Source of the DNA: Antedon mediterranea
Taxonomy: Eukaryota > Animalia > Echinodermata
NCBI RefSeq assembly: GCF_964355755.1
Contig: NC_092672.1
Coordinates: forward strand, 2,294,001 to 2,358,000
Length of the DNA stretch: 64,000 bases
Reading direction: 5' to 3'
Position 1 is the stretch's first letter. The number at the start of each line of letters is the position of its first letter. The notes beneath the pieces were generated by a model. That model did no database searches and was not told the origin of the DNA. It was given only the letters and a program-made list of their open reading frames with translations. The position numbers and the translations under genes were made by a program. Below, one piece after another: positions 1 to 64,000 of this stretch.

Positions 1-1204
1 GAACATAAAATGTAAAACAAAACAAATTGAGGCTGGTGTTAGAAATTCTAAATAAAGAATTTTATAGAAAATAAAAAAAAACTGGAAAAATAAAAATATT
101 TCAAAAGGTAAAGCTCTGTCTACACTATCAAACTGGTTTGACAAAAAAAGTGTGATGTGCCCAAATATGGTAGTATATATGTCCATATATGGGCACCTCA
201 CATTTTGTGAAAGAGCTTTAAACTCTGAGGCTACTAACAAAAATAAATTTTTATGGCAAATTACTTTAAATAGTGAAACTAATATCAAACTTAGTCATGA
301 GCTTACAGTGGTTACCCCGCAACTTATACAAAAATCAACATTTCCAAATTTAGAAATTTTGAAGGGAAAAAATGAATCATCAGCTGACATGTCGTAAACT
401 GCAAGAAACAGAGCGATGACATTAGACAGGAAGTACAAGGAAACATTTACTTTCCTTGTAAAATGTAGAACAAAATCTACAAAAACAAATCAAAACTATG
501 AACATCAAGGGGCAGATTTGTACTGTATATCACAGAATTTACTAACTGTGATTAAACCCTTTGAAGATGTGAGGTTTCTACCCCAAGTGACTGAGGCTAA
601 ATAAGGTATTTTTAATAGGTTTAGAAAAAATGCAAAAAACAATTCTATGACTGTAATTTTTTGCAATTGTTTTATTGTTATTTGAAATGTTTTGGCCTCG
701 CCTTCCGAAAAATTCCTTTTGTTTTGTGGACCAAATGCTCAAAAAGTGCAATTCATTCACTCCAAATACAGACATATACGGGCTTCGTATCCTGGGACAG
801 TAAAGTAACCCATATGGGATACGGGCCACGTCTGCAGAGGGTTAACAATGAGGAATACAGTATCCGTATTTTTTGGAGTGGCACGCCTAATTGGCGACAG
901 AAGCTGTTGGCCTCTAGCTAATTGTTTGTATTTATGTCTGTATAACTGTGTTTGCCAAAATTAATAAAATAAAATAAAATAATAAAAAGTCAGTTTAAGC
1001 AAGGTCTTCTGTATGGGTCCCTTAAACAGACGTTCAATGAACATGTCAATTCTACGTACACTGTATATTTAAAAAATTATTATTTTTGATCATCAACCTA
1101 TTTTTACACTTTGTTTTCGATTTGCAACAATCTAATACGACCTGGACCACCTTACTACGCATATTGCAAGTAAATCTTAATGGGCTGGAATTTAACAGTA
1201 GTCA

Positions 1205-2707
1205 TTATTTATTTATTTATTTATATATTTCCTTTTATTGCATCAAGCAGTGATGAAGTTGACATAAATATAATAGTAAATATGTAAACACATAGTATAA
1301 CACAGTCCAAACAAGAAATACTAAAATATATCATAGTCCACAAATCAGTCTTTCAATGGCCATCATAGTACATCCAGTAACACAAACCAATAGAGGTTCA
1401 CAATTTGCTTATCATAACTCAGTTACTGATCATTCACCAATTATTGAAAACTCCGTGGAAAGTAATGAAGTTTTTTGTGCGTTGTGTCCGGACTTTGGGG
1501 AGGGTGAACGATCTAACGCGCCGGAGCTGATGGTTGTGTGTGGGAGGTTTAGGTAAGAGAGAGTGTAATATATGATCTTCTTTTTTCATTTTATCAAAGA
1601 ATTTTCTTGACAACTTCTCGCGGCGTTCAGATAGAGTGATGATGTTAAGGTATCTGCGGGTATCAGCATACGAGGTACCATCGGGGCATATTATGTTACA
1701 CGCTCTTCTTTGGACATGTTCGATTTGGTCAGATTGTGCTTTGGATAAACTCGGGGACCAAACAGCACAGGCATATTCGAGAACTGGTCGTATCACTGCT
1801 TGATAGTATCGGAGCAGTTCCAGTCTATCTAGGCCAGACCTCTTGAGTTGCTTAAGAAAAAACAACCTTGGTACAACGCGCTTAGTTAAACAGTCAACAT
1901 GCGTCTGCCACGACAATTTACGGTCAAGATTGACACCTAGTAACTTTGCATGCACAACACACTTGACTTCAGATCCATTCACAGTGATTGGGTCAAACTC
2001 AGTTGGTGTTCTCTTACATGTAATGCGCAGTTCAACCGATTTTTTCTCATTCAGTTTCATACCATTTTCTTCGCACCATTTAAATATACTGTTCATACTA
2101 TCTTGAATTTTGCACTCGGAGTTCTTATTATATCTTTGGTAAAAGGTGGTATCGTCCATATATTTCATAAGCGGCAGATCGACCTGGAGGTCATCAATGA
2201 AGGCAACAAACAGGATTGGACCAAGCCATGATCCTTGTGGGATTCCTCCGTTTGGTTTTAGCCACGGTGAGAAGACATTCTTCAATTTCACTCTGTGTTT
2301 TCTATCTGCAAGAAAAGCTTGAATCCATGCTACAAGAACTTCGTCGATACCTATGTTCTTTAACTTTCTAATTAAAATGTGGTGGTCAATCATATCATAC
2401 GCTTTGCTAAAATCCAATAGGAGAGCACGTACTTCCTCACCATCATCAGTGGCTTGGTACCAGTGATGCAATGATGAGATGAGGGCGTCAGTTGTTGAGA
2501 CCCCCTTTGAGCTACCAAATTGGTTGTTTGATAGTTTGTCTTTCAGCTGGTCCCAAACAAGACTACCAATTAAGCTCTCTACAATTTTTGCAGCTACAGA
2601 TATTAACGAAATGGGTCGGAGATCGGTTTGGACACAGCGAGGGGGGTTTATTTTCGGTATTGGCACAATATTTCCAGTCATCCGGGATATACGATTAGCA
2701 ACAAGCT
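1205..2707 (-). mobile_element. 5'-truncated non-LTR retrotransposon (CR1/L2-group LINE), RT domain and C-terminus, inside EFHD2 intron 1
   Basis: ORF 1434-2681 has RT motifs RPISL, LLDFSKAYD, GIPQGSWLGP, YMDD, LLGVNLD and the tail YACAVWSP..IEHVQRRA. Upstream IPDDWK (about 2690) is frameshifted. (TAAA)n-type tail near 1205-1225. No endonuclease domain. Confidence 0.93.
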
Positions 2708-4330
2708 TGGTGGTATAAACGCCCTGAGGCTAGTGGAAGTTGTGGGTTCGAGTCCTTCTAAAATTAATGTACTGATCATTATTCCATGTTTAGTACGATT
2801 GCATCAGAGTAGGGTCATCCATTGAACTTAATATATAATACAATGTTTACAGTTGTATTGAATACTGTAACAATGGTATTCACAAAAGACACTATTCTAA
2901 ATATTTTATTGTGCAAGAACCACTGTACCAGCATAAATTGGAATTGACTATTTATTCAATTGAGTTAGTAGTACTAGTAGTAGGCTACTAACAGGATGCT
3001 GAGCTCTGGAGATCAAAGGGTTTACCTGTGGTTGTGACACGATCAGTTCCACGCCCCTTAACAGACAAGCGTGCGCCGCGGAGGATATGTACATAGTACA
3101 GTACTGTTGGTATTTGTAGCAGCCAAACATAAGATCAAAGGACTGTTACGAGTTCCTATCTTGGCAAGGCGAACTCAGAACTTGATTTTAAGTTTATTCT
3201 CAAATGACAACTCTTGGGATATAACAAGGAAACACAATCACAGAAAAACAACAAATACATGCTGAAATAATAATCCCAGGAATAAGGTTTTTTTTTCTAT
3301 TAACCAAAAAATCACTCAATCATAAAGGAATGAGGAAGTACCTTTATTTAATAAAAGGGAAAAATAAAGACAAGTACAATGGAGTTGGATACTGTTATCT
3401 TTTTAATGTCAATACCAAAAGTTTAATCTTGAACATGATATATTAAATACCCATTGAATACTTGGTGAAACCACAAGATAAGTATATAACATGATAAGGG
3501 ACTTTCCCTATGTTTTTGTTACATAAATTGTCACTATCACAGATCACAATTTATCATTCAATTAATTTTATATATTATTAATGGGAGTACTAGTACATTG
3601 TTTTTGTATATATTTTTTGTTATACTCAATAATCCATGCAACAATTTAAATAAATCATAAGGGGGTTTCCCCACGATATTTTAACATAAAATGTTGCAAC
3701 AGTGTCTATGATTGATTCTGAAGGTAAATTACGCATAATAAATAAATAAATTGAGATCAGACCAAGTGTGTTTTTCCAATATTTTATTTTTGTGTAAAAA
3801 TTACAATGAAGGCTTGTCCCCTCTATGAAAAATTCATGGAAAAATTATAAATTAAAACTAAAAATCTATTAAACTATGGACCTAATTTACTAATTTATAG
3901 GTCCATGATTAAACAAAAAAATAAATTAAATAAAATTTAATTTAAAAAATGAAATAGTTTCATAAATTAGGCCTATATCTAGGGACTGAAAATGTTATGC
4001 TCCAGTAATCGCTTTTGTCCTTTTTATTTAGTATTAATTAAGCATACTTCAGTACACTGACAGTAACATGTGTTGCTAATGCATAGAGATTTAGTTTAAT
4101 AATAGATTAATACTTACAATTAAATGGTCATAGTAATAATATTATCTACAAAAAGGTAGTTTACTTGCAATAATAGAAAAACGTGTAGGCCCGATTGCAG
4201 GATAGTTTTTTTAAATCTTTCATTTGCATTTCTAATTCCGACATTTATCGATTTATATTCAAGAGTTGACATTCCGGGTATCACTATTACTCAAGCTACC
4301 AAAGTACAGAGCGTAAAACAAACCACCTAC

Positions 4331-4488
4331 TTTTTAAACATTTTCTCGTATTCCTTGATTTGTTTCCGTGAAAACTCTTTAAACTCCGTGTACGGATTCC
4401 ACGGGCCTGTCTTGTTCGCTGGGACCTCCTGGCCTTCATTGATCGCATCCCGTCTGGCTAGTTTTTCTGCTAGTTCGTTTGTCGCCAT
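4331..4488 (-). CDS. EFHD2: Coding exon 1 of EF-hand domain protein D2 / swiprosin-1; the rest of the gene lies beyond the left edge
   Basis: Translates MATNELAEKLARRDAINEGQEVPANKTGPWNPYTEFKEFSRKQIKEYEKMFK, matching the EFHD MATxELxxKLxRR and NPYTEFKEFSRKQIK signatures. Phase-2 donor GTAGGT at 4330. No exon 2 found in 1-4330. Confidence 0.88.
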
Positions 4489-6015
4489 AATTTTAGTTTT
4501 TGTTCAAACAAACTCAACAATATACGTTAAAACTATGAGCTACAAAATAAAGTGATTCTTTTGCAGAATAGAACTCAATTATTGTAATACTTCCGCCTTG
4601 TACAATTGCGTTGTTATATCCACTCAAACAGGTTGATTTTATCGACCACCTCTCTCGTTGTGTTGTTTTGCTTACTTACTTCCGTGAAGCACGATCTAAC
4701 ATGATTGCGCGCGCTACTACCAGGAAGTTCCATTTTATAGGTCAAAGTTCAGCTAATTTAATTTAAGTTAAAACAATGACATTGTAGTTATTCTGTGATA
4801 ATTTCCGTTTAAAATGTATGTAGGGTTTAAAGAAGAGTATCTTTGCACTTGTCACGTTGATACATTTGTGTTAGAGTGTACTTTTAACCAGAAAAAGGAT
4901 ATAAACTCCCTGTTAAATAATGAACCCTGCCGAACTCTCCGAGAAATAATAGTAATAAGTTATTAACTATATTAATAATTCAACACAAATCTGTGAATCA
5001 AGGATACGGGGTATGCCGAACTTCTTTCTGACAGTAAACTAAAAAAAATGTGATCTTGTAATTTAAATTATATATCAACTAGAGTATCCGAAAAATAAAT
5101 GAGCAACGTAGTACATAATGTTGGCTAATCAAATCGGTGTGAAACAGTGGTCTCATTCTAATGACGAAGAATGCAACTTTAGATTAAACTATAAATATTC
5201 ATTAATGAATATTCATTAACCAAGATTAAACGAATAGTTGTTCTATAATTTAATTTACAATATTAAGATTTTTTTATAGTTTTGTAGGCCTAGCTGGCCT
5301 ACTTTAAAGAAGACACAGGATGAAGTGTTCGATTAACTGACGCAAACGCAACGACGGAAGCGCACTTTTGACCAATCACAAGCGATAGATTATTCGAACT
5401 CGTGCTTGTGTGATACCTCGCTTGCTATTGGTCAAATCACTTTTCTTGCGCTTATTATTCTTGCATTGTGCGTCATAGAAAAATGAGTGTGCGGCGGGCA
5501 TCAAGCTAAACAGATACATAATAAGACAAAATACAGTGTGTAATGATTTCGCTGGTTATAATAATAAATATAGGTCTTATATTAATTAATGGAGTCCATT
5601 ATGCTGGTATTAACTTAATTAATCATAATATTGATTGGATTATTATAACAATATACAAATGTCTGTTATTTATGTAACAATAATTATCATAATACGCAGA
5701 ATCTTTGTTTGATTCAGAAGATCGAAATTAAAACAATTTGGACTCAAGAATTTTGAAGAAAGACAGTTCAGAAATCCTGCTATATCTTTTTCAATGATTT
5801 TCCCAACACTATACTTTGTATTGTCTTGAAATGTGCCTTTAAAGTAGTAATCATGGGGTGGGGTTGTTAGGGAGTGGGGGTGGGGTATTATCAATAGCAA
5901 TATCAAGTGATGAAAACTAAAACGTTAGTCATTTCTAAAGCCAATTCAGCATGGTAGGCCTACTTCTATCTATTTATTTACTTGTACTATTCTATTGTTT
6001 ATTAATTATTGTACA

Positions 6016-6113
6016 GTACTTTGAAAGCACTGGACTAGATTCTTCTGCATCTCTTTTTTTTTCTTGTTCTTCGGAAATGTTCTGTCTCCTCAACGTGCAG
6101 TGATCACAGAGGC
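6016..6113 (-). pseudogene. Decayed coiled-coil exon 4 of the EFHD paralog
   Basis: Reads NISEEQEKKRDAEES, then SAFK in a shifted frame, resembling the EFHD terminal IxxEQEExKRxxEE...AAF. It lies downstream of a GTAGGT donor (6699) retained right after the stop codons. Confidence 0.5.
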
Positions 6114-6703
6114 CTACTGATGTGAATTTAATTCTACGTAAACTGTAATTAAAAAGAGAATCAATCAATGGCCTGCAGTAGAAGTATTAAAAGATGAGGC
6201 TCGTTGCTGACATCTGTCACTTTTCACGTAGGTATTAGGCAGAAAAGGAAACATTGCCGCATCACCACAACAATTACCTCACCCCAGCCTACGCCCTTGA
6301 ATACGTTTGACATTATGGTCAATTTTAAATAGATTTGTTTACTGTAAAAGATGTTCACTTGGTTCGCAACGTAGCACATCACAAGGAAGTTTGATGACCC
6401 AGCGCGTCCATTGGTCAAATAACTTGTTGCGCGCTTCTGTGACGTCCTTGCTCTGCGTCCAAAGGAACCAAACTCAGTTTAGTTTGATGATGAAAAATAT
6501 TACGAAGGAGCCATAGGCCTAATATGCTTGATATGATTGCGAAGATAGAAATGTATTTATGGCTTGGAATTTAAAGGACGATGAATTGAAGGACCGTGTA
6601 GAAAGGGGGAACTACAATAAATGTGGTTAGAGGAAGCGAGAAACTTTACAGATAGGATTAATTGCCTTTTGAAATATAATAATGATGGTACTGACCTACC
6701 TTA

Positions 6704-7482
6704 TTACTGAGACACGTCACCACTCTCATTTAGGTCTGTCAATTTCGCCAAATCATGCAATCCACTGCCTTCTTTCAACTCACCAGCTGCAGCCTTCCTA
6801 TATATTAACAGGAACTTAAAAGAAAAAAAAATGTAGGCCTATGTTAAGACTTTGTCTTTCACCAAACGGAAGACGGCGCCGTTCAATTCTGCATAATGAT
6901 TTTCCATTTTATTTAACAACTTTCTACAATGTGAACGCAGCCTAACGTTATGCATTTTTGGTCCCCACCCCGCCCTGGTAAACGATTTACTTCTCTGAAG
7001 CTTATCATGCCATCGAGATCTTCGTCCACTTCACGTATCATCGCTTTCAGTGACGTGTGAGTCTGAGGAACTCCTAGATTCTCCATCATCAGCTTTAACT
7101 CCATCTGGTCAATGTATTCATTATTGTCAACATCATACCTTTTAATAAAGAAAAACACAAATCAAAAACCATGTTCCTCCGTGTTTTTAATATTATTGAT
7201 TAAGTCGCAGTTCTTTCAATCGAAGAAGAATTTATAGTAGATTTTTTTTTCAATTTTTCTAATTCTACATCATAATTATTTTTACTTAAAAAAACGTTTT
7301 AATTATACAGACTTGAATAACGGTGATCCTCAAACGTAAACTGAATGAAATACTTACTTTTTAAAAATTGTATTGTATTCTTTGATTTGATTTCTTGAAA
7401 ATTCCGTAAACTCACTGTACGGATTCGGGTTACTACTCCCACTGAGCCCCTGTCTTATGTTGAGTTGATCGTTTGTCGTCAT
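6704..7482 (-). CDS. Tandem EFHD/swiprosin paralog, two EF-hands, C-terminally truncated (about 127 aa; may be a pseudogene)
   Basis: Exons 7358-7482, 6991-7138 and 6704-6814 join in frame with GT-AG: MTTNDQ...NPYSEFTEFSRNQIKEYNTIFKKYDVDNNEYIDQMELKLMMENLGVPQTHTSLKAMIREVDEDLDGMISFREFLLIYRKAAAGELKEGSGLHDLAKLTDLNESGDVSQ*. Confidence 0.85.
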
Positions 7483-7983
7483 TTTTGTTCAAACTTGTTC
7501 CGCAAAACACATTTAAAACTATAAATAATTAAGGCTATGTTGATATACAATTGCGGTACACTGTTAGTTCTGAAGAACTGTTGAGTTTCTCAACGTTTCG
7601 ATGAATATGCTTCGATCGTCCTTACTGGAATGAGGAGAATACAGGAAGTCCAGGAATGGATAGGGGATCGAATAATAAAGATTAGGAGGTGGGACTAAGC
7701 CTGTGATTTGTGAATGCAGTCAAGGCTATATAACAAAAGTGGAATAGATTTGAGCTAAGAAGAGCATTGTTTCCCCGATTGTTTCACATGGACAACTGTG
7801 AATAGAAACCACCTGTGTTTATTGAAGTGTGAAACAAGCTAAAAACAATAAAACAACACAGTAGCATTCTGGAAGCTGTGGACTGGTCAAACAAAATTAT
7901 ATTTGTATGGTTTACTGTCAATGTCCATTCTGGTTAAAATATAACAAATGATCCAATTGTCTTGATGATTGTGTTTGAAGATT

Positions 7984-8046
7984 TCAATGGGAATCTGGTG
8001 CGTCTGGCATAGCCTTGATGTTCTTTGAGCCTGGTTTGAGCTGCTG
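7984..8046 (-). CDS. FHAD1: Candidate terminal coding exon of FHAD1 (QQLKPGSKNIKAMPDAPDSH*)
   Basis: T-rich tract plus AG acceptor at 8047-8048; phase 0 fits exon 11504-11572; GC-richer than its flanks. No homology support, and the frame would differ if an intervening exon was missed. Confidence 0.45.
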   Translation of the reverse strand, partial: QQLKPGSKNIKAMPDAPDSH

Positions 8047-8634
8047 CTTCAAAATAAATAAATAAAAAACAATTTAGACTAGAGAGATAAAGAGTTAAAA
8101 AAAAGAACAAGGAACAATGTCAATGTTAGCAACACTAACGCAACATTTATTTTTGTTTCCATTTTTATTTTGTCCAAAATGAATAACCTTTTCTTGAATT
8201 GTAAGTATGGTTCCAGCTTGGACGCAATGAGGTAAGCGCGACGCAAGATATGACCAATCACAAGCGATGGATTATTCGAAATCGCTCGCTTGTCATTCGC
8301 GAGCGATTGCGCTAACGTCGTTCTTTGCGTCCAATGAACTAATTTGTAATACACCAGGTAGCCTATGTTAGTTCTAAAAAGAACTTGTTGAGTTTCTCAA
8401 CATTTCGATAAATGTTTCGATCTTCCCTAAGGAATAAGAATGCAATAAGCTGGAATTGGCCTGGGAATATGCGATATTAGGGCAGGTTTGAAAAAAAAAA
8501 TCGGGCATAGGAAGACCGTTAGGGGAATTGGGTTGACATCGATCCGGATTCAGTTCATATACCATTTTGAAAAGCTTCGACAAAATAGGCCTATACATGC
8601 AGCCAATGGTTATTCTTTTTGTCTATTGTGTGAA

Positions 8635-8960
8635 TAAGATAAGATAAGATAAGCTAACTTTTATTGATCCTCAAAAAGGAAATTCATTGCTCGTCATAAT
8701 AACAAAGAAAACACAATAAAAACAAATATAGCATAAAACCATTCATATAAAAACATCTAAAAAATACAAGATAAAATTATCTTCTTGACTTCCTGTTGTA
8801 CTGGATGATACCGGAGGGAATAATGGATTTGACATATCGATTTGTTTTCACACTGAGGAGCCTCAATCTACCACTTGGATTAAGTTGGTCTATGATTACT
8901 TTGTGGAGAGGATGAGAGGCATCTGAATGATACAAAAAAATAAAACACAACCAGAGGCCT
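8635..8960 (-). mobile_element. Degenerate 3' end of an L2/CR1-group LINE
   Basis: Peptide DASHPLHK...NPSGRLRLLSVKTNRYVKSIIPSGI resembles the LINE ORF2 C-terminus (HPL...LPSGRR...RTNR..SFIP). (TCTTA)n tail at 8635-8652. Confidence 0.65.
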
Positions 8961-9552
8961 ATAGTCAACGAAATATGTATTTTGTTCATTTGTTATAAAC
9001 ATCAACACACAGTTTATGAATAATATTTATTTATTCAATATAATTATTTAATTCAATATTGATCTCAAGGCATTACTAGGTTGGAGTAACCTTTCGTTAT
9101 GATTGGTTCCCCCTAGGACGCATCGCAAAGTGATTTGACCAATCACAAGCGATAGATTATTCGAACAGTCGCGTGTGATTGGTCAATTCGCTTGCGTTGC
9201 GTCTACTACGTCTTTGCGCTGCGTCTCGAGTGGGAACCAAGCTTTATCTTCACACTTTGGACGCAATGACGTAGGCACAATGCAAGCGAGTTGACTAATA
9301 ACAAGCGAAAGTACGAATAATCCATCGCTTGCGATTGGTTAAAAGTTGCGTTGAGCTTACATCCTTGCGTTGCATCCTAGTTGAAACCAAGCTTTATACA
9401 TAGTCTTTATTAATTTTCATAATCAATGATTGGATTTCAAGGTTTTATAAACGTTTAATTCTCTTCTAAAGAATGAATTTATGATTATTATTATTACAGT
9501 AGACGTCATATCTATCTATGGCGCGCAAAATGACTTAATACGTCATGATAAA

Positions 9553-9744
9553 AAGGCCTTTCACACCTGTTCCGGCACGATTTCGGTCCGGCGAATCGAA
9601 CGCCAATGTTTCGTTTTCACGACGCTCCACGCGGCTATGCGCCAATCGATATGCGCGTAACCGCGTAAAAACGAAACATTGACGTTCGATTGGATTACTC
9701 GGCGCCGGACCGGAACTGTTCCGAAACGAGTCTGAAAGATCCTT
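9553..9744. mobile_element. GC-rich MITE with imperfect TIRs
   Basis: AAGGCCTTTCACAC...GTCTGAAAGATCCTT termini; inner inverted repeat AATCGAACGCCAATGTTTCGTTTT / AAAACGAAACATTGACGTTCGATT. Confidence 0.65.
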
Positions 9745-10274
9745 TATGGGACGGACTACAATAAGCACACACAGTACAGGTTAACTAAATATCCTACTGT
9801 ATGAACAGTCATCTAACACAATCTGTTCTATTATCAAGGTATCTTATGATATCAAAGTAATAAAGATTTAACTCCAATGATGAACATGCACATGTAAAAA
9901 TTACCTTATAATGATACTACTACTAGTACATACATTAAAATGATAGTACATCTTCAATTATTAGAGACACTATTGCATTGCTTACTATACTATATACATA
10001 ATTCACAATAATATATAAAGTACAGTTGCTGAATCATACTTCAAATTTCATAATTATAATCAATTTATGTATATCAATGATATCTTTTAATTTGTACATG
10101 ATTAGATATATTAATAATTATTTATTATTAGTTATTTGTTTTTTAAGCGTATTGCCAAGGAATGGTAGGCCTAATAATGTAATCACACTGTCTTAATCAT
10201 GGTATGTTTCTAACACAAGATTACACAATTACATAGCTATTGAGTCAAACAATCATGTGCATGTGCAGAATGAC

Positions 10275-10628
10275 TGTTATTTTATTTTATTTTATGTCTT
10301 TAGGCAATGTGGCCAAGGATTACCAATAGTGAATTAATCACTGTCCTATCAGATAGGTGGTAATCCCCCTGATACAGGGGCTATTGTGTGAACCAGTTCA
10401 CCGGGGTAACCCCCTACTCTTTTTCGAATAATGAACTGGGTTCTTTAAAGTACACACAGGTTATAACTGTGTACACTGGACCTACGGTTTATAGTCCTTA
10501 TCCGAGAAGACTTGTTCCACCACCAGAACTAGGAGCGAGTCGGCCTCGAACCCTTGCCGATGTTGTTGTTGGCTCTTTAGGTACGGTAAACGGCGCCCCT
10601 GCCTTAACCGCTCGGCCATATGACTCAA
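10275..10628 (-). mobile_element. tRNA-derived SINE with Deu/Nin-like central domain
   Basis: Minus strand has box A TGGCCGAGCGG and box B GGTTCGAGGCC, then TCTTCTCGGATAAGGACTATAAACCGTAGGTCC...AAAGAACCCAG...TTCGAAAAAGAGTAGGGG, resembling the Deu/Nin core as recalled. (AAAAT)n tail. Confidence 0.75.
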
Positions 10629-11503
10629 CAGCTGCATAGTCTAGTGGCTATTCATGAAATAACAAAATTTGTAAAACACACAAAGGTTCTCTTACATAAT
10701 AAAAAAGGTACGTTGTAAATCTTTCACAAGATGCTATACATAAATGTACAATAAACATGCAGACAGGGTTCTCTACAAGTCTTTAGCAGTAAAGTTGTTT
10801 ATGAGAAAGAAAAGGCATTAGCTTGGATTTGAACCCAAGCGTCTAGGAGATTAATCACTAAACTCAACTCGTATTAAAGTCATACGCTAAATAACGCCAA
10901 CTAATTCTTAATACTACAATCCCATTTACTTGATTAAAATCTTTTTTAAAATTCTCTACTTGCACACTGGTAAGAATTCTTCTGTTACACTTCAATTTGA
11001 TTGAATAACCATATACTAGTCTAGGTTCTGGACAGCATTTCGACATAATAGTGGAAAAAAGTTATACATTTTGACACACATTCATAAGTACAATATTTCA
11101 GCGGGAAACAAAGATCAAAACGCTGACTGGCGGAGGACAACATAAAAAAGACAATAACTACAAACTTTAGGCAAGTCTAACCATATACATACAACTCATC
11201 TAATTCGCAAGTGCCTGAAAAAAACAAAAACAAATTATTTCTTAAATAAACCAATTGATTATGATCAACTTATTGATTGGAAAATAACTAAAATATGTGT
11301 CTTGAAAGAACATATTTCAATTCAACTATTAAACAATTAATCAGCTAATACAACTACAAAAATCAATTGGCCAATAAATTAATCTATTAAAAATTAGTTT
11401 TACAGAATAATCAATACAATCAATAATAATCAATTCATTACAATTAATAACATTATTGGTCAACACAATGTGCATACATTAAAAGCATTTTTGGAATACT
11501 CAC

Positions 11504-14500
11504 AACTGCATTTTCCAAATTAATAAGACGTGTTGTTGTATCACATAGCTGTTCATCACGAGCATTCAACTCCTGTTAGTAACGAATACAAACAGTTTTA
11601 AATTTTAAATATAGATAATTTTATATTAAAAATACTTCTTTGTTGGTTATGCATACTGTATATATATATATATATATATCAGTGAGTAGCCACCTCCCTT
11701 AACGGCCGCACTTAAGCCTGTTTGTTCTATTTAACCTATCTTACTGCATTTGGTACCTCCCGTAAGTGGCCATCTCTAGTAAACGGCCGCGGCCAATTTT
11801 TTTTTACTAAAGTTAGGCGAGTACTGGCAGTCGTAAGAAAACGACAGAAAGGGTTTCTCATTATTGACTTCACTGTTAATAAACAAAGAACAAGACAGAT
11901 CATAAAAGCAGACATTATATCATGCAAGCTACAGGATAAGCTGTTAAAGTAATTATTATATAACACCTAATAAATTCCTGTCATTTGATTGGACCATTGT
12001 GGGTCACATGGCATGCAATAGTACGTTAAAGTAATTACTATTGCCCTAAATCAAACAAATTAAAAAGCAAAACTAATTGTTTCTAGTTTTGTTAGTTTAA
12101 AAACAAAACTACTACTATAAAACAAAAAGGTCATCTTGCAATTATAACAAATACATAATCGTACTTGAGCAACAAAACATAATGTGCAGCTGTCATTAAT
12201 TTGATTAATTATTAAATAATGGTTATTAAAAGAAAAACCCTGCCCTTTCTCAGAAACAAAACATGCAGACATCTCCACTAAAACACAAACAAACAAATGA
12301 AACTGAATTTGAGAAATTCAATGACTCTATGATATTGCAAAATAAAAGGCTACACCTACGCTACAATAATAACGCATAACCTCCCTAGAGCAACTAAAAA
12401 TAATGTGAAGCAACTTGATAATTTACTATTTTGTCTGTCAAAGTAAATATTCCATATTTTCTAAAAAACAATCATGCAGACATCTCCACTAAACACAAAC
12501 AAACACACTGATGCAAACTATTTTGAGCAATTCATTGATTCTATGACACCGATTGCAATGCTTACATACTTTCATCAATATAAGCAATTTCTTAAGCATA
12601 CACAATTAATAGCTAACGACAAATTATTCAAAAATGATTCCTCTTGATTTTGATGGTAATTTGGCACCACTTATGCTCAATATGAATCACCTTAAAATAA
12701 TTTGACTTTAGTCAGGCTAACCTCTTTGAATTTCACTTTCCGATTTTGTTTCTTAGTAAAATAAAAATAGTAATAGCTTTATATAAACAATTTTAATAAA
12801 AGAGTTTGATATTAGATGAACATTAAAGACAAGATTTTTGTTTTTTCTTTTCACTGAAGTTGTTAGAGCTAACTTGTTGTTTTTGCTTGTTGTGATATGG
12901 ATGTAATATTTCAGAAATAAAACCAATTAAATAGTAGTGAAATGTGTCGATGACGACACTGATGACGTGGTGAATGATTTGGATGATTTTAGTGAATTAG
13001 TGACAATTGTGAATTGTGAAAAGGGTGATAATGATTGTGACAATGATAACGATATCTGATGAACATTTATCTTTACACAATACTTACTGCTTTCAGTGTT
13101 TCAATTTCATAGTTTTTACGGACAATTTTGTTCTTGGCAGCCTTGGATTTTTCTTCTTTCTGAAAATTTAAATTCATAACTTTCTGATTTAAAATATAAA
13201 AAATAACAAATGAAAATTTATAGGTGGAAATGATATTTTTATGATAATGATGATGACAATGATACTAAGTTGAGTGACATACTGTACCTTTGGTTTAGGG
13301 TCATCAAAGCATTTATGTTTTGGCCACATTTGAGGCGCCTTGTCGTCATTCTCCAAGTGAAATGTCTGATGCAAGGAAAGAAACAATGGATGATTGTAAA
13401 ATGTACTGAATAACTAACATTATAAACAATATAATTTGGTACAAACTTATGTAATACTGCAGTTGGTAATTTAACTTTGTATTTCTTTCTCTAGAGCATA
13501 GAGGCTAAGAATATCTTTTCATATTCGAAACACTAATGTCTCTTTCTGACCAATAGGTCAAAGTTCAAGAGACGGACTTAACAGGTGTAGTTAGTTTATT
13601 CACTTTTGTTACCTTCTTCGATTTGATTGCTCCATTCAGACGCTTTTCTTGATCGAGCTGTTGCCGTGTCCGCCTCAATGTTTCTCGCAAATAATGCGTT
13701 TCCTCTGAGCGTCCTCTGACATCATCCTAAACATAATCAAATTTAAATCAAAATCAACCTTTGCATAATGACCTAAATTAAAGTTTGCTGATTGGTTGGA
13801 ATACATTAGGGACGGGGCAATAGAATCAATTCATAATTTGTAAAGTCTGAGGCAATAGATTAATGCTCTGTCTACACCATCAAACTATTTTGAGAAAAAG
13901 TGTGATATTCCCAAATATGGTAGTGATATTCCCAGGTATGGTAGTGATGTGAAATCATCGTGTCCTTACAGTATATGAGCACATCACATAAAGCTTAAAG
14001 ATAATGTGGACAGAGTCTTACAGCTAGAGATTCCACTTGGTTTGATTTTTCATCAGCAACTTTCTCCGCTTCTCGTAATCGTTCTAAATCTTTCTCATAA
14101 TCTCTTAAAATTTCATCCTTCCTATCAAGTCGTTGGTTCAGCACTTTAATTCGACTTGCGATGATTTCGTTGGCACGCTGTCGATCATTCACCAGTCGTT
14201 CACGCTCATCCTGTGGTAGATGCGTCATGCTATCTTGGCCGCTGATTTCACCGAGGCCAAGTAAACTTGCACATGTCTGTGCTAGATCTAAATACTAAAT
14301 AAGAACAAAGCAAAATAGAAAACTAAATGAATGAATGATAGCTAATAAAGTTTTCAATTAAATCAAGTGACTGTCTGTAAAACAGATTTTAAAAATTTGT
14401 CCGTGACGGCGGGAAAAAAAATCTTGTTGTTGGTTGCTTTAGACCTCGAAAACGGCGAATGTGTGTTCAGGAATAGAGTGAGGAAGGATGAACCCGGAGC

Positions 14501-17500
14501 AGACAATGAATTAACATGATGTAACTAGGTCATCACAAATCAAAATCAGTATTTACGTACTGTTTGTTCACTATGCTCCATAGCCTGCTGGGTCTCAACA
14601 CGAGCGCTTCTCTCTACAGCGGTCGTTGACCCTGTCATGGTGTCAAGTGACCCTCTAGCCCGTGCTACCTCTCGGTGAAGAATAGACTCTGGGGTGTGGT
14701 TATTTACGTCCGTGACTTCCGCTTGTTTGGCACGCATTTCTGCAAGTTCCTTTTTCAGTAGAATGACTTGTTGTAGAGCTTGGTCATGAGTTGGTACTAA
14801 AAACAACATAATAATATAAGTAAAGAATATTCAAATAAACACAAAAAAAACAAAACCTATATATTACCAAAGGTGTACGACTTCACAATAAAATAGATAT
14901 CTAATGATAAAGATTACAACTGCTGATTGTGAGTAAATGCTTTATAAAGATACATTTTTTTTTTACATTTTTGTGTGTTGAATATGCCATTTTAATGTCA
15001 CATAATTGTTATTCACTTTAACGAAAAATTGGATCAGGAAAATAAACCCAGTCAATGGGTTTTGGTTGAATTTAATGATTTACTTTACTTTTTTTTTTTA
15101 AGAAATGATTATCTTAATTGTGAAATGGCTTATTCAAAATCTTTTTTTTTTATTGATCTTCATTTTTTATATTTTTGGGGGACAATACATCTTTTTATAT
15201 TTAATTCATATAGAGGTAATTTTGTAAATACATCTCATGTTTCGCTAAAATCAGAAAATAAATAAAATATAATTATTCACTGAAGCATTGTTTGCAAAGA
15301 TTTTCCAAGTATAGCTACCAAATAAATTGAACATCACTAGCCTTTAAATGGAGTTGTCATTTTTATATTCAAATGTTTTTTGAAATGTATGTGCAGATTT
15401 CACATGACTTTTTTCATACAAAAAGCATAATTATTTCTACCACATATATTTAAACAAAACTAGTCTATAAACACAAGTAATTGAAAAAGAAAATACAATT
15501 ATATATTATAAATTAAAACAAATATCTATGATAGCAACTTTGTTTCGTTTGATACTTAGGCATAACAATTATATTGACATACCTGCTGCAAAAAGAGTAA
15601 AGTAGGGATTTTAATGTGTTAATATAATGTTGGTGGCTAATTGTGTAAAATGGTTGTTTAGTGTCTAGTTATGCCAATAATATTTGTTAGACCTTAAGCT
15701 CTGTCTACAAACTTTATGTAACAAAAAGAATGTGATGTGCCCATATATGGACATGATGGTGTCATATCACTACCATATTTGGGCACATCAAACTATTTTT
15801 TTGTCAAAATAGTTTGATAGTGTGGACAGAGTTTACAGTCAACTGTACTACTATGCAATAATTGATTAATATAATACATACTAATAAAGCAAAGCAATAT
15901 AAAAATAAGCAATATGATTATTACTATGCAAATATGTAATATGCAAATAAGTAATATGCAAATATTTAATATGCAAATAAGTAATATGCAAATAAGTAAT
16001 ACGTAAATTAAGGCAATATACCATCTGATAGGATGACAGGATTGAAATCTGAGATGAAGAATTTAAACCACAAAAAAGGAGAAAAAAAATGTAGGTATTG
16101 TTAATACTAAACATATACCACTGGTTAAAAATACAGTATATGAAAAAAACAATTTTTAAATGTTGTTAAGTAACCCAATTTATCTCCAATTACTGTTCAC
16201 AATATATGATGACCTATGACCTTATGCACACCTCACAAAGATGTAAATTTAAAACAATGATATGAATTCTATTGACCATAGAACCGAAGCAAATCTATGA
16301 AATGTAAATGTTTGAGAAATTAATTTTTATGATAAATTTAAATTTGTTTTACCAATAATAAGAGAATCTGTACCAACTATATTTGACAAGGGCGCTACAA
16401 AATAGAAACACGATTTCATTTTAAAATTATAAATCTTTTTTTATTAACATTTTATGTAAAGTATTTTTTAAAGTAAAACGTTAAAAAAGTTCATCAAAAG
16501 AAATAAAAAAAATAGTTTCAATTCAAAAATACTTACGTGCTGGTCTGTTGACCTCTAGACCTTTGATCCTTGACCTGAGTTCAGCAAGAGCCTCTCGCTG
16601 CCTGCTGATAACTTGTTCGTGTCTTTCTCCACGACACTGAGCGCCAACTGACGACAACTCACTTGTGATCAAACCCTTCATTAAATTATAAATGTATTGA
16701 GTCTTTAACAATTTTGAACAATATTTAATTTTTAAAAGTATTCTCATGTTTCAATTTATATTTTTATAAATTTTATATGGTAAGATAAATGAAATAATTG
16801 TTGGGTTAGGTTGAATCCAAAATTATGTTTTCAAAAAATTTACGATTATGGTAAACTTATATTGAATGCACATGTAGTACCTCTTTCTGAACCTGTTGTA
16901 GCGCCCTCGCTTTATTCTCTTGTTCTGCCGCAAGTTGATCCCGTAATTGGATAACCTCATTAGCCGAACTTGTTAATGTAGTTTTATGTTCAGCTAGATC
17001 TTTACTATGCGTCCTATAAAAAAGAAATAGTATAAACTGATAATATGAAAACACTTACCAGTGAGTCAGTTACATTGGGTATGAGGAGCCTCATACTCAA
17101 TTATCAGTAACAAGTCAGTTAGATTTTGTATGTGGCGCCTCATACCCAATTATCAGTAACCAGTCAGATACATTGGGTATGAGGCGCCTCATAAGGCATA
17201 AAATATTTTTCATTAAAACTAAATTTCATACTCAAGTTCTTTCTTCAATGAGTTGATCTCGGCAGTTTTTGTGTCCACAAGTTCAGACAACTTCATAAGT
17301 TGTTGGCGCTGTGTTTTCAATTCTGCATCTTGTTGCCTCATCACAACTCGATTGTTTTCCATCTGTTGCTTCTGTTTTTCACTTAGTTCTCCTGAAATTA
17401 ACAAATCACAACAAATTTTATGAATTTACTTAACATAAAAAAAAGTCCAACTAAGACGGCATCTTATGACAAATCCCAACGTTTCATCTTGACTCATCGG

Positions 17501-20500
17501 TGCTGTATGAGTTGAATACCGACGAAACAAGTCGTCTTGAGATAGCATCCGATGTAGTTTTAGGTCGTCGGGGGAACATCAAACATGTTTTTCTCTCGCC
17601 AGGCATCGTTGTAAGACGGACGCTGTCTGAGTTGGACTTTACTGCTAACAGAGTCATACAGTAATTGGAAACAGGAGAGATTTTAGCTTTGTGGTGAGAG
17701 CAACAAATTGAAAATTCCTACAATTTTAGGTTCTGTCAAGAAAAGAGGACTTTAATTACCTGTCATGTCCGACAACCTGGCTGACGCCCCAGCAAGATCT
17801 CGTCTCAGACCATTGATGATCTCCTGACGATTCTGAGCTTCTTGTTTGACATCATTGTTCTCATTTCTAAACAAACCACAAGATTTAAAAACATTAAATA
17901 AATATTAAAATAATGATAATGAAGTGTTTTTGTACTTGAGATTTAATCTAAATAGGTTTTACGCAAATTTATTATTACTGTTATTGGGACAGTGGTATAA
18001 AAGAGCACTTCCATACGGTTTAAAATTTAGGCTATTTAAAATTTACTTATTTCTAATTTGAAAGAGTATCCAGTCTCCGGGAAGAATATCTGGAAAGACG
18101 CAAGAAGAATATATTTGCAATGTAGTATTTAAAATCAATTCTTTAGGCTTACTTAAGAACATTAATAAGACGTTCCATGGCCATAACGTCTGCTACATTT
18201 CCATTTATCATCACAGGCTTAGGAGCAATCTTAGGCTTAGCTCCCAAGGCCTCCTTTGCTTGCTTCTCTCTCAACTTGGCTACAGCCTCCCTGGCCTGCT
18301 TAGATTTGTCTGTAAGAAAAGAACAAAGGTTATACAATGCTGTAACATACTGAAAGACTCTACAAGAAGCAAAGTTATTTTGTATTTGCTTGTTAGGCAT
18401 TCCATGAGATTTATGCACTTTTTTTGTTTTTTTGACACCATATTTAATGAGGGTGATCCATCCAGCAATTGTTGATCATTAGGGACCCTCAGAGGTTCAC
18501 AAGACAAACATATACACAAGATGCTCTACATAAACAAACTCTTATTACAAGTCTTTGGGAGGCGGGAGTTGTAGTTTTTTCCTCAGAAAAAATCCTGACA
18601 TGTGACGGGACTTGAACCCAGGACCTTTGGAGTATCATAACCACCAAGCCAACTCCACTACAGTAGAGTATCATACTGTAAAAGTGTATTAATTCATAAA
18701 TAAGATACAAAGAAATTGGTACTTCTCTCCGACTATTTTACTTTTTTAAACTTTTTATTTAGATTTATGCTTCTTTTTTTATGTATCTCTATGGCGATCC
18801 AACCAGTGTTAATGCACCTAAAGGGGCAGCATTCTTATACAGTATACAAATACAAAATAAAATACCTTCTAACTGCTCTTGGCTAATCTTGAGTTCATTC
18901 TTTAAGTCTTTGCACTCTTTGCTGTACTTGGTAACTTTCTGTTCCAGCGATACGATTGTGAGGCCGTGTTGTCGGATCTCTTCTTTGAAGGCAGCAGCAT
19001 CTTTTGAGTGGGATTCCTTCAGTTTTGTCATTTCTTCCAATAGCTTACTCGCTTCTGATCTCATTGTTTCTTCTTTTGCAATTAAATCCTCTTTTAATTT
19101 ATCCTAAATAAGCAATAACCAATTAAAATGGAAACAAATTGTAATTGGCATATTAAACATTATTCCTTTACGATCTCTAAAACTCTATCTACACTATCAA
19201 ACTAGTTTAACAAAATATGTGTGATGTGCCCAAATATGGTATTGGTAGTGATATGCTTAAATATGACATCATGTCCATATTATTATGGGCACATCACATT
19301 TTTTTGTCACATAAAGTTTGATAGTGTAAACGGAGCTTTAAACAGTTTATGAAGGAACGATCAGTTAAAGATAGATAATACATGCACTAACTGAGAATAT
19401 TGCAGTAACTGAAAATACTGCAGTAAAAATTGACACCAACCTCATTTTCTTTGTATGATTTAATTTCACTTCTTAGATCTTTTTCGACTTGAGACAATCT
19501 GTCTTCGCTGGCACTTTTTTCAACAAGTGTCTGAAAGAAAAAACATTTTTTTATTATCATAAAACAGTAATTAATTTTACTTGACTAAAATTCAGTAACA
19601 TTCCAAGATCATTTTTTTCAGAACAATCAAATATGAGGATTTCAAAGACATTTTATAAGAACAGAACAGAAAGCCTATCCTTGTCTAATTCTTCTAATTT
19701 TCTTGTTCAAGAATAGAACTTTGCTTGGTTCAAAGCAACGGCAGAGGCGCTCTGCAAGTAATTTTACCAATAATAACACAATGGATCATCCAACTGTTGC
19801 TTGTGATTGGTCAACTCACTCACATTGCCTCCAATGGGAACAAAGCTTAAAGGAGGAAGTTTACCTTTCTTAATTCCTTTAAACTTGTCTCTTGTTGTTT
19901 TATCTTTGTTTGGTTCATCTTCTCATTTTCTTCTTGCTTTTTAACTTCTAACTTTTTGCTTTCTTCTATTGCTGCTTCCAATTTCTTCTCACCTTCAGAA
20001 AAAAATAATTATGGAACTTATTGGGAAAATGGATTTTATTTGATTTTCCAACTTCAATTTTCATTTTAAATTTATGGAACTTATTGAAAAAAATGGATTT
20101 TATTTGATCTTACAATTTGAATTTTCTTTTTGAATTTAACCTGATGATTATTTTCCGTTTCACATTTATTTTTCATCTCATTTGATACATGCAACAAGCT
20201 GAAACTCGCTCCTAATAGTTCTATTCTTATTCTTTATTGCCAAAAATGTGCACAACAAGAAAAGTAGGTTGGCAGGACACAAAATGGAACTAAATCTGTA
20301 TGGCTAAAAGCATCTATACAACTACATTCGGTACACCATGTAAGCATAACAGTCTCTAGCCTTAAATAAAAATAAGATAAAAAAGAAATTAATTTATCCT
20401 CTTACTTTCCAGACGCAGTTCTTCAAGCTGATCCTCAAGTGTATGTTTGTGTTCAGTCGTCAGTTTTTGTATTTCAGCTTCAGTTTCAGATCTAACCTTC

Positions 20501-23500
20501 TCCTCTATTGTACTTAACTTGTTAGAGATCACTTCCTTATCCTTCATCAAGGTATCACATTTACTGTTTAATTTCAGTATAAAATCACTCATGGCTATAA
20601 AGAGAAAATAATGTTAAAAATATGGTTATTATTCATTTCAAAGAGAGAGTGTATTACATAGAAATGTATATTATCATGATAGGATATCTTGTCATTGTAT
20701 TTTGTGTTAAATTTCGATTAAAGGAAAAGCGAAAATAAAGATTGATCAACAACAGTGTAGGGGAATATGAAGGTAATATTAATATAACAATAATATCTAT
20801 TTATAAAGCGCCGTCTCACAGCACAATATGAAAAGAATAATTATTGAAAAATGTGACTTTTCAGGAGAGATTAAAATTGAAAAGTGTAACGGATGGAACA
20901 AGGAAGTCGGTTCTAGGTCTATGGTGACTGAGCAAATTAGACTTAGGCACAGATGATTTTACAACTTGCCAAATAATATATATATTGGACTGACAACTGT
21001 ATTAAATAGAGGGAGTAAGATGAGTAAGCTGAAACCTTGAAGAATTTAATGAGCATTTTAATTACTGTTTGAAACAAAAATCTGAATTTAAATAAAACAA
21101 GTATTACATTCATCAGCTGACTTCACATCACAACCACATTTTTCAAGAGCCGACTCATACTCCTGTTGCCATGCCAACTCATCCTGCATCACCATGGCAA
21201 TAATGTCTCTCACTCCCTGCAACGATTCCTCAACTGTGACCGACTGAAGAAGCTTCACCTCATCTCGTAAATGACTGCAAGATCTGCCGCCCTCCTCAAG
21301 ACGTTTCTGTGTCCAAAAAAAAGGATACCTTAAGATCTATTGAAATTAAAGGCTAGCGTAAAGTGTAAATACCAGTGGCTGTATTCACCATCCACACTTA
21401 GGCTAAGGGAGACACTTACCGTTAAAAGTTAAAATCAAAAAGAAATCTCCTATCTAAGTGAATACAATGTAAGAGAAATACTTAAATGTTTATTGAGTTG
21501 AAATACTTAAAATTTAAGGGAGATATCTCACTTAAGTGTGATTGGTGAATACGGCCACTGGTGTATATGTCTTACACACCCTTATCAACTCTCATCTTAG
21601 ACTGGAAGCTATGAAATGCAATGGAAAACTAAAATATTTAAACTGACATACGTTTCATTTAATAGGGATTTCCACTAGCAATGGTACTCTCTGAGTAACT
21701 CATCACGACGTCTCCATGGATCTATCAAATGTCTCACTACTTGAGAGAATCTTACCTCTGATTGTGTTAAATGTTGCTTTAAAGCCTTCACACTACTCTT
21801 TACGTCTTTCTTGAAACTTTCCAAATGTTTTACAGATTCTTTCATCTCTTTTATTTTGCTTTTTACTTCAGTTCGTTCATTGATGAGTTTTTTCATCGTA
21901 TTAACAAGAACATCGTCGTCCGTTTCATCAGCATCTGGCATTTTGTATCCAGGAGCTGAGAATGTAGTTTGAAGAATGCGTGATCTCAACCGCTCATACT
22001 ATTAAGGAAAAAAAAACTAAATTATGCACACAACTCCGAAATTCTATTGAAACAAAAACTATAACAAAAAACACTTTAATGAAAAAAAAAATTATATTAA
22101 AATTAATTAATTGTAGATAGGAAAGAGATGCTAAATAATGTGAAATGCTATAATCTTGCTTGAACTATTATGTGTACACACTATGCATCATGTCTGTCTC
22201 AGAACACTCCAAATGGAGAATTAATACTCCAAGATCAAGATGTCACAGTACATGGTTTATTGTACCATATCTAAATATGGCAAGTTTAAAAAATCTGTTA
22301 AAATCTTGTTTATTGCCACATGGCATTCAAACACTATTTTGTTTCATACATTTTGTTTTCTAGAGACAATTAGTTTTCCACCCTTCCTTCATTTACTTAT
22401 GCTCTTACTTTCTTTTCTGCTTCTACAGCTTCTGCTTTTGACGCTCTCTCTGCTATCTCCATTTCTTCCAATTTAGACTTTGACTGTTCTACCTCAGTCT
22501 TCATTGCCATATGAACCTTAAAACAAGATACAAGAAACAAACAATCTTATTGTATCTTTAAGCTATGTCTACACTATCAAACTAGTTTGACAAAAAAGTG
22601 TGCTATGCCATCATCATGTCCATATATGGGAACATCAAATTTTGTTGTCATATAAAGTTTGATAGTGTAGACAGAGCTTTTAGACTAGTTATTGAATGGA
22701 CACATGTTTAAATATCGAAGCGTGGCAGGCTACGGGCACTTGACCTTTGACAATGGATGACTGTTAGGAGCAGGAACCCAGTACAGTTTTGATTTCACGA
22801 TCATTGGGGAAATTACTTCGTGATGTGGTTAAAACCATAACAATAATACCATTTAGTTTTTGTTACCTGTTTCTCGTTCTCGGCAGCTGCTATAAGATCA
22901 TCAATTTCTTGTTGTTTAGTTGCTGTCAATCTTGTCTGCTCCTCAATCTTGTTCTCTAGACCTTTTAATTTCTATTCAACAAGTAACAAACGTAATCTTA
23001 TTAGATCATTTAAAAACAAATCTAATTCTTACTTTAGTTTAGGCATACAGTGTTGCCAAGAAAACCATAAGCAAATTCATTCTTCTCAAAGGTGGCAATC
23101 CTGTTCACAAGACACTATACATCTTATTACAAATCTTTGAGAGTGGAGCTGCTTTTTGTCATGGGAAAAAATCTTGACATCATCAGGATTTTAACCCAGG
23201 TTCCTGGGATTGTAAGACAAGCATCAAAACCACCAAGCCACAACTCCACTCATAACCACTTTATTTCATGAGACATACAGTATAGTAGCAACGAACATTT
23301 TTGTTAACAAATCTAGTTTCCAGTGTTTAGTTTTACAGATTTTGGCAGCATAGTCGTACTATAAGCTTGTATAAAAGATTTATTATTAACATTCAAAGAA
23401 AATGTAGAATTATTGGCATAAATACAAAATAAAAGCAAAACAATATTCATTTGTTGAAAAAAAAAGTGATCATTCAGTAAACTGAAATTGATTCTTCTGT

Positions 23501-26500
23501 TATGATGAAAGATAACATTCATGCAACAAAAACTTTATGAAAATGCAGCATGTGTATAATAATAAATTAAGATGAGATGAGAGTAAAATTTACGATAAAT
23601 ATTGTATGATAGAAAAAACGCAAATTCATGCAAACATTCTGTGAGTAATATAAGCTGAACAACTGAGAATATATTACATTATAAGATAAATAATATATTA
23701 AAAATAGTAAGATATTAGTAAAAAGCGTAAAATTGATAATAATTTTTCATTTGTTTGTATTCCAATTAATTTGCAATAACTTAAAAATAAACATTTTGTA
23801 AAAAAAAACAGTAATCAAGTGATTAAACATTTATTTATATTCTAATGTGTAATAAATTATTTAATTGTATGCAATATTAAAGTGACATTAAGCATGTTTA
23901 TATTATTTAGATGGGTTATGTTGGTTAAAGATTCTTTATTGATTAGGTATTTTCATTAAAAAAAAACTTGAACTTTGCAAAAATCCAATTTTTATTTAGT
24001 TGAGGACTAGACTAAAACAAATCAGATTAGAAATTTAAATTTATTAATATTTTTTTTAATAAAAATTATTTCTATAAACTACAAAATGCTTTGTTACACA
24101 TGTGCCAGTGGTAAGAACAGAAGCAATGACCTAATATGGTAACGACCAAATAAGGTGATGATCAAATATGGCAATTTCCATATTTAGACCAACTTACACT
24201 CTTAATTGAGAAAAGTTGTTTGTCTTGTTTTTCAATTTCTTCTTGTTTCTTAGAATCTATTTCAGTTTGCTGGTTAATGAAAAAAAAATTTAATTCAGAC
24301 TGCACACATGTTATTTTCACACAAACGTGTGTAAACACACCTCTAGAAACATGTGTGAACATACGTCTAGAAACGTGTGAGGACACACCTCTAAAACTTA
24401 CATGTTTTAATGTGACTATCTCCCTGTTCTTTAACGCCATTTCTTCTTCATGTTTTTTTGTTTCTCTAACTCTCGAAAACTGTACATACATAGACACATA
24501 GATGACATAGTTATAGGAATGTAAAGTTGATATGAAAAAAAATGAATAATGAATAAATATGGCAGAAAAGTGTAACATGCCCATATTTGTTTTAATTTCA
24601 TGCAAATGATCCATGCAACTAGCCTTCCTGGGGAATCCCAAAACATTTCATAAAAAATATGTATATATATCACTTGCACTGATGAAGGGCTAGTGTTGCC
24701 CGAAAGCTCTGCTAACTTTTCTGGCTGTTTTACTTTATCGTTTTGATTTAGCTTTTCGCTTTTTTTTTTGTATCTCTATTGAGATCCAGCCACTGATACC
24801 CACAGCATTGTCATTTTTTCAGTAATTTGCCTTTGGATTTATATATACAGGTATATATACATATTTTCATCGTCAAGGTACATGGCAATAACAAAGTTTA
24901 TGGTAAAGTAATAATAAATGACCATTAATTAATTTGTTGAAATTAAAGGCTTTTGTAAAAAAAGGGGACACCCCATGAAATATGAATGATTTCAACAACA
25001 ATGATAGTGGAACAGGTGTTGTTAACAAATAAAAACATTTACTGTACATATTCCTAAAAACTACTCAACAAGGTATTATACTGACTAATTATCATTTTTT
25101 TATACTCTATTTTTCCCCCAATTTATTTGTATTTAAGAGAGGCCCACAATGTAAAACAGGTTTTTCATTTACCTGATTGTGTAATCCGGTATAAAGATGT
25201 TAGGATAGTGATAAAAGGACCTTGGACTTGTAAGCCAAACAACATATTTAATAGAAATTACCTTTGCAGTCATGGCAGACAGAGCAACATCCTTCTCTCG
25301 CAGTTCTCTCTTTACGATTTCTATTTCTCCTTTCATGCGGTTCACAGCCGTCTCTTTGTTGTTCATGTCACGATTTAATGACGTCAGCAACGTTGCAGTC
25401 GATGCACGCTCTTTCTTTAACTTTTCCACCTCAAGTCGTAGGGAAACTAACTCTTTTTCGCGAGTGTTCAAAATGCTTCGTAATGTTGCCACATTCTCCA
25501 TGGGATCAGAACTCTCAGGTTTCATTTTAGACATCTAATTAAAAAAAATAATTTTAATTAATAAATGTGAAACGACACCAGCCAAGGTTGGCTTGTTGTG
25601 TACTCACCATCACACCAAAAATATTCTATACTAAACTATATTATATACTTTTACTTTTTATCTCAATTACATTCAACCGCCGTGAGCCAATTACAGGACG
25701 TATTAAGCTCTGTCTACAGGATAAAACTTTATGTGATGTGCCCATATATGAACACTATGACATCATATAATTACCATATTTGGGGATATCACTACCATAT
25801 TTAAAATTCATTAATTATAATTAGTAAATAAAAACAATAAAAGTTACAATATAATAAATATAGAATATTTACAGCATAATAATTATTACCTGAATTTTAA
25901 GTGCGTTGATTTCAAGTTCTTTCATATGAACATCGCCCTCTAAAGTTTTTATATGCTCAGCGTAGCTGTTATCAGGTGCAACTGTATTATTGTCTCGTAT
26001 TTGTACGTGTAGAGTATCAATCTCATCACGTAAACATCCTATAACGCTATCTTTTCGTTGAGATTCTGCTTCAAAAACAGCTAAACGATTTATCTCATCT
26101 CCCATACGTAAAATCTTTTGTTCCTAACGAAAAAAAAAGGTAATATTTTATTTTAACAGTACAGTAGCATCCTTCCGTTGGGACACCTAAATACAAGGGA
26201 CACTTTCCCATGGGACACCACAAACGAGAAGAGAGCGCTTTACTGGGTTCGAAGGTTTCCTTTTGATAAATAATAATAAAGCTTGGTTCCCCATAAAGGA
26301 CAGAACGCAACTATGTAGGAGCAACACAAGTGAGTTGACCAATCACAAGCAACAGTTTGGATGATTCATCGCATCATGATTGGTCAAATTGCTTGTGGTG
26401 CGCTTACGTCCTTGCAATGCTTCCATGAGGGATTAAGCTTTATAAAATAAATTAATTAATTAAATAAAATTGTTGTATTCTTTTCTTGTATGGCCTTCTT

Positions 26501-29500
26501 ACTTTCTCATGTAGCGCCATCATGTCTGTGACAGGTGATGCACGAGTGTTTGGGCTGCCGCTAAGATTGGTCTGCTGCGACGTGAGGACGGTCCGTGCTC
26601 CAGATGAACTCACCCAACCACTGGTCACTGGTTTTAAATAGGAAAAAAAAAATTTATAAAAAAAAAGTTATATAATAAGTAAGGATATATGGTACTGTAG
26701 TATAGGTGCTTTCCATACATAGTTTGACAGTCAGGTTCAATTCCAACATTACTCAATAAGTTATAGTGTAATCTTAATAAAAATATAGATAAGGGTAGAA
26801 CAACAGTACTGTAGCGAATATTTAGTTACAAATTTCAACAAAGCAATACTTACCTCTTCTAGGTGGAAGGGGACTATTTGTAGGGCTAGCCTGTGTCACT
26901 GAGCTAACACCCCCTGCACTACCACGTCGACTGCCTGCACTCGAGGGCCTAGGCCTTGGCGGACGTGGGGCCATGTTAACAGTAATAGGTTGACTAGATG
27001 GCTGCCATGGTGTGGACGACCAAGCCGATGATGTCACAGAAGGCGCGGCTGGTACGGAATATGGAACAGTGATCGCAGGTAACTGAGATTGAGAAGTCGT
27101 CCTCGGGTCAACACCGTTGTAGGAACTTAAATGCGGGAAGGACTCTTGCGCTGATATTGGTATCTCATGGTTTATTGTCGTTAACGGTGAATTCCAAGCA
27201 GCACGCTGCTGAACGGGAGGGTACGTCACCTGTGGAGCGTTCTCGACGTCAAGTTGGTATGGTATGCCACAATAACCAAACCGAATAATGTCTCCAGGGG
27301 CTAGACGTACAGCAGCGTTCTGGACGCGGCATTCGTTGACGTACGTACCATGTGCGGTATTGAGATCTTGAAGGACGTAGCACATCTCTTGTTCACTGTA
27401 CTCGATGAGTGCATGCTGAGCTTCTATAGCAGGTGACTAGAAAAAAAAATATTGGTAAATTGTTTCACATACAATTTGCAAAGGGAAACCATTTATAACA
27501 TCCAGGAAACAAAATAGGATGTTAGAATTTCATAGGTGAACTCCTAACAGAAAATAAACTAATTTTTCACTTTTTAAAAGATAAATCGGCCTTACTCTAG
27601 TCTAAGGCATCTCATTTTATAGTCTGTGCAGTACAGTACTGTAGTATGTGAAATATACCCCTGGCCTATCTCAAAATATACTTTATTAGTTCTCAATACA
27701 GTACTTTAATTTTAAGTTTAAAAATACTTATCATTGAATTATACTTATCAATAAACGTCAACATTTATTCAGAAGTTTTGAATAAAGACTTGAAAACACT
27801 TCGATATAATATTTCAATGTCTTTAAATTATTTTGTATAGTACTGTACCGGTAATAATTCTACTATGGTTATATTATATTGTCAATTTTACTACTAAATG
27901 TTTATTTCAGATTTGTTTTTTTACTTTGTTAATAATATTACTGTACTGAATGACAAAACACAAAAACATTTGTGTGGCAAATTAAAATTCAAGAATCAAA
28001 TTCCTAATGCATACAATTATTTTGTCTGCATCAAGTCAAATTAATATTTGAGCTGTTGTTATTAAAAAATATCCAACATCAATTTTAATACAGCCAGTAT
28101 TACTGTTTGCTGCTATGGTAACCATACACAACAAATCCCAGGTAAATGAAGCAAATAAAATGATGTCATATTTAATATTAGATAACACTTGAATGGTTGA
28201 ATACAATGGAGCAGAGAGAGATAAAGGTTAGACTTAATGGGTGACTTTCAACCAACCAAAGAAGAAGCATCACAAAAAATCAATATTTACTGTCTGTCAT
28301 TCTGTCAAAGGATTTACGGTAAATTCAAATATTTGTTTTCTAACTGTTTAGTGAAAGTCTGCTTTTCAAAAATCAAAATGTTATATCCAATCATAATGCA
28401 GGATGAACATGCTCAACGTCAGGGTTCAGCATTCTGTGTCTATTGGCTACTAGTACTAGAGTCACAGCCCCTTTCAATTTAACTGGTATTAAACTGATTC
28501 ATCAAAACAATAAATGTAAAACATATGTATTGTCCTCCAAAAACATGAAAATTTAAGATTAATTAAATCAAACTTTGATGTTATTTTGTAATTTTAATCA
28601 AGTTAATCACTTCCATAGAAAAAAAAAAGAAAAAAAATTATGTTTTCACTTATAAAATGACAAAATAAATGGTTCAATTCAACCAAAAACCCATTGGCTG
28701 GCACTGGCAGCCAATTTAACCATTTTTTGCTTTATAAATTAATGTTTTTCAGGTAAATACCATTTTTTTCGATGCAATTTTTGGTCAAAGTGGATAACTA
28801 TTATGTTACATTAAAATGGCATATTCAGCAAAAATTTAGTTAAGAATTATTTTTTTCAGGGGGACAATAATACAATACAATACATCTTTAATAAATTAGA
28901 AGTATTACAAACAAAGTGAATTTTTTTCATGAAACCCAATAAATATTAATATCAATTTACGGTAATAAACTGTTTCATAATGCAGTATTAATCCCACCTC
29001 TATACGTAATTTTGTTTTAATAGAAAACGGAAAATGGTGATTTTGAAAACAATTTTAAAAATGCTACAATTTTTTTTTACATTTTTGTGGGAAAGAGGTT
29101 GGTTTAGGGTGAAACAAAAAACAATTGGCAAATTGCGCAACATTTAAAAAGAATTCATGCCTTTTATTGTACAGTAGCAAACTATGTGTTGCTATTTAAT
29201 TGCAATGTAGTTAAGTTAGGTAATTCACTGGTGCTAACATATTACTGTAGATGTTACTCTGTAATATGTACAATGTAATAATAAAAGGTAGTTTTGCCAG
29301 AAGTCTGGAAAAGTTACATTTTAATGGTTTGTTTTCAACATTGTATTATGGAGTGAGTGCAGAATCTTTTTCTTACTCCTGGTTATTATTTTTTGGTGAC
29401 CGATTATTATATTTTTATTACTAAGTTTTTTTTCCTCCAAAAATGAATTTCTATATTTAATTTGTGACTTACAGGAATGACAATGTCACACTTTTCTCGT

Positions 29501-29568
29501 CCAATCACAGTGACTGTAGGTGACAATGGTAGTACACCTTCAGTGCTCTTCAAGAACCCCTTGACCAT
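11504..29568 (-). CDS. FHAD1: Forkhead-associated domain-containing protein 1 (N-terminal FHA domain + long coiled coil)
   Basis: 26 GT-AG exons with matching phases (4299 nt): 29473-29568, 26854-27436, 26503-26627, 25890-26123, 25262-25534, 24402-24479, 24198-24269, 22867-22971, 22409-22516, 21756-21998, 21108-21306, 20406-20594, 19865-19992, 19441-19530, 18866-19103, 18153-18309, 17760-17866, 17232-17391, 16881-17013, 16537-16675, 14561-14796, 14022-14294, 13613-13726, 13288-13365, 13088-13159, 11504-11572. FHA motifs [47 protein letters not shown]1-type blocks [24 protein letters not shown] and [17 protein letters not shown]. Confidence 0.9.
15905..16010. repeat. 15-bp minisatellite (ATGCAAATAAGTAAT)n
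   Basis: About 6 tandem imperfect units; explains the YLHIT-repeat ORF 15881-16114. Confidence 0.85.
17444..17639. mobile_element. MITE
   Basis: TIR AGTCCAACTAAGACGGC / GCTGTCTGAGTTGGACT, with imperfect inner symmetry. Confidence 0.6.
18545..18662 (-). mobile_element. Short tRNA-head SINE-like repeat (related copies at about 23128-23252 and 10773-10870)
   Basis: Minus strand AGTGGAGTTG-GCTTGGTGGTT...CCTGGGTTCAAGTCCCG gives A/B boxes; dispersed similar copies exist; no full cloverleaf. Confidence 0.55.
21373..21560. mobile_element. MITE family C; right-end fragments also at about 37730-37775 and 51270-51310
   Basis: TIR CAGTGGCTGTATTCACCA / TGGTGAATACGGCCACTG with inner inverted repeat CACACTTA/TAAGTGTG. 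Confidence 0.7.
22561..22678. mobile_element. Palindromic MITE family A (Harbinger-like); other copies at about 112-217, 13865-13995, 15697-15833, 19181-19338, 25706-25801
   Basis: TIR consensus AGCTCTGTCTACACTATCAAACT / AGTTTGATAGTGTAGACAGAGCT, inner inverted repeat GATGTGCCCA/TGGGCACATC, flanks often TTA/TAA. Six copies seen. Confidence 0.8.
24676..24712 (+). ncRNA. Minimal type I hammerhead ribozyme motif in a Penelope-like fragment (about 24670-24845)
   Basis: GCA-CTGATGA-A-GGGC(TAGTGTT)GCCC-GAAA-GCT-C-TGC: conserved core, 4-bp stem II, palindromic AGCT stem III, short stem I GCA/TGC. Confidence 0.6.
26280..26440. mobile_element. Palindromic MITE family B; other copies at about 5338-5475, 6357-6470, 8208-8340, 9104-9244, 9256-9394, 19723-19848
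   Basis: Termini AGCTTGGTTCCC / GGAACCAAGCT and central inverted repeat TTGACCAATCACAAGCGA / TCGCTTGTGATTGGTCAA recur across seven copies. Confidence 0.78.
28109..28122. promoter_or_regulatory. RFX X-box-like site in the FHAD1 intron after coding exon 1
   Basis: GCTGCTATGGTAAC, one mismatch from GTTGCYATGGYAAC. Motif match only. Confidence 0.4.
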
Positions 29569-31795
29569 TGTTTATAATGTTCCCCTGGAAATAAAGAAAA
29601 ACCATTAGTTACAAAAGTTTATAATAATATACAAAAAAATGAATATTTTTATAAAAATTCTGTCACCGGAAAATACTATGTTACTGTACATTTTCGGTTT
29701 TATTTTCTAAAAAAAAATAAAAAGACACATTTTATGTGTGCAATTAAATATAGGCCTAAGATTATGACACTATTATGAATCTGTAATTTTATCTGTTCTT
29801 AAATTGGGCCTTTAAAAGTGTATTGAGCTCTAGTACTAGGCCTAGTAGAGTCCTAACTAAAGGCTTTTTTAATGAAGGTCAGGTTCCCGGAAATTGCAAT
29901 GTAATTTATTGTAAAAATTATGCAACTAACTGTAGGACTAACTAGGGCCTAATCCATGCCACCAACTAATGCCATTTGTCAGGATGAAGAAAAATCAGCG
30001 GCAGCTTTATCAAATTATTTACTTTTTATTGTAAGCAGCTAGGGGAGCTGCATATAAAATTCTGAAAAATAAAGGCTGTCATTTTTCAATTTCTCAAGCT
30101 ATCCCGCGGTCCTCAAGAATGTTTTCGGTCCATTTGCGGAACGTCTAGTTCCTCTAGCTCTAGTCCCATAGGAATTTAAATCGATCACGTTTTATTTCGG
30201 TTCCGATAAAAATCAACATCTGGTATTCGGTATAGAGCGTCGTTGATACGGTTTTGCCGTTGTAACAATGTAATTGGTTCTAAGGAATGAATGTTTATTT
30301 AGGCCTAATGTATATAATGTCTATTTTCAATTCATTTTACAGGTTGCAAGATGTTTGTGAATGTGTGCTCAGTCTTTGAAAATCATTGTAAAAAATGTTG
30401 TTTCAGAAAAAAAAAATCATCAGAAATGAATAGTTAAAATAGTTTATAATTACGGTAGTAATAAAGTATTTATTACTAATATTAAATGTTCTTTCTATGC
30501 CTACAATACAACAAGTAGAATACCAGAGTACATTTTTTTAACCCAATATTATAAAATAATACTGTTGATTGAGGAAAGATGAATCTACTCTAATAGTATA
30601 ATTATAAACAATCATATCTATATATAAATTTACGTAAGGGCAAAATTCGGTAAATCGCGCCTTACTTTTAGAATTTTTACTCGATGGTATGTAAAGTTGA
30701 TTCGTACTTTCGGTACTGATTTTAACCACCTGATGTAACCCTGTTTACTAATTAAATTGAGTTAGATAATTAGTTATTGACGATTAAAACGAATTTAGGT
30801 TCAACGATTTGCCCCAGATAGGGGTGTTTTCCGATCGTGGTATACACTGTCTAATGGATGTCCATCTTGAAAAATACCCGCCACAAAAATGCGAGGAGGC
30901 TTCGCATTTTCCTATCTCCTCCTACGATAATTGTTTTTAATGGCTGAAAACCGGTTGAACAGCTCGAGTACAGTATCATAATGTTGAAGACAGGCCGATT
31001 TTCTTAAAAAAATACTATTTTGATAGATTTAATATACGTTTATACAAATGTATTGATTTGCGATGAATGGAACATTCCAATCTGTGTGTCGTTCCACAAG
31101 TGTCTATTCCCTCAGGCGTCGTAAAGGAAAGTACTGTATACTCATAACAGAAATTCGATCCATTTTTTTTTCAATCTGTGCTGCAGAGGTTGGATATAAT
31201 TTTTTTTAAACGGATAATGAGCTAGCGTTTTCAGTCGCCGTAATTTAATATTTATTACCGATTAAATCGAATTCATGATTTGCCCCGAATAGAGGTGGTT
31301 TTCACAAATTGTTTAACATTATATATAAACATACGTCGTAGTGTATCGTTACATGTACTGTACTATTTCAATCGACTACGACGGTGATAGTTTCAACAAA
31401 GTATTACATCACAATGTTTTACTGTGTTTAGTGGTATATTATTTGTAAAACATGTTAATTAATATTTCGTTACAAAATAAAGAATATATTTAAAAATTGT
31501 TCCTCTTTGCACCCATCCTCTTCCCCATCTCTCAACCATAATGTTACATACAAAACACAAATTAAGTTTGTTTAAATTTGACTTAAACAATTGATCTCAT
31601 TTTGTGACAACTTTCTCTTTCGGAAGTAATTCCCAGTGTGCTAATTTTAGTTGAGTACATAAATCACAGTGTCTATTTAATCGTTCCTGAGTGTAAACGA
31701 CATATATTATTGTCCTGCATTATTGTACATTTGAAATCGCCAGTTTTTTAACGCTGAAATTACTGTGTATTCGAGAACCATCTGTGGGCACGACC

Positions 31796-31831
31796 TAGAT
31801 GGTACGCGAGCGAAGCGAGCGTACCATCTAG
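31796..31831. mobile_element. Terminal hairpin of a Helentron/HINE-like non-autonomous element (body probably extends left to about 30620)
   Basis: CTAGATGGTACGC-GAGCGAAGCGA-GCGTACCATCTAG, a perfect 13-bp stem followed by a T-run. Internal repeats CGATTAAA..GAATT..GATTTGCCCC at 30781 and 31259. Confidence 0.5.
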
Positions 31832-32235
31832 TTTTTACAATAACGGTAATTTGGAAAAGCACATCCTCTCCTCACCTGTGCTGTAATAATAAAGTAAATG
31901 AAATATATAATTAGCATAATAAATACTCATCGTCTAAAAAAATAAATAATCTACTCTAGTGTAGAATCTACAGTAGGCACTAATGTAAAAATGATCAAGA
32001 AGTGTATAATAATCACGAAAACGTATTTATCGCGCCAAATAGAAAATAGCGTGACACAATATTATTAAACCCAATCAATTTTAAAAACTTGACAGATACT
32101 GTATGTCTATTATTATGATAAAAATGCATAGCTAGGCTAGACGTACTAGACAGACCCGCGCGGCACAAAAAATCCAAAAGTTGGTTTAATTGCGACCAAA
32201 ATAAAATGTCCCCGATATTCTTGTTTGTTATTATT

Positions 32236-32525
32236 GTTGGGCCTGATCGTCTGTCTGTGGTCCCGATCGTCTTAAAACCTTGCTTGTTGGGCCCGATCGT
32301 CTCACGCTTTGTTGGGCCGACGCCGATAGTCTTTCAATAGGCCCGATAGTCTGTTTCCCGCCTACTCTAGGGGGGCCTAGGCCTTAACTGTACCTAGCCT
32401 GGGCTAAGGCTACTAGGCCCTAGGCCTACTAGCCTAGTTAGAGGCTAGACCTAGCCTAGCCTATCTAGGCCTTCTTTTTAGGCCTAGGCCCTAGGCCTAG
32501 AGTAGAGGCCGCCCTACCTAGGCTA
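32236..32525. repeat. Tandem GTTGGGCCCGATCGTCT units (transposon-end relic) followed by an AGGCCT/CTAG low-complexity tract
   Basis: About 5 units at 32236-32360; dense CTAGGCCT permutations at 32362-32525. Confidence 0.65.
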
Positions 32526-33075
32526 TATTTTAATTTTAAGTTTAAGCCAGAAGAAGCGGATGCGGATTAACAAGCAGCTCGATATGACTCTGCTGGCAGA
32601 CACAAATACTTACTCTCAGCTTCGCGTATATTATTTTCCAGAAACCTTGATAAAATCTACAAAATAATGTTAAATTTAAAACTGTTTATATATTTTTTCG
32701 GCATTTCACGTTTTTTAGAGCACAGAAACGTCGATAGCGCATGCGTAGTTCCAAGGGAACCAAACAACTCCCTAGATATGGAACGCTACGAGTGCAATCA
32801 AGTGCAATTTGTTTTTAAAATTTAATTTATATACTTTTATTAAATTTTATTTCAACTACATCCAACAGCAAAAAATCGCCAAATATAGGCTGCCTTAAAA
32901 TATTTAGATACAAATATATAGGCCTACATAAAAACAAAACAAAATGAAACATACAAAAATGGCAAAATTATAGCTCTAGTACGTTCGATCCGTGTTAAAT
33001 AAGTCTTCAATGGGCTTGAGTTCTAAAGAGGCAGGCCACATATAATTGAAACACTATAAACTAGTATTTTATAGG

Positions 33076-35153
33076 GGATCCAGTCAAGTCGCCCCATCGC
33101 AAAGTCGCCCCATACAAAGTCGCCCAATACAAAGTCGCCCCATCGCAAAGTCGCCCCAAAACAAAGTCGCCCGGGCACAGTCGCCCCATCTCAAAGTCGC
33201 CCCATTACAAAGTCGCCCCATCGCAAATTCGCCCCATCGCAAAGTCGCCCAAACGCAAAGTCGCCCCATCGCAAAGTCGCCCACGGTTTTAATCATATCG
33301 GTTGCGTTTGATATCGATTGCGTTGTTACTTTGGTCGCGCTAAATGTCGTATACATTAATGTTTATCCTATTATATACATAATATGTGTTTTAATTTGTA
33401 TTTTACAGGTTTTAATGGAGTGATGTGCTTTTTAAAAATCATTAAAAAAATAGTCCCTTGTTTGAAAGTTCTAAAAAGATTATCCCTGATTTATAGTTTC
33501 GAAAATGTTAATTTAATATGATTTTAAAATTAGTTACCAGAGCCACAATTACAATTTCTTCAACCTACGCGATACCAGCTCATTTTTTAGGATAATATAA
33601 TAAATGTATAAATGTGTAGTAGGCCTTCGTATAGATTTACAGTAGTTAAAACAATAACAGTGTTGTAAGACAATAAGTGTTATAGGCTACTTATTGATCA
33701 TTTTGCATTTATTGACAAGTTATGTGTCTTAATTTTATAATGACTTTTCAAAATGAAGAAAAAAAAAGGGGATTTCATTGCCGATATGATTGTTTTACAT
33801 GCAGGTATTAGTAAAATTAAAACGCGACATTTTGACCATGGAAAAACCATCGTACAGTATCGTGTGCGTGTTTGTTAAAAAGGGGAATCCCCGACGGTCA
33901 GCAGAAAGACGTAGCAGCTGTGAGGAAACAGATACCAGAAGGCGCAGCTCCGATTGGATTCAGAGAATGTTTCAGATGGCGAGTGGCCTTTTATTCAACA
34001 GCACAATGATCATTTTACTGAAGAAATTCTTTTCAATCCTTTTGGTTATAGAACATTCTAATTATAATGCCTAATAAATATCCTCATATCGGGTGTTTAT
34101 TTAATTTTAAATTAAACAAGACAGTGAAGAGGCACGGAATAATACGTACACGGACGTACGACAAATACACACACGCACGTTATCATTTACGACATTATAG
34201 TGGTGATATGATGCAATTTTATAATGGATATAATGATGGTATTGCCTTTCCAGGAGTCTTACAATCAATGTTCACTGTAATACTATGTATATAATAGTAA
34301 ACTGAATGTTTATAAATAAATTGTTTTACGTAATTTGTTGCATATAAAATAAAAGATACAGACGTAGCCTATACGTTTCCTATAAAATATTTCACATTTA
34401 AATAATTATGTACTGTTAAATGACATTATGCTGGATAATACTATATCTCAAACTATGTTTACAAATTTTCATTTTTTAAGCCACACATCTTTCTCATCAT
34501 ACTGATCTGTAAAATAAAAACAAAAATCAATTATTAATATAGGCCTAAATAATAATAATAAATATTCATCGACCAAAGTAAAAATCGTATAACATCATTT
34601 TATCGCGACCGATTTCGAACGCGACTGATATCATGTGGTAATGATTGAAATGTGGTATTATTATTATCATCGTAAAACTCCGGCGGGGTTTCCCCATCTT
34701 CAGATGGTGCGTTGTAGAGTGCGACAACGGCAACGGCGGAGTAATTACGGGGGTTTCCCTCTGGTAAGCTAGCACGAGTGCGACCGCGGAGTGATTAGTC
34801 GGGGGCTTCCTCTCTGATGATATGGGGGTGCGTGCCGATCGTGTGACCTGAGACTACATGGCGGGGCTTCCCCTTTTATGCCTACACGTTCAGTGTTATT
34901 TTGTGTATCATTGCAACAACTTGTAAACTATTTTTTAACGTTTTGGGGCGAGTTTGCAATAGGGCGACTTTGTGATGGGGCGACTTTGCGATGGAGCGAC
35001 TTTGCGTTGGGGCGACTTTGCGATGGGGCGACTTTGCGATAGGGCGACTGTGTCGGGGCGACTTTGTTTTGGGGCGACTTTGCAATGGGGCGACTGTGTA
35101 AGGGGCGACTTTGTATGGGGCGACTTTGCGATGGGGCGACTTGACTAGCATCC
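33076..35153. mobile_element. Non-autonomous foldback-type Mutator (MULE)-like element, about 2.1 kb
   Basis: Termini GGATCCAGTCAAGTCG / CGACTTGACTAGCATCC. Long TIRs are built from 15-16-bp AAAGTCGCCCCATCGC units (33084-33282 and 34944-35144). 9-bp TSD TTTTATAGG / TTTTATAGC. No transposase. Confidence 0.85.
34685..34872 (+). promoter_or_regulatory. Cluster of four NF-kB-type sites
   Basis: GGGGTTTCCC at 34685 and 34750, GGGGGCTTCC at 34801, GGGGCTTCCC at 34863; all fit GGGRNNYYCC. A fifth, GGGGAATCCC, is at 33882. Confidence 0.5.
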
Positions 35154-35971
35154 TTTTATAGCACGTCATGACCGTCATTTAGGCTAGAATGGTCGATCCC
35201 CTAAGCACAATATCGTCACCACTGTTATGATCGTCCGATGATAGGCCTAATCGTAAAAAATATCAAAGCATTAATTTAGAAAACATAGTCGATGACGAAT
35301 CAAACGCGCAGGCAAAGTGAAGGTTGTGTGAGCTGTGATAGAGTGGAAGAAACGTCCATTGTTATTTATTTCTGTAGTTTTATGTGAATTTTTTGAACAA
35401 ACGAGAATAATTTCATGTACTATATTTTACTGTCTTTGACAATGATAAATAAAATGTCGTATTGTAATATATTGCACCACAACACAAATACTGTATGATC
35501 ATAAAAGTTAAATTTATTTAGTGATTAGACATCACGCCATGCCATAACAACCTTTGCCCCCCAAAACCTTGCTAATCAGCCCAACGCCCTATTTTATGAG
35601 ATATACAGTGAATAAATACCTCGTGATTCAAGACTTGAGTTATAAGATATAGCTCTATCTCTCTCCCAAGGTACACAGCCGTTGAGACGAATAGAAAACT
35701 CACAAGAAATTACGAACAGTAATGTTGACTCAATACTAGAGAGAACATCGATGCTTTAAGAGAGATCACCGTATATTCTGTAAGTATATATTATACTAGA
35801 GAAACAGCAATTCTACTAATTACAACATAAAACAATCCTAAAACAAAGTTACGGTAACTGTCCGATAGGATACAGGATTGTCCATGACAATTTGACGACA
35901 GCATTTATTGTAAATTTAACAATTTATATTTTTTTTTTATAGAAATGAAGATAAAAAACTGAATTGACAAC

Positions 35972-38900
35972 ATGGCAACACCAGGTAAAACAATAAATGG
36001 TCTTTTTTTTGTATTTTAAAATAAAATTTTATGACAAAAAAGATCGACATTTCGGAACCATCATAGAACCATTCTCAAGAACAAAATGAGTAAAATTAAC
36101 AAAGTACAAAGCACCAAAGGGTGACAAGAAATACTATAAACAATTAATAACTAATAATCCTAAAAAGATAAGCTCCTCCTCTCGTTAATAGTTAAATCTT
36201 TTGCTTTGATTGAGTAATTTTGTTTTGTGACGTCGATCTTTTTTGTCATTAAATTTTATTTTAAAGTTATATGTAAATGTCTCTTAAATTCATTTTTTTG
36301 TATTGCATCGAGAACAGTTTAACACAAAGAATATTTTCAGATGATCAGTTTTAGCACTCGTTATTTGTGATTATGATTTTCAATACAGTTTTTTTTTTAT
36401 TAATGTATTTATATTGTATTTTGTCATCATTTATTGTCATTATTTTGTCAGACAAAACTGAATGTGGTGAAGACCTTAAAGAAAGGTTCCATACTTTAAA
36501 AGATAAACTTAGCAAACACTTTGTGGGTCGCCATTTTAAGTGGTTGAGATTCTGCCTGCATGGATACATACCATTAGGAGACATTGACCGTGATAATGTT
36601 ACAGCAATGAGTTTATTTAATGAACTTTACCGAACCGGTAACATCACACCGCATAAAGTCAGGCTTTTGCTGGACATAGCTAATGTGACAGGTTTCAGTG
36701 AAGCAGTAGATCAGATAAACCAGTATATGGAAGATAACAATGTTGATGATGACTCGACGCTTTCAACGTCTCGTAAACAACTATTCCAGACCTTGAGAGA
36801 AATTGGACAAGATGAGTTGAAGAATGTTATTCATAATTACAATGAACTGAATAAATTTGAATTCACAGATATATGGGATGCCGTATTCATATTAGATAAA
36901 GGAAAGCTTCTAGGTACATCTTCACTAATTACCAGGTTTACCGATTGTTTTGGAAAATCTGCACAGGATCTAGGTATACGTATTTCATTTTCTTTAATTT
37001 GAAATACAAAGTATCGGTTACAAATAGTTGTAGTAGCCTATCCTCCTTATTTGTGACCCTTTTGGTATTCACAATCACTACAAACACAAATATTCAGTGC
37101 TTTGAATGCTGATTGTGTATGCATATTATTAGATTGAATATCGATATTAAATTCAATGTTTTCACTACGTAACAATTATTGTATATTTGTATTTTTTCTT
37201 GTTTGTTATTTAACAGAGGAAGTGCCGAAAAGTAGTAGTATTGACACAAGAATGCAAATAAAGGATTTACCGAGAAGTAGTAGTCGTGACACAAGGATGC
37301 AAACAGAGAAAGTACCGAGAAGTAGTAGGAGTGACACAAGAATGCAAACAGAGGAAGGTAACATAAGTTATACTGTTATGTAGGACATTAGAGTCAAAAT
37401 GATTGTATTGGTGAAATCAAACTAGAGAAATTAGTAATAGATTGCTAAATTAAATGAAATTAGTGATTTGAAATGTAATTATGGAAAGCCAAAAAAACCC
37501 AAAATAATTCAATTCACCAATGCATTTTTTAAACTCAAACCATAATCGTGCAGTTCAACAAAATCTCAATAACATCCGGTGACGTCCTAGGCAACAAAAG
37601 GTAAATTAAAAGTTAAGGAGGCCAGAGTACGCATACAATAACCCTTCTTCCATTCCTTATGCTATAATTATGTTTTATCATCAGTATTCTCTAAAGTTAA
37701 AACAATATGCATACCTGTAAGGAAATACAGGTATCTCACTGACTTAAGTGTGATATTGGTGAATACGGCCACTGGGCCTTATTTCATCCTATTTCGGATT
37801 TGTGATAAATTTATTTTTCGGTTTGCTGCCCTCTGTTGATTTTATTATTTTGCTTCCCTTCTGATTTATCAAAAAGTGTGTTTGTCGCCCTCTATCAACC
37901 AACCGTTACAAGATAAGGAGTGAGCCTCCGTATTATAGTCCGGTATAACTAATAATAATTACTTGACTTACTTTAACTGAGTACAGTAATAGCAAATTAT
38001 TATTACATTAGAATTCCCATACAAATATCTAGGCCTGCAAAAAGAACAAACAACTAATTAATAACATTTTTAAATGTTATTAAAACTGCTTTATATAAAA
38101 GATAAATTAAGATCAACAGTTTAATAATTTAAAAATACATGTATTATAAAATATTATTATGTATACATTTCTGAACCTCTTTTTTTACATTTAGAAAAGA
38201 TTGAAGAATATCTGCTGCTAACACAAAAGGAACACTGCAGGCAGGCCAGGATATTTACACCAGAAACAATGCGTGGTAGATACACAGTTGACATTTCACA
38301 GATGTTTACCGATATGGAACTACTGAAAGAACGTGAAAACAATAAAGGAAGCAAACCAACAACATTGGAAGAAGTGGTAGATGTTATACAATCCACACCT
38401 GGATGTAAAGCCCTCATAGAAGGGGAGGGAGGTATTGGAAAAACTACCATATTAAGGCATTTATCGTACAACTGGTCTGATCAATCAATTAAATTATTTG
38501 AAGGTAAAATTGTGTTTCTTTTAAGTTTAAGAGATTTAAAAAAAGATGACGACATATCTGATCTGATTGTACAGCAACTGACAGATTTCAATTTAGACAC
38601 AGATCTCCCAGAAGATCCACAGTTAATTAAGGAATTTATAAATAAACATAACAATAACTTTGTGTTACTACTAGATGGATTAGATGAATTAAGATTTGAT
38701 AATCAAAGCGTAATTAGTCTTTTCAGAAAAAAAAGGTTTAAACAAAGTACTGTAATACTTAATTCAAGACCGGAAAACATAGATGAATTTATAAAAGAGT
38801 GTAACGTACACATAAGAGTTAGTGGATTCAACAAAGAGAGCATCGGAAAGTATATTGAAAAATACTTTAAGCATTTTGAAAATCAACAATTGGGAGAATC

Positions 38901-40467
38901 CCTTAAAGAAGAGTTGGATATTGACACTTCTCGGGCTGGAAAAAAACATCCAGAAGCATATTCAATGTGCAAAAACCCAATGCTACTTCTTTCGATCTGT
39001 ATGCTATGGGAGGATAATCAAAATCTTCCTAGTGATAATACAGCTCTTTTCAAACAACTATTTTGTAGTATTTTAAATCAGTTTAACAAAATAGAAAATT
39101 GTCAAAAGATTACTAAATTTGAAAACATTCCAGCGGAATATGTAAATTCTATGATTTTGTTAGGAAAATGTATGTATGCTAACTTGAAAGTAAATAAACT
39201 TTCAATAACTAAACAAGATTTGACTGATAAACATTCGAACACAAATATAGCTGACCTAGCCCTAAAACTTGGATTTGTTTACGAAGAAGCACCACTTTCA
39301 AAATCTAATTGTGAAAGAATATTCATGCCTCCTCACAAATTGATTGTAGAATCATTGGTGGGATTTTACTTGTCTAAATTGTTTGAAAGTGAAAATATAA
39401 AGGATGACTCAGACTTGAGACAATTACTAATACCATTGGGTTATGATGAATTGGGGGTAATAAAAAAGGAGTATTTCAAAGTTGCTGGACAGTTTGCACT
39501 TGGTTTTCTTGATGCTGCAACTGTTGGTAAATATTTAAAGCAATGGCTCACAAAACATTTCCCATTAAGATTAAGAATGAGTAGAATTCGGAAGTTTTTT
39601 TTCGGCATTAAGATTACAGACAAGGAAAGATTTATTGCGAACATTTTAGACATTCAACCTGCACCTTATGCACCTTATGGTGTTAGGATTCAGAATCTAT
39701 CAGGTGACGTCATCAATCACTTGGGTACAGAATGTTCTCTCAAACAAGTTCAATTAGCATTAAGTCATCTCTATATCTCTAGTAATAACCTTCACAACCT
39801 TGATGTTAATTCATTGTCTTCATTACTCATTATGTGTCCTAAGCTGTGGAAGCTTGACATGATTGATTGCAATCTATCAGGTGAAGTAATTAATTACTTT
39901 CTTACAGAATGTTCTCTCAAACAAGTTCAATTAGCATCTCTCGATATCTCTTTTAATAACCTTCACAACATTGATGTTAATTCATTGTCTTCATTTCTCA
40001 TTATGTGTCCTAAGCTGGAGTACCTTGACATGAGGGATTGCAATCTATCAGGTGACGTCATCAATCACTTGGGTACAGAATGTTTTCTCAAACAAGTTCA
40101 ATTAGCATTACGTCATCTCAATATCTCTGGTAATAACCTTCACAACCTTCATGTTAATTCAATGTCTTCATTACTCATTATGTGTCCTAAGCTGACGTGG
40201 CTTGACATGAGTGATTGCAATCTATCAGCTGACGTCATCAATCACTTGGGTACAGAATGTTCTCTCAAACAAGTTCAATTAGCATTACCTGGTCTCAGTA
40301 TCTCTTATAATAACCTTCACAACATTGATGTTAATTCATTGTCTTCATTACTCATTATGTGTCCTAAGCTGAGGTGGCTTGACATGATGGATTGCAATCT
40401 ATCAGGTGAAGTAATCAATTACTTGACCGAAGAGTGTTCAAACAGAGGCATCACGTTTTTAAAATAA
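35972..40467 (+). CDS. NLR-1: tandem DED-like + Ser-rich linker + NACHT + LRR (about 982 aa)
   Basis: Exons 35972-35984 (MATP), 36452-36973, 37217-37357 and 38195-40467; all introns phase 1, GT-AG. Walker A GEGGIGKT, Walker B LLLDGLDE, CKNPMLL, PHKLIVE; four 57-59-aa paired-LRR modules. Candidate upstream UTR exon ends at 35779 (GTAAGT). Confidence 0.9.
36452..36973 (+). CDS. NLR-1 effector exon: two death-effector-domain-like units
   Basis: Pattern LRFCLHGYIP..IDRDNVTAMSLFNELYRTGNIT..VRLLLDIA, then SRKQLFQTLREIGQDELKNVI..IWDAVFILDK, fits the DED helical spacing. Assigned by eye. Confidence 0.65.
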
Positions 40468-43453
40468 TTTTACAATCCTATTATACTGTATACAATTTAT
40501 ATATAAATATATATAATCATCACCTTTATAAACTCGCAGAACGTAAGTGTCAATTTGGAAATTCCCGTTAGAATTGCGTCTGTAATCTAAAAATGTCATG
40601 CAATCTATATTAAATTTTTAAACAAATCCGGAATAGATTATTTCCAAATTTATAATTTTGTCTTTTTAAGGAATAATTTCAAAGCAACATTTTATTTTCT
40701 CAAAAGTGTGTTCCTCTCCTCCCCCCCTGCGTCGAATACGCGTACTTCATCCATATTCATCATCTTCTTCCTAGACGCGCGCGTACAATCAAAGAGAGCT
40801 AGCTAGCTCTCTCTGCATATCTCTGCATGCTACATACGTGTGTACAGGATATTATACGTATAAATACTATATAAGTTAGGCAACAATTGTTGCTAAGTGA
40901 TATTATTTTTATTTAATTATAACATGATACTGTATGGTAGGAATTGACAATTTATATTCTGTGTGTTTGTATTGGTATAATTCAGTTTTTATTTTCTACA
41001 CAGCTCAAATGAATTATTTACCGATATTCTTCTTGAGATAATATTTGATTTGTGGTGAATGTGCAATGTATAAAGTCAGCATAACTGCACTGCCAGTCAT
41101 TCATATGTTTTAGTGATGTTGGTTTTACTTAGTTTAACATTTTATCCAGTAGATTTATTTGTTCTGAAGGGTCTTAAGACTACAGACAATTACTTGTCTC
41201 TGTAAAATCCATGTAATGTATGTATTTATATTGCTGAATGAATGCGAATGAACTTGTAGTAGATTTATTTGATAATCTATTTTTAATTTGTCCATGTTTA
41301 GGGAAAAATACATGTTTAATAACCCTTGTGGTATATGGTATTGGCAATTTGATATAATTCATGTCTGATAATAGACGAACATTTTGTACATTTCTTGTTT
41401 GTACAATTCATTTGAATTTGGGCAATTTGTACGATGTATGTATATAATTATATATTTTGATAATGTAATTAATTAATGTAATTATTGTTGATAATATAAA
41501 TATAGACGCTAAGTACTAAATGTGCCAAACTGTGCATGGCAAATTTCATATTGCGTTAACTTTTACTTGATGATGACAAATAAAAGTAATGTTAGTTACG
41601 TTGTGTATCTTTTCTTAGCTTTTGTGTGATGTCTACCGTATTGAAAATAATTCATGTGATTATAAGCAGATCCAAGGACACATGATCTACCCTCGACACG
41701 CTTTTTACCGTCTAAACACGCCTTAAAATGGTCGCAATGAAGTCAATCTAAAACAAAACAGCAATTAGGCTCTGCTCCCATATACATGATACATTCTGGA
41801 TCTGGACCTTTGTGATACAGTGTGTATGCCTACAGTATCTGCGCCTGGTGATATCAGTATAGCTATAGGCCTACAGTATTTATCTGCGGCCTGGTGACAG
41901 TATTTATCACAAATGGGTGCAGGGCCGGCCTAAAAATGGTAAAATGAAGTGCTGAGCTTAACATGATGTCCTAGGCCCTCCCCGCCTCCTACGCCTGATT
42001 TCAATGAATCTAATTAAAGAAATCATTGTCGTATTAACATTACTCTATCACAAATCAAATACGGTCGGTACATATTTTCACAAAACATTATTTTTATTGA
42101 TGTTATATCACGATGCAACATTTGATGACGGGAAATAATTGATGTTTCATATTGAGAGCAAATCGATTTTATAAATGAATAGCTCATTATTACTGTACTG
42201 TTACTGAGATTACCATAAAGAGGCCAACAGCAAAACAATATACATAATTATTAAAGCATTTTGTTTACCCATAGAATTTGAATATTACAAGAATAAAACA
42301 TGATGATTATAATTAAATAATGAATACGATAGTTATGAAGACAAATTTACATGGTGCTATGTTGAAGTTACTGAGCGATGATCAATGACGTATATTTTGT
42401 ACAGCAATGATGATGCAATGGTACTAGATACATTTGATAACAGTGTAAGTTTTATAAACAAATAAAAGGAAAAAATGCAAAAATATATACATTATTATTA
42501 TGTTTGTATTTACAAATTAATAAACAAAAGTATAAACTTATTAAACCTTAAGCCTCCTAAACCAGCAGCTGTGCTATAAATAATTACAAAGGCTGTTTGC
42601 TCATGGAGGTATCAACAAAGCAATACCACCTTCATAATACCATGTTGTAATATAATGTTTACCAAAAAGTGCTAAATATAATATTAGAAAACTCTAAAAG
42701 ATTCAAAATCTATCCACCACCTAATCAAACTGGAAGTTAAAAAAGAAATTTTATTTTTTAATAATTGCACAAATAAAGGAATGCGTTGCACTGAATGTTT
42801 CTTAATGAATAAATTGTATGTAACGCAATAAGTTATCGAACTAAGGCCAATGTGAATAGTGAAGCGTAACGGTGCTTCCTGAACGTTTAGGTTCGAATCT
42901 CCAGTTGCTGTTTTGATTGCTTAACAGTTGCATTTGTTAATGCATCAACCTATAAAGAAAATTTTCTTTAAAACCCAAGAACAGCAATACATACCATTTT
43001 CCGATATTCTTCAGATAATAATATATGATTTGTGGTGAATGTGCAATGTATAAAGTCAGCATAACTGCAATGCCATAGTCATTCATATGTTTTAGTGATA
43101 TTGGTTTTACTTAGTTTAACATTTTATCCAGTAGATTTATTTGTTCTGAAGGGTCTTACGACTACAGACAATTACTTGTCTCTGTAAAATCCCTGTAATG
43201 TAAGTATTTATATTGCTGAATGAATGCGAATGAACTTGTAGTAGATTTATTTGATAATCTATTTTAAATTTGTCCATGTTTTTGAAAAAATACATGTTTA
43301 ATAACCCAGGTGGTATGACAATGGTAATTTGGTATAATTCATGTCTGATAATAGACGAACATTTTTTTATATTTCTTGTTTGTACAATTCATTTGAATGT
43401 GGGAAACAGCAATACATACCAATCTCAAAATATGATGGCCAAAAAGAAAGGCA

Positions 43454-43503
<50 letters not shown>

Positions 43504-45650
43504 TAATAACAATAATAATAATAATATTAATAATAATAATAAGCTTTATTTAATCACGGATACTTAACTCAACTGAAAGTTGTTTTTCAGTAAGACCGTG
43601 TTTAAAGGAAAACACAAAAAAAAAGTAAATGTAAAAAGACCTTAATTACTATCAAAACAGGTAATAAAACAATTACAATGAAATAAAATGAAACAAGGAT
43701 ACACTTACTAACTATAAAATTAAATAATACACTACATTTAAATAAAGCTACATGAAATTAGCAGTTAACAGTTTCTTAAAAAGAGAGACAGAGTTCACAT
43801 TTTTAATATCTTCATGTAATATGGAAGTTCAATGAAGATTAGTTCAAAAATGAATTGATATATCTTCGTTTACCTTTTTTTAAAAATCTGTTTCATTTTT
43901 AATTTACAAAAAAAGGTATTATATGCATTCACATATGAATGGTTCAGTAGAATTTGTTTAAATCCTGTTCATTATTATTTGCGTACATTGCAGTGCGAAC
44001 CAACATTTTAACTGGATTAAGAAATGTGCAAGAGTGTCATCTACTACTGTAACTGAATGATATTGCAGATGTCAAGACATTATAGTATTATGTTCAAATG
44101 ATTCCGTGTATTTTTCTGTGTAATAATTACTGTACTGTTAAATCAAGAATTCCGTATAGTGTTTCATAAGGAAGTGCTAAACAAGATGTTATAATCACAC
44201 GTGATATGAATACTGTTGACCTAATGGAGGGGTGCAGAAGCGCAGCTGCTACGAAATCGTCAACGATTAACTATATCCAGTTTTAAACCAATAATAAATA
44301 CAAAATATGTATGTAGACATTTTATTTAATATAAACATCAATCCGGTATCTGAAATTAAGTAATTTCAAAAAATGCATGTATAGCTGGCTTCTGGCTAAT
44401 ACTTTTATATCAATTTAAAAAAAATGTGGGTTGGCAATTTTGTTCCTGTTCATCGAGGAATAGGTATGTAGGCCGCCGCCTAAACATAAAACGGAAAAGA
44501 GCCAGCATTATCTATGCAAAAATAAAACACAATACTACTAATATTACTCTTTCCAAATGTCAGTAATGCCTTTCATCATTTAACTTCGGCTAACAACAAT
44601 TTTAATTTTCTGCATACTTTTTTTTCTCTTCTGACTTATTGTTGTCAACATAAGTTTATATTATAAGTAAATAAAATAATTTTTCAATGAAATTCATCAA
44701 TGATTTAAGATACTAAATTTGCAGGGTGAAAATGTAAGCGTACTGTGCCTAAATCAAATGAAAGTTCCCAAATTTACCAAACCCACATATCGGCGTGCAC
44801 AGACTGGGAATTAGGCTTACAAGTATAAGTGATTACACATCACGCCCTCATCGTAAATGTTAAATTTACACGTCACATACAGTGTTGCTATTCAGTGCAT
44901 TGCCATATTGACCATACATTTGCCTCATTTACGATTTGAAAATCTGCTCATGATTTTTTGAATGATTGAACACGTCAACTTTGACAATATTTAACGTTCG
45001 TTTCCAGAAGAATGCGCTTGGAGCAAAATTACATCCGAATACTACGGTGACTGATTTCCATCAAAAAAAATGTATAGTAATACGGCGTTATAACGCCTTA
45101 AATACGGCGTTATAACGCCCTAAATATGGCGTTATAACACCCTAAATACGGCGTTATAACGCCCTAATACGGCGTTATAACGCCCTAAATACGGCGTTAT
45201 AACGCCCTAAATATACAATCTGTTCACACGTACATGCGCATGCGTAGTACATCAACAAACCTCTCGGCGCATTCACAGATTTTAGAAAGTCACATGGTAC
45301 ATTACTGGCCATCTTTGTGTCCAACTATGCCTATGTAGTGTATGGAGTCAAGTTATGTGCTTAAAAAATGTATAACATTCACAAGGTTTTAAATATCTAA
45401 TTTAATATCAAAACAATCAATTTGTTTAAAGGTTTTTGTTAAGATAACGCAATCATAAATTTACTGCGAAGATGATTAAACAACAAAATGTAAAAACAAT
45501 GCATTACAATAGAGAATCGCTGTACAAAATAAACGCGAACGCGTAGAGAGAGTGTATGGAGCGCACAGCCAGAGCTGTTAAATTAAATGGATTAAAGTTA
45601 TTTTTTGTTTAAAATCATCAAAATAATATTATTATTTTAACAAACCTTTA
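37160..45650 (+). repeat. Segmental duplication copy 1 (pairs with 50780-60879)
   Basis: Collinear near-identity from TCACTACGTAACAATTATTG through the linker exon, NACHT-LRR exon and 3' flank to AACAAACCTTTA. Confidence 0.93.
43455..43541. repeat. (AAT)n microsatellite
   Basis: Long AAT run; shorter counterpart at 58801-58840. Confidence 0.95.
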
Positions 45651-45813
45651 AACAAATTGATTCAATCCATTCAAAGTCGCAACTCTTTATGGCTCTGGGT
45701 TTGTTGATGTACTACGCATGCGCATGTACGTGTGAACGGATTGTATAATTAGGGCGTTATAACGCCGTATTATTATAAAATAATTTTTTCTTTGGTGGAA
45801 ATCAGCCACGGTA
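45043..45813. mobile_element. Foldback-like non-autonomous DNA transposon with 6-bp TSD (duplicate copy from about 60333, interrupted at 60879)
   Basis: Termini TACGGTGACTGATTTCCA / TGGAAATCAGCCACGGTA flanked by GAATAC on both sides. Inner inverted repeat 45216-45260 / 45698-45743. Tandem 22-bp AAATACGGCGTTATAACGCCCT units. Confidence 0.75.
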
Positions 45814-48739
45814 GAATACCCACCTAATTCAAAAAATACAATGATTATTTTTGGTGATCTTTTTCCAGAGCCTCTGAGCACTTTAAAGTTTGGATACAGA
45901 TGATGTAAGAGTTGATGGACGTATCTAAAAACTGAATTGTATCTAATCCACACCTTAATTATATAAACAATGGATCTGATTGATCAAATTTTAGCACTTG
46001 ATTATTTTTGTTAACTAGTATAATATTTCAATAGTAAAATTTGATTATTTAAGATGACACCTACATCATTTAATTTTTATGATTTTTTAAAAGCATTATT
46101 CTTTTAAAATACAACTCAATTACAGTGAATTTTACAGAGCAACGAACGAACGTTAACCTTAAAAATGCCCTGATCTCGGTAAATGGCCACTAACATTTTA
46201 CAGAGCAACGTGAACGTTAACCTTAAAAATGCCCTGATCTCGGTATATGGCGACTAAATTTTTTTACAAATGTTTTCCTCTTGGCTGGATAACTTAGCAT
46301 AGGCTTAAAGTTTTATGTATTATATAGGCCTATAGGTTTCCTTCCACACCTACTTTGTTTTTATTAATTGTTATCGTACGTGTTTATATAATTATTATTT
46401 TATGTATTTTTAATATAATGTGTGGAGAATATTTACTGAATATTTATTGAATATTGAATAAACGAATTGAATTGAATGTGTAGGTTCAAGTCTCAATTAA
46501 ATTGGGTTGACCTAAAAAATACACACACAAATATATACACTATATACACTATATACACTATATACACTCAATGAGATGATAGGATATCATAGCAAACAAA
46601 TGCAGAATGGAATAATTACAGATTTCGAAAATTATCAAAGAATTCTTAAATTATTATCATCCTAAGCAGAAGCCCTTTCCACGCATCAATGAAGATTAGT
46701 TTTTCAATTCAATTCACATGTATTTAGTCATTATTATTATTATTATTATTATTAAATAAATATTATTATTTTTAATTACAATTTCAGTAGCCTATATAAT
46801 TGATGGCAAGGGTCCTTCATAAAGAAGTTAACAATTCTGTTTTTGCAGGACACTTTTACATAAAAAGACCAAACAGGGTAATCTTCACATAATAGTAGGC
46901 CTACATTTAATATAAACGCGAAGCGGACGAACAATAGTCAATAGATTCAAATAAATATTACCTTGAATTCGTGCGTAATAGAATACCAAGTTCGGTATAA
47001 CAACTTCCAACAAATACTTATATCGCTAAGTCAATTGTCTTCCTGTTTATGAAATATATGGTGTTTTGGAATTGTATTGTTTTCAATTAACTATGTACCA
47101 GAAAATTATTACTAGAAAAATTGTTTATAGGCCTACCTTTTGTAGATAAGAAATTACACTTAGCCGAAAGTGAACAAGAGATCAAGGTTCAATAACATTT
47201 TCTGTGTAATAGACCTAATTCTAACATGTATGATAGTGAAGCGTAATGGTGCTTTCTCAACGTTTAAGTTCGAATCTCTGCAGTTGCTGTTTGATGGCCT
47301 GAACAATTGCATTTTTTAATGAGTCAAACTAAAGTGAAACGTTCTTTAAAACCAAAGAAACAATAATACATTATTACCAAAAGGTTAGTCTAGGTTCTAG
47401 ACTGAACTTATTAAAAAAATAAATATTTTGGTATATATGGCGTTTCATACGTAAAATACATAGGCTTGTATTTTCAGACAAAAATAAGGCAAGAGACAAA
47501 CATAAAAAAGACAATAAATACAGACTTGGGACAAGTCTACCAAAACGTACTTATCTCATTATACGATGGCCAAAAAGAAGGGCAGAATGGAATTAATTAC
47601 AGAATTTCAATGAAGATTAGTTCGTTTGATTCAAAGTAGCCTACAGGTCATTAAATATTACGAAAATCAAACAAGTATAGAATCCGACAACAGCAATGTT
47701 AACTTGGAATCATGCCAAGCCGTACATCAAATTACTCCGCTTCCCTAATACTTCTTAGTTTCATTTCATGAAAGGTTTTTAAATTGTTTTAAGATTGTAT
47801 GTTTCTCTTTCTTTAATTAATAATGTTGCCAGCAATAGCCAAAAATGTAATACAAGCATTGAAACATATTAATGATTCAATAGAATTTGTTTAAATATTA
47901 TTACATCTCTAAGTTGGATCACGACCACATTGACGTGCAGTTCCACGGACTTGTTTGAGAAATTCAACGTAGAATAGTAGAATTATTCATTTACTACTAC
48001 ATTATACTGATATATAGAAATGATAACAATTAGTTCAAAGGATTCTGTATATTAGTTCTAAGAATAATTTCTGTGAAATTTTTATGGAATATGATAGACT
48101 TCCGTGATCGTGTAGACATTGTGCAATAAGGAAGTGCGAGACGGTCATGTTATAAGCACAGATGAATAATGTTGATCTCAAACGGGAGTGGTGCAGTAGC
48201 TGCTGCGACATCGTCAACAATTCCCGACATTAAATATACAATCCAGTTTTAAGCCAATAATTATGTAAGTAGACATTTTTTTAATAATATAAACATCAAT
48301 CCGGCGACAGCAATCCCAAAACTATTTATTGTAGCGGGCCTCTGACTAGCTATTTAATTTTAAGAAACTGAGTGTGATATGGCCTGTTCCTCAGTTCCCC
48401 GTACTTGTATGCAATGACATGTAATCATAAGAAAGAGCCAGAATTGTCACTCTAGGCCTACTAAAACAAGACACTAAATAATTAATGTTTCAAATTATAT
48501 AGTAATGAATTTCATGATTAAAGTTTAGCTAACAATGAATTTTCGGGTTTCTTTCTCTTTTGCTACTTAATTACATTCTTGTTAACATAAGTTTACAATC
48601 AAAAATTAAATAATAAAATTATTAAATGAAATTCATCACGAGCTGAGATAATACATTAGCTGGGTGTATAAATGTAGAGGTCTAAATCAAATGAGAATTC
48701 CCATTTTTACAAACAACATATCGAAATAAAATTCTCATC

Positions 48740-49559
48740 GGCCCTGTTTCTGCTGCCAACTAAATACCGTATATTATACGGTATTTTTTGAATACCGTAT
48801 ATATACGGTATATTTTTGGCAGCAGAAACTGCGCTCATAAAAAATATACCGTATTTTGTATACCGTATTTTCCCCACAAAATTTGTGGATAAAATACGGT
48901 ATTTACAAATTTATACCGTATTTTTTGTACCCGTTTCTGCTGCCAATAAAAAATACCGTATTTTTTTTTACATGACAAAAGGTCACCATTCGTGTTTTTA
49001 TTTTCTGTCGCTGTTAGCTGCTTTACACACATGTATAGATATATTCGGCGAAAATGTGGAGCGAATACGTCACAGTTTTACTAAATATATGTGTGTGGGG
49101 AAGCTAAAATGTCTGACCAACTAAAAGGTAATAAAAGGGACAACCACATTTATAAAGACATTTCTAAAAAAATAAAGCAGGAGTATGGAATAAACTTGTC
49201 TCCAAAGCAAGTAAACTCAAAGCTGAAGAGCCTGCGAAAGCAGTACAACATTGCAAAATACAATAACTCGGGGAGGGAACGAATTAATTGTCCCCATTAC
49301 GATGTTTTCTGTGCTCTCAACATCTCTATCACTAGGGCTAGGCTGTTGAAAGTGAGACGTAAAACTTCCTTTATTGCGACTTTTAATTATCGATCAAATA
49401 AATGAATGGCAATTTGGGTAAAAAAGATGAAATTTAACACGACCACCCAAGAAGTATTGTTAGCAGAAACGGGGTACTAAAAAATAAGGTATAAAAAATA
49501 CCGTATTTTATACCGTATTTTTATACCGTATTTTGAGCAGTTGCAGCAGAAACAGGCCC
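48740..49559. mobile_element. Non-autonomous PIF/Harbinger-like element with a Myb/SANT-like ORF remnant
   Basis: TIR GGCCCTGTTTCTGCTGCCAAC / GTTGCAGCAGAAACAGGCCC; many subterminal ATACCGTAT repeats; no TSD seen. Confidence 0.75.
49109..49405 (+). pseudogene. Myb/SANT-like (trihelix) DNA-binding domain fragment of a Harbinger-type accessory ORF
   Basis: LKGNKRDNHIYKDISKKIKQEYGINLSPKQVNSKLKSLRKQYNIAKYNNSGRERINCPHYD fits the Myb_DNA-bind_4 pattern (QC..K.K.L...Y...SG..R..C..Y); the first helix is missing. Confidence 0.7.
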
Positions 49560-49790
49560 ACTGTGACAGTCTTAACACCGAGGTATAAAAATAGATGGTG
49601 CAAAGAAACAATATCTAACACTACACTACACTATTTTTTTTTAATACTGTAATATGAGTGGATATATTGACGGCACTCGTGACACAGTCTTAGTTACTAC
49701 CTAAAAGTCGGTAGGAATATTTTAAGTCAAAAGTCTCACCATAAGTGGCACGTTTTATAATCAATTCGTTTTCATCAGACAATCCACATA

Positions 49791-52700
49791 ATGGTAGTTG
49801 CTTATGGTATCACTGTAGGCCTAAGGTTCAACATTTAGCTCCGCAAAAGATAGTCAATGCATAGAGTCATTATGTTCACAAACAGTACTAAAACTTCAAA
49901 TAAACATCATCGGATCAAACACATCTCCGTAATGACACTTTACATCGTATGCCCCTTTATCAATAATACCCAGAGAGGGTTATAGAGTTTGGTATCAGAA
50001 TCATGTAATTTGATGTTCTGTAAAAGTTTTTCTCGATCCATAATCCCGATATCATACGGTTACTATGATGATTGTGCATCAATGTCAAAAACATGAAATA
50101 TTTTTATAAAAAAACTGTATTTATGTAGTGATAGACATTAGGCCATTCATCTTGAATGTTACATTATTCAGCATATCGTTGTTTTTTTAGAAATAGATTT
50201 TAATGTGGACTTAGTGAACTTTTCAGAATGGTATGATAAAAACAACCTCGTAAGACAGCTAAAGGTTTTATACCACGATTTAATTTCAGTAGCAGACATA
50301 GACAAAGCCAACACAACGATAGATCTACTGGATGCATTGAGAAAAACAGGACGTTTAAGCCGAGGCAATCTGGAGTTACTTTATGAAACGATAAAAATAA
50401 CACAAACGTTTGGAGCTATCAAAGTTTTTCAACAATCTTTCTTCGAAGTTCAAGAAATACAAATTATTAATTTCACCCCATATCGACACTGGATTGCAGA
50501 TTTTGGAAACGAACTACGAAAGGCTGCTGTTAAGAAAATTGATGCACTCTTCAACAATCCTTTAAAAAATTATGAAGACTCGTGGAGTATGATTATAGAC
50601 TTGGAACAAAGACAAATACTTTGTGAAGAAAGAAAAGAAGGGTTTATTAACATTCTTAACAGAATTGGACTGGCATCAACGATGAAATGCCTGGCACAAG
50701 GTATGTAACAGGAACGTGTTAGCAAACAAATAATTAATTGGAGAAGATTATAAAAATAGCCTATAATATGTGTAAAACATTCACTACGTAACAATTATTG
50801 TATATTTGTATTTTTTCTTGTTTGTTATTTAACAGAGGAAGTGCCGAGAAGTAGTAGTAGTGACACAAGAATGCAAACAGAGGAAGGTAACTATAGTTAT
50901 AATGTTATGTAGGACATTAGAGTCAAAATTATTTTATTGGTGAAATCAAACTAGAGAAATTAGTAATAGATTGATAAATTAAATGAAATAAAATTAGTGA
51001 TTTGAAATGTAATTATGGAAAGCGAAATAAACCCAAAATAATTCAATTTACCAATTCATTTTTTAAACTCAAACCATAATGTTGTACAGTTCAACCAAAT
51101 CTCAATTCACTTTTAACATCCGGTGACGTCCTAGGCAACAAAAGGTAAATTAAATGTTAAGGAGGCAAACTACGCATACAATAACCCTTCTTCTATTCCT
51201 TATGTTATAATAATGTTTTATCATCAGTATTCTTTAGAGTTAAAATAATATGCATACCTGTAAGGAAATACAGGTATCTCACTTATGTGATTGGTGAATA
51301 CGGCCACTGGGGCTTATTTCATCCTATTTCGGATTTGTGATAAATTTATTTTTCGGTTTGCTGCCCTCTGTTGGTCATGTTTTTAAAAATTATGCTTCTC
51401 TTCTTATCTGATTTATCCGTGGATTTATCAAAATTTGTGTTTGTCAACCTAAATTTACAAATACGTTACGGTACAAGATAAGGAGTGAGCCTCCGTATAT
51501 CAGAAAATAGTCTGGTATAACTAATAATAATTACTTGACTTACTTTAACTGAGTACAGTAATAGCAAATTATTATTACATTCGAATTCCAAACAATTATC
51601 TAGGCCTGCAAAAAGAACAAACAACTAATTAATAACATTTTTAAAACTGCTTTATATAAAAGATAAATTAAGATCAACAGTTTAATAATTTAAAAATACA
51701 TGTATTATAAAATATTATTATGTATACATTTCTGAACCTCTTTTTTTACATTTAGAAAAGATTGAAGAATATCTGCTGCTAACACAAAAGGAAAACTGCA
51801 GGCAGGCCAGGATATTTACACCAGAAACAATGCGTGGTAGATACACAGTTGACATTTCACAGATGTTTACCGATATGGAACTACTGAAAGAACGTGAAAA
51901 CAATAAAGGAAGCAAACCAACAACATTGGAAGAAGTGGTAGATGTTATACAATCCACACCTGGATGTAAAGCCCTCATAGAAGGGGAGGGAGGTATTGGA
52001 AAAACTACCATATTAAGGCATTTATCGTACAACTGGTCTGATCAATCAATTAAATTATTTGAAGGTAAAATTGTGTTTCTTTTAAGTTTAAGAGATTTAA
52101 AAAAAGATGACGACATATCTGATCTGATTGTACAGCAACTGACAGATTTCAATTTAGACACAGATCTCCCAGAAGATCCACAGTTAATTAAGGCATTTAT
52201 AAATAAACATGACAATAGCGTTGTGTTACTACTAGATGGATTAGATGAATTAAGATTTGATAATCAAAGCGTAATTAGTCTTTTCAGAAAAAAAAGGTTT
52301 AAACAAAGTACTGTAATACTTACTTCAAGACCGGAAAACATAGATGAATTTATAAAAGAGTGTGACGTACACATAAGAGTTAGTGGATTCAACAAAGAGA
52401 GCATTGGAAAGTATATTGAAAAATACTTTAAGCATTTTGAAAATCAACAATTGGGAGAATCCCTTAAAGAAGAGTTGGATATTGACACTTTTTGGCCTGG
52501 GGAAAAACATCCAGAAGCATATTCAATGTGCAAAAATCCAATGCTACTTCTTTCGATCTGTATGCTATGGGAAGATAATCAAAGTCTTCCTAGTGATAAT
52601 ACTGATCTTTTCAAAGAATTATTTCGTAGTATTTTAAATCAATTTAACAAACAAAAACAATGTGACAAAATTTTAAAATTTGAAGACACCCCATCAAAAT

Positions 52701-53851
52701 ATGTACACGCTATGATTTTGTTAGGCAAATGTATGTATATAAACTTAAAACGAAATCAACTTTCAATAAAAATAACAGATTTGATTGATACACATTCCAC
52801 AAGAGATATGATTGACATGGCCCTAAAACTTGGATTTGTTTACGAAGAAGCACCACTTTCAAAATCTAATTGTGAAAGAATATTTATGCCTCCTCACAAA
52901 TTGATTGTAGAATCATTGGTGGGATTTTACATGTCTAAATTATTGGAAAGTGAAAATATAAAAGATGACTCAGACGTGAGACAATTACTTATACCATTGG
53001 GTTATAATGAATTGGATGTAATAAAAAGCGAGTATTTCAAAGTTGCGAGAAAGTTTGCACTTGGTTTCCTTGATGCTGCAACAGCTGGTTATTATTTAAA
53101 GCAATGGCTCACAAAACATTTCCCATTAAGAATGAGTAGTAGAATTCGGAAGTTTTTTTTCGGCATTAAGATTACATACAAGGAAAGATTTATTGCGAAC
53201 ATTTTAGACATTGAACCTGACCCTTATGGACGTGTTAGTGTTAGGATTCAGAATGTATCAGGTGATGTATTTAATAACTTTCTTACAGAATGTTCTCTCA
53301 AACAAGTTCAATTAGCATTACGTTATCTCTTTATCTCTGGTAATAACTTTCACAACATTGATGTTAATTCATTGCCTTCATTACTCATTATGTGTCCTAA
53401 GCTGTGGTGGCTTGAAATGAGGGATTGCAATCTATCAGGTGACGTCATCAATTACCTGGGTACAGAATGTTCTCTCAAACAAGTTCAATTAGCATTAGAT
53501 ATTCTCGATATCTCTAATAATAACCTTCACAACATTGATGGTAATTCATTGTCTTCATTTCTCATTATGTGTCCTAAGCTGAGGCACCTTGTCATGATTA
53601 ATTGCAATCTATCAGGTGACGTCATCAATCACTTGGTTACAGAATGTTCTCTCAAACAAGTTCAATTACCATTACGTACTCTCCGTATCTCTCATAATAA
53701 CCTTCACAGCATTAATGTTAATTCAATGTCTTCATTACTCATTATGTGTCCTAAGCTGTGGGTGCTTGACATGAGTGATTGCAATCTATCAGATGAAGTA
53801 ATCAATTACTTGACCGAAGAACACTATTCAAACAGAGCCATCCAATTTTAA
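49791..53851 (+). CDS. NLR-2: different tandem DED-like exon + short linker + NACHT + LRR (about 890 aa)
   Basis: Exons 50191-50700, 50836-50886 and 51756-53851 are phase 1, GT-AG. The start exon 49791-49806 (MVVAY, donor GTATCA) is tentative. Same NACHT motifs as NLR-1; three 59-aa LRR modules. Confidence 0.87.
50191..50700 (+). CDS. NLR-2 effector exon: two DED-like units
   Basis: QLKVLYHDLIS..IDKANTTIDLLDALRKTGRLSRGNLELLYETI, then YRHWIADFGNELRKAAVKKI..DSWSMIIDLEQRQIL. Acceptor TTTTTTTAG at 50190, donor GTATGT at 50701. Confidence 0.65.
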
Positions 53852-55767
53852 AACTAATTTTACAATTCTATTATACTGTATTCAATTTATATATAATTAT
53901 ATATAAACATTACCATTATAAAACTCGCAGAACGTAAGTGTCATTTTGGAAATTCCCGTTATAATTGCGTCTGTAGTCTAAAAATGTCATGCAATCTATA
54001 ATAGAACTTCAACCAAATCCGGAATAGACTATTCCCAAATTTATAATTTTGTTTTTTTAATCTCAAAGCAACATTTTATTTTCTCAAAAAAAGTGTATTC
54101 CTCTCCTCCCCCTTGCGTCGAATACGCGTACTTCATCCATATTCATCATCTTCTTCCTAGAAGCGCGCGTACAATCAAAGAGAGCTAGCTAGCTCTCTGC
54201 ATCCCATCTGCATGCTACATACGCGTGTACAGGATATTATACGTATAAATACTGTATAAGTTAGGCAACAATTGTTGCTAAGTGATATTATTTTTATTTA
54301 ATTACAACATGATACTGTATGGTAGGAATTGACAATTTATATTCTGTGTGTTTATATTGGTATAATTCATTTTTTCTTTATTTTGTATTTTCTTTACATT
54401 TTCTTCGCAAATACAGCTCAAATGACCAGTTCTTTTCAGATATCTTTGAGATAATATTTGATTTGTGGTGAATGTGCAATGTATAACGTCAGCATAACTA
54501 CAATGCAATAGTCATTCATATGTTTTAGTGATATTGTTTTTACTTTAGTTTAACATGTTATGTAGTAGATTTATTTGTTCTAAAGGGTCTTACGACTACA
54601 GACAATTACTTGTCTCTGTGAAATCTCTGTAATGTAAGTATTTATATTGCTGAATGAATGTGAATGAACTTGTAGTAGATTTATTTGATAATCTATTTTA
54701 AATTTGTCCATGTTTTTGGAAAAATACATGTTTAATAACCCAGGTGGTATGACAATGGTAATTTGGTATAATTCATGTCTGATAATAGACGAAAATTTTT
54801 TTTATATTTCTTGTTTGTACAATTCATTTGAATTTGGGAAATTTGTATGATGTATGAATAAAATTATATATTTTGATAATGTAAATAATTAATGTAATTA
54901 TTGTTGATAATATAAATATAGACTCTAAGTACTAAATGTGCCAAACTGTGCATGGCAAGTTTCATATTGCGTTAACTTTTACTTGATGATGACAAATAAA
55001 AGTAATAATGTTAGTTACGTTTGTTTATCTTTTCTTAGCTTTTGTGTGATGTCTACCGTATTGAAAATAATTCATGTGATTATAAGCAGATCCAAGGACA
55101 CATGATCTACCCTCGACACGCTTTTTACCGTCTAAACACGCCTTAAAATGGTCGCAATGAAGTCAATCTAAAACAAAACAGCAATTAGGCTCTGCTCCCA
55201 TATACATGATACATTCTGGATCTGGACCTTTGTGATACAGTGTGTAGGCCTATAGTATCTGCGCCTGGTGATATCAGTATAGCTATAGGCCTACAGTATC
55301 TATCTGCGGCCTGGTGATACAGTATTTATCACAAATGGGTGCAGGGCCGGCCTAAAAATGGTAAAATGAAATGCTGAGCTTAATATGATGTCCTAGGCCC
55401 TCCCCGCCTCCCACGCCTGATTTCAATGAATCTATTAAAGAAATCATTGTCGTATTAACATTACTCTATCACAAATCAAATACGGTCGGTACATATTTTC
55501 ACAAAACATTATTTTTATTGATGTTATATCACGATGCAACATTTGATGACGGGAAATAATTGATGTTTCATATTGAGAGCAAATCGATTTTATAAATGAA
55601 TATAGCTCATTATTACTGTACTGTTACTGAGATTACCATAAAGAGGCCAACAGCAAAACAATATACATAATTATTAAAGCTAGCTACCTTCATTTTGTTT
55701 ACCCATAGAATTTGAATATTACAAGAATAAAACATGATGATTATAATTAAATAATGAATACGATAGT

Positions 55768-57145
55768 TATGAAGACAAATGTACATGGTGCTATGTTGAA
55801 GTTACTGAGCGATGATCAATGACGTATGAAGACAAATGTACATGGTGCTATGTTGAAGTTACTGCTGAGCGATGATCAATGACGTATAAAGACAAATGTA
55901 CATGGTGCTATGTTGAAGTTACTGAGCGATGATCAATGACGTATGAAGACAAATGTACATGGTGCTATGTTAAAGTTACTGAGCGATGATCAATGACGTA
56001 TGAAGACAAATGTACATGGTGCTATGTTGAAGTTACTGAGCGATGATCAATGACGTATGAAGACAAATGTACATGGTGCTATGTTGAAGTTACTGAGCGA
56101 TGATCAATGACGTATGAAGACAAATGTAAATGGTGCTATGTTGAAGTTACTGAGCGATGATCAACGACGTATAAAGACAAATGTACATGGTGCTATGTTG
56201 AAGTTACTGAGCGATGATCAATGACGTATGAAGACAAATGTACATGGTGCTATGTTGAAGTTACTGAGCGATGATCAATGACGTATGAAGACAAATGTAC
56301 ATGGTGCTATGTTGAAGTTACTGAGCGATGATCAACGACGTATGAAGACAAATGTACATGGTGCTATGTTAAAGTTACTGAGCGATGATCAATGACGTAT
56401 GAAGACAAATGTACATGGTGCTATGTTGAAGTTAGTGAGCGATGATCAATGACGTATGGAAACAAATGTACATGGTGCTATGTTGAAGTTACTGAGCGAT
56501 GATCAATGACGTATGAAGACAAATGTACATGGTGCTATGTTGAAGTTACTGAGCGATGATCAATGACGTATGAAGACAAATGTACATGGTGCTATGTTAA
56601 AATTACTGAGCGATGATCAACGACGTATGAAGACAAATGTACATGGTGCTATGTTGAAGTTACTGAGCGATGATCAATGACGTATGAAGACAAATTAATG
56701 TACATGGTGCTATGTTAAAGTTACTGAGCGATGATCAATGACGTATAAAGACAAATGTACATGGTGCTATGTTGAAGTTACTGAGCGATGATCGATGACG
56801 TATAAAGACAAATGTACATGGTGCTATGTTGAAGTTACTGAGCGATGATCGATGACGTATAAAGACAAATGTACATGGTGCTATGTTGAAGTTACTGAGC
56901 GATGATCAATGACGTATGAAGACAAATGTACATGGTGCTATGTTGAAGTTACTGCTGAGCGATGATCAATGACGTATAAAGACAAATGTACATGGTGCTA
57001 TGTTGAAGTTACTGAGCGATGATCAACGACGTATAAAGACAAATTTACATGGTGCTATGTTGAAGTTACTGAGCGATGATCAATGACGTATAAAGACAAA
57101 TTTACATGGTGCTATGTTAAAGTTACTGAGCGATGATCAATGACG
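55768..57145. repeat. 57-bp tandem satellite, 24 units
   Basis: Unit TATGAAGACAAATGTACATGGTGCTATGTTGAAGTTACTGAGCGATGATCAATGACG. 1378 bp minus three small insertions (10 bp) = 24 x 57. No spacers. Confidence 0.95.
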
Positions 57146-57563
57146 TATAGTTTGTACAGCAATGATGATGCATGATACTAGATACATTTGATGATGATAA
57201 CAGTGTAAGGAAAATGCAAAAATATAAAACACTATCCTGTTTGCATTTACAAATTAATAAATTAAAGTGTAAACTTATTAAACCTTACGCCTCCTAAACC
57301 AGCACAGCTGTGTTATAAATAAGTACAAAGGCTGTTTGCTCATGCAGGTATCAACAAAGCAGTACCACCTATGTATTTTCATGTGTTTACCACAAAGTGC
57401 TAATTATAATATTAGAAAAACTCTAAAAGACTCAACATCTATCCACCACCTAATCAAACTGGAAGTTAAAAAAGAAATGTTATTTAATAATTGCACAAAT
57501 AAAGGAATGCGTTGCACTGAATGTTTCTTAATGAATAAATTGTATGTAACGCAATAAGTTATC

Positions 57564-57900
57564 CGAGTGCTTGCCATGAATGATTGCAATCTATCAGGTG
57601 ATATATAATCTATCATGCGCGCAAAGACTGTTCAAAGAGAAATGATTTTACAATCCTACTAATAGTGCATGTATATATAATTCTATATAAACAGCACATT
57701 TTTAAAAACTCGCAGCACGTAAGTGTAAATTTGAAAATTCTCGTTAGAATTGCATCTATAATCTATAAACTGCATGCTTTAAATAATAGATATTCAAACA
57801 AATCGGGTAGACCTACAGTATAATAGTAATATAATCAATATCATAATTTTTTAAGCAAAATTTTACTTTCTCAACAGTTTATTCCTACCTATAGCCTACA
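57564..57900 (+). pseudogene. Orphan remnant of a third NLR: last LRR plus 3' flank
   Basis: GTGCTTGCCATGAATGATTGCAATCTATCAGGTGA...TGTTCAAAGAGA...TTTTACAATCCTA...AAACTCGCAGCACGTAAGTGT aligns with 40375-40590 and 53762-53980; frameshifted. Confidence 0.75.
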
Positions 57901-60879
57901 ACTGGTATTGTTGCTGCACATTCTACAGAGGCTCAGAGCACTCACAGTTTGAATACACATAGTGTTTGTTGTATTTAGGTTGCAAAAAGTTGGTGGACCT
58001 AAAAACTGATTCTTCTAATCCATACTCTTTAATATTAAACAGATACAATTATGATTGCCTGTACAAAACATCTTTAGCACTTTATTATTAGTTTGGTTAA
58101 ATAGTATAATATTTTAATATAGTAAAATTTGATTATTTCAATACATACATAATTTATTTTTTATGATTTTGTTTTTACATTATTCTTTAAACATTGATTA
58201 CAGGGAATTGTACAAAGCAAGGATAATTCTCCATTTAACGACCACATTGAATTCGATGAAATGACTGTGTAATGCATCAAATTAAAGTAACATGAACAAG
58301 TTTGTTAATAATGTCGTAGCAAGTATGCACACACAGCGCATGGACTTACTTTTCATTACTAGCCAATTGGGCAAGTTACATGTTTGGCCATATACCATTT
58401 TACTTGCAGAAACCAAACACAATTCATTACACCCTTTACAAATATTGTTTAAGTGCAGATGTTGTGTTTTAAATGAGAAGAACAATAAATATTTCATATC
58501 ACAGTGTACACAGATATTGAATAATATTAGCAAGACAATTGATTTCATTTTAGAAGCTAACTCCTCCACGTTCACGGGAAAATCGAATTCGGCTTTGGTT
58601 GAACACCGTCGAACTAAGGCCAATGTGAATAGTGAAGCGTAACGGTGCTTCCTGAACCTTTAGGTTCGAATCTCCAGTTGCTGTTTTGATTGCTTAACGG
58701 TGGCATTTGTTAATGCATCAACCTATAAAGAAAATTTTCTTTAAAACCCAAGAACAGCAATACATACCAATCTCAAAATACGATGGCCAAAAAGAAAGGC
58801 ATAATAATAATAATAATAACACTAATAATAATAATAATAAGCTTTAATTATTCACGGATACTTAACTCAACTGAAAGTTGTTTTTCAGTAAGACCGTGTT
58901 TAAAGGAAAACACACAAAAAAAAGTAAATGTAAAAAGAACTTAATTACTATCAAAACAGGTAATAAAACAATTACAATGAAATAAAATGAAACAAGGATA
59001 CACTTACTAACTATAAAATTAAATAATACACTACATTTAAATAAAGCTACATGAAATTAGCAGTTAACAGTTTCTTAAAAAGAGAGACAGTGTTCACATT
59101 TTTAATATCTTCATGTAATATGGAAGTTCAATGAAGATTAGTTCAAAAATGAATTGATATATCTTCGTTTACCTTTTTTTAAAAATATGTTTCATTTTTA
59201 ATTTACAAAAAAAGGTATTATATGCATTCACATATGAATGGTTCAGTAGAATTTGTTTAAATCCTGTTCATTATTATTTGCGTACATTGCAGTGCGAACC
59301 AACATTTTAACTGGATTAAGAAATGTGCAAGAGTGTCATCTACTACTGTAACTGAATGATGTTGCAGATGTCAAGACATTATAGTATTATGTTCAAATGA
59401 TTCCGTGTATTTTTCTGTGTAATAATTACTGTACTGTTAAATCAAGAATTCCGTATAGTGTTTCATTTATAAGGAAGTGCTAAACAAGATGTTATAATCA
59501 CACGTGATATGAATACTGTTGACCTAATGGAGGGGTGCAGAAGCTGCTACGAAATCGTCAACGATTAACTATATCCAGTTTTAAACCAATAATAAATACA
59601 AAATATGTATGTAGACATTTTATTTAATATAAACATCAATCCGGTATCTGAAATTAAGTAATTCCAAAAAAATGCATGTATAGCTGGCTTCTGGCTAATA
59701 CTTTTATATCAATTTTAAGAATTGGCAATTTTGTTCCTGTTCATCGAGGAATGGGTATTTAGGCCGCCGCCTAAACATAAAACGGAAAAGAGCCAGCATT
59801 ATTTTTGCAAAAATAAAACACAATACTACTAATATTACTCTTTCCAAATGTCAGTAATGCCTTTCATCATTTAACTTCGGCTAACAACAATTTTAATTTT
59901 CTGCATACTTTTTTTTCTCTTCTGACTTATTGTTGTCAACATAAGTTTATATTATATCTTAAGTAAATAAAATAATTATTCAATGAAATTCATCAATGAT
60001 TTAAGATACTAAATTTGCAGGGTGAAAATGTAAGCGTGTGCCTAAATCAAATGAAAGTTCCCAAATTTACCAAACCCACATATCGACGTGCACAGACTGG
60101 GAATTAGGTTTACAAGTATAAGTGATTACACATCATGCCCTCTTCGTAAATGTTAAATTTACACGTCACATACAGTGTTGCTATTCAGTGCATTGCCCTA
60201 TTGACCATACATTTACCTCATTTACGATTTGAAAATCTGCTCATGATTTTTTGAATAATTGAACACGTCAACTTTGACAATATTTAACGTTCGTTTCCAG
60301 AAGAATGCGCTTGGAGCAATTAAATCCGAATACTACGGTGACTGATTTCCGCCAAAAAAAATGTATAATAATACGGCGTTATAACCCCCTAATACGGCGT
60401 TATAACGCCCTAAATACGGCGTTATAACACCCTAAATATACAATCTGTTCACACGTACATGCGCATGCGTAATACATCAACAAACCTCTCGGCGCATTCA
60501 CAGATTTTAGAAAGTCACGTGGTACATTACTGGCCATCTTTGTGTCCAACTATGCCTATGTAGTGTATGGAGTCAAGTCATGTGCTTAAAAAATGTATAA
60601 CATGCATTCAAAAGGTTTTAAATATCTAATTTAATATCAAAACAATCAATTTGTTTAAAGGTTTTTGTTAAGATAACGCAATCCTAAATTTACTGCGAAG
60701 ATGATTAAACAACAAAATGTAAAAACAATGCATTACAATAGAGAATCGCTGTACAAAATAAACGCGAACGCGTAGAGAGAGTGTATGGAGCGCACAGCCA
60801 GAGCTGTTAAATTAAATGGATTAAAGCTATTTTTTGTTTAAAATCATCAAAATAATATTATTATTTTAACAAACCTTTA

Positions 60880-62240
60880 TAGTGTAGGCCACTATGTAAT
60901 TTCGTGTCATTTTTTTGTTAAAAGCAAAATTCCAGCTGATTTAGTGTCTTTAGGATGTAAAGTAATGAAAAAAATATGTTGCCATTTTTTAAAAAAGCTT
61001 AAGGGTGTCAAATCCAAGATGGCCGCCAATACGTAAAATATCCAATAAATGTACCATATTGGACAAAGTAACACCCATTATGAATAATATTTTAAGTTCA
61101 TATGGGTTCTCTGCTATATAAGAATTATTATAAACCTATATTCATTAGTATTCTGACATTTTGAATTTCAAAATGGCCGCCATTTTTTAAAAATGGATTA
61201 AATTTCTTATTAAAACATGTACAAGTTATGACGTTGATTGAAATCACATAAAATGATAGGCCTATGACAACATTGGTGATTAACACAAAATGGCGGCCAT
61301 TTTGAATTTTAAAATGGCCGCCATTTTTAAACAAGGCCAACAGCCATTAAGTCGCGTGCTACAATGCATAGTGATACCGGACCGACAGACAGACCGACAG
61401 ACAGACCGACAGACCGACCGACCGACCGACATAGTGAACTATACTGACCAAAATTACTGAACATGTTTAAAAATGTTGAAATGTTTAAAAACATTTATAT
61501 TTTTTTAATTTACACGTGCGTAGCCTGTCACTTTCGACGTGCTCGTATAACGTAATTTCGAGTTGAAAAGTAAGTCAAGAAAACAGAAATCGGGCAAAAA
61601 GAGTGCGCAATAACATTTAACGCGCAGTGCGCGCGCAAAAATATGCGCACTCATGGCAATTTTGTAAACGCTTAAAATTGCCTGAAATGTACTCTTATTT
61701 CATCGAAAATAAATTTTGAAAATTTTAAGCGCGCGTACACATGCGTTACATGCGCTACGCCCGTAATTGTATTGCCATATGATGATTTATGCCCTGAAAT
61801 TTATGAGTACCAAATTTTATTTAATTGTGATTCATGGTTGTGAAGATATGATTACAAACGTGATTTCGTTAAATCGTGCGTAGACCGCGTAATTTTTTAT
61901 TGCGCACCGTGAAAACATAACCACATTGATTCCTGGCCATAAGGAATATACTGTGAAAAATTGACCTAGCTAGATTAAACTGATATCAAGATAAGGTCAG
62001 AAAGCGATAAAACGCATAGTGATACCGGACCGACAGACAGACCGACAGACAGACAGACAGACAGACCGACCAACCGACCGACATAGTGAACTATAGAGTC
62101 GCTTCCACGCGACTAAAAATGGGTTAAATTTCTTATTAAAACTTGTATAAGTTAAATAAAATTAGATTGAAATATACAAAATGATATGCTTATGACAACA
62201 ACATGGTGATTAACACAAAATGTTGACCATCAGGAGGTCT
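60880..62240. mobile_element. End of a DNA transposon rich in AAAATGGCCGCC repeats (possibly Academ-like)
   Basis: Begins TAGTGTAGGCC exactly where homology to copy 1 breaks. Repeated CAAGATGGCCGCC / AAAATGGCCGCCATTTT motifs. The superfamily guess rests only on the 5'-TAG terminus. Confidence 0.5.
61330..62118 (+). mobile_element. HINE/DINE-1-like (Helentron non-autonomous) element nested in the preceding element
   Basis: Two GCATAGTGATACCGGACC-(GACA/GACC)n-GACATAGTGAACTATA blocks (61366-61443, 62014-62095), 3' hairpin AGTCGC-TTCCAC-GCGACT plus an A-run. The host repeat unit resumes at 62115. Confidence 0.6.
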
Positions 62241-62337
62241 ACAGTACTGACTGTACACTTCTTCATATTAAAACATCTCATAAACTTCTTCAGTTAAATG
62301 ACAACTAACTCTGCCAAAGTCCTTCAATGAAATATTT

Positions 62338-63298
62338 CTAATCTTGAATGCGATACAGTAACCTTCCTTCGTTCTCTACTAGTGTCTCCATCGAACTTCC
62401 ACAGACTGATCTGCGTTCCCAGCAACCTTGTTCAGAAACAAATTGGCAAAATAACTGAAATACCTCATTTCACCGGCAATAATCTCTATAGGATTCTTCT
62501 TTTACTTTGATAAGTTTGTCACCTGTATTCACCGTCATATATATTTTTGGCCAATATTCGTCTTTTTCTTAGGATCCCATATAGACAGTTTTCCTTCTAT
62601 AAGATTTTTACCAATGCCTCAAACATTTTCTGTCCAATTTCATCATGCCATGGCCAACAAACACCTTTGTGCGAATTGCAGCATTCTTCATTAATCGGAA
62701 TATCATCTCTCTTTAAATGTTAACTAGGTTTGCCAGCTCTGATGAAATCATTAATTTGTGTTATTCCAATGATACCACGCTCAATGACCCTGATCAATTG
62801 ATGTAAATCCAGCAAGTCCCACACATACATGTCCTCTCATATACATATATAGGGATATAGTTTAACCACATCATTTAGATTTCGTCGACTCTCTGTATTC
62901 AAGTTAATATCTTTATGATCAGCCTCTTTCAAACAATATGATACTTAACTTAGAATCTCTTTCTCTGTCTGCATTTGTAGAAGAAAGTCGTAGAGAGAAA
63001 GCGGAATTAGTGTGCTTTTGTCCTTTAGAGATGTTTTCCATTTAAGATATTTGTGTCACTGGTTGTATAAGTAATACAAGTTCACAAAAGCACTTGCCTC
63101 AACACTATTTTCACAATGCTACATGTCCAAAAGCCATATAGTTCACCGGGTCGACATAATAATTGCTTTTTGATGTCATCTCTGTCCACCTCCACTCATC
63201 TCGGGCAAGAGTCATCACCAGGCATTCTCTTCTTTCCCTAGTACATGAGTTTTTATACCACAACCATGTGCACTCATCAATTGACCAGTGTATAATGC
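62338..63298 (-). pseudogene. Decayed intronless reading frame of unknown family
   Basis: One frame runs about 320 codons with scattered stops, e.g. EDMYVWDLLDLHQLIRVIERGIIGITQINDFIRAG and EECCNSHKGVCWPWHDEIGQKMFEALVKIL; GC-richer than its flanks. Confidence 0.4.
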
Positions 63299-64000
63299 TG
63301 GTCTGTCTGTAGGGGGTACATATCTAATGAAATTGGTTGAGATTGTAGAAGATGAGAAATAGGAGTTCATTCATTTACAAGGTTATTTATAGGCAGAGCT
63401 GTATCTGTATTTCCTTCAAGCTTCTGCCAAAAGTTGACAGGTTGAAAACTTACCAACCATACTGGTGACTATAGCCCTGAAGGTTCAGACATTGAATTAC
63501 ATTTTATTATTTACCATTATACAGGATTTCACAATAAGGTATAAATGCATATTATATTGTGGTCCTGTCTCCTGTCAAGTTTCAGTTTCATGAAAAGAAA
63601 TTAGATCTGTAATTTAGAATCTATATATAAATTATGGTTAATTGTGACATAGGCGAGCACAATGGAAAAACTTTGGAACAAATTTCTGCCTTGGATACCT
63701 ACCTGAACTATCTCAGGTGTAGGCCTACCGCAAAATGTAAAACAGTTCTCACTATTACGATATTGTTCCATATTTCTACCTTAGGAATATATTATAAAGA
63801 GTTTTAAAACAAAATTTCTGATTCATCGGTAGATTTTCAACTCAATTTCAATTGTACGCGGTCAAAGTAATTTCCGGGTTCACGATGAGTTCACAGGTTC
63901 ACCTTGCAACTACCTTGTTTCAGTTAAGTTGGTCGTTATAGTGGCTATAGCTATTTTAGTTTTTTGTTTATTTTAGGATCGGACCGCGCGTGTGAAGGTA

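Follow-up and report, generated by a model that had tools for sequence, protein, structure and literature searches.

A five-base intronic overlap joins a donor-type tandem-DED head to a NACHT-LRR body in a probably chimeric NLR gene of the crinoid Antedon mediterranea

The NLR repertoires of sponge, sea urchin, amphioxus and Nematostella are described as families in which death-fold heads have been shuffled, so that the type of head is at odds with the NACHT tree, and DED-NACHT combinations are reported in the latter three (PMC3879445, PMC2858798, PMC2575513). Head shuffling of this kind is widely inferred from trees; how a head moves has rarely been seen. Our literature search, which covered main texts and for the most part papers outside subscription, returned no crinoid NLR study and no NLR head junction at base level. 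We describe here two crinoid tandem-DED/NACHT/LRR genes, gene A and gene B, in a 64,000-nt stretch of Antedon mediterranea DNA (GCF_964355755.1, NC_092672.1 positions 2,294,001-2,358,000, forward strand). We refer to this whole stretch as the window; coordinates are window positions, and the exons, duplicated segments and junction all lie on the + strand. Three intron forms and a conflict between trees make it probable that gene B is a recent chimera, in which a copied A-type body received, across a 5-bp overlap within an intron, a head exon that came from a different member of the family.

The locus is laid out as a duplicate, a 5.1-kb insert and a second duplicate. DNA self-comparison places the two copies of the duplicated segment, the first comprising the body and its 3′ flank, at 37161..45650 and 50780..60879. 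Identity is 100% between 37161-37228 and 50780-50847 and continues in blocks of 90-94% up to 45650 (equivalent to 60879). The initial annotation had noted an abrupt onset of homology inside an intron, at 37160, and was correct to within one base (37161 = 50780). It had also found the head exons and upstream regions impossible to align, and as DNA they are: 35300-37160 against 45700-50779 gave a best local score of 36, so close to the maximum of 34 among 20 shuffles (mean 30.4) that there is no usable DNA homology upstream. The segment between the copies (45651..50779, delimited by DNA comparison and contigs) consists of donor-type upstream DNA followed by head B and the first part of the head B intron. 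It is colinear, at 62-69% identity, with older spacer copies at 57897-60086, and its left edge falls in a palindromic repeat near 45650-45830. Within it lies a high-copy insertion (48740..49562) with inverted ends and a Myb/SANT fragment, which we take to be Harbinger-like and which is absent in runs X1 and X5. Since X1 lacks these 823 bp and departs from the window sequence at many sites covered to full depth, it likely represents another individual.

Gene A begins with a start exon whose coding part (35972..35984) encodes MATP and ends in a phase-1 donor. The + strand has no other ATG-GCN-ACN followed by a phase-1 GT donor; choosing this one gives an open protein of 982 aa, and paralogues begin MAT. 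It is followed by head A (36452..36973; 522 nt, A type, tandem-DED-like, open and AG/GT-bounded, with a DED E of 0.0011 that falls below the cut-off), by linker exon A (37217..37357; 141 nt, three imperfect repeats) and by a NACHT-LRR exon (38195..40467) that is open, with Walker A and B intact, as judged from frame and Pfam. Neither a gene A model nor a single-exon product from the first Met of the NACHT exon was found in the protein collection. Gene B matches the A. mediterranea RefSeq model P0001 letter for letter, and comprises head B (50191..50700; 510 nt, B type, open and AG/GT-bounded, a tandem DED by its fold model), linker exon B (50836..50886; 51 nt, one repeat, present in P0001) and a NACHT-LRR exon (51756..53851; 100% to P0001, open, Walker A and B intact). 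Both heads and both linkers are phase 1-1, as had been proposed.

We treat runs X8 and X9 as RNA-like from their exon-edge joints and empty intergenic bins, no run being on record as RNA. The two splice chains first predicted from the sequence both appear in X8 contigs, with head-to-linker joints for both head types: linker A has a head-A end joined to it on one side and the NACHT exon on the other, and a GT..AG joint connects 50700 to 50836. The contig that splices a head-B-type end to the AB linker in this run (organism B) has a short side of 28 letters. X5 bears the same organism label, yet it shows no B junction in its DNA, a mismatch that a second or earlier event, a polymorphism or splicing by read-through could each account for. 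X9 covers the head-B-type exon without cover of the AB linker.

The junction itself (50780..50784) lies 80 nt past the donor site of head B, inside the head-linker intron, and corresponds on the gene A side to the first bases of the duplicated segment (37161..37165; DNA comparison and contigs). Three forms of this intron among the X1 contigs meet at the overlap TTCAC: a gene A form (left-A, TTCAC, right-AB), a donor form (left-B, TTCAC, a different right part) and a gene B form (left-B, TTCAC, right-AB), in which donor-type intron on the left is joined to gene A intron on the right. The case for the chimeric junction comes from X1 records 3, 6, 7 and 8 and from loose ends at 50780 and 50784. 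Record 6 covers 50727-50809 with 0 differences, with 53 letters left of the join and 30 right, one short of our 31-letter bridging rule; the evidence comes from contigs, with 24 of 43 pieces seen. One further X1 contig enters at 50780 carrying gene A upstream letters, and two track the gene B intron to 50784 and then diverge. In X5, donor-type and body contigs are present and the bin depths (233.2, 190.4 and 150.3) fit exactly without any contig over the B junction. The donor-type continuation occurs in X1, with a related form in X5, and is absent from the window (0 matches at 3 mismatches). The donor, seen only as contig matches of 47-90 nt, appears to be a gene of the P0003/P0043/P0009 type. 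Other contigs exit the head B intron at 50730, 50748, 50756, 50764 and 50765, which may mark additional breakpoints, insertions or simple divergence. Summed contig depths in X1 hint at more copies of the B junction than of the A junction, depth being no measure of copy number.

Microhomology-mediated end joining and template switching are recognised by a short overlap common to both parents without longer homology, together with a mapped second junction and donor locus. At this site the overlap is 5 bp and the flanks are unlike; in DNA of this composition, a join made at random would have an overlap of at least 5 bp with a chance of about 0.013. The idea of an intronic recombination put forward in the initial annotation thus holds for the position of the breakpoint, but because the parental forms share only those 5 bp, the join was not homologous recombination at this site.

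Trees of heads and of NACHT domains from 21 genes tell different stories about the two genes. Gene A sits with P0046 and P0047 in the head tree (99/97) and with gene B and P0041 in the NACHT tree (100/100), while the head of gene B groups with P0041, P0043 and P0003 (100/100). Congruence, the check that had been suggested, was rejected in 3/3 AU tests (p 2e-10 to 4e-5). The same conflict is seen in pairwise identities, which for head and NACHT respectively are 21% and 91% between A and B, 95% and 74% between B and P0043, 94% and 76% between B and P0003, 78% and 57% between A and P0047, and 90% and 70% between P0007 and P0022. Head A is 76-78% identical to P0046 and P0047, which are encoded on other chromosomes. 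Between head B and its counterparts in P0003 and P0043/P0017 identity is 94-95%, which, set beside the 91% shared with gene A in the NACHT domain, agrees with the recent origin that had been proposed for gene B. Across the family, all 4/4 pairings of head and linker were found, as a combinatorial repertoire of heads and bodies would have it: A head with AB linker in gene A, B head with AB linker in gene B and P0041, B head with D linker in P0043, P0003 and P0009, and A head with D linker in P0046. Four head types mapped on the NACHT tree need 6 changes where the minimum is 3 (30 labelled of 44 rows). Symmetrical phases, a conflict between module and body trees, and an intronic breakpoint are therefore all present, as phase 1-1 exon shuffling demands. 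Four heads are labelled 'TIR-like' on the basis of one weak Pfam hit (P0014, E 0.024; 1/4) and their mutual similarity.

The heads of genes A and B are not, as was first thought, unrelated, but remote homologues: 33 of 158 aligned residues are identical (21%), the local score is 72 against a maximum of 54 in 1000 shuffles, and profile-profile comparison gives a probability of 93% and E 4e-7 over 150 columns. Their assignment as tandem DEDs is supported for head B and weaker for head A. Neither reaches the Pfam DED gathering score of 35.9 (19.5 and 33.9 bits, first DED only). The model of head B has a pLDDT of 90.4 and a TM of up to 0.81 to the caspase-8 tandem DED (4zbw), a full-length match; its fold search gave 15 matches at E 0.001 or better and, among the matches listed, all are caspase-8/cFLIP DEDs. 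The model of head A has a pLDDT of 53, and its top matches are also to caspase-8, cFLIP and vFLIP, at E 0.15 or worse with none at E 0.001 or better, which leaves the fold putative for this head taken alone; its second DED alone matches that of head B at E 0.058. B-type heads (63-64%) are present also on membrane fibrinogen-domain proteins.

Both bodies have the NACHT and LRR parts expected of NLRs, with NACHT (PF05729) scores of 77.5 and 82.7 bits against a cut-off of 26.7, the Walker motifs GEGGIGKT and LLLDGLDE, and C-terminal LRRs in 59-aa units (LRR_1 34.9 and 27 bits, cut-off 20.6). At exposed LRR positions we counted 105 non-synonymous and 0 synonymous codon differences, and elsewhere 112 and 18. 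Over their first 800 nt the two NACHT exons are separated by 14 differences, the few that had been anticipated. Near-identity of the bodies nevertheless holds in patches: divergence is 0-4% over 37961-38960, but 8-15% in the remaining coding exon, and 6-10% over most of the linker-NACHT intron. With bodies up to 15% apart in parts, gene A in its present form is not simply the template.

What the swap means for the animal depends on the 5′ end of gene B. A new promoter had been postulated for this gene, along with start exons that could not be aligned between the two. The start exon of gene A was found, but none of family type (ATG-GCN-ACN, Met-Ala-Thr, phase-1 donor) is present in 40467-50190, upstream of head B, and RefSeq begins P0001 at the internal Met133 and runs P0041 into the intron; the postulate is not borne out. 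Judged from sequence, gene B may be 5′-truncated, and it may make only a mostly headless protein. There is accordingly a substantial chance, albeit somewhat below even, that the swap is real but a by-product: a truncated copy from an unstable tandem array would yield no full tandem-DED protein (at most one from Met133) and no new signalling output. The flanks of gene B, with their repeats, gene-end remnant and polymorphic insertion, suit such an origin. On the other hand, the frames of its head, linker and body are all open, X8 contains a splice from head B to the linker, a second copy (P0041) has the same head and linker, and the missing end may yet be supplied by a different kind of start exon or lie beyond a long first intron.

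The polarity of the event can also be read in reverse. Gene B would then keep the ancestral link between head and body, the break at 37161 would mark the arrival of head A, and the resemblance of head B to P0003/P0043 would stem from conversion that altered the head exon afterwards. In the NACHT tree the AB clade is surrounded by genes with B-type heads, and in fibrinogen proteins B-type heads are followed by an AB-like linker; the AB body may thus have had a B-type head ancestrally. A-type heads are native to the P0047 clade; gene A starts MAT as B-type genes do, whereas P0047 starts MASAK; and a B-type head is found on the AB linker in X8. We nonetheless consider this order unlikely. It requires two events ending at the same five bases, where derivation of gene B from gene A and a donor explains it in one, and it sits poorly with the donor-type continuation in X1 and X5 and the missing B junction in X5. 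Moreover, X8 has splices from A-type heads to two different variants of the linker, which indicates that this pairing is old enough to have diversified. Less likely by a clear step is a history without any head movement, in which both genes are old tandem paralogues with their original heads and gene conversion has made their bodies alike. The patchy identity of the bodies (0-15% differences) has this appearance, and conversion that differs by domain is described in zebrafish NLRs (PMC4852459). Conversion needs homology, however, and the left edge offers 5 bp; it is probably at work in the bodies but could not have produced the junction. Each head is also far closer to heads on other bodies than to its neighbour, and the intron forms and AU tests have already largely refuted conversion as the whole explanation. 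An assembly error fusing two paralogues is very improbable: the region is multi-copy and the support comes from contigs, one of them a letter under the bridging rule, but X1 has the exact junction at high word depth and P0041 is a second model with the same pairing of head, linker and body.

We therefore favour the formation of gene B from a donor head exon and an A-type body copy. The two would have been joined at TTCAC in the intron between head and linker, with microhomology-mediated end joining or template switching as the probable mechanism; we infer both the repair pathway and the order of events. Later exchange among paralogues would have produced the patchwork bodies, and the head of gene A likely came from an older swap with the P0047 clade as its source. 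Every boundary between head, linker and NACHT exons is in phase 1, so that an intronic join of this kind is always in frame and pairings of heads and bodies can accumulate. In the encoded proteins the variable LRRs are predicted to sense, the NACHT domain to oligomerise and the tandem DEDs to nucleate a DED assembly with a caspase-8/cFLIP/FADD-like partner, and heads 21% identical would likely prefer different partners. More speculatively, and in our view improbably, crinoids might run an ongoing cassette system. In it, a phase 1-1 tandem-DED exon would pass between NLRs and membrane fibrinogen receptors by way of a hot spot within the first 30-85 nt of the intron behind it, and so rapidly that junctions differ from one individual to the next. 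Heads without a start, such as that of gene B, would be read by long-range splicing out of the start exon of a neighbouring gene. Both DNA and RNA would then determine which head goes with which sensor, and one sensor would be rerouted to different death-fold partners.

The locus supplies a junction, both parental forms and the product, with a short-overlap signature and near-identical sensors that bear different heads. Two questions thereby become open to test, namely by which repair route immune exons are shuffled and whether signalling is rewired when a head is exchanged, although the value of the locus falls if gene B has no start exon. Set beside the tandem DED of caspase-8 and cFLIP, the model of head B matches over its full length, but identity is about 20% and the crinoid pair is fused to NACHT-LRR or to a membrane fibrinogen protein, without a caspase or pseudocaspase domain. 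Heads, NACHT domains and repeats also assort in fungal NLRs, in another kingdom and with other head domains. Among animals, zebrafish NLR-B30.2 genes combine N-terminal repeat exons with different NACHT groups, but they carry Fisna and B30.2 domains and no DED pair, and the study is not known to give a breakpoint (PMC4852459). In lancelets, phase 1-1 domain exons move, even between haplotypes, although the evidence consists of genome-wide statistics and the main text does not once use the word 'microhomology' (PMC4284660). Sibling paralogues of lophotrochozoan RLRs differ by a gained N-terminal exon, in another receptor family (PMC8998645). The closest likeness is to the invertebrate NLRs with which we began: the Antedon genes share with them a death-fold head, NACHT and LRR, and some sponge clades also place NACHT and LRR on one exon. 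There, shuffling was inferred from trees and domain types, as far as the published accounts go; the swap proposed for Antedon is a recent one between two subtypes of a single domain class, and its junction, for which both parental forms are in evidence, is narrowed down to five bases.

Self-comparison of the window showed that 37161-45650 is repeated at 50780-60879, the two copies being separated by 5.1 kb of other DNA. Each copy contains a linker exon (the short exon between head and NACHT exon) and a single long NACHT-LRR exon, both with open reading frames, and each is preceded by a distinct phase 1-1 exon of ~170 codons (head A of gene A, 36452-36973; head B of gene B, 50191-50700). Spliced by coordinates, gene A is open over 982 aa from a start exon at 35972-35984, and gene B gives 884 aa without a start; the RefSeq model P0001 matches gene B exactly from residue 133 through to its end. 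A search with the gene A body recovered 40 proteins, every one from a crinoid (26 from Antedon mediterranea, 14 from Anneissia japonica). The abrupt start of homology and the nearly alike NACHT exon starts described in the initial annotation are both confirmed. To the right of the edge 68 bases are identical between the copies, and to the left nothing stands above shuffle level (alignment score 36 versus a maximum of 34 in 20 shuffles); the two NACHT exons have 14 differing sites in their first 800 nt. Beyond the NACHT start the copies are 8-15% different, and parts of the 3′ flank are back to 0-2%. In 60-residue windows after the linker gene B is 60-100% like gene A, with one window closer to the related protein P0043, and the gene B body is thus a patchwork. 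Copy 2 also carries an expanded 57-bp tandem array (55768-57149; about one unit in copy 1) and, in a 1-kb piece unique to it, a third NLR's 3′-end remnant (57567-57812) that is 72% like A and B. Elsewhere lie an FHA-domain exon of a neighbouring coiled-coil gene (26825-27436, minus strand), a reverse-transcriptase ORF (1437-2729, minus strand) and, upstream of gene A, an inverted pair of short tandem-repeat blocks (33082-33282 and 34946-35146, 90% alike).

The heads had been called unrelated, which does not hold: because head A aligns colinearly with head B, both are old subtypes of a single module. Their proposed tandem-DED nature is borne out by structure prediction for head B (pLDDT 90; full-length match to the caspase-8 tandem DED, TM 0.81) but not by Pfam, which finds the first DED only, with a score under the cut-off. 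The head A model is poor (pLDDT 53, four input sequences), its best matches being non-significant and in the same family. From the fold and known DED biology, signalling would involve DED assembly with a caspase-8-like partner. Tandem DEDs 63-64% identical to head B also occur in P0048, P0049 and P0050, encoded on three A. mediterranea chromosomes, followed by an AB-like linker, a hydrophobic segment and a fibrinogen C-terminal domain; the predicted topology is that of a type II membrane receptor whose DED pair faces the cytoplasm. Other relatives have a TIR-like head (P0011, P0014, P0008 and P0020; weak Pfam support) or an OTU domain between head and NACHT (P0037).

Head and NACHT trees were compared for 21 genes with both parts complete, leaving out isoforms (P0012, P0017, P0044, P0045) and P0001, which is identical to B, with P0046 in the head tree only. 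Gene A groups with P0046/P0047 by head and with B/P0041 by NACHT, and gene B groups with P0003/P0043 by head. The incongruence expected of a head swap was recovered: constraining A+B+P0041 on the head tree was rejected (p = 2e-10), as were, for groups chosen after the head tree was seen, A+P0047 (p = 4e-5) and B's head clade without A (p = 2e-6) on the NACHT tree. Pairwise identities diverge both ways (P0003-P0043, head 98%, NACHT 74%; P0007-P0022, 90% and 70%; P0013-P0026, 20% and 83%). Four head types on a 44-NACHT tree (30 head-labelled) require 6 changes, compared with the minimum of 3 only; P0002 was labelled A-type from its accession, consecutive with P0046 on the same contig. As the proposed head-by-body repertoire would have it, A and B heads occur with both the AB linker (genes A and B) and the D linker (other relatives), 4/4 pairings.

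Contigs placed on 50620-50990, among 24 of 43 pieces listed, show three forms at the junction. In sequencing run X1, one contig spans 50727-50809 with 0 differences to the window's B junction, one letter under the tool's bridging rule; another joins at 50780 carrying gene A's upstream letters; and two of donor type track the gene B intron up to 50784, followed by sequence not found in the window. The parental intron forms overlap by five bases, TTCAC, and an overlap of at least 5 bp at a random join here has a chance of ~1.3%. A single join suffices to give gene B; the reverse route, from B to A and the donor type, would take two breaks within those same five bases. Differences from the window at many full-depth sites and the lack of the insertion at 48740-49562 make it likely that X1 is a different individual. 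This 823-bp insertion is bounded by inverted ends, contains a Myb/SANT fragment (PF13837, E 1e-12) and shows very high depth in X1 yet is absent from the site in X1 and X5; it is likely a recently active non-autonomous element, which we take to be Harbinger-like. A palindromic repeat at the inserted segment's left edge, whole in copy 1 (45027-45829) and cut at 60879 in copy 2 (60318-60879), is a candidate second junction.

In X8, from organism B and read here as RNA, a GT..AG joint connects a head-B-type end to the linker (short side 28 letters), two variants of the linker follow head-A ends across splice joints, and the NACHT exon is likewise spliced to linker ends, supporting both annotated splice chains in that organism. 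The head-B splice sits uneasily with the DNA run X5 of the same organism, where 0 contigs cross the B junction and bin depths are exactly reproduced by contigs ending at 50784 or starting at 50780; the mismatch may stem from polymorphism, from a second swap or from splicing that reads through between the tandem genes. Gene A and paralogues with B-type heads carry a Met-Ala-Thr start in a separate exon. None was found between the gene A stop and head B, nor in RefSeq models P0001 and P0041; the new promoter suggested for gene B is therefore not supported, and the gene may be 5′-truncated. The read-through N terminus of P0041 has six residues in common with the gene A intron at ~36295, which hints weakly that heads are exchanged behind a start exon and intron that remain in place. 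In older colinear spacer copies (45837-48724 versus 57897-60086 and 42832-44792; 62-78% identity) a GGAAGTG motif is conserved; a donor-like site lies near 48264, and the stretch may be a non-coding first exon left by an earlier duplication round.

We propose that an A-type body was copied behind a donor head by microhomology-mediated template switching or end joining. With phase-1 introns throughout, such joins would stay in frame; later exchange among paralogues would reshuffle bodies, and change would centre on exposed LRR positions. Codon differences pooled across every pairing among 6 related units, and hence non-independent, number 105 non-synonymous and 0 synonymous at the 10 exposed positions, and 112 and 18 at the 49 others. 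Such sequence patterns suggest diversifying selection on the exposed positions. Within the window, the 59-aa LRR units at 39730-40431 and 53288-53818 vary at exposed positions by amino-acid-changing codons only.

Searches of open-access titles turned up neither a study of crinoid NLRs nor a head junction resolved to the base. DED-NACHT NLRs and head shuffling have been described for sponge, sea urchin, amphioxus and Nematostella (PMC3879445, PMC2858798, PMC2575513). Zebrafish NLRs show N-terminal exon shuffling and conversion (PMC4852459), lancelets shuffle 1-1 exons (PMC4284660), and RLRs are reported to have undergone head grafting (PMC8998645). The observation is real, and the likely head swap belongs to a known type of process, seen here at unusual resolution.

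Follow-up and report, generated by a model that had tools for sequence, protein, structure and literature searches.

Near-identical leucine-rich repeat modules with hypervariable codons on the predicted binding face of crinoid NACHT-LRR genes: a probable product of repeat exchange and positive selection

Two genes in a 64,000-nucleotide stretch of the genome of the crinoid Antedon mediterranea (contig NC_092672.1; the whole stretch that was analysed, hereafter the window) carry arrays of leucine-rich repeats (LRRs) whose framework is almost the same in every unit, while a few codons on the predicted ligand-binding face differ between units and, in one of the two strands, always end in T. This raises the question of whether such a receptor is diversified by positive selection together with unequal crossover or gene conversion, which was the main inference of a first-pass annotation of this DNA, or by a mutational process that targets particular codons, which was offered there as a speculative alternative.

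The two NACHT-LRR genes, NLR-1 and NLR-2, form a tandem duplicate with the copies approximately 13.5 kb apart. Their parts are as follows; features given here or below without other evidence in brackets were read from the sequence.

36355..36973, plus strand: NLR-1 N-terminal death-fold (DED-like) exon (Pfam DED E=0.002, under the curated cut-off; GT donor after 36973); its 5' end is not fixed, 36355 being a stop-to-stop start
37217..37357, plus strand: NLR-1 linker exon, in which a 45-bp unit is repeated about three times (AG/GT in the sequence; TRF period 45, 3.2 copies; open frame)
38195..40467, plus strand: NLR-1 exon with NACHT domain, helical region and LRRs (acceptor; ORF open to the stop; Pfam NACHT E=1.5e-21)
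40396..40467, plus strand: NLR-1 C-terminal cap, a partial module
50142..50700, plus strand: NLR-2 DED exon, 5' end not fixed (Pfam DED E=5.6e-08; donor after 50700)
50836..50886, plus strand: NLR-2 linker exon with one 45-bp unit (matches model P0005)
51756..53851, plus strand: NLR-2 exon with NACHT domain, helical region and LRRs (ORF; NACHT E=3.8e-23)
53783..53851, plus strand: NLR-2 C-terminal cap
57561..57807, plus strand: decayed 3' end of a third family member, with the last B strand, the start of the cap and the 3' flank (73% to 40377-40631; translation runs into a stop)

Both appear to be crinoid DED-NACHT-LRR NLR genes. The NACHT domain was matched by Pfam PF05729 at 77 and 83 bits (cut-off 26.7), and a C-terminal LRR solenoid was indicated by Pfam LRR_1 matches over the cut-off and by a predicted model with repeating strand-helix units; the DED matches, at 33.4 and 18.7 bits, were both under the curated cut-off of 35.9. 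All modules share one exon with the NACHT domain in both genes, and Pfam found no B30.2 domain after the LRR region. AG/GT signals and paralog models suggest that the DED exon would be spliced to the NACHT exon. NLR-2 is 100% identical over 698 aa to P0005 (XP_071945096.1, an Antedon mediterranea RefSeq protein), and three paralogs (P0011, P0013 and P0022) have N-termini with 92-96% identity to its DED exon. The DED exon of NLR-1 shows 31% identity over 49 aa to that of NLR-2 and 37% over 171 aa to paralog P0008. When the predicted AlphaFold model of NLR-1 (mean pLDDT 78.7) was searched with Foldseek, the best matches were NOD2 (E 3e-22) and NLRC4. The 45-bp linker unit, present about three times in NLR-1 and once in NLR-2, is Ser/Arg-rich. 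Several other elements were also observed in the window.

26822-27436, minus strand: exon with an FHA domain (E=2.9e-11)
33082-35146: inverted arms, each approximately 200 bp long and composed of a 16-bp unit, with 1.7 kb between them (a non-autonomous DNA transposon is a possible reading)
55768-57148, downstream of NLR-2: array of 24 copies of a 57-bp unit with 95% matches (each of the six frames has stops in the portion that was translated); the unit also occurs singly near 42330

Each full-length LRR module has 59 codons and comprises two LRRs, with strand A (LxxLxISxN) and strand B (LxxLxMxxC). The variable codons were numbered A1-A4 (codons 24, 25, 27 and 30) and B1-B4 (codons 52, 53, 55 and 57). 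The seven modules that had been proposed were confirmed at exactly their proposed starts, and TRF reported a period of 177 with 4.2 and 3.0 copies in the two arrays.

39694..39870, plus strand: module 1a, two LRRs, 59 codons
39871..40041, plus strand: module 1b, 171 bp, with a 6-bp deletion
40042..40218, plus strand: module 1c (A1-A4 codons at 40111, 40114, 40120 and 40129)
40219..40395, plus strand: module 1d (A1-A4 at 40288, 40291, 40297 and 40306; B1-B4 at 40372, 40375, 40381 and 40387)
53252..53428, plus strand: module 2a (first-module type)
53429..53605, plus strand: module 2b
53606..53782, plus strand: module 2c

The strand-A codons listed in the first-pass annotation proved letter-exact, with 27 of 27 ending in T and one adjoining the 6-bp deletion of the module at 39871. 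As it had also reported, all seven window modules have NNG at the first x of strand B. It did not mention that other third bases of strand B change within the window (G/C at B2, C/A at B3 and T/G at B4). Pairwise DNA identity of the modules is 82.5-93.8%, that of the framework alone 90.2-98.7% (near-invariant rather than invariant), and protein identity 69.5-84.7%. More than half of all pairwise module differences (220/404, 54%) sit in the eight variable codons, which make up 24 of 177 nt (8/59 codons). Within codons 12-59, the third base is fixed in 39 of 40 framework codons, and the number of synonymous differences across the seven modules is zero. The short beta-strands of LRRs line the concave face of the solenoid. 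In the AlphaFold model, A2/A3 and B2/B3 fall within LRR beta-strands 524-526 and 552-554, and the variable codons would thus lie on the predicted concave binding face.

A large excess of replacement changes was found at the variable codons. By NG86 counts on 21 module pairs, which are non-independent and were treated by a counting method rather than a likelihood site model, the strand-A codons have pN 0.647 and pS 0, five strand-B codons pN 0.387 and pS 0.054, and framework codons 12-59 pN 0.04 and pS 0, the latter with 11 distinct replacements and no silent change. Because dS is zero, omega is unbounded; the counts show a large replacement excess at the strand-A codons and give no omega value. 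Divergence between the duplicated non-coding flanks is approximately 3% (136 of 4422 sites). It is likely that amino-acid changes at the eight binding-face codons have been fixed by diversifying selection, and the counts together with the predicted model place a few hypervariable codons with replacement excess on what would be an interaction surface, a feature of NLRs with highly internally conserved (HIC) repeats.

Evidence of exchange was observed both among modules and among paralogs. Four gametes occur at 7 of 28 pairs of informative framework sites, recurrent mutation being an alternative for single pairs. At the 5' end of module 1b, a cap-type start is joined to a first-module-type continuation, and this module is likely the product of an unequal crossover. 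Residues 1-225 of NLR-1 match NLR-2/P0022 at 22-25 of every 25 positions, and residues 276-350 match P0011 at 24-25 of 25, versus 14-19 for NLR-2. NLR-1 is therefore a mosaic, with a DED exon unlike that of NLR-2. At the DNA level, the first 500 bp of the exon are >99% identical between the two genes, and the block 39020-39250, which matches P0011, differs between them at 21-23% of bases. The sequence common to both genes starts in the intron, near 37160 and 50780, downstream of the differing DED exons; the differing exons (36355-36973 versus 50142-50700) and this intronic start suggest effector-exon swapping. The four-gamete pairs, the chimeric module and the mosaic NLR-1 point to concerted evolution, with exchange within and between paralogs, and, combined with the replacement excess, they support the main inference, namely that homogenised repeats have been subject to positive selection and to unequal crossover or gene conversion.

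The same organization was found beyond the window. All 21 matches of the first protein search were crinoid (20 from Antedon and one from Anneissia), and a search of shorter proteins gave nothing at E 0.001 or better. Paralogs carry one to six modules each, and many of them lie on one chromosome; the 59-residue period is also present in Anneissia proteins, with 11-13 matched strand-A motifs. The scaffold closest to that of the window was absent from 144 further representative proteins scanned, and the homogenised subfamily therefore looks young and lineage-restricted. Consecutive 59-aa modules reach up to 92% identity in P0040 and P0031, so homogenisation appears to recur in the family. Near-identical repeated LRR blocks were also observed in the Clavelina NACHT protein P0036, which may be another animal example of high internal conservation.

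Comparison with known systems helps to place these genes. Ribonuclease-inhibitor-type LRRs of vertebrate NOD2, NLRC4 and NLRP proteins share the same overall fold with the crinoid protein (Foldseek, predicted model) at 15% identity. Asn-type and Cys-type LRRs alternate in the two-repeat unit of these vertebrate receptors, as they do in the crinoid module, and the vertebrate units are mutually diverged rather than homogenised. In Podospora, HNWD repeats are described as 80-100% identical, exchanged within and between genes, and variable at four hypervariable surface codons (PMC12222747; PMC4986451). The crinoid genes resemble Podospora HNWD/NWD genes (het-d, het-e) and fungal HIC NLRs in combining NACHT with near-identical repeats (here 82.5-93.8% at the DNA level), in having few hypervariable codons on an interaction surface (here a predicted one), and in exchanging repeats within and between paralogs. 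They differ in that the repeats are LRRs instead of WD40, ANK or TPR, in the probable DED-NACHT-LRR architecture of an animal receptor, and in having about eight variable codons per two-LRR unit. Thus, the crinoid genes work like HNWD and are not HNWD: the sensor is LRR rather than WD40, and the N-terminus is DED-like rather than HET. With regard to the HIC threshold given in PMC4986451 (T-REKS PSIM 0.85 over 100 aa or more), mean identity to the own majority, an approximation of PSIM, was borderline (0.87 for NLR-1, 0.83 for NLR-2 and 0.85 pooled).

Among other lineages, the Ectocarpus ROCO LRR and NB-ARC-TPR genes are similar in that their LRRs are under diversifying selection and shuffled as units, and somatic diversification has been proposed for them; there, however, each repeat is its own exon, whereas here the modules and NACHT share one (PMC3341825). 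The zebrafish NLR-B30.2 genes are likewise a large animal NLR family with gene conversion, N-terminal exon swapping and positive selection, but their LRRs are described as 'not particularly variable', the domain under selection being B30.2 (PMC4852459), while in the crinoid the LRR is hypervariable and B30.2 is missing.

Taken together, repeat exchange and positive selection acting on near-identical modules probably explain the hypervariable NLR sensor. Unequal crossover and gene conversion likely keep the two-LRR 177-bp modules near-identical, and about eight codons of the predicted concave face likely owe their amino-acid changes to diversifying selection. The T-ending pattern would be a by-product: the founder codons would have ended in T, almost no silent change would survive homogenisation, the third base would carry only about 10% of the replacement mutations that start from NNT codons, and K/E/Q/M/W may in any case be disfavoured by LRR strands at A3 and A4. 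What we infer from these data is how the modules recombine, what selects them (microbial ligands, in an immune role) and that the changes accumulate in the germline rather than somatically. The same recombination and selection could also be driven by a conspecific ligand, in allorecognition or through a guarded host protein as in fungal HET-E. Mechanistically, the nearest parallel is that of het-d/het-e, which recognise allelic variants of HET-C (PMC12222747); however, animal NLRs are described as microbe sensors (PMC4986451), and the many paralogs on one chromosome do not resemble one multi-allelic locus, which makes this reading unlikely.

The T-ending codons themselves required a larger sample. 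Visual grouping of the paralogs gave a young subfamily of 12 proteins encoded elsewhere than in the window (isoforms and P0005 dropped) and 9 older proteins, and a pattern search of the young set recovered 31 strand-A and 31 strand-B motifs, missing a few modules, such as 1b. Glu, which has no NNT codon, was found at A1 in 8 of the 31 young paralog modules, and Asp, which has no NNG codon, at B1 in 2 of 31; on the other hand, K/E/Q/M/W were found at A2, A3 or A4 in none of the 31, while K, E and W are common on the adjoining strand B. Contigs from four public runs were also placed on module 1c, and differences at 1% of depth or more were considered, the contigs being non-independent and divergent ones liable to clipping. 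The third base of A1 was A in 1, 1, 4 and 4 contigs of the four runs (3.0, 2.1, 18.8 and 16.9% of depth, where shares are contig depth rather than copy number), and that of A2 was A in 1, 1, 0 and 1 contigs and G in 0, 0, 1 and 1. Paired equal-depth gap rows at A1-A2 can be read as GAG TCT, CGA TCT, GTC AGG and GTC GAT, of which the first two agree with ES and RS residues in paralogs, and a loose contig end at the same place reads GAA TGC. At A3 and A4 of module 1c, no change of the third base was detected at 1% of depth or more in any of the four runs. Among the differences listed for module 1d, up to 13 contigs per run vary at the third base of B2 and up to 34 at that of B4.

The all-NNT/all-NNG rule of the first-pass annotation is thus contradicted by the larger module sets, with Glu at A1, Asp at B1 and third-base A at A1 and A2. 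In view of the protein and contig data, third-base invariance does not extend to A1, A2 or strand B but persists at A3 and A4, where T was kept in all four runs; all-NNT is true of the seven window modules and is not a rule of the family.

Whether the T-ending excess goes beyond what selection gives was examined by simulation. T occupies 34% of the gene's third positions, and 27/27 T has P ~2e-13 against its own codon usage; this naive null (0.337^27) ignores common ancestry and was rejected, because the modules share one recent ancestor. With a mutation spectrum taken from the flanks, the share of replacement mutations via base 3 from the 27 observed codons is 0.102. In related LRR motifs, K/E/Q/M/W occur at A3 in 1/41, 0/36, 7/129 and 31/561 and at A4 in 0/41, 3/36, 9/129 and 84/561, so that they are avoided by related LRRs at A3 and mostly at A4; in distant LRRs, the five residues most often found at A2 include H, Y, S and T. 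Under selection-only simulation, in which founder codons and trees were assumed and the pattern had been chosen after seeing the data, the probability of 27/27 T was 0.004-0.038 with all residues equal and 0.038-0.14 with K/E/Q/M/W disfavoured at A3/A4. Generic LRR residue preferences, tried as a cause of 27/27, lowered its probability instead of raising it (0.0009-0.017 with distant-LRR preferences, which favour K/E at A1; some cells had <15 accepted runs). Within-codon conversion was likewise rejected as a full explanation, as it moved the selection-only probability only from 0.003 to 0.015 and the excess remained.

In residue-blind models, the lack of K/E/Q/M/W at A2-A4 in 38 modules has P 0.0002-0.015 and that at A2 alone P 0.03-0.24; these residues occur at A2 in 0/38 modules here versus 51/77 other crinoid modules. 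A1 breaks as the models predict with a larger sample. Across the simulations the probability of 27/27 ranges over 0.0009-0.14, and a small excess is unexplained because selection-only simulations do not make 27/27 likely. This remaining excess is read as subfamily-specific residue preference plus shared ancestry, and a weak codon-level bias within it is possible.

A germline or somatic (coelomocyte) process, template-directed and similar to diversity-generating retroelements (DGRs) or repair-driven, could instead rewrite the first two bases of the binding-face codons, A2-A4 in particular, and leave base 3 untouched, with selection afterwards. The 27/27 T of the window, the absence of third-base rows at A3/A4 at 1% of depth or more in four runs, the absence of K/E/Q/M/W at A2-A4 in 38 modules and the P <0.05 of most simulated selection-only nulls are in its favour. 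A DGR needs a template repeat, a reverse transcriptase (RT) and adenine-specific change, and the crinoid modules resemble such systems in having variable codons in a fixed scaffold and a kept third base reminiscent of AAY-derived codons (PMC4372165). They are unlike a DGR in that the window has neither a template repeat nor a DGR-type RT, variation is not adenine-centred, and third bases change (at A1, A2, B1, B2, B3 and B4). Only the seven coding modules matched in a template search of both strands of the 64-kb window, which holds no extra copy of the scaffold on either strand, a remote template being possible. The only RT found there is LINE-like and 37 kb away.

1434-2729, minus strand: non-LTR retrotransposon-type RT frame, 431 aa (best solved relatives LINE-1 ORF2p and R2)

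It was rejected as a DGR part on account of these relatives and of a group II model score of 45.8 bits versus a cut-off of 300. The earlier statement that the window shows no DGR-type RT or template is thereby upheld, and the DGR-like alternative itself finds no part of such a system in the window. Moreover, A amounts to 0-2.4% of depth at base 1 of A1, is unlisted at base 1 of A4 (at 1% of depth or more), and does not occur among the varying third bases that B2 and B4 show within the window. The founder-like codon dominates (C at A1 base 1, 52-85% of depth; G at A4 base 1, 64-91%), and the variants are its single-step neighbours rather than an even or A-rich spread. The residues at each A site form one single-step codon network, and multi-nucleotide mutation was rejected as unneeded because these residues connect by single steps. 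Related LRRs also avoid the same residues at A3/A4. On all these observations, a targeted process of this kind is decidedly improbable; if true, it would amount to a programmed repertoire for an invertebrate cytosolic receptor.

Drift at unconstrained or mutation-prone surface sites, with no positive selection, might be considered because the surface x positions of LRRs accept many residues, as distant LRR motifs show. However, the strand-A codons have pN 0.65 versus pS 0 in the same 144 bp, with flank divergence of about 3%, and neutral drift cannot exceed the silent rate, which leaves this reading close to refuted. Least credible of all is an assembly artefact of collapsed or mis-joined repeats: near-identical tandem repeats are difficult for short-read assembly (PMC12222747), but both genes have open frames, the same codons vary in contigs of five runs that come from three studies, and paralog proteins carry the same pattern.

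With repeat exchange and positive selection as the preferred explanation, the mode of diversification is one already known. A 2026 survey that included LRRs reported HIC NLRs from bacteria and plants as well as from animals (PMC13449251). The locus looked exceptional on account of its codon rule, which is not absolute. In the literature consulted, mostly freely available papers, no description of this crinoid NLR family and no paper on third-base fixation in such repeats was found. At the DNA level, the locus clearly illustrates HNWD-type diversification, as known from fungi, in an animal NACHT-LRR gene whose LRR is itself hypervariable. This hypervariability suggests direct, fast-changing ligand recognition by echinoderm NLRs, and, given a fixed scaffold with about eight variable residues, specificity would be testable by module swaps.
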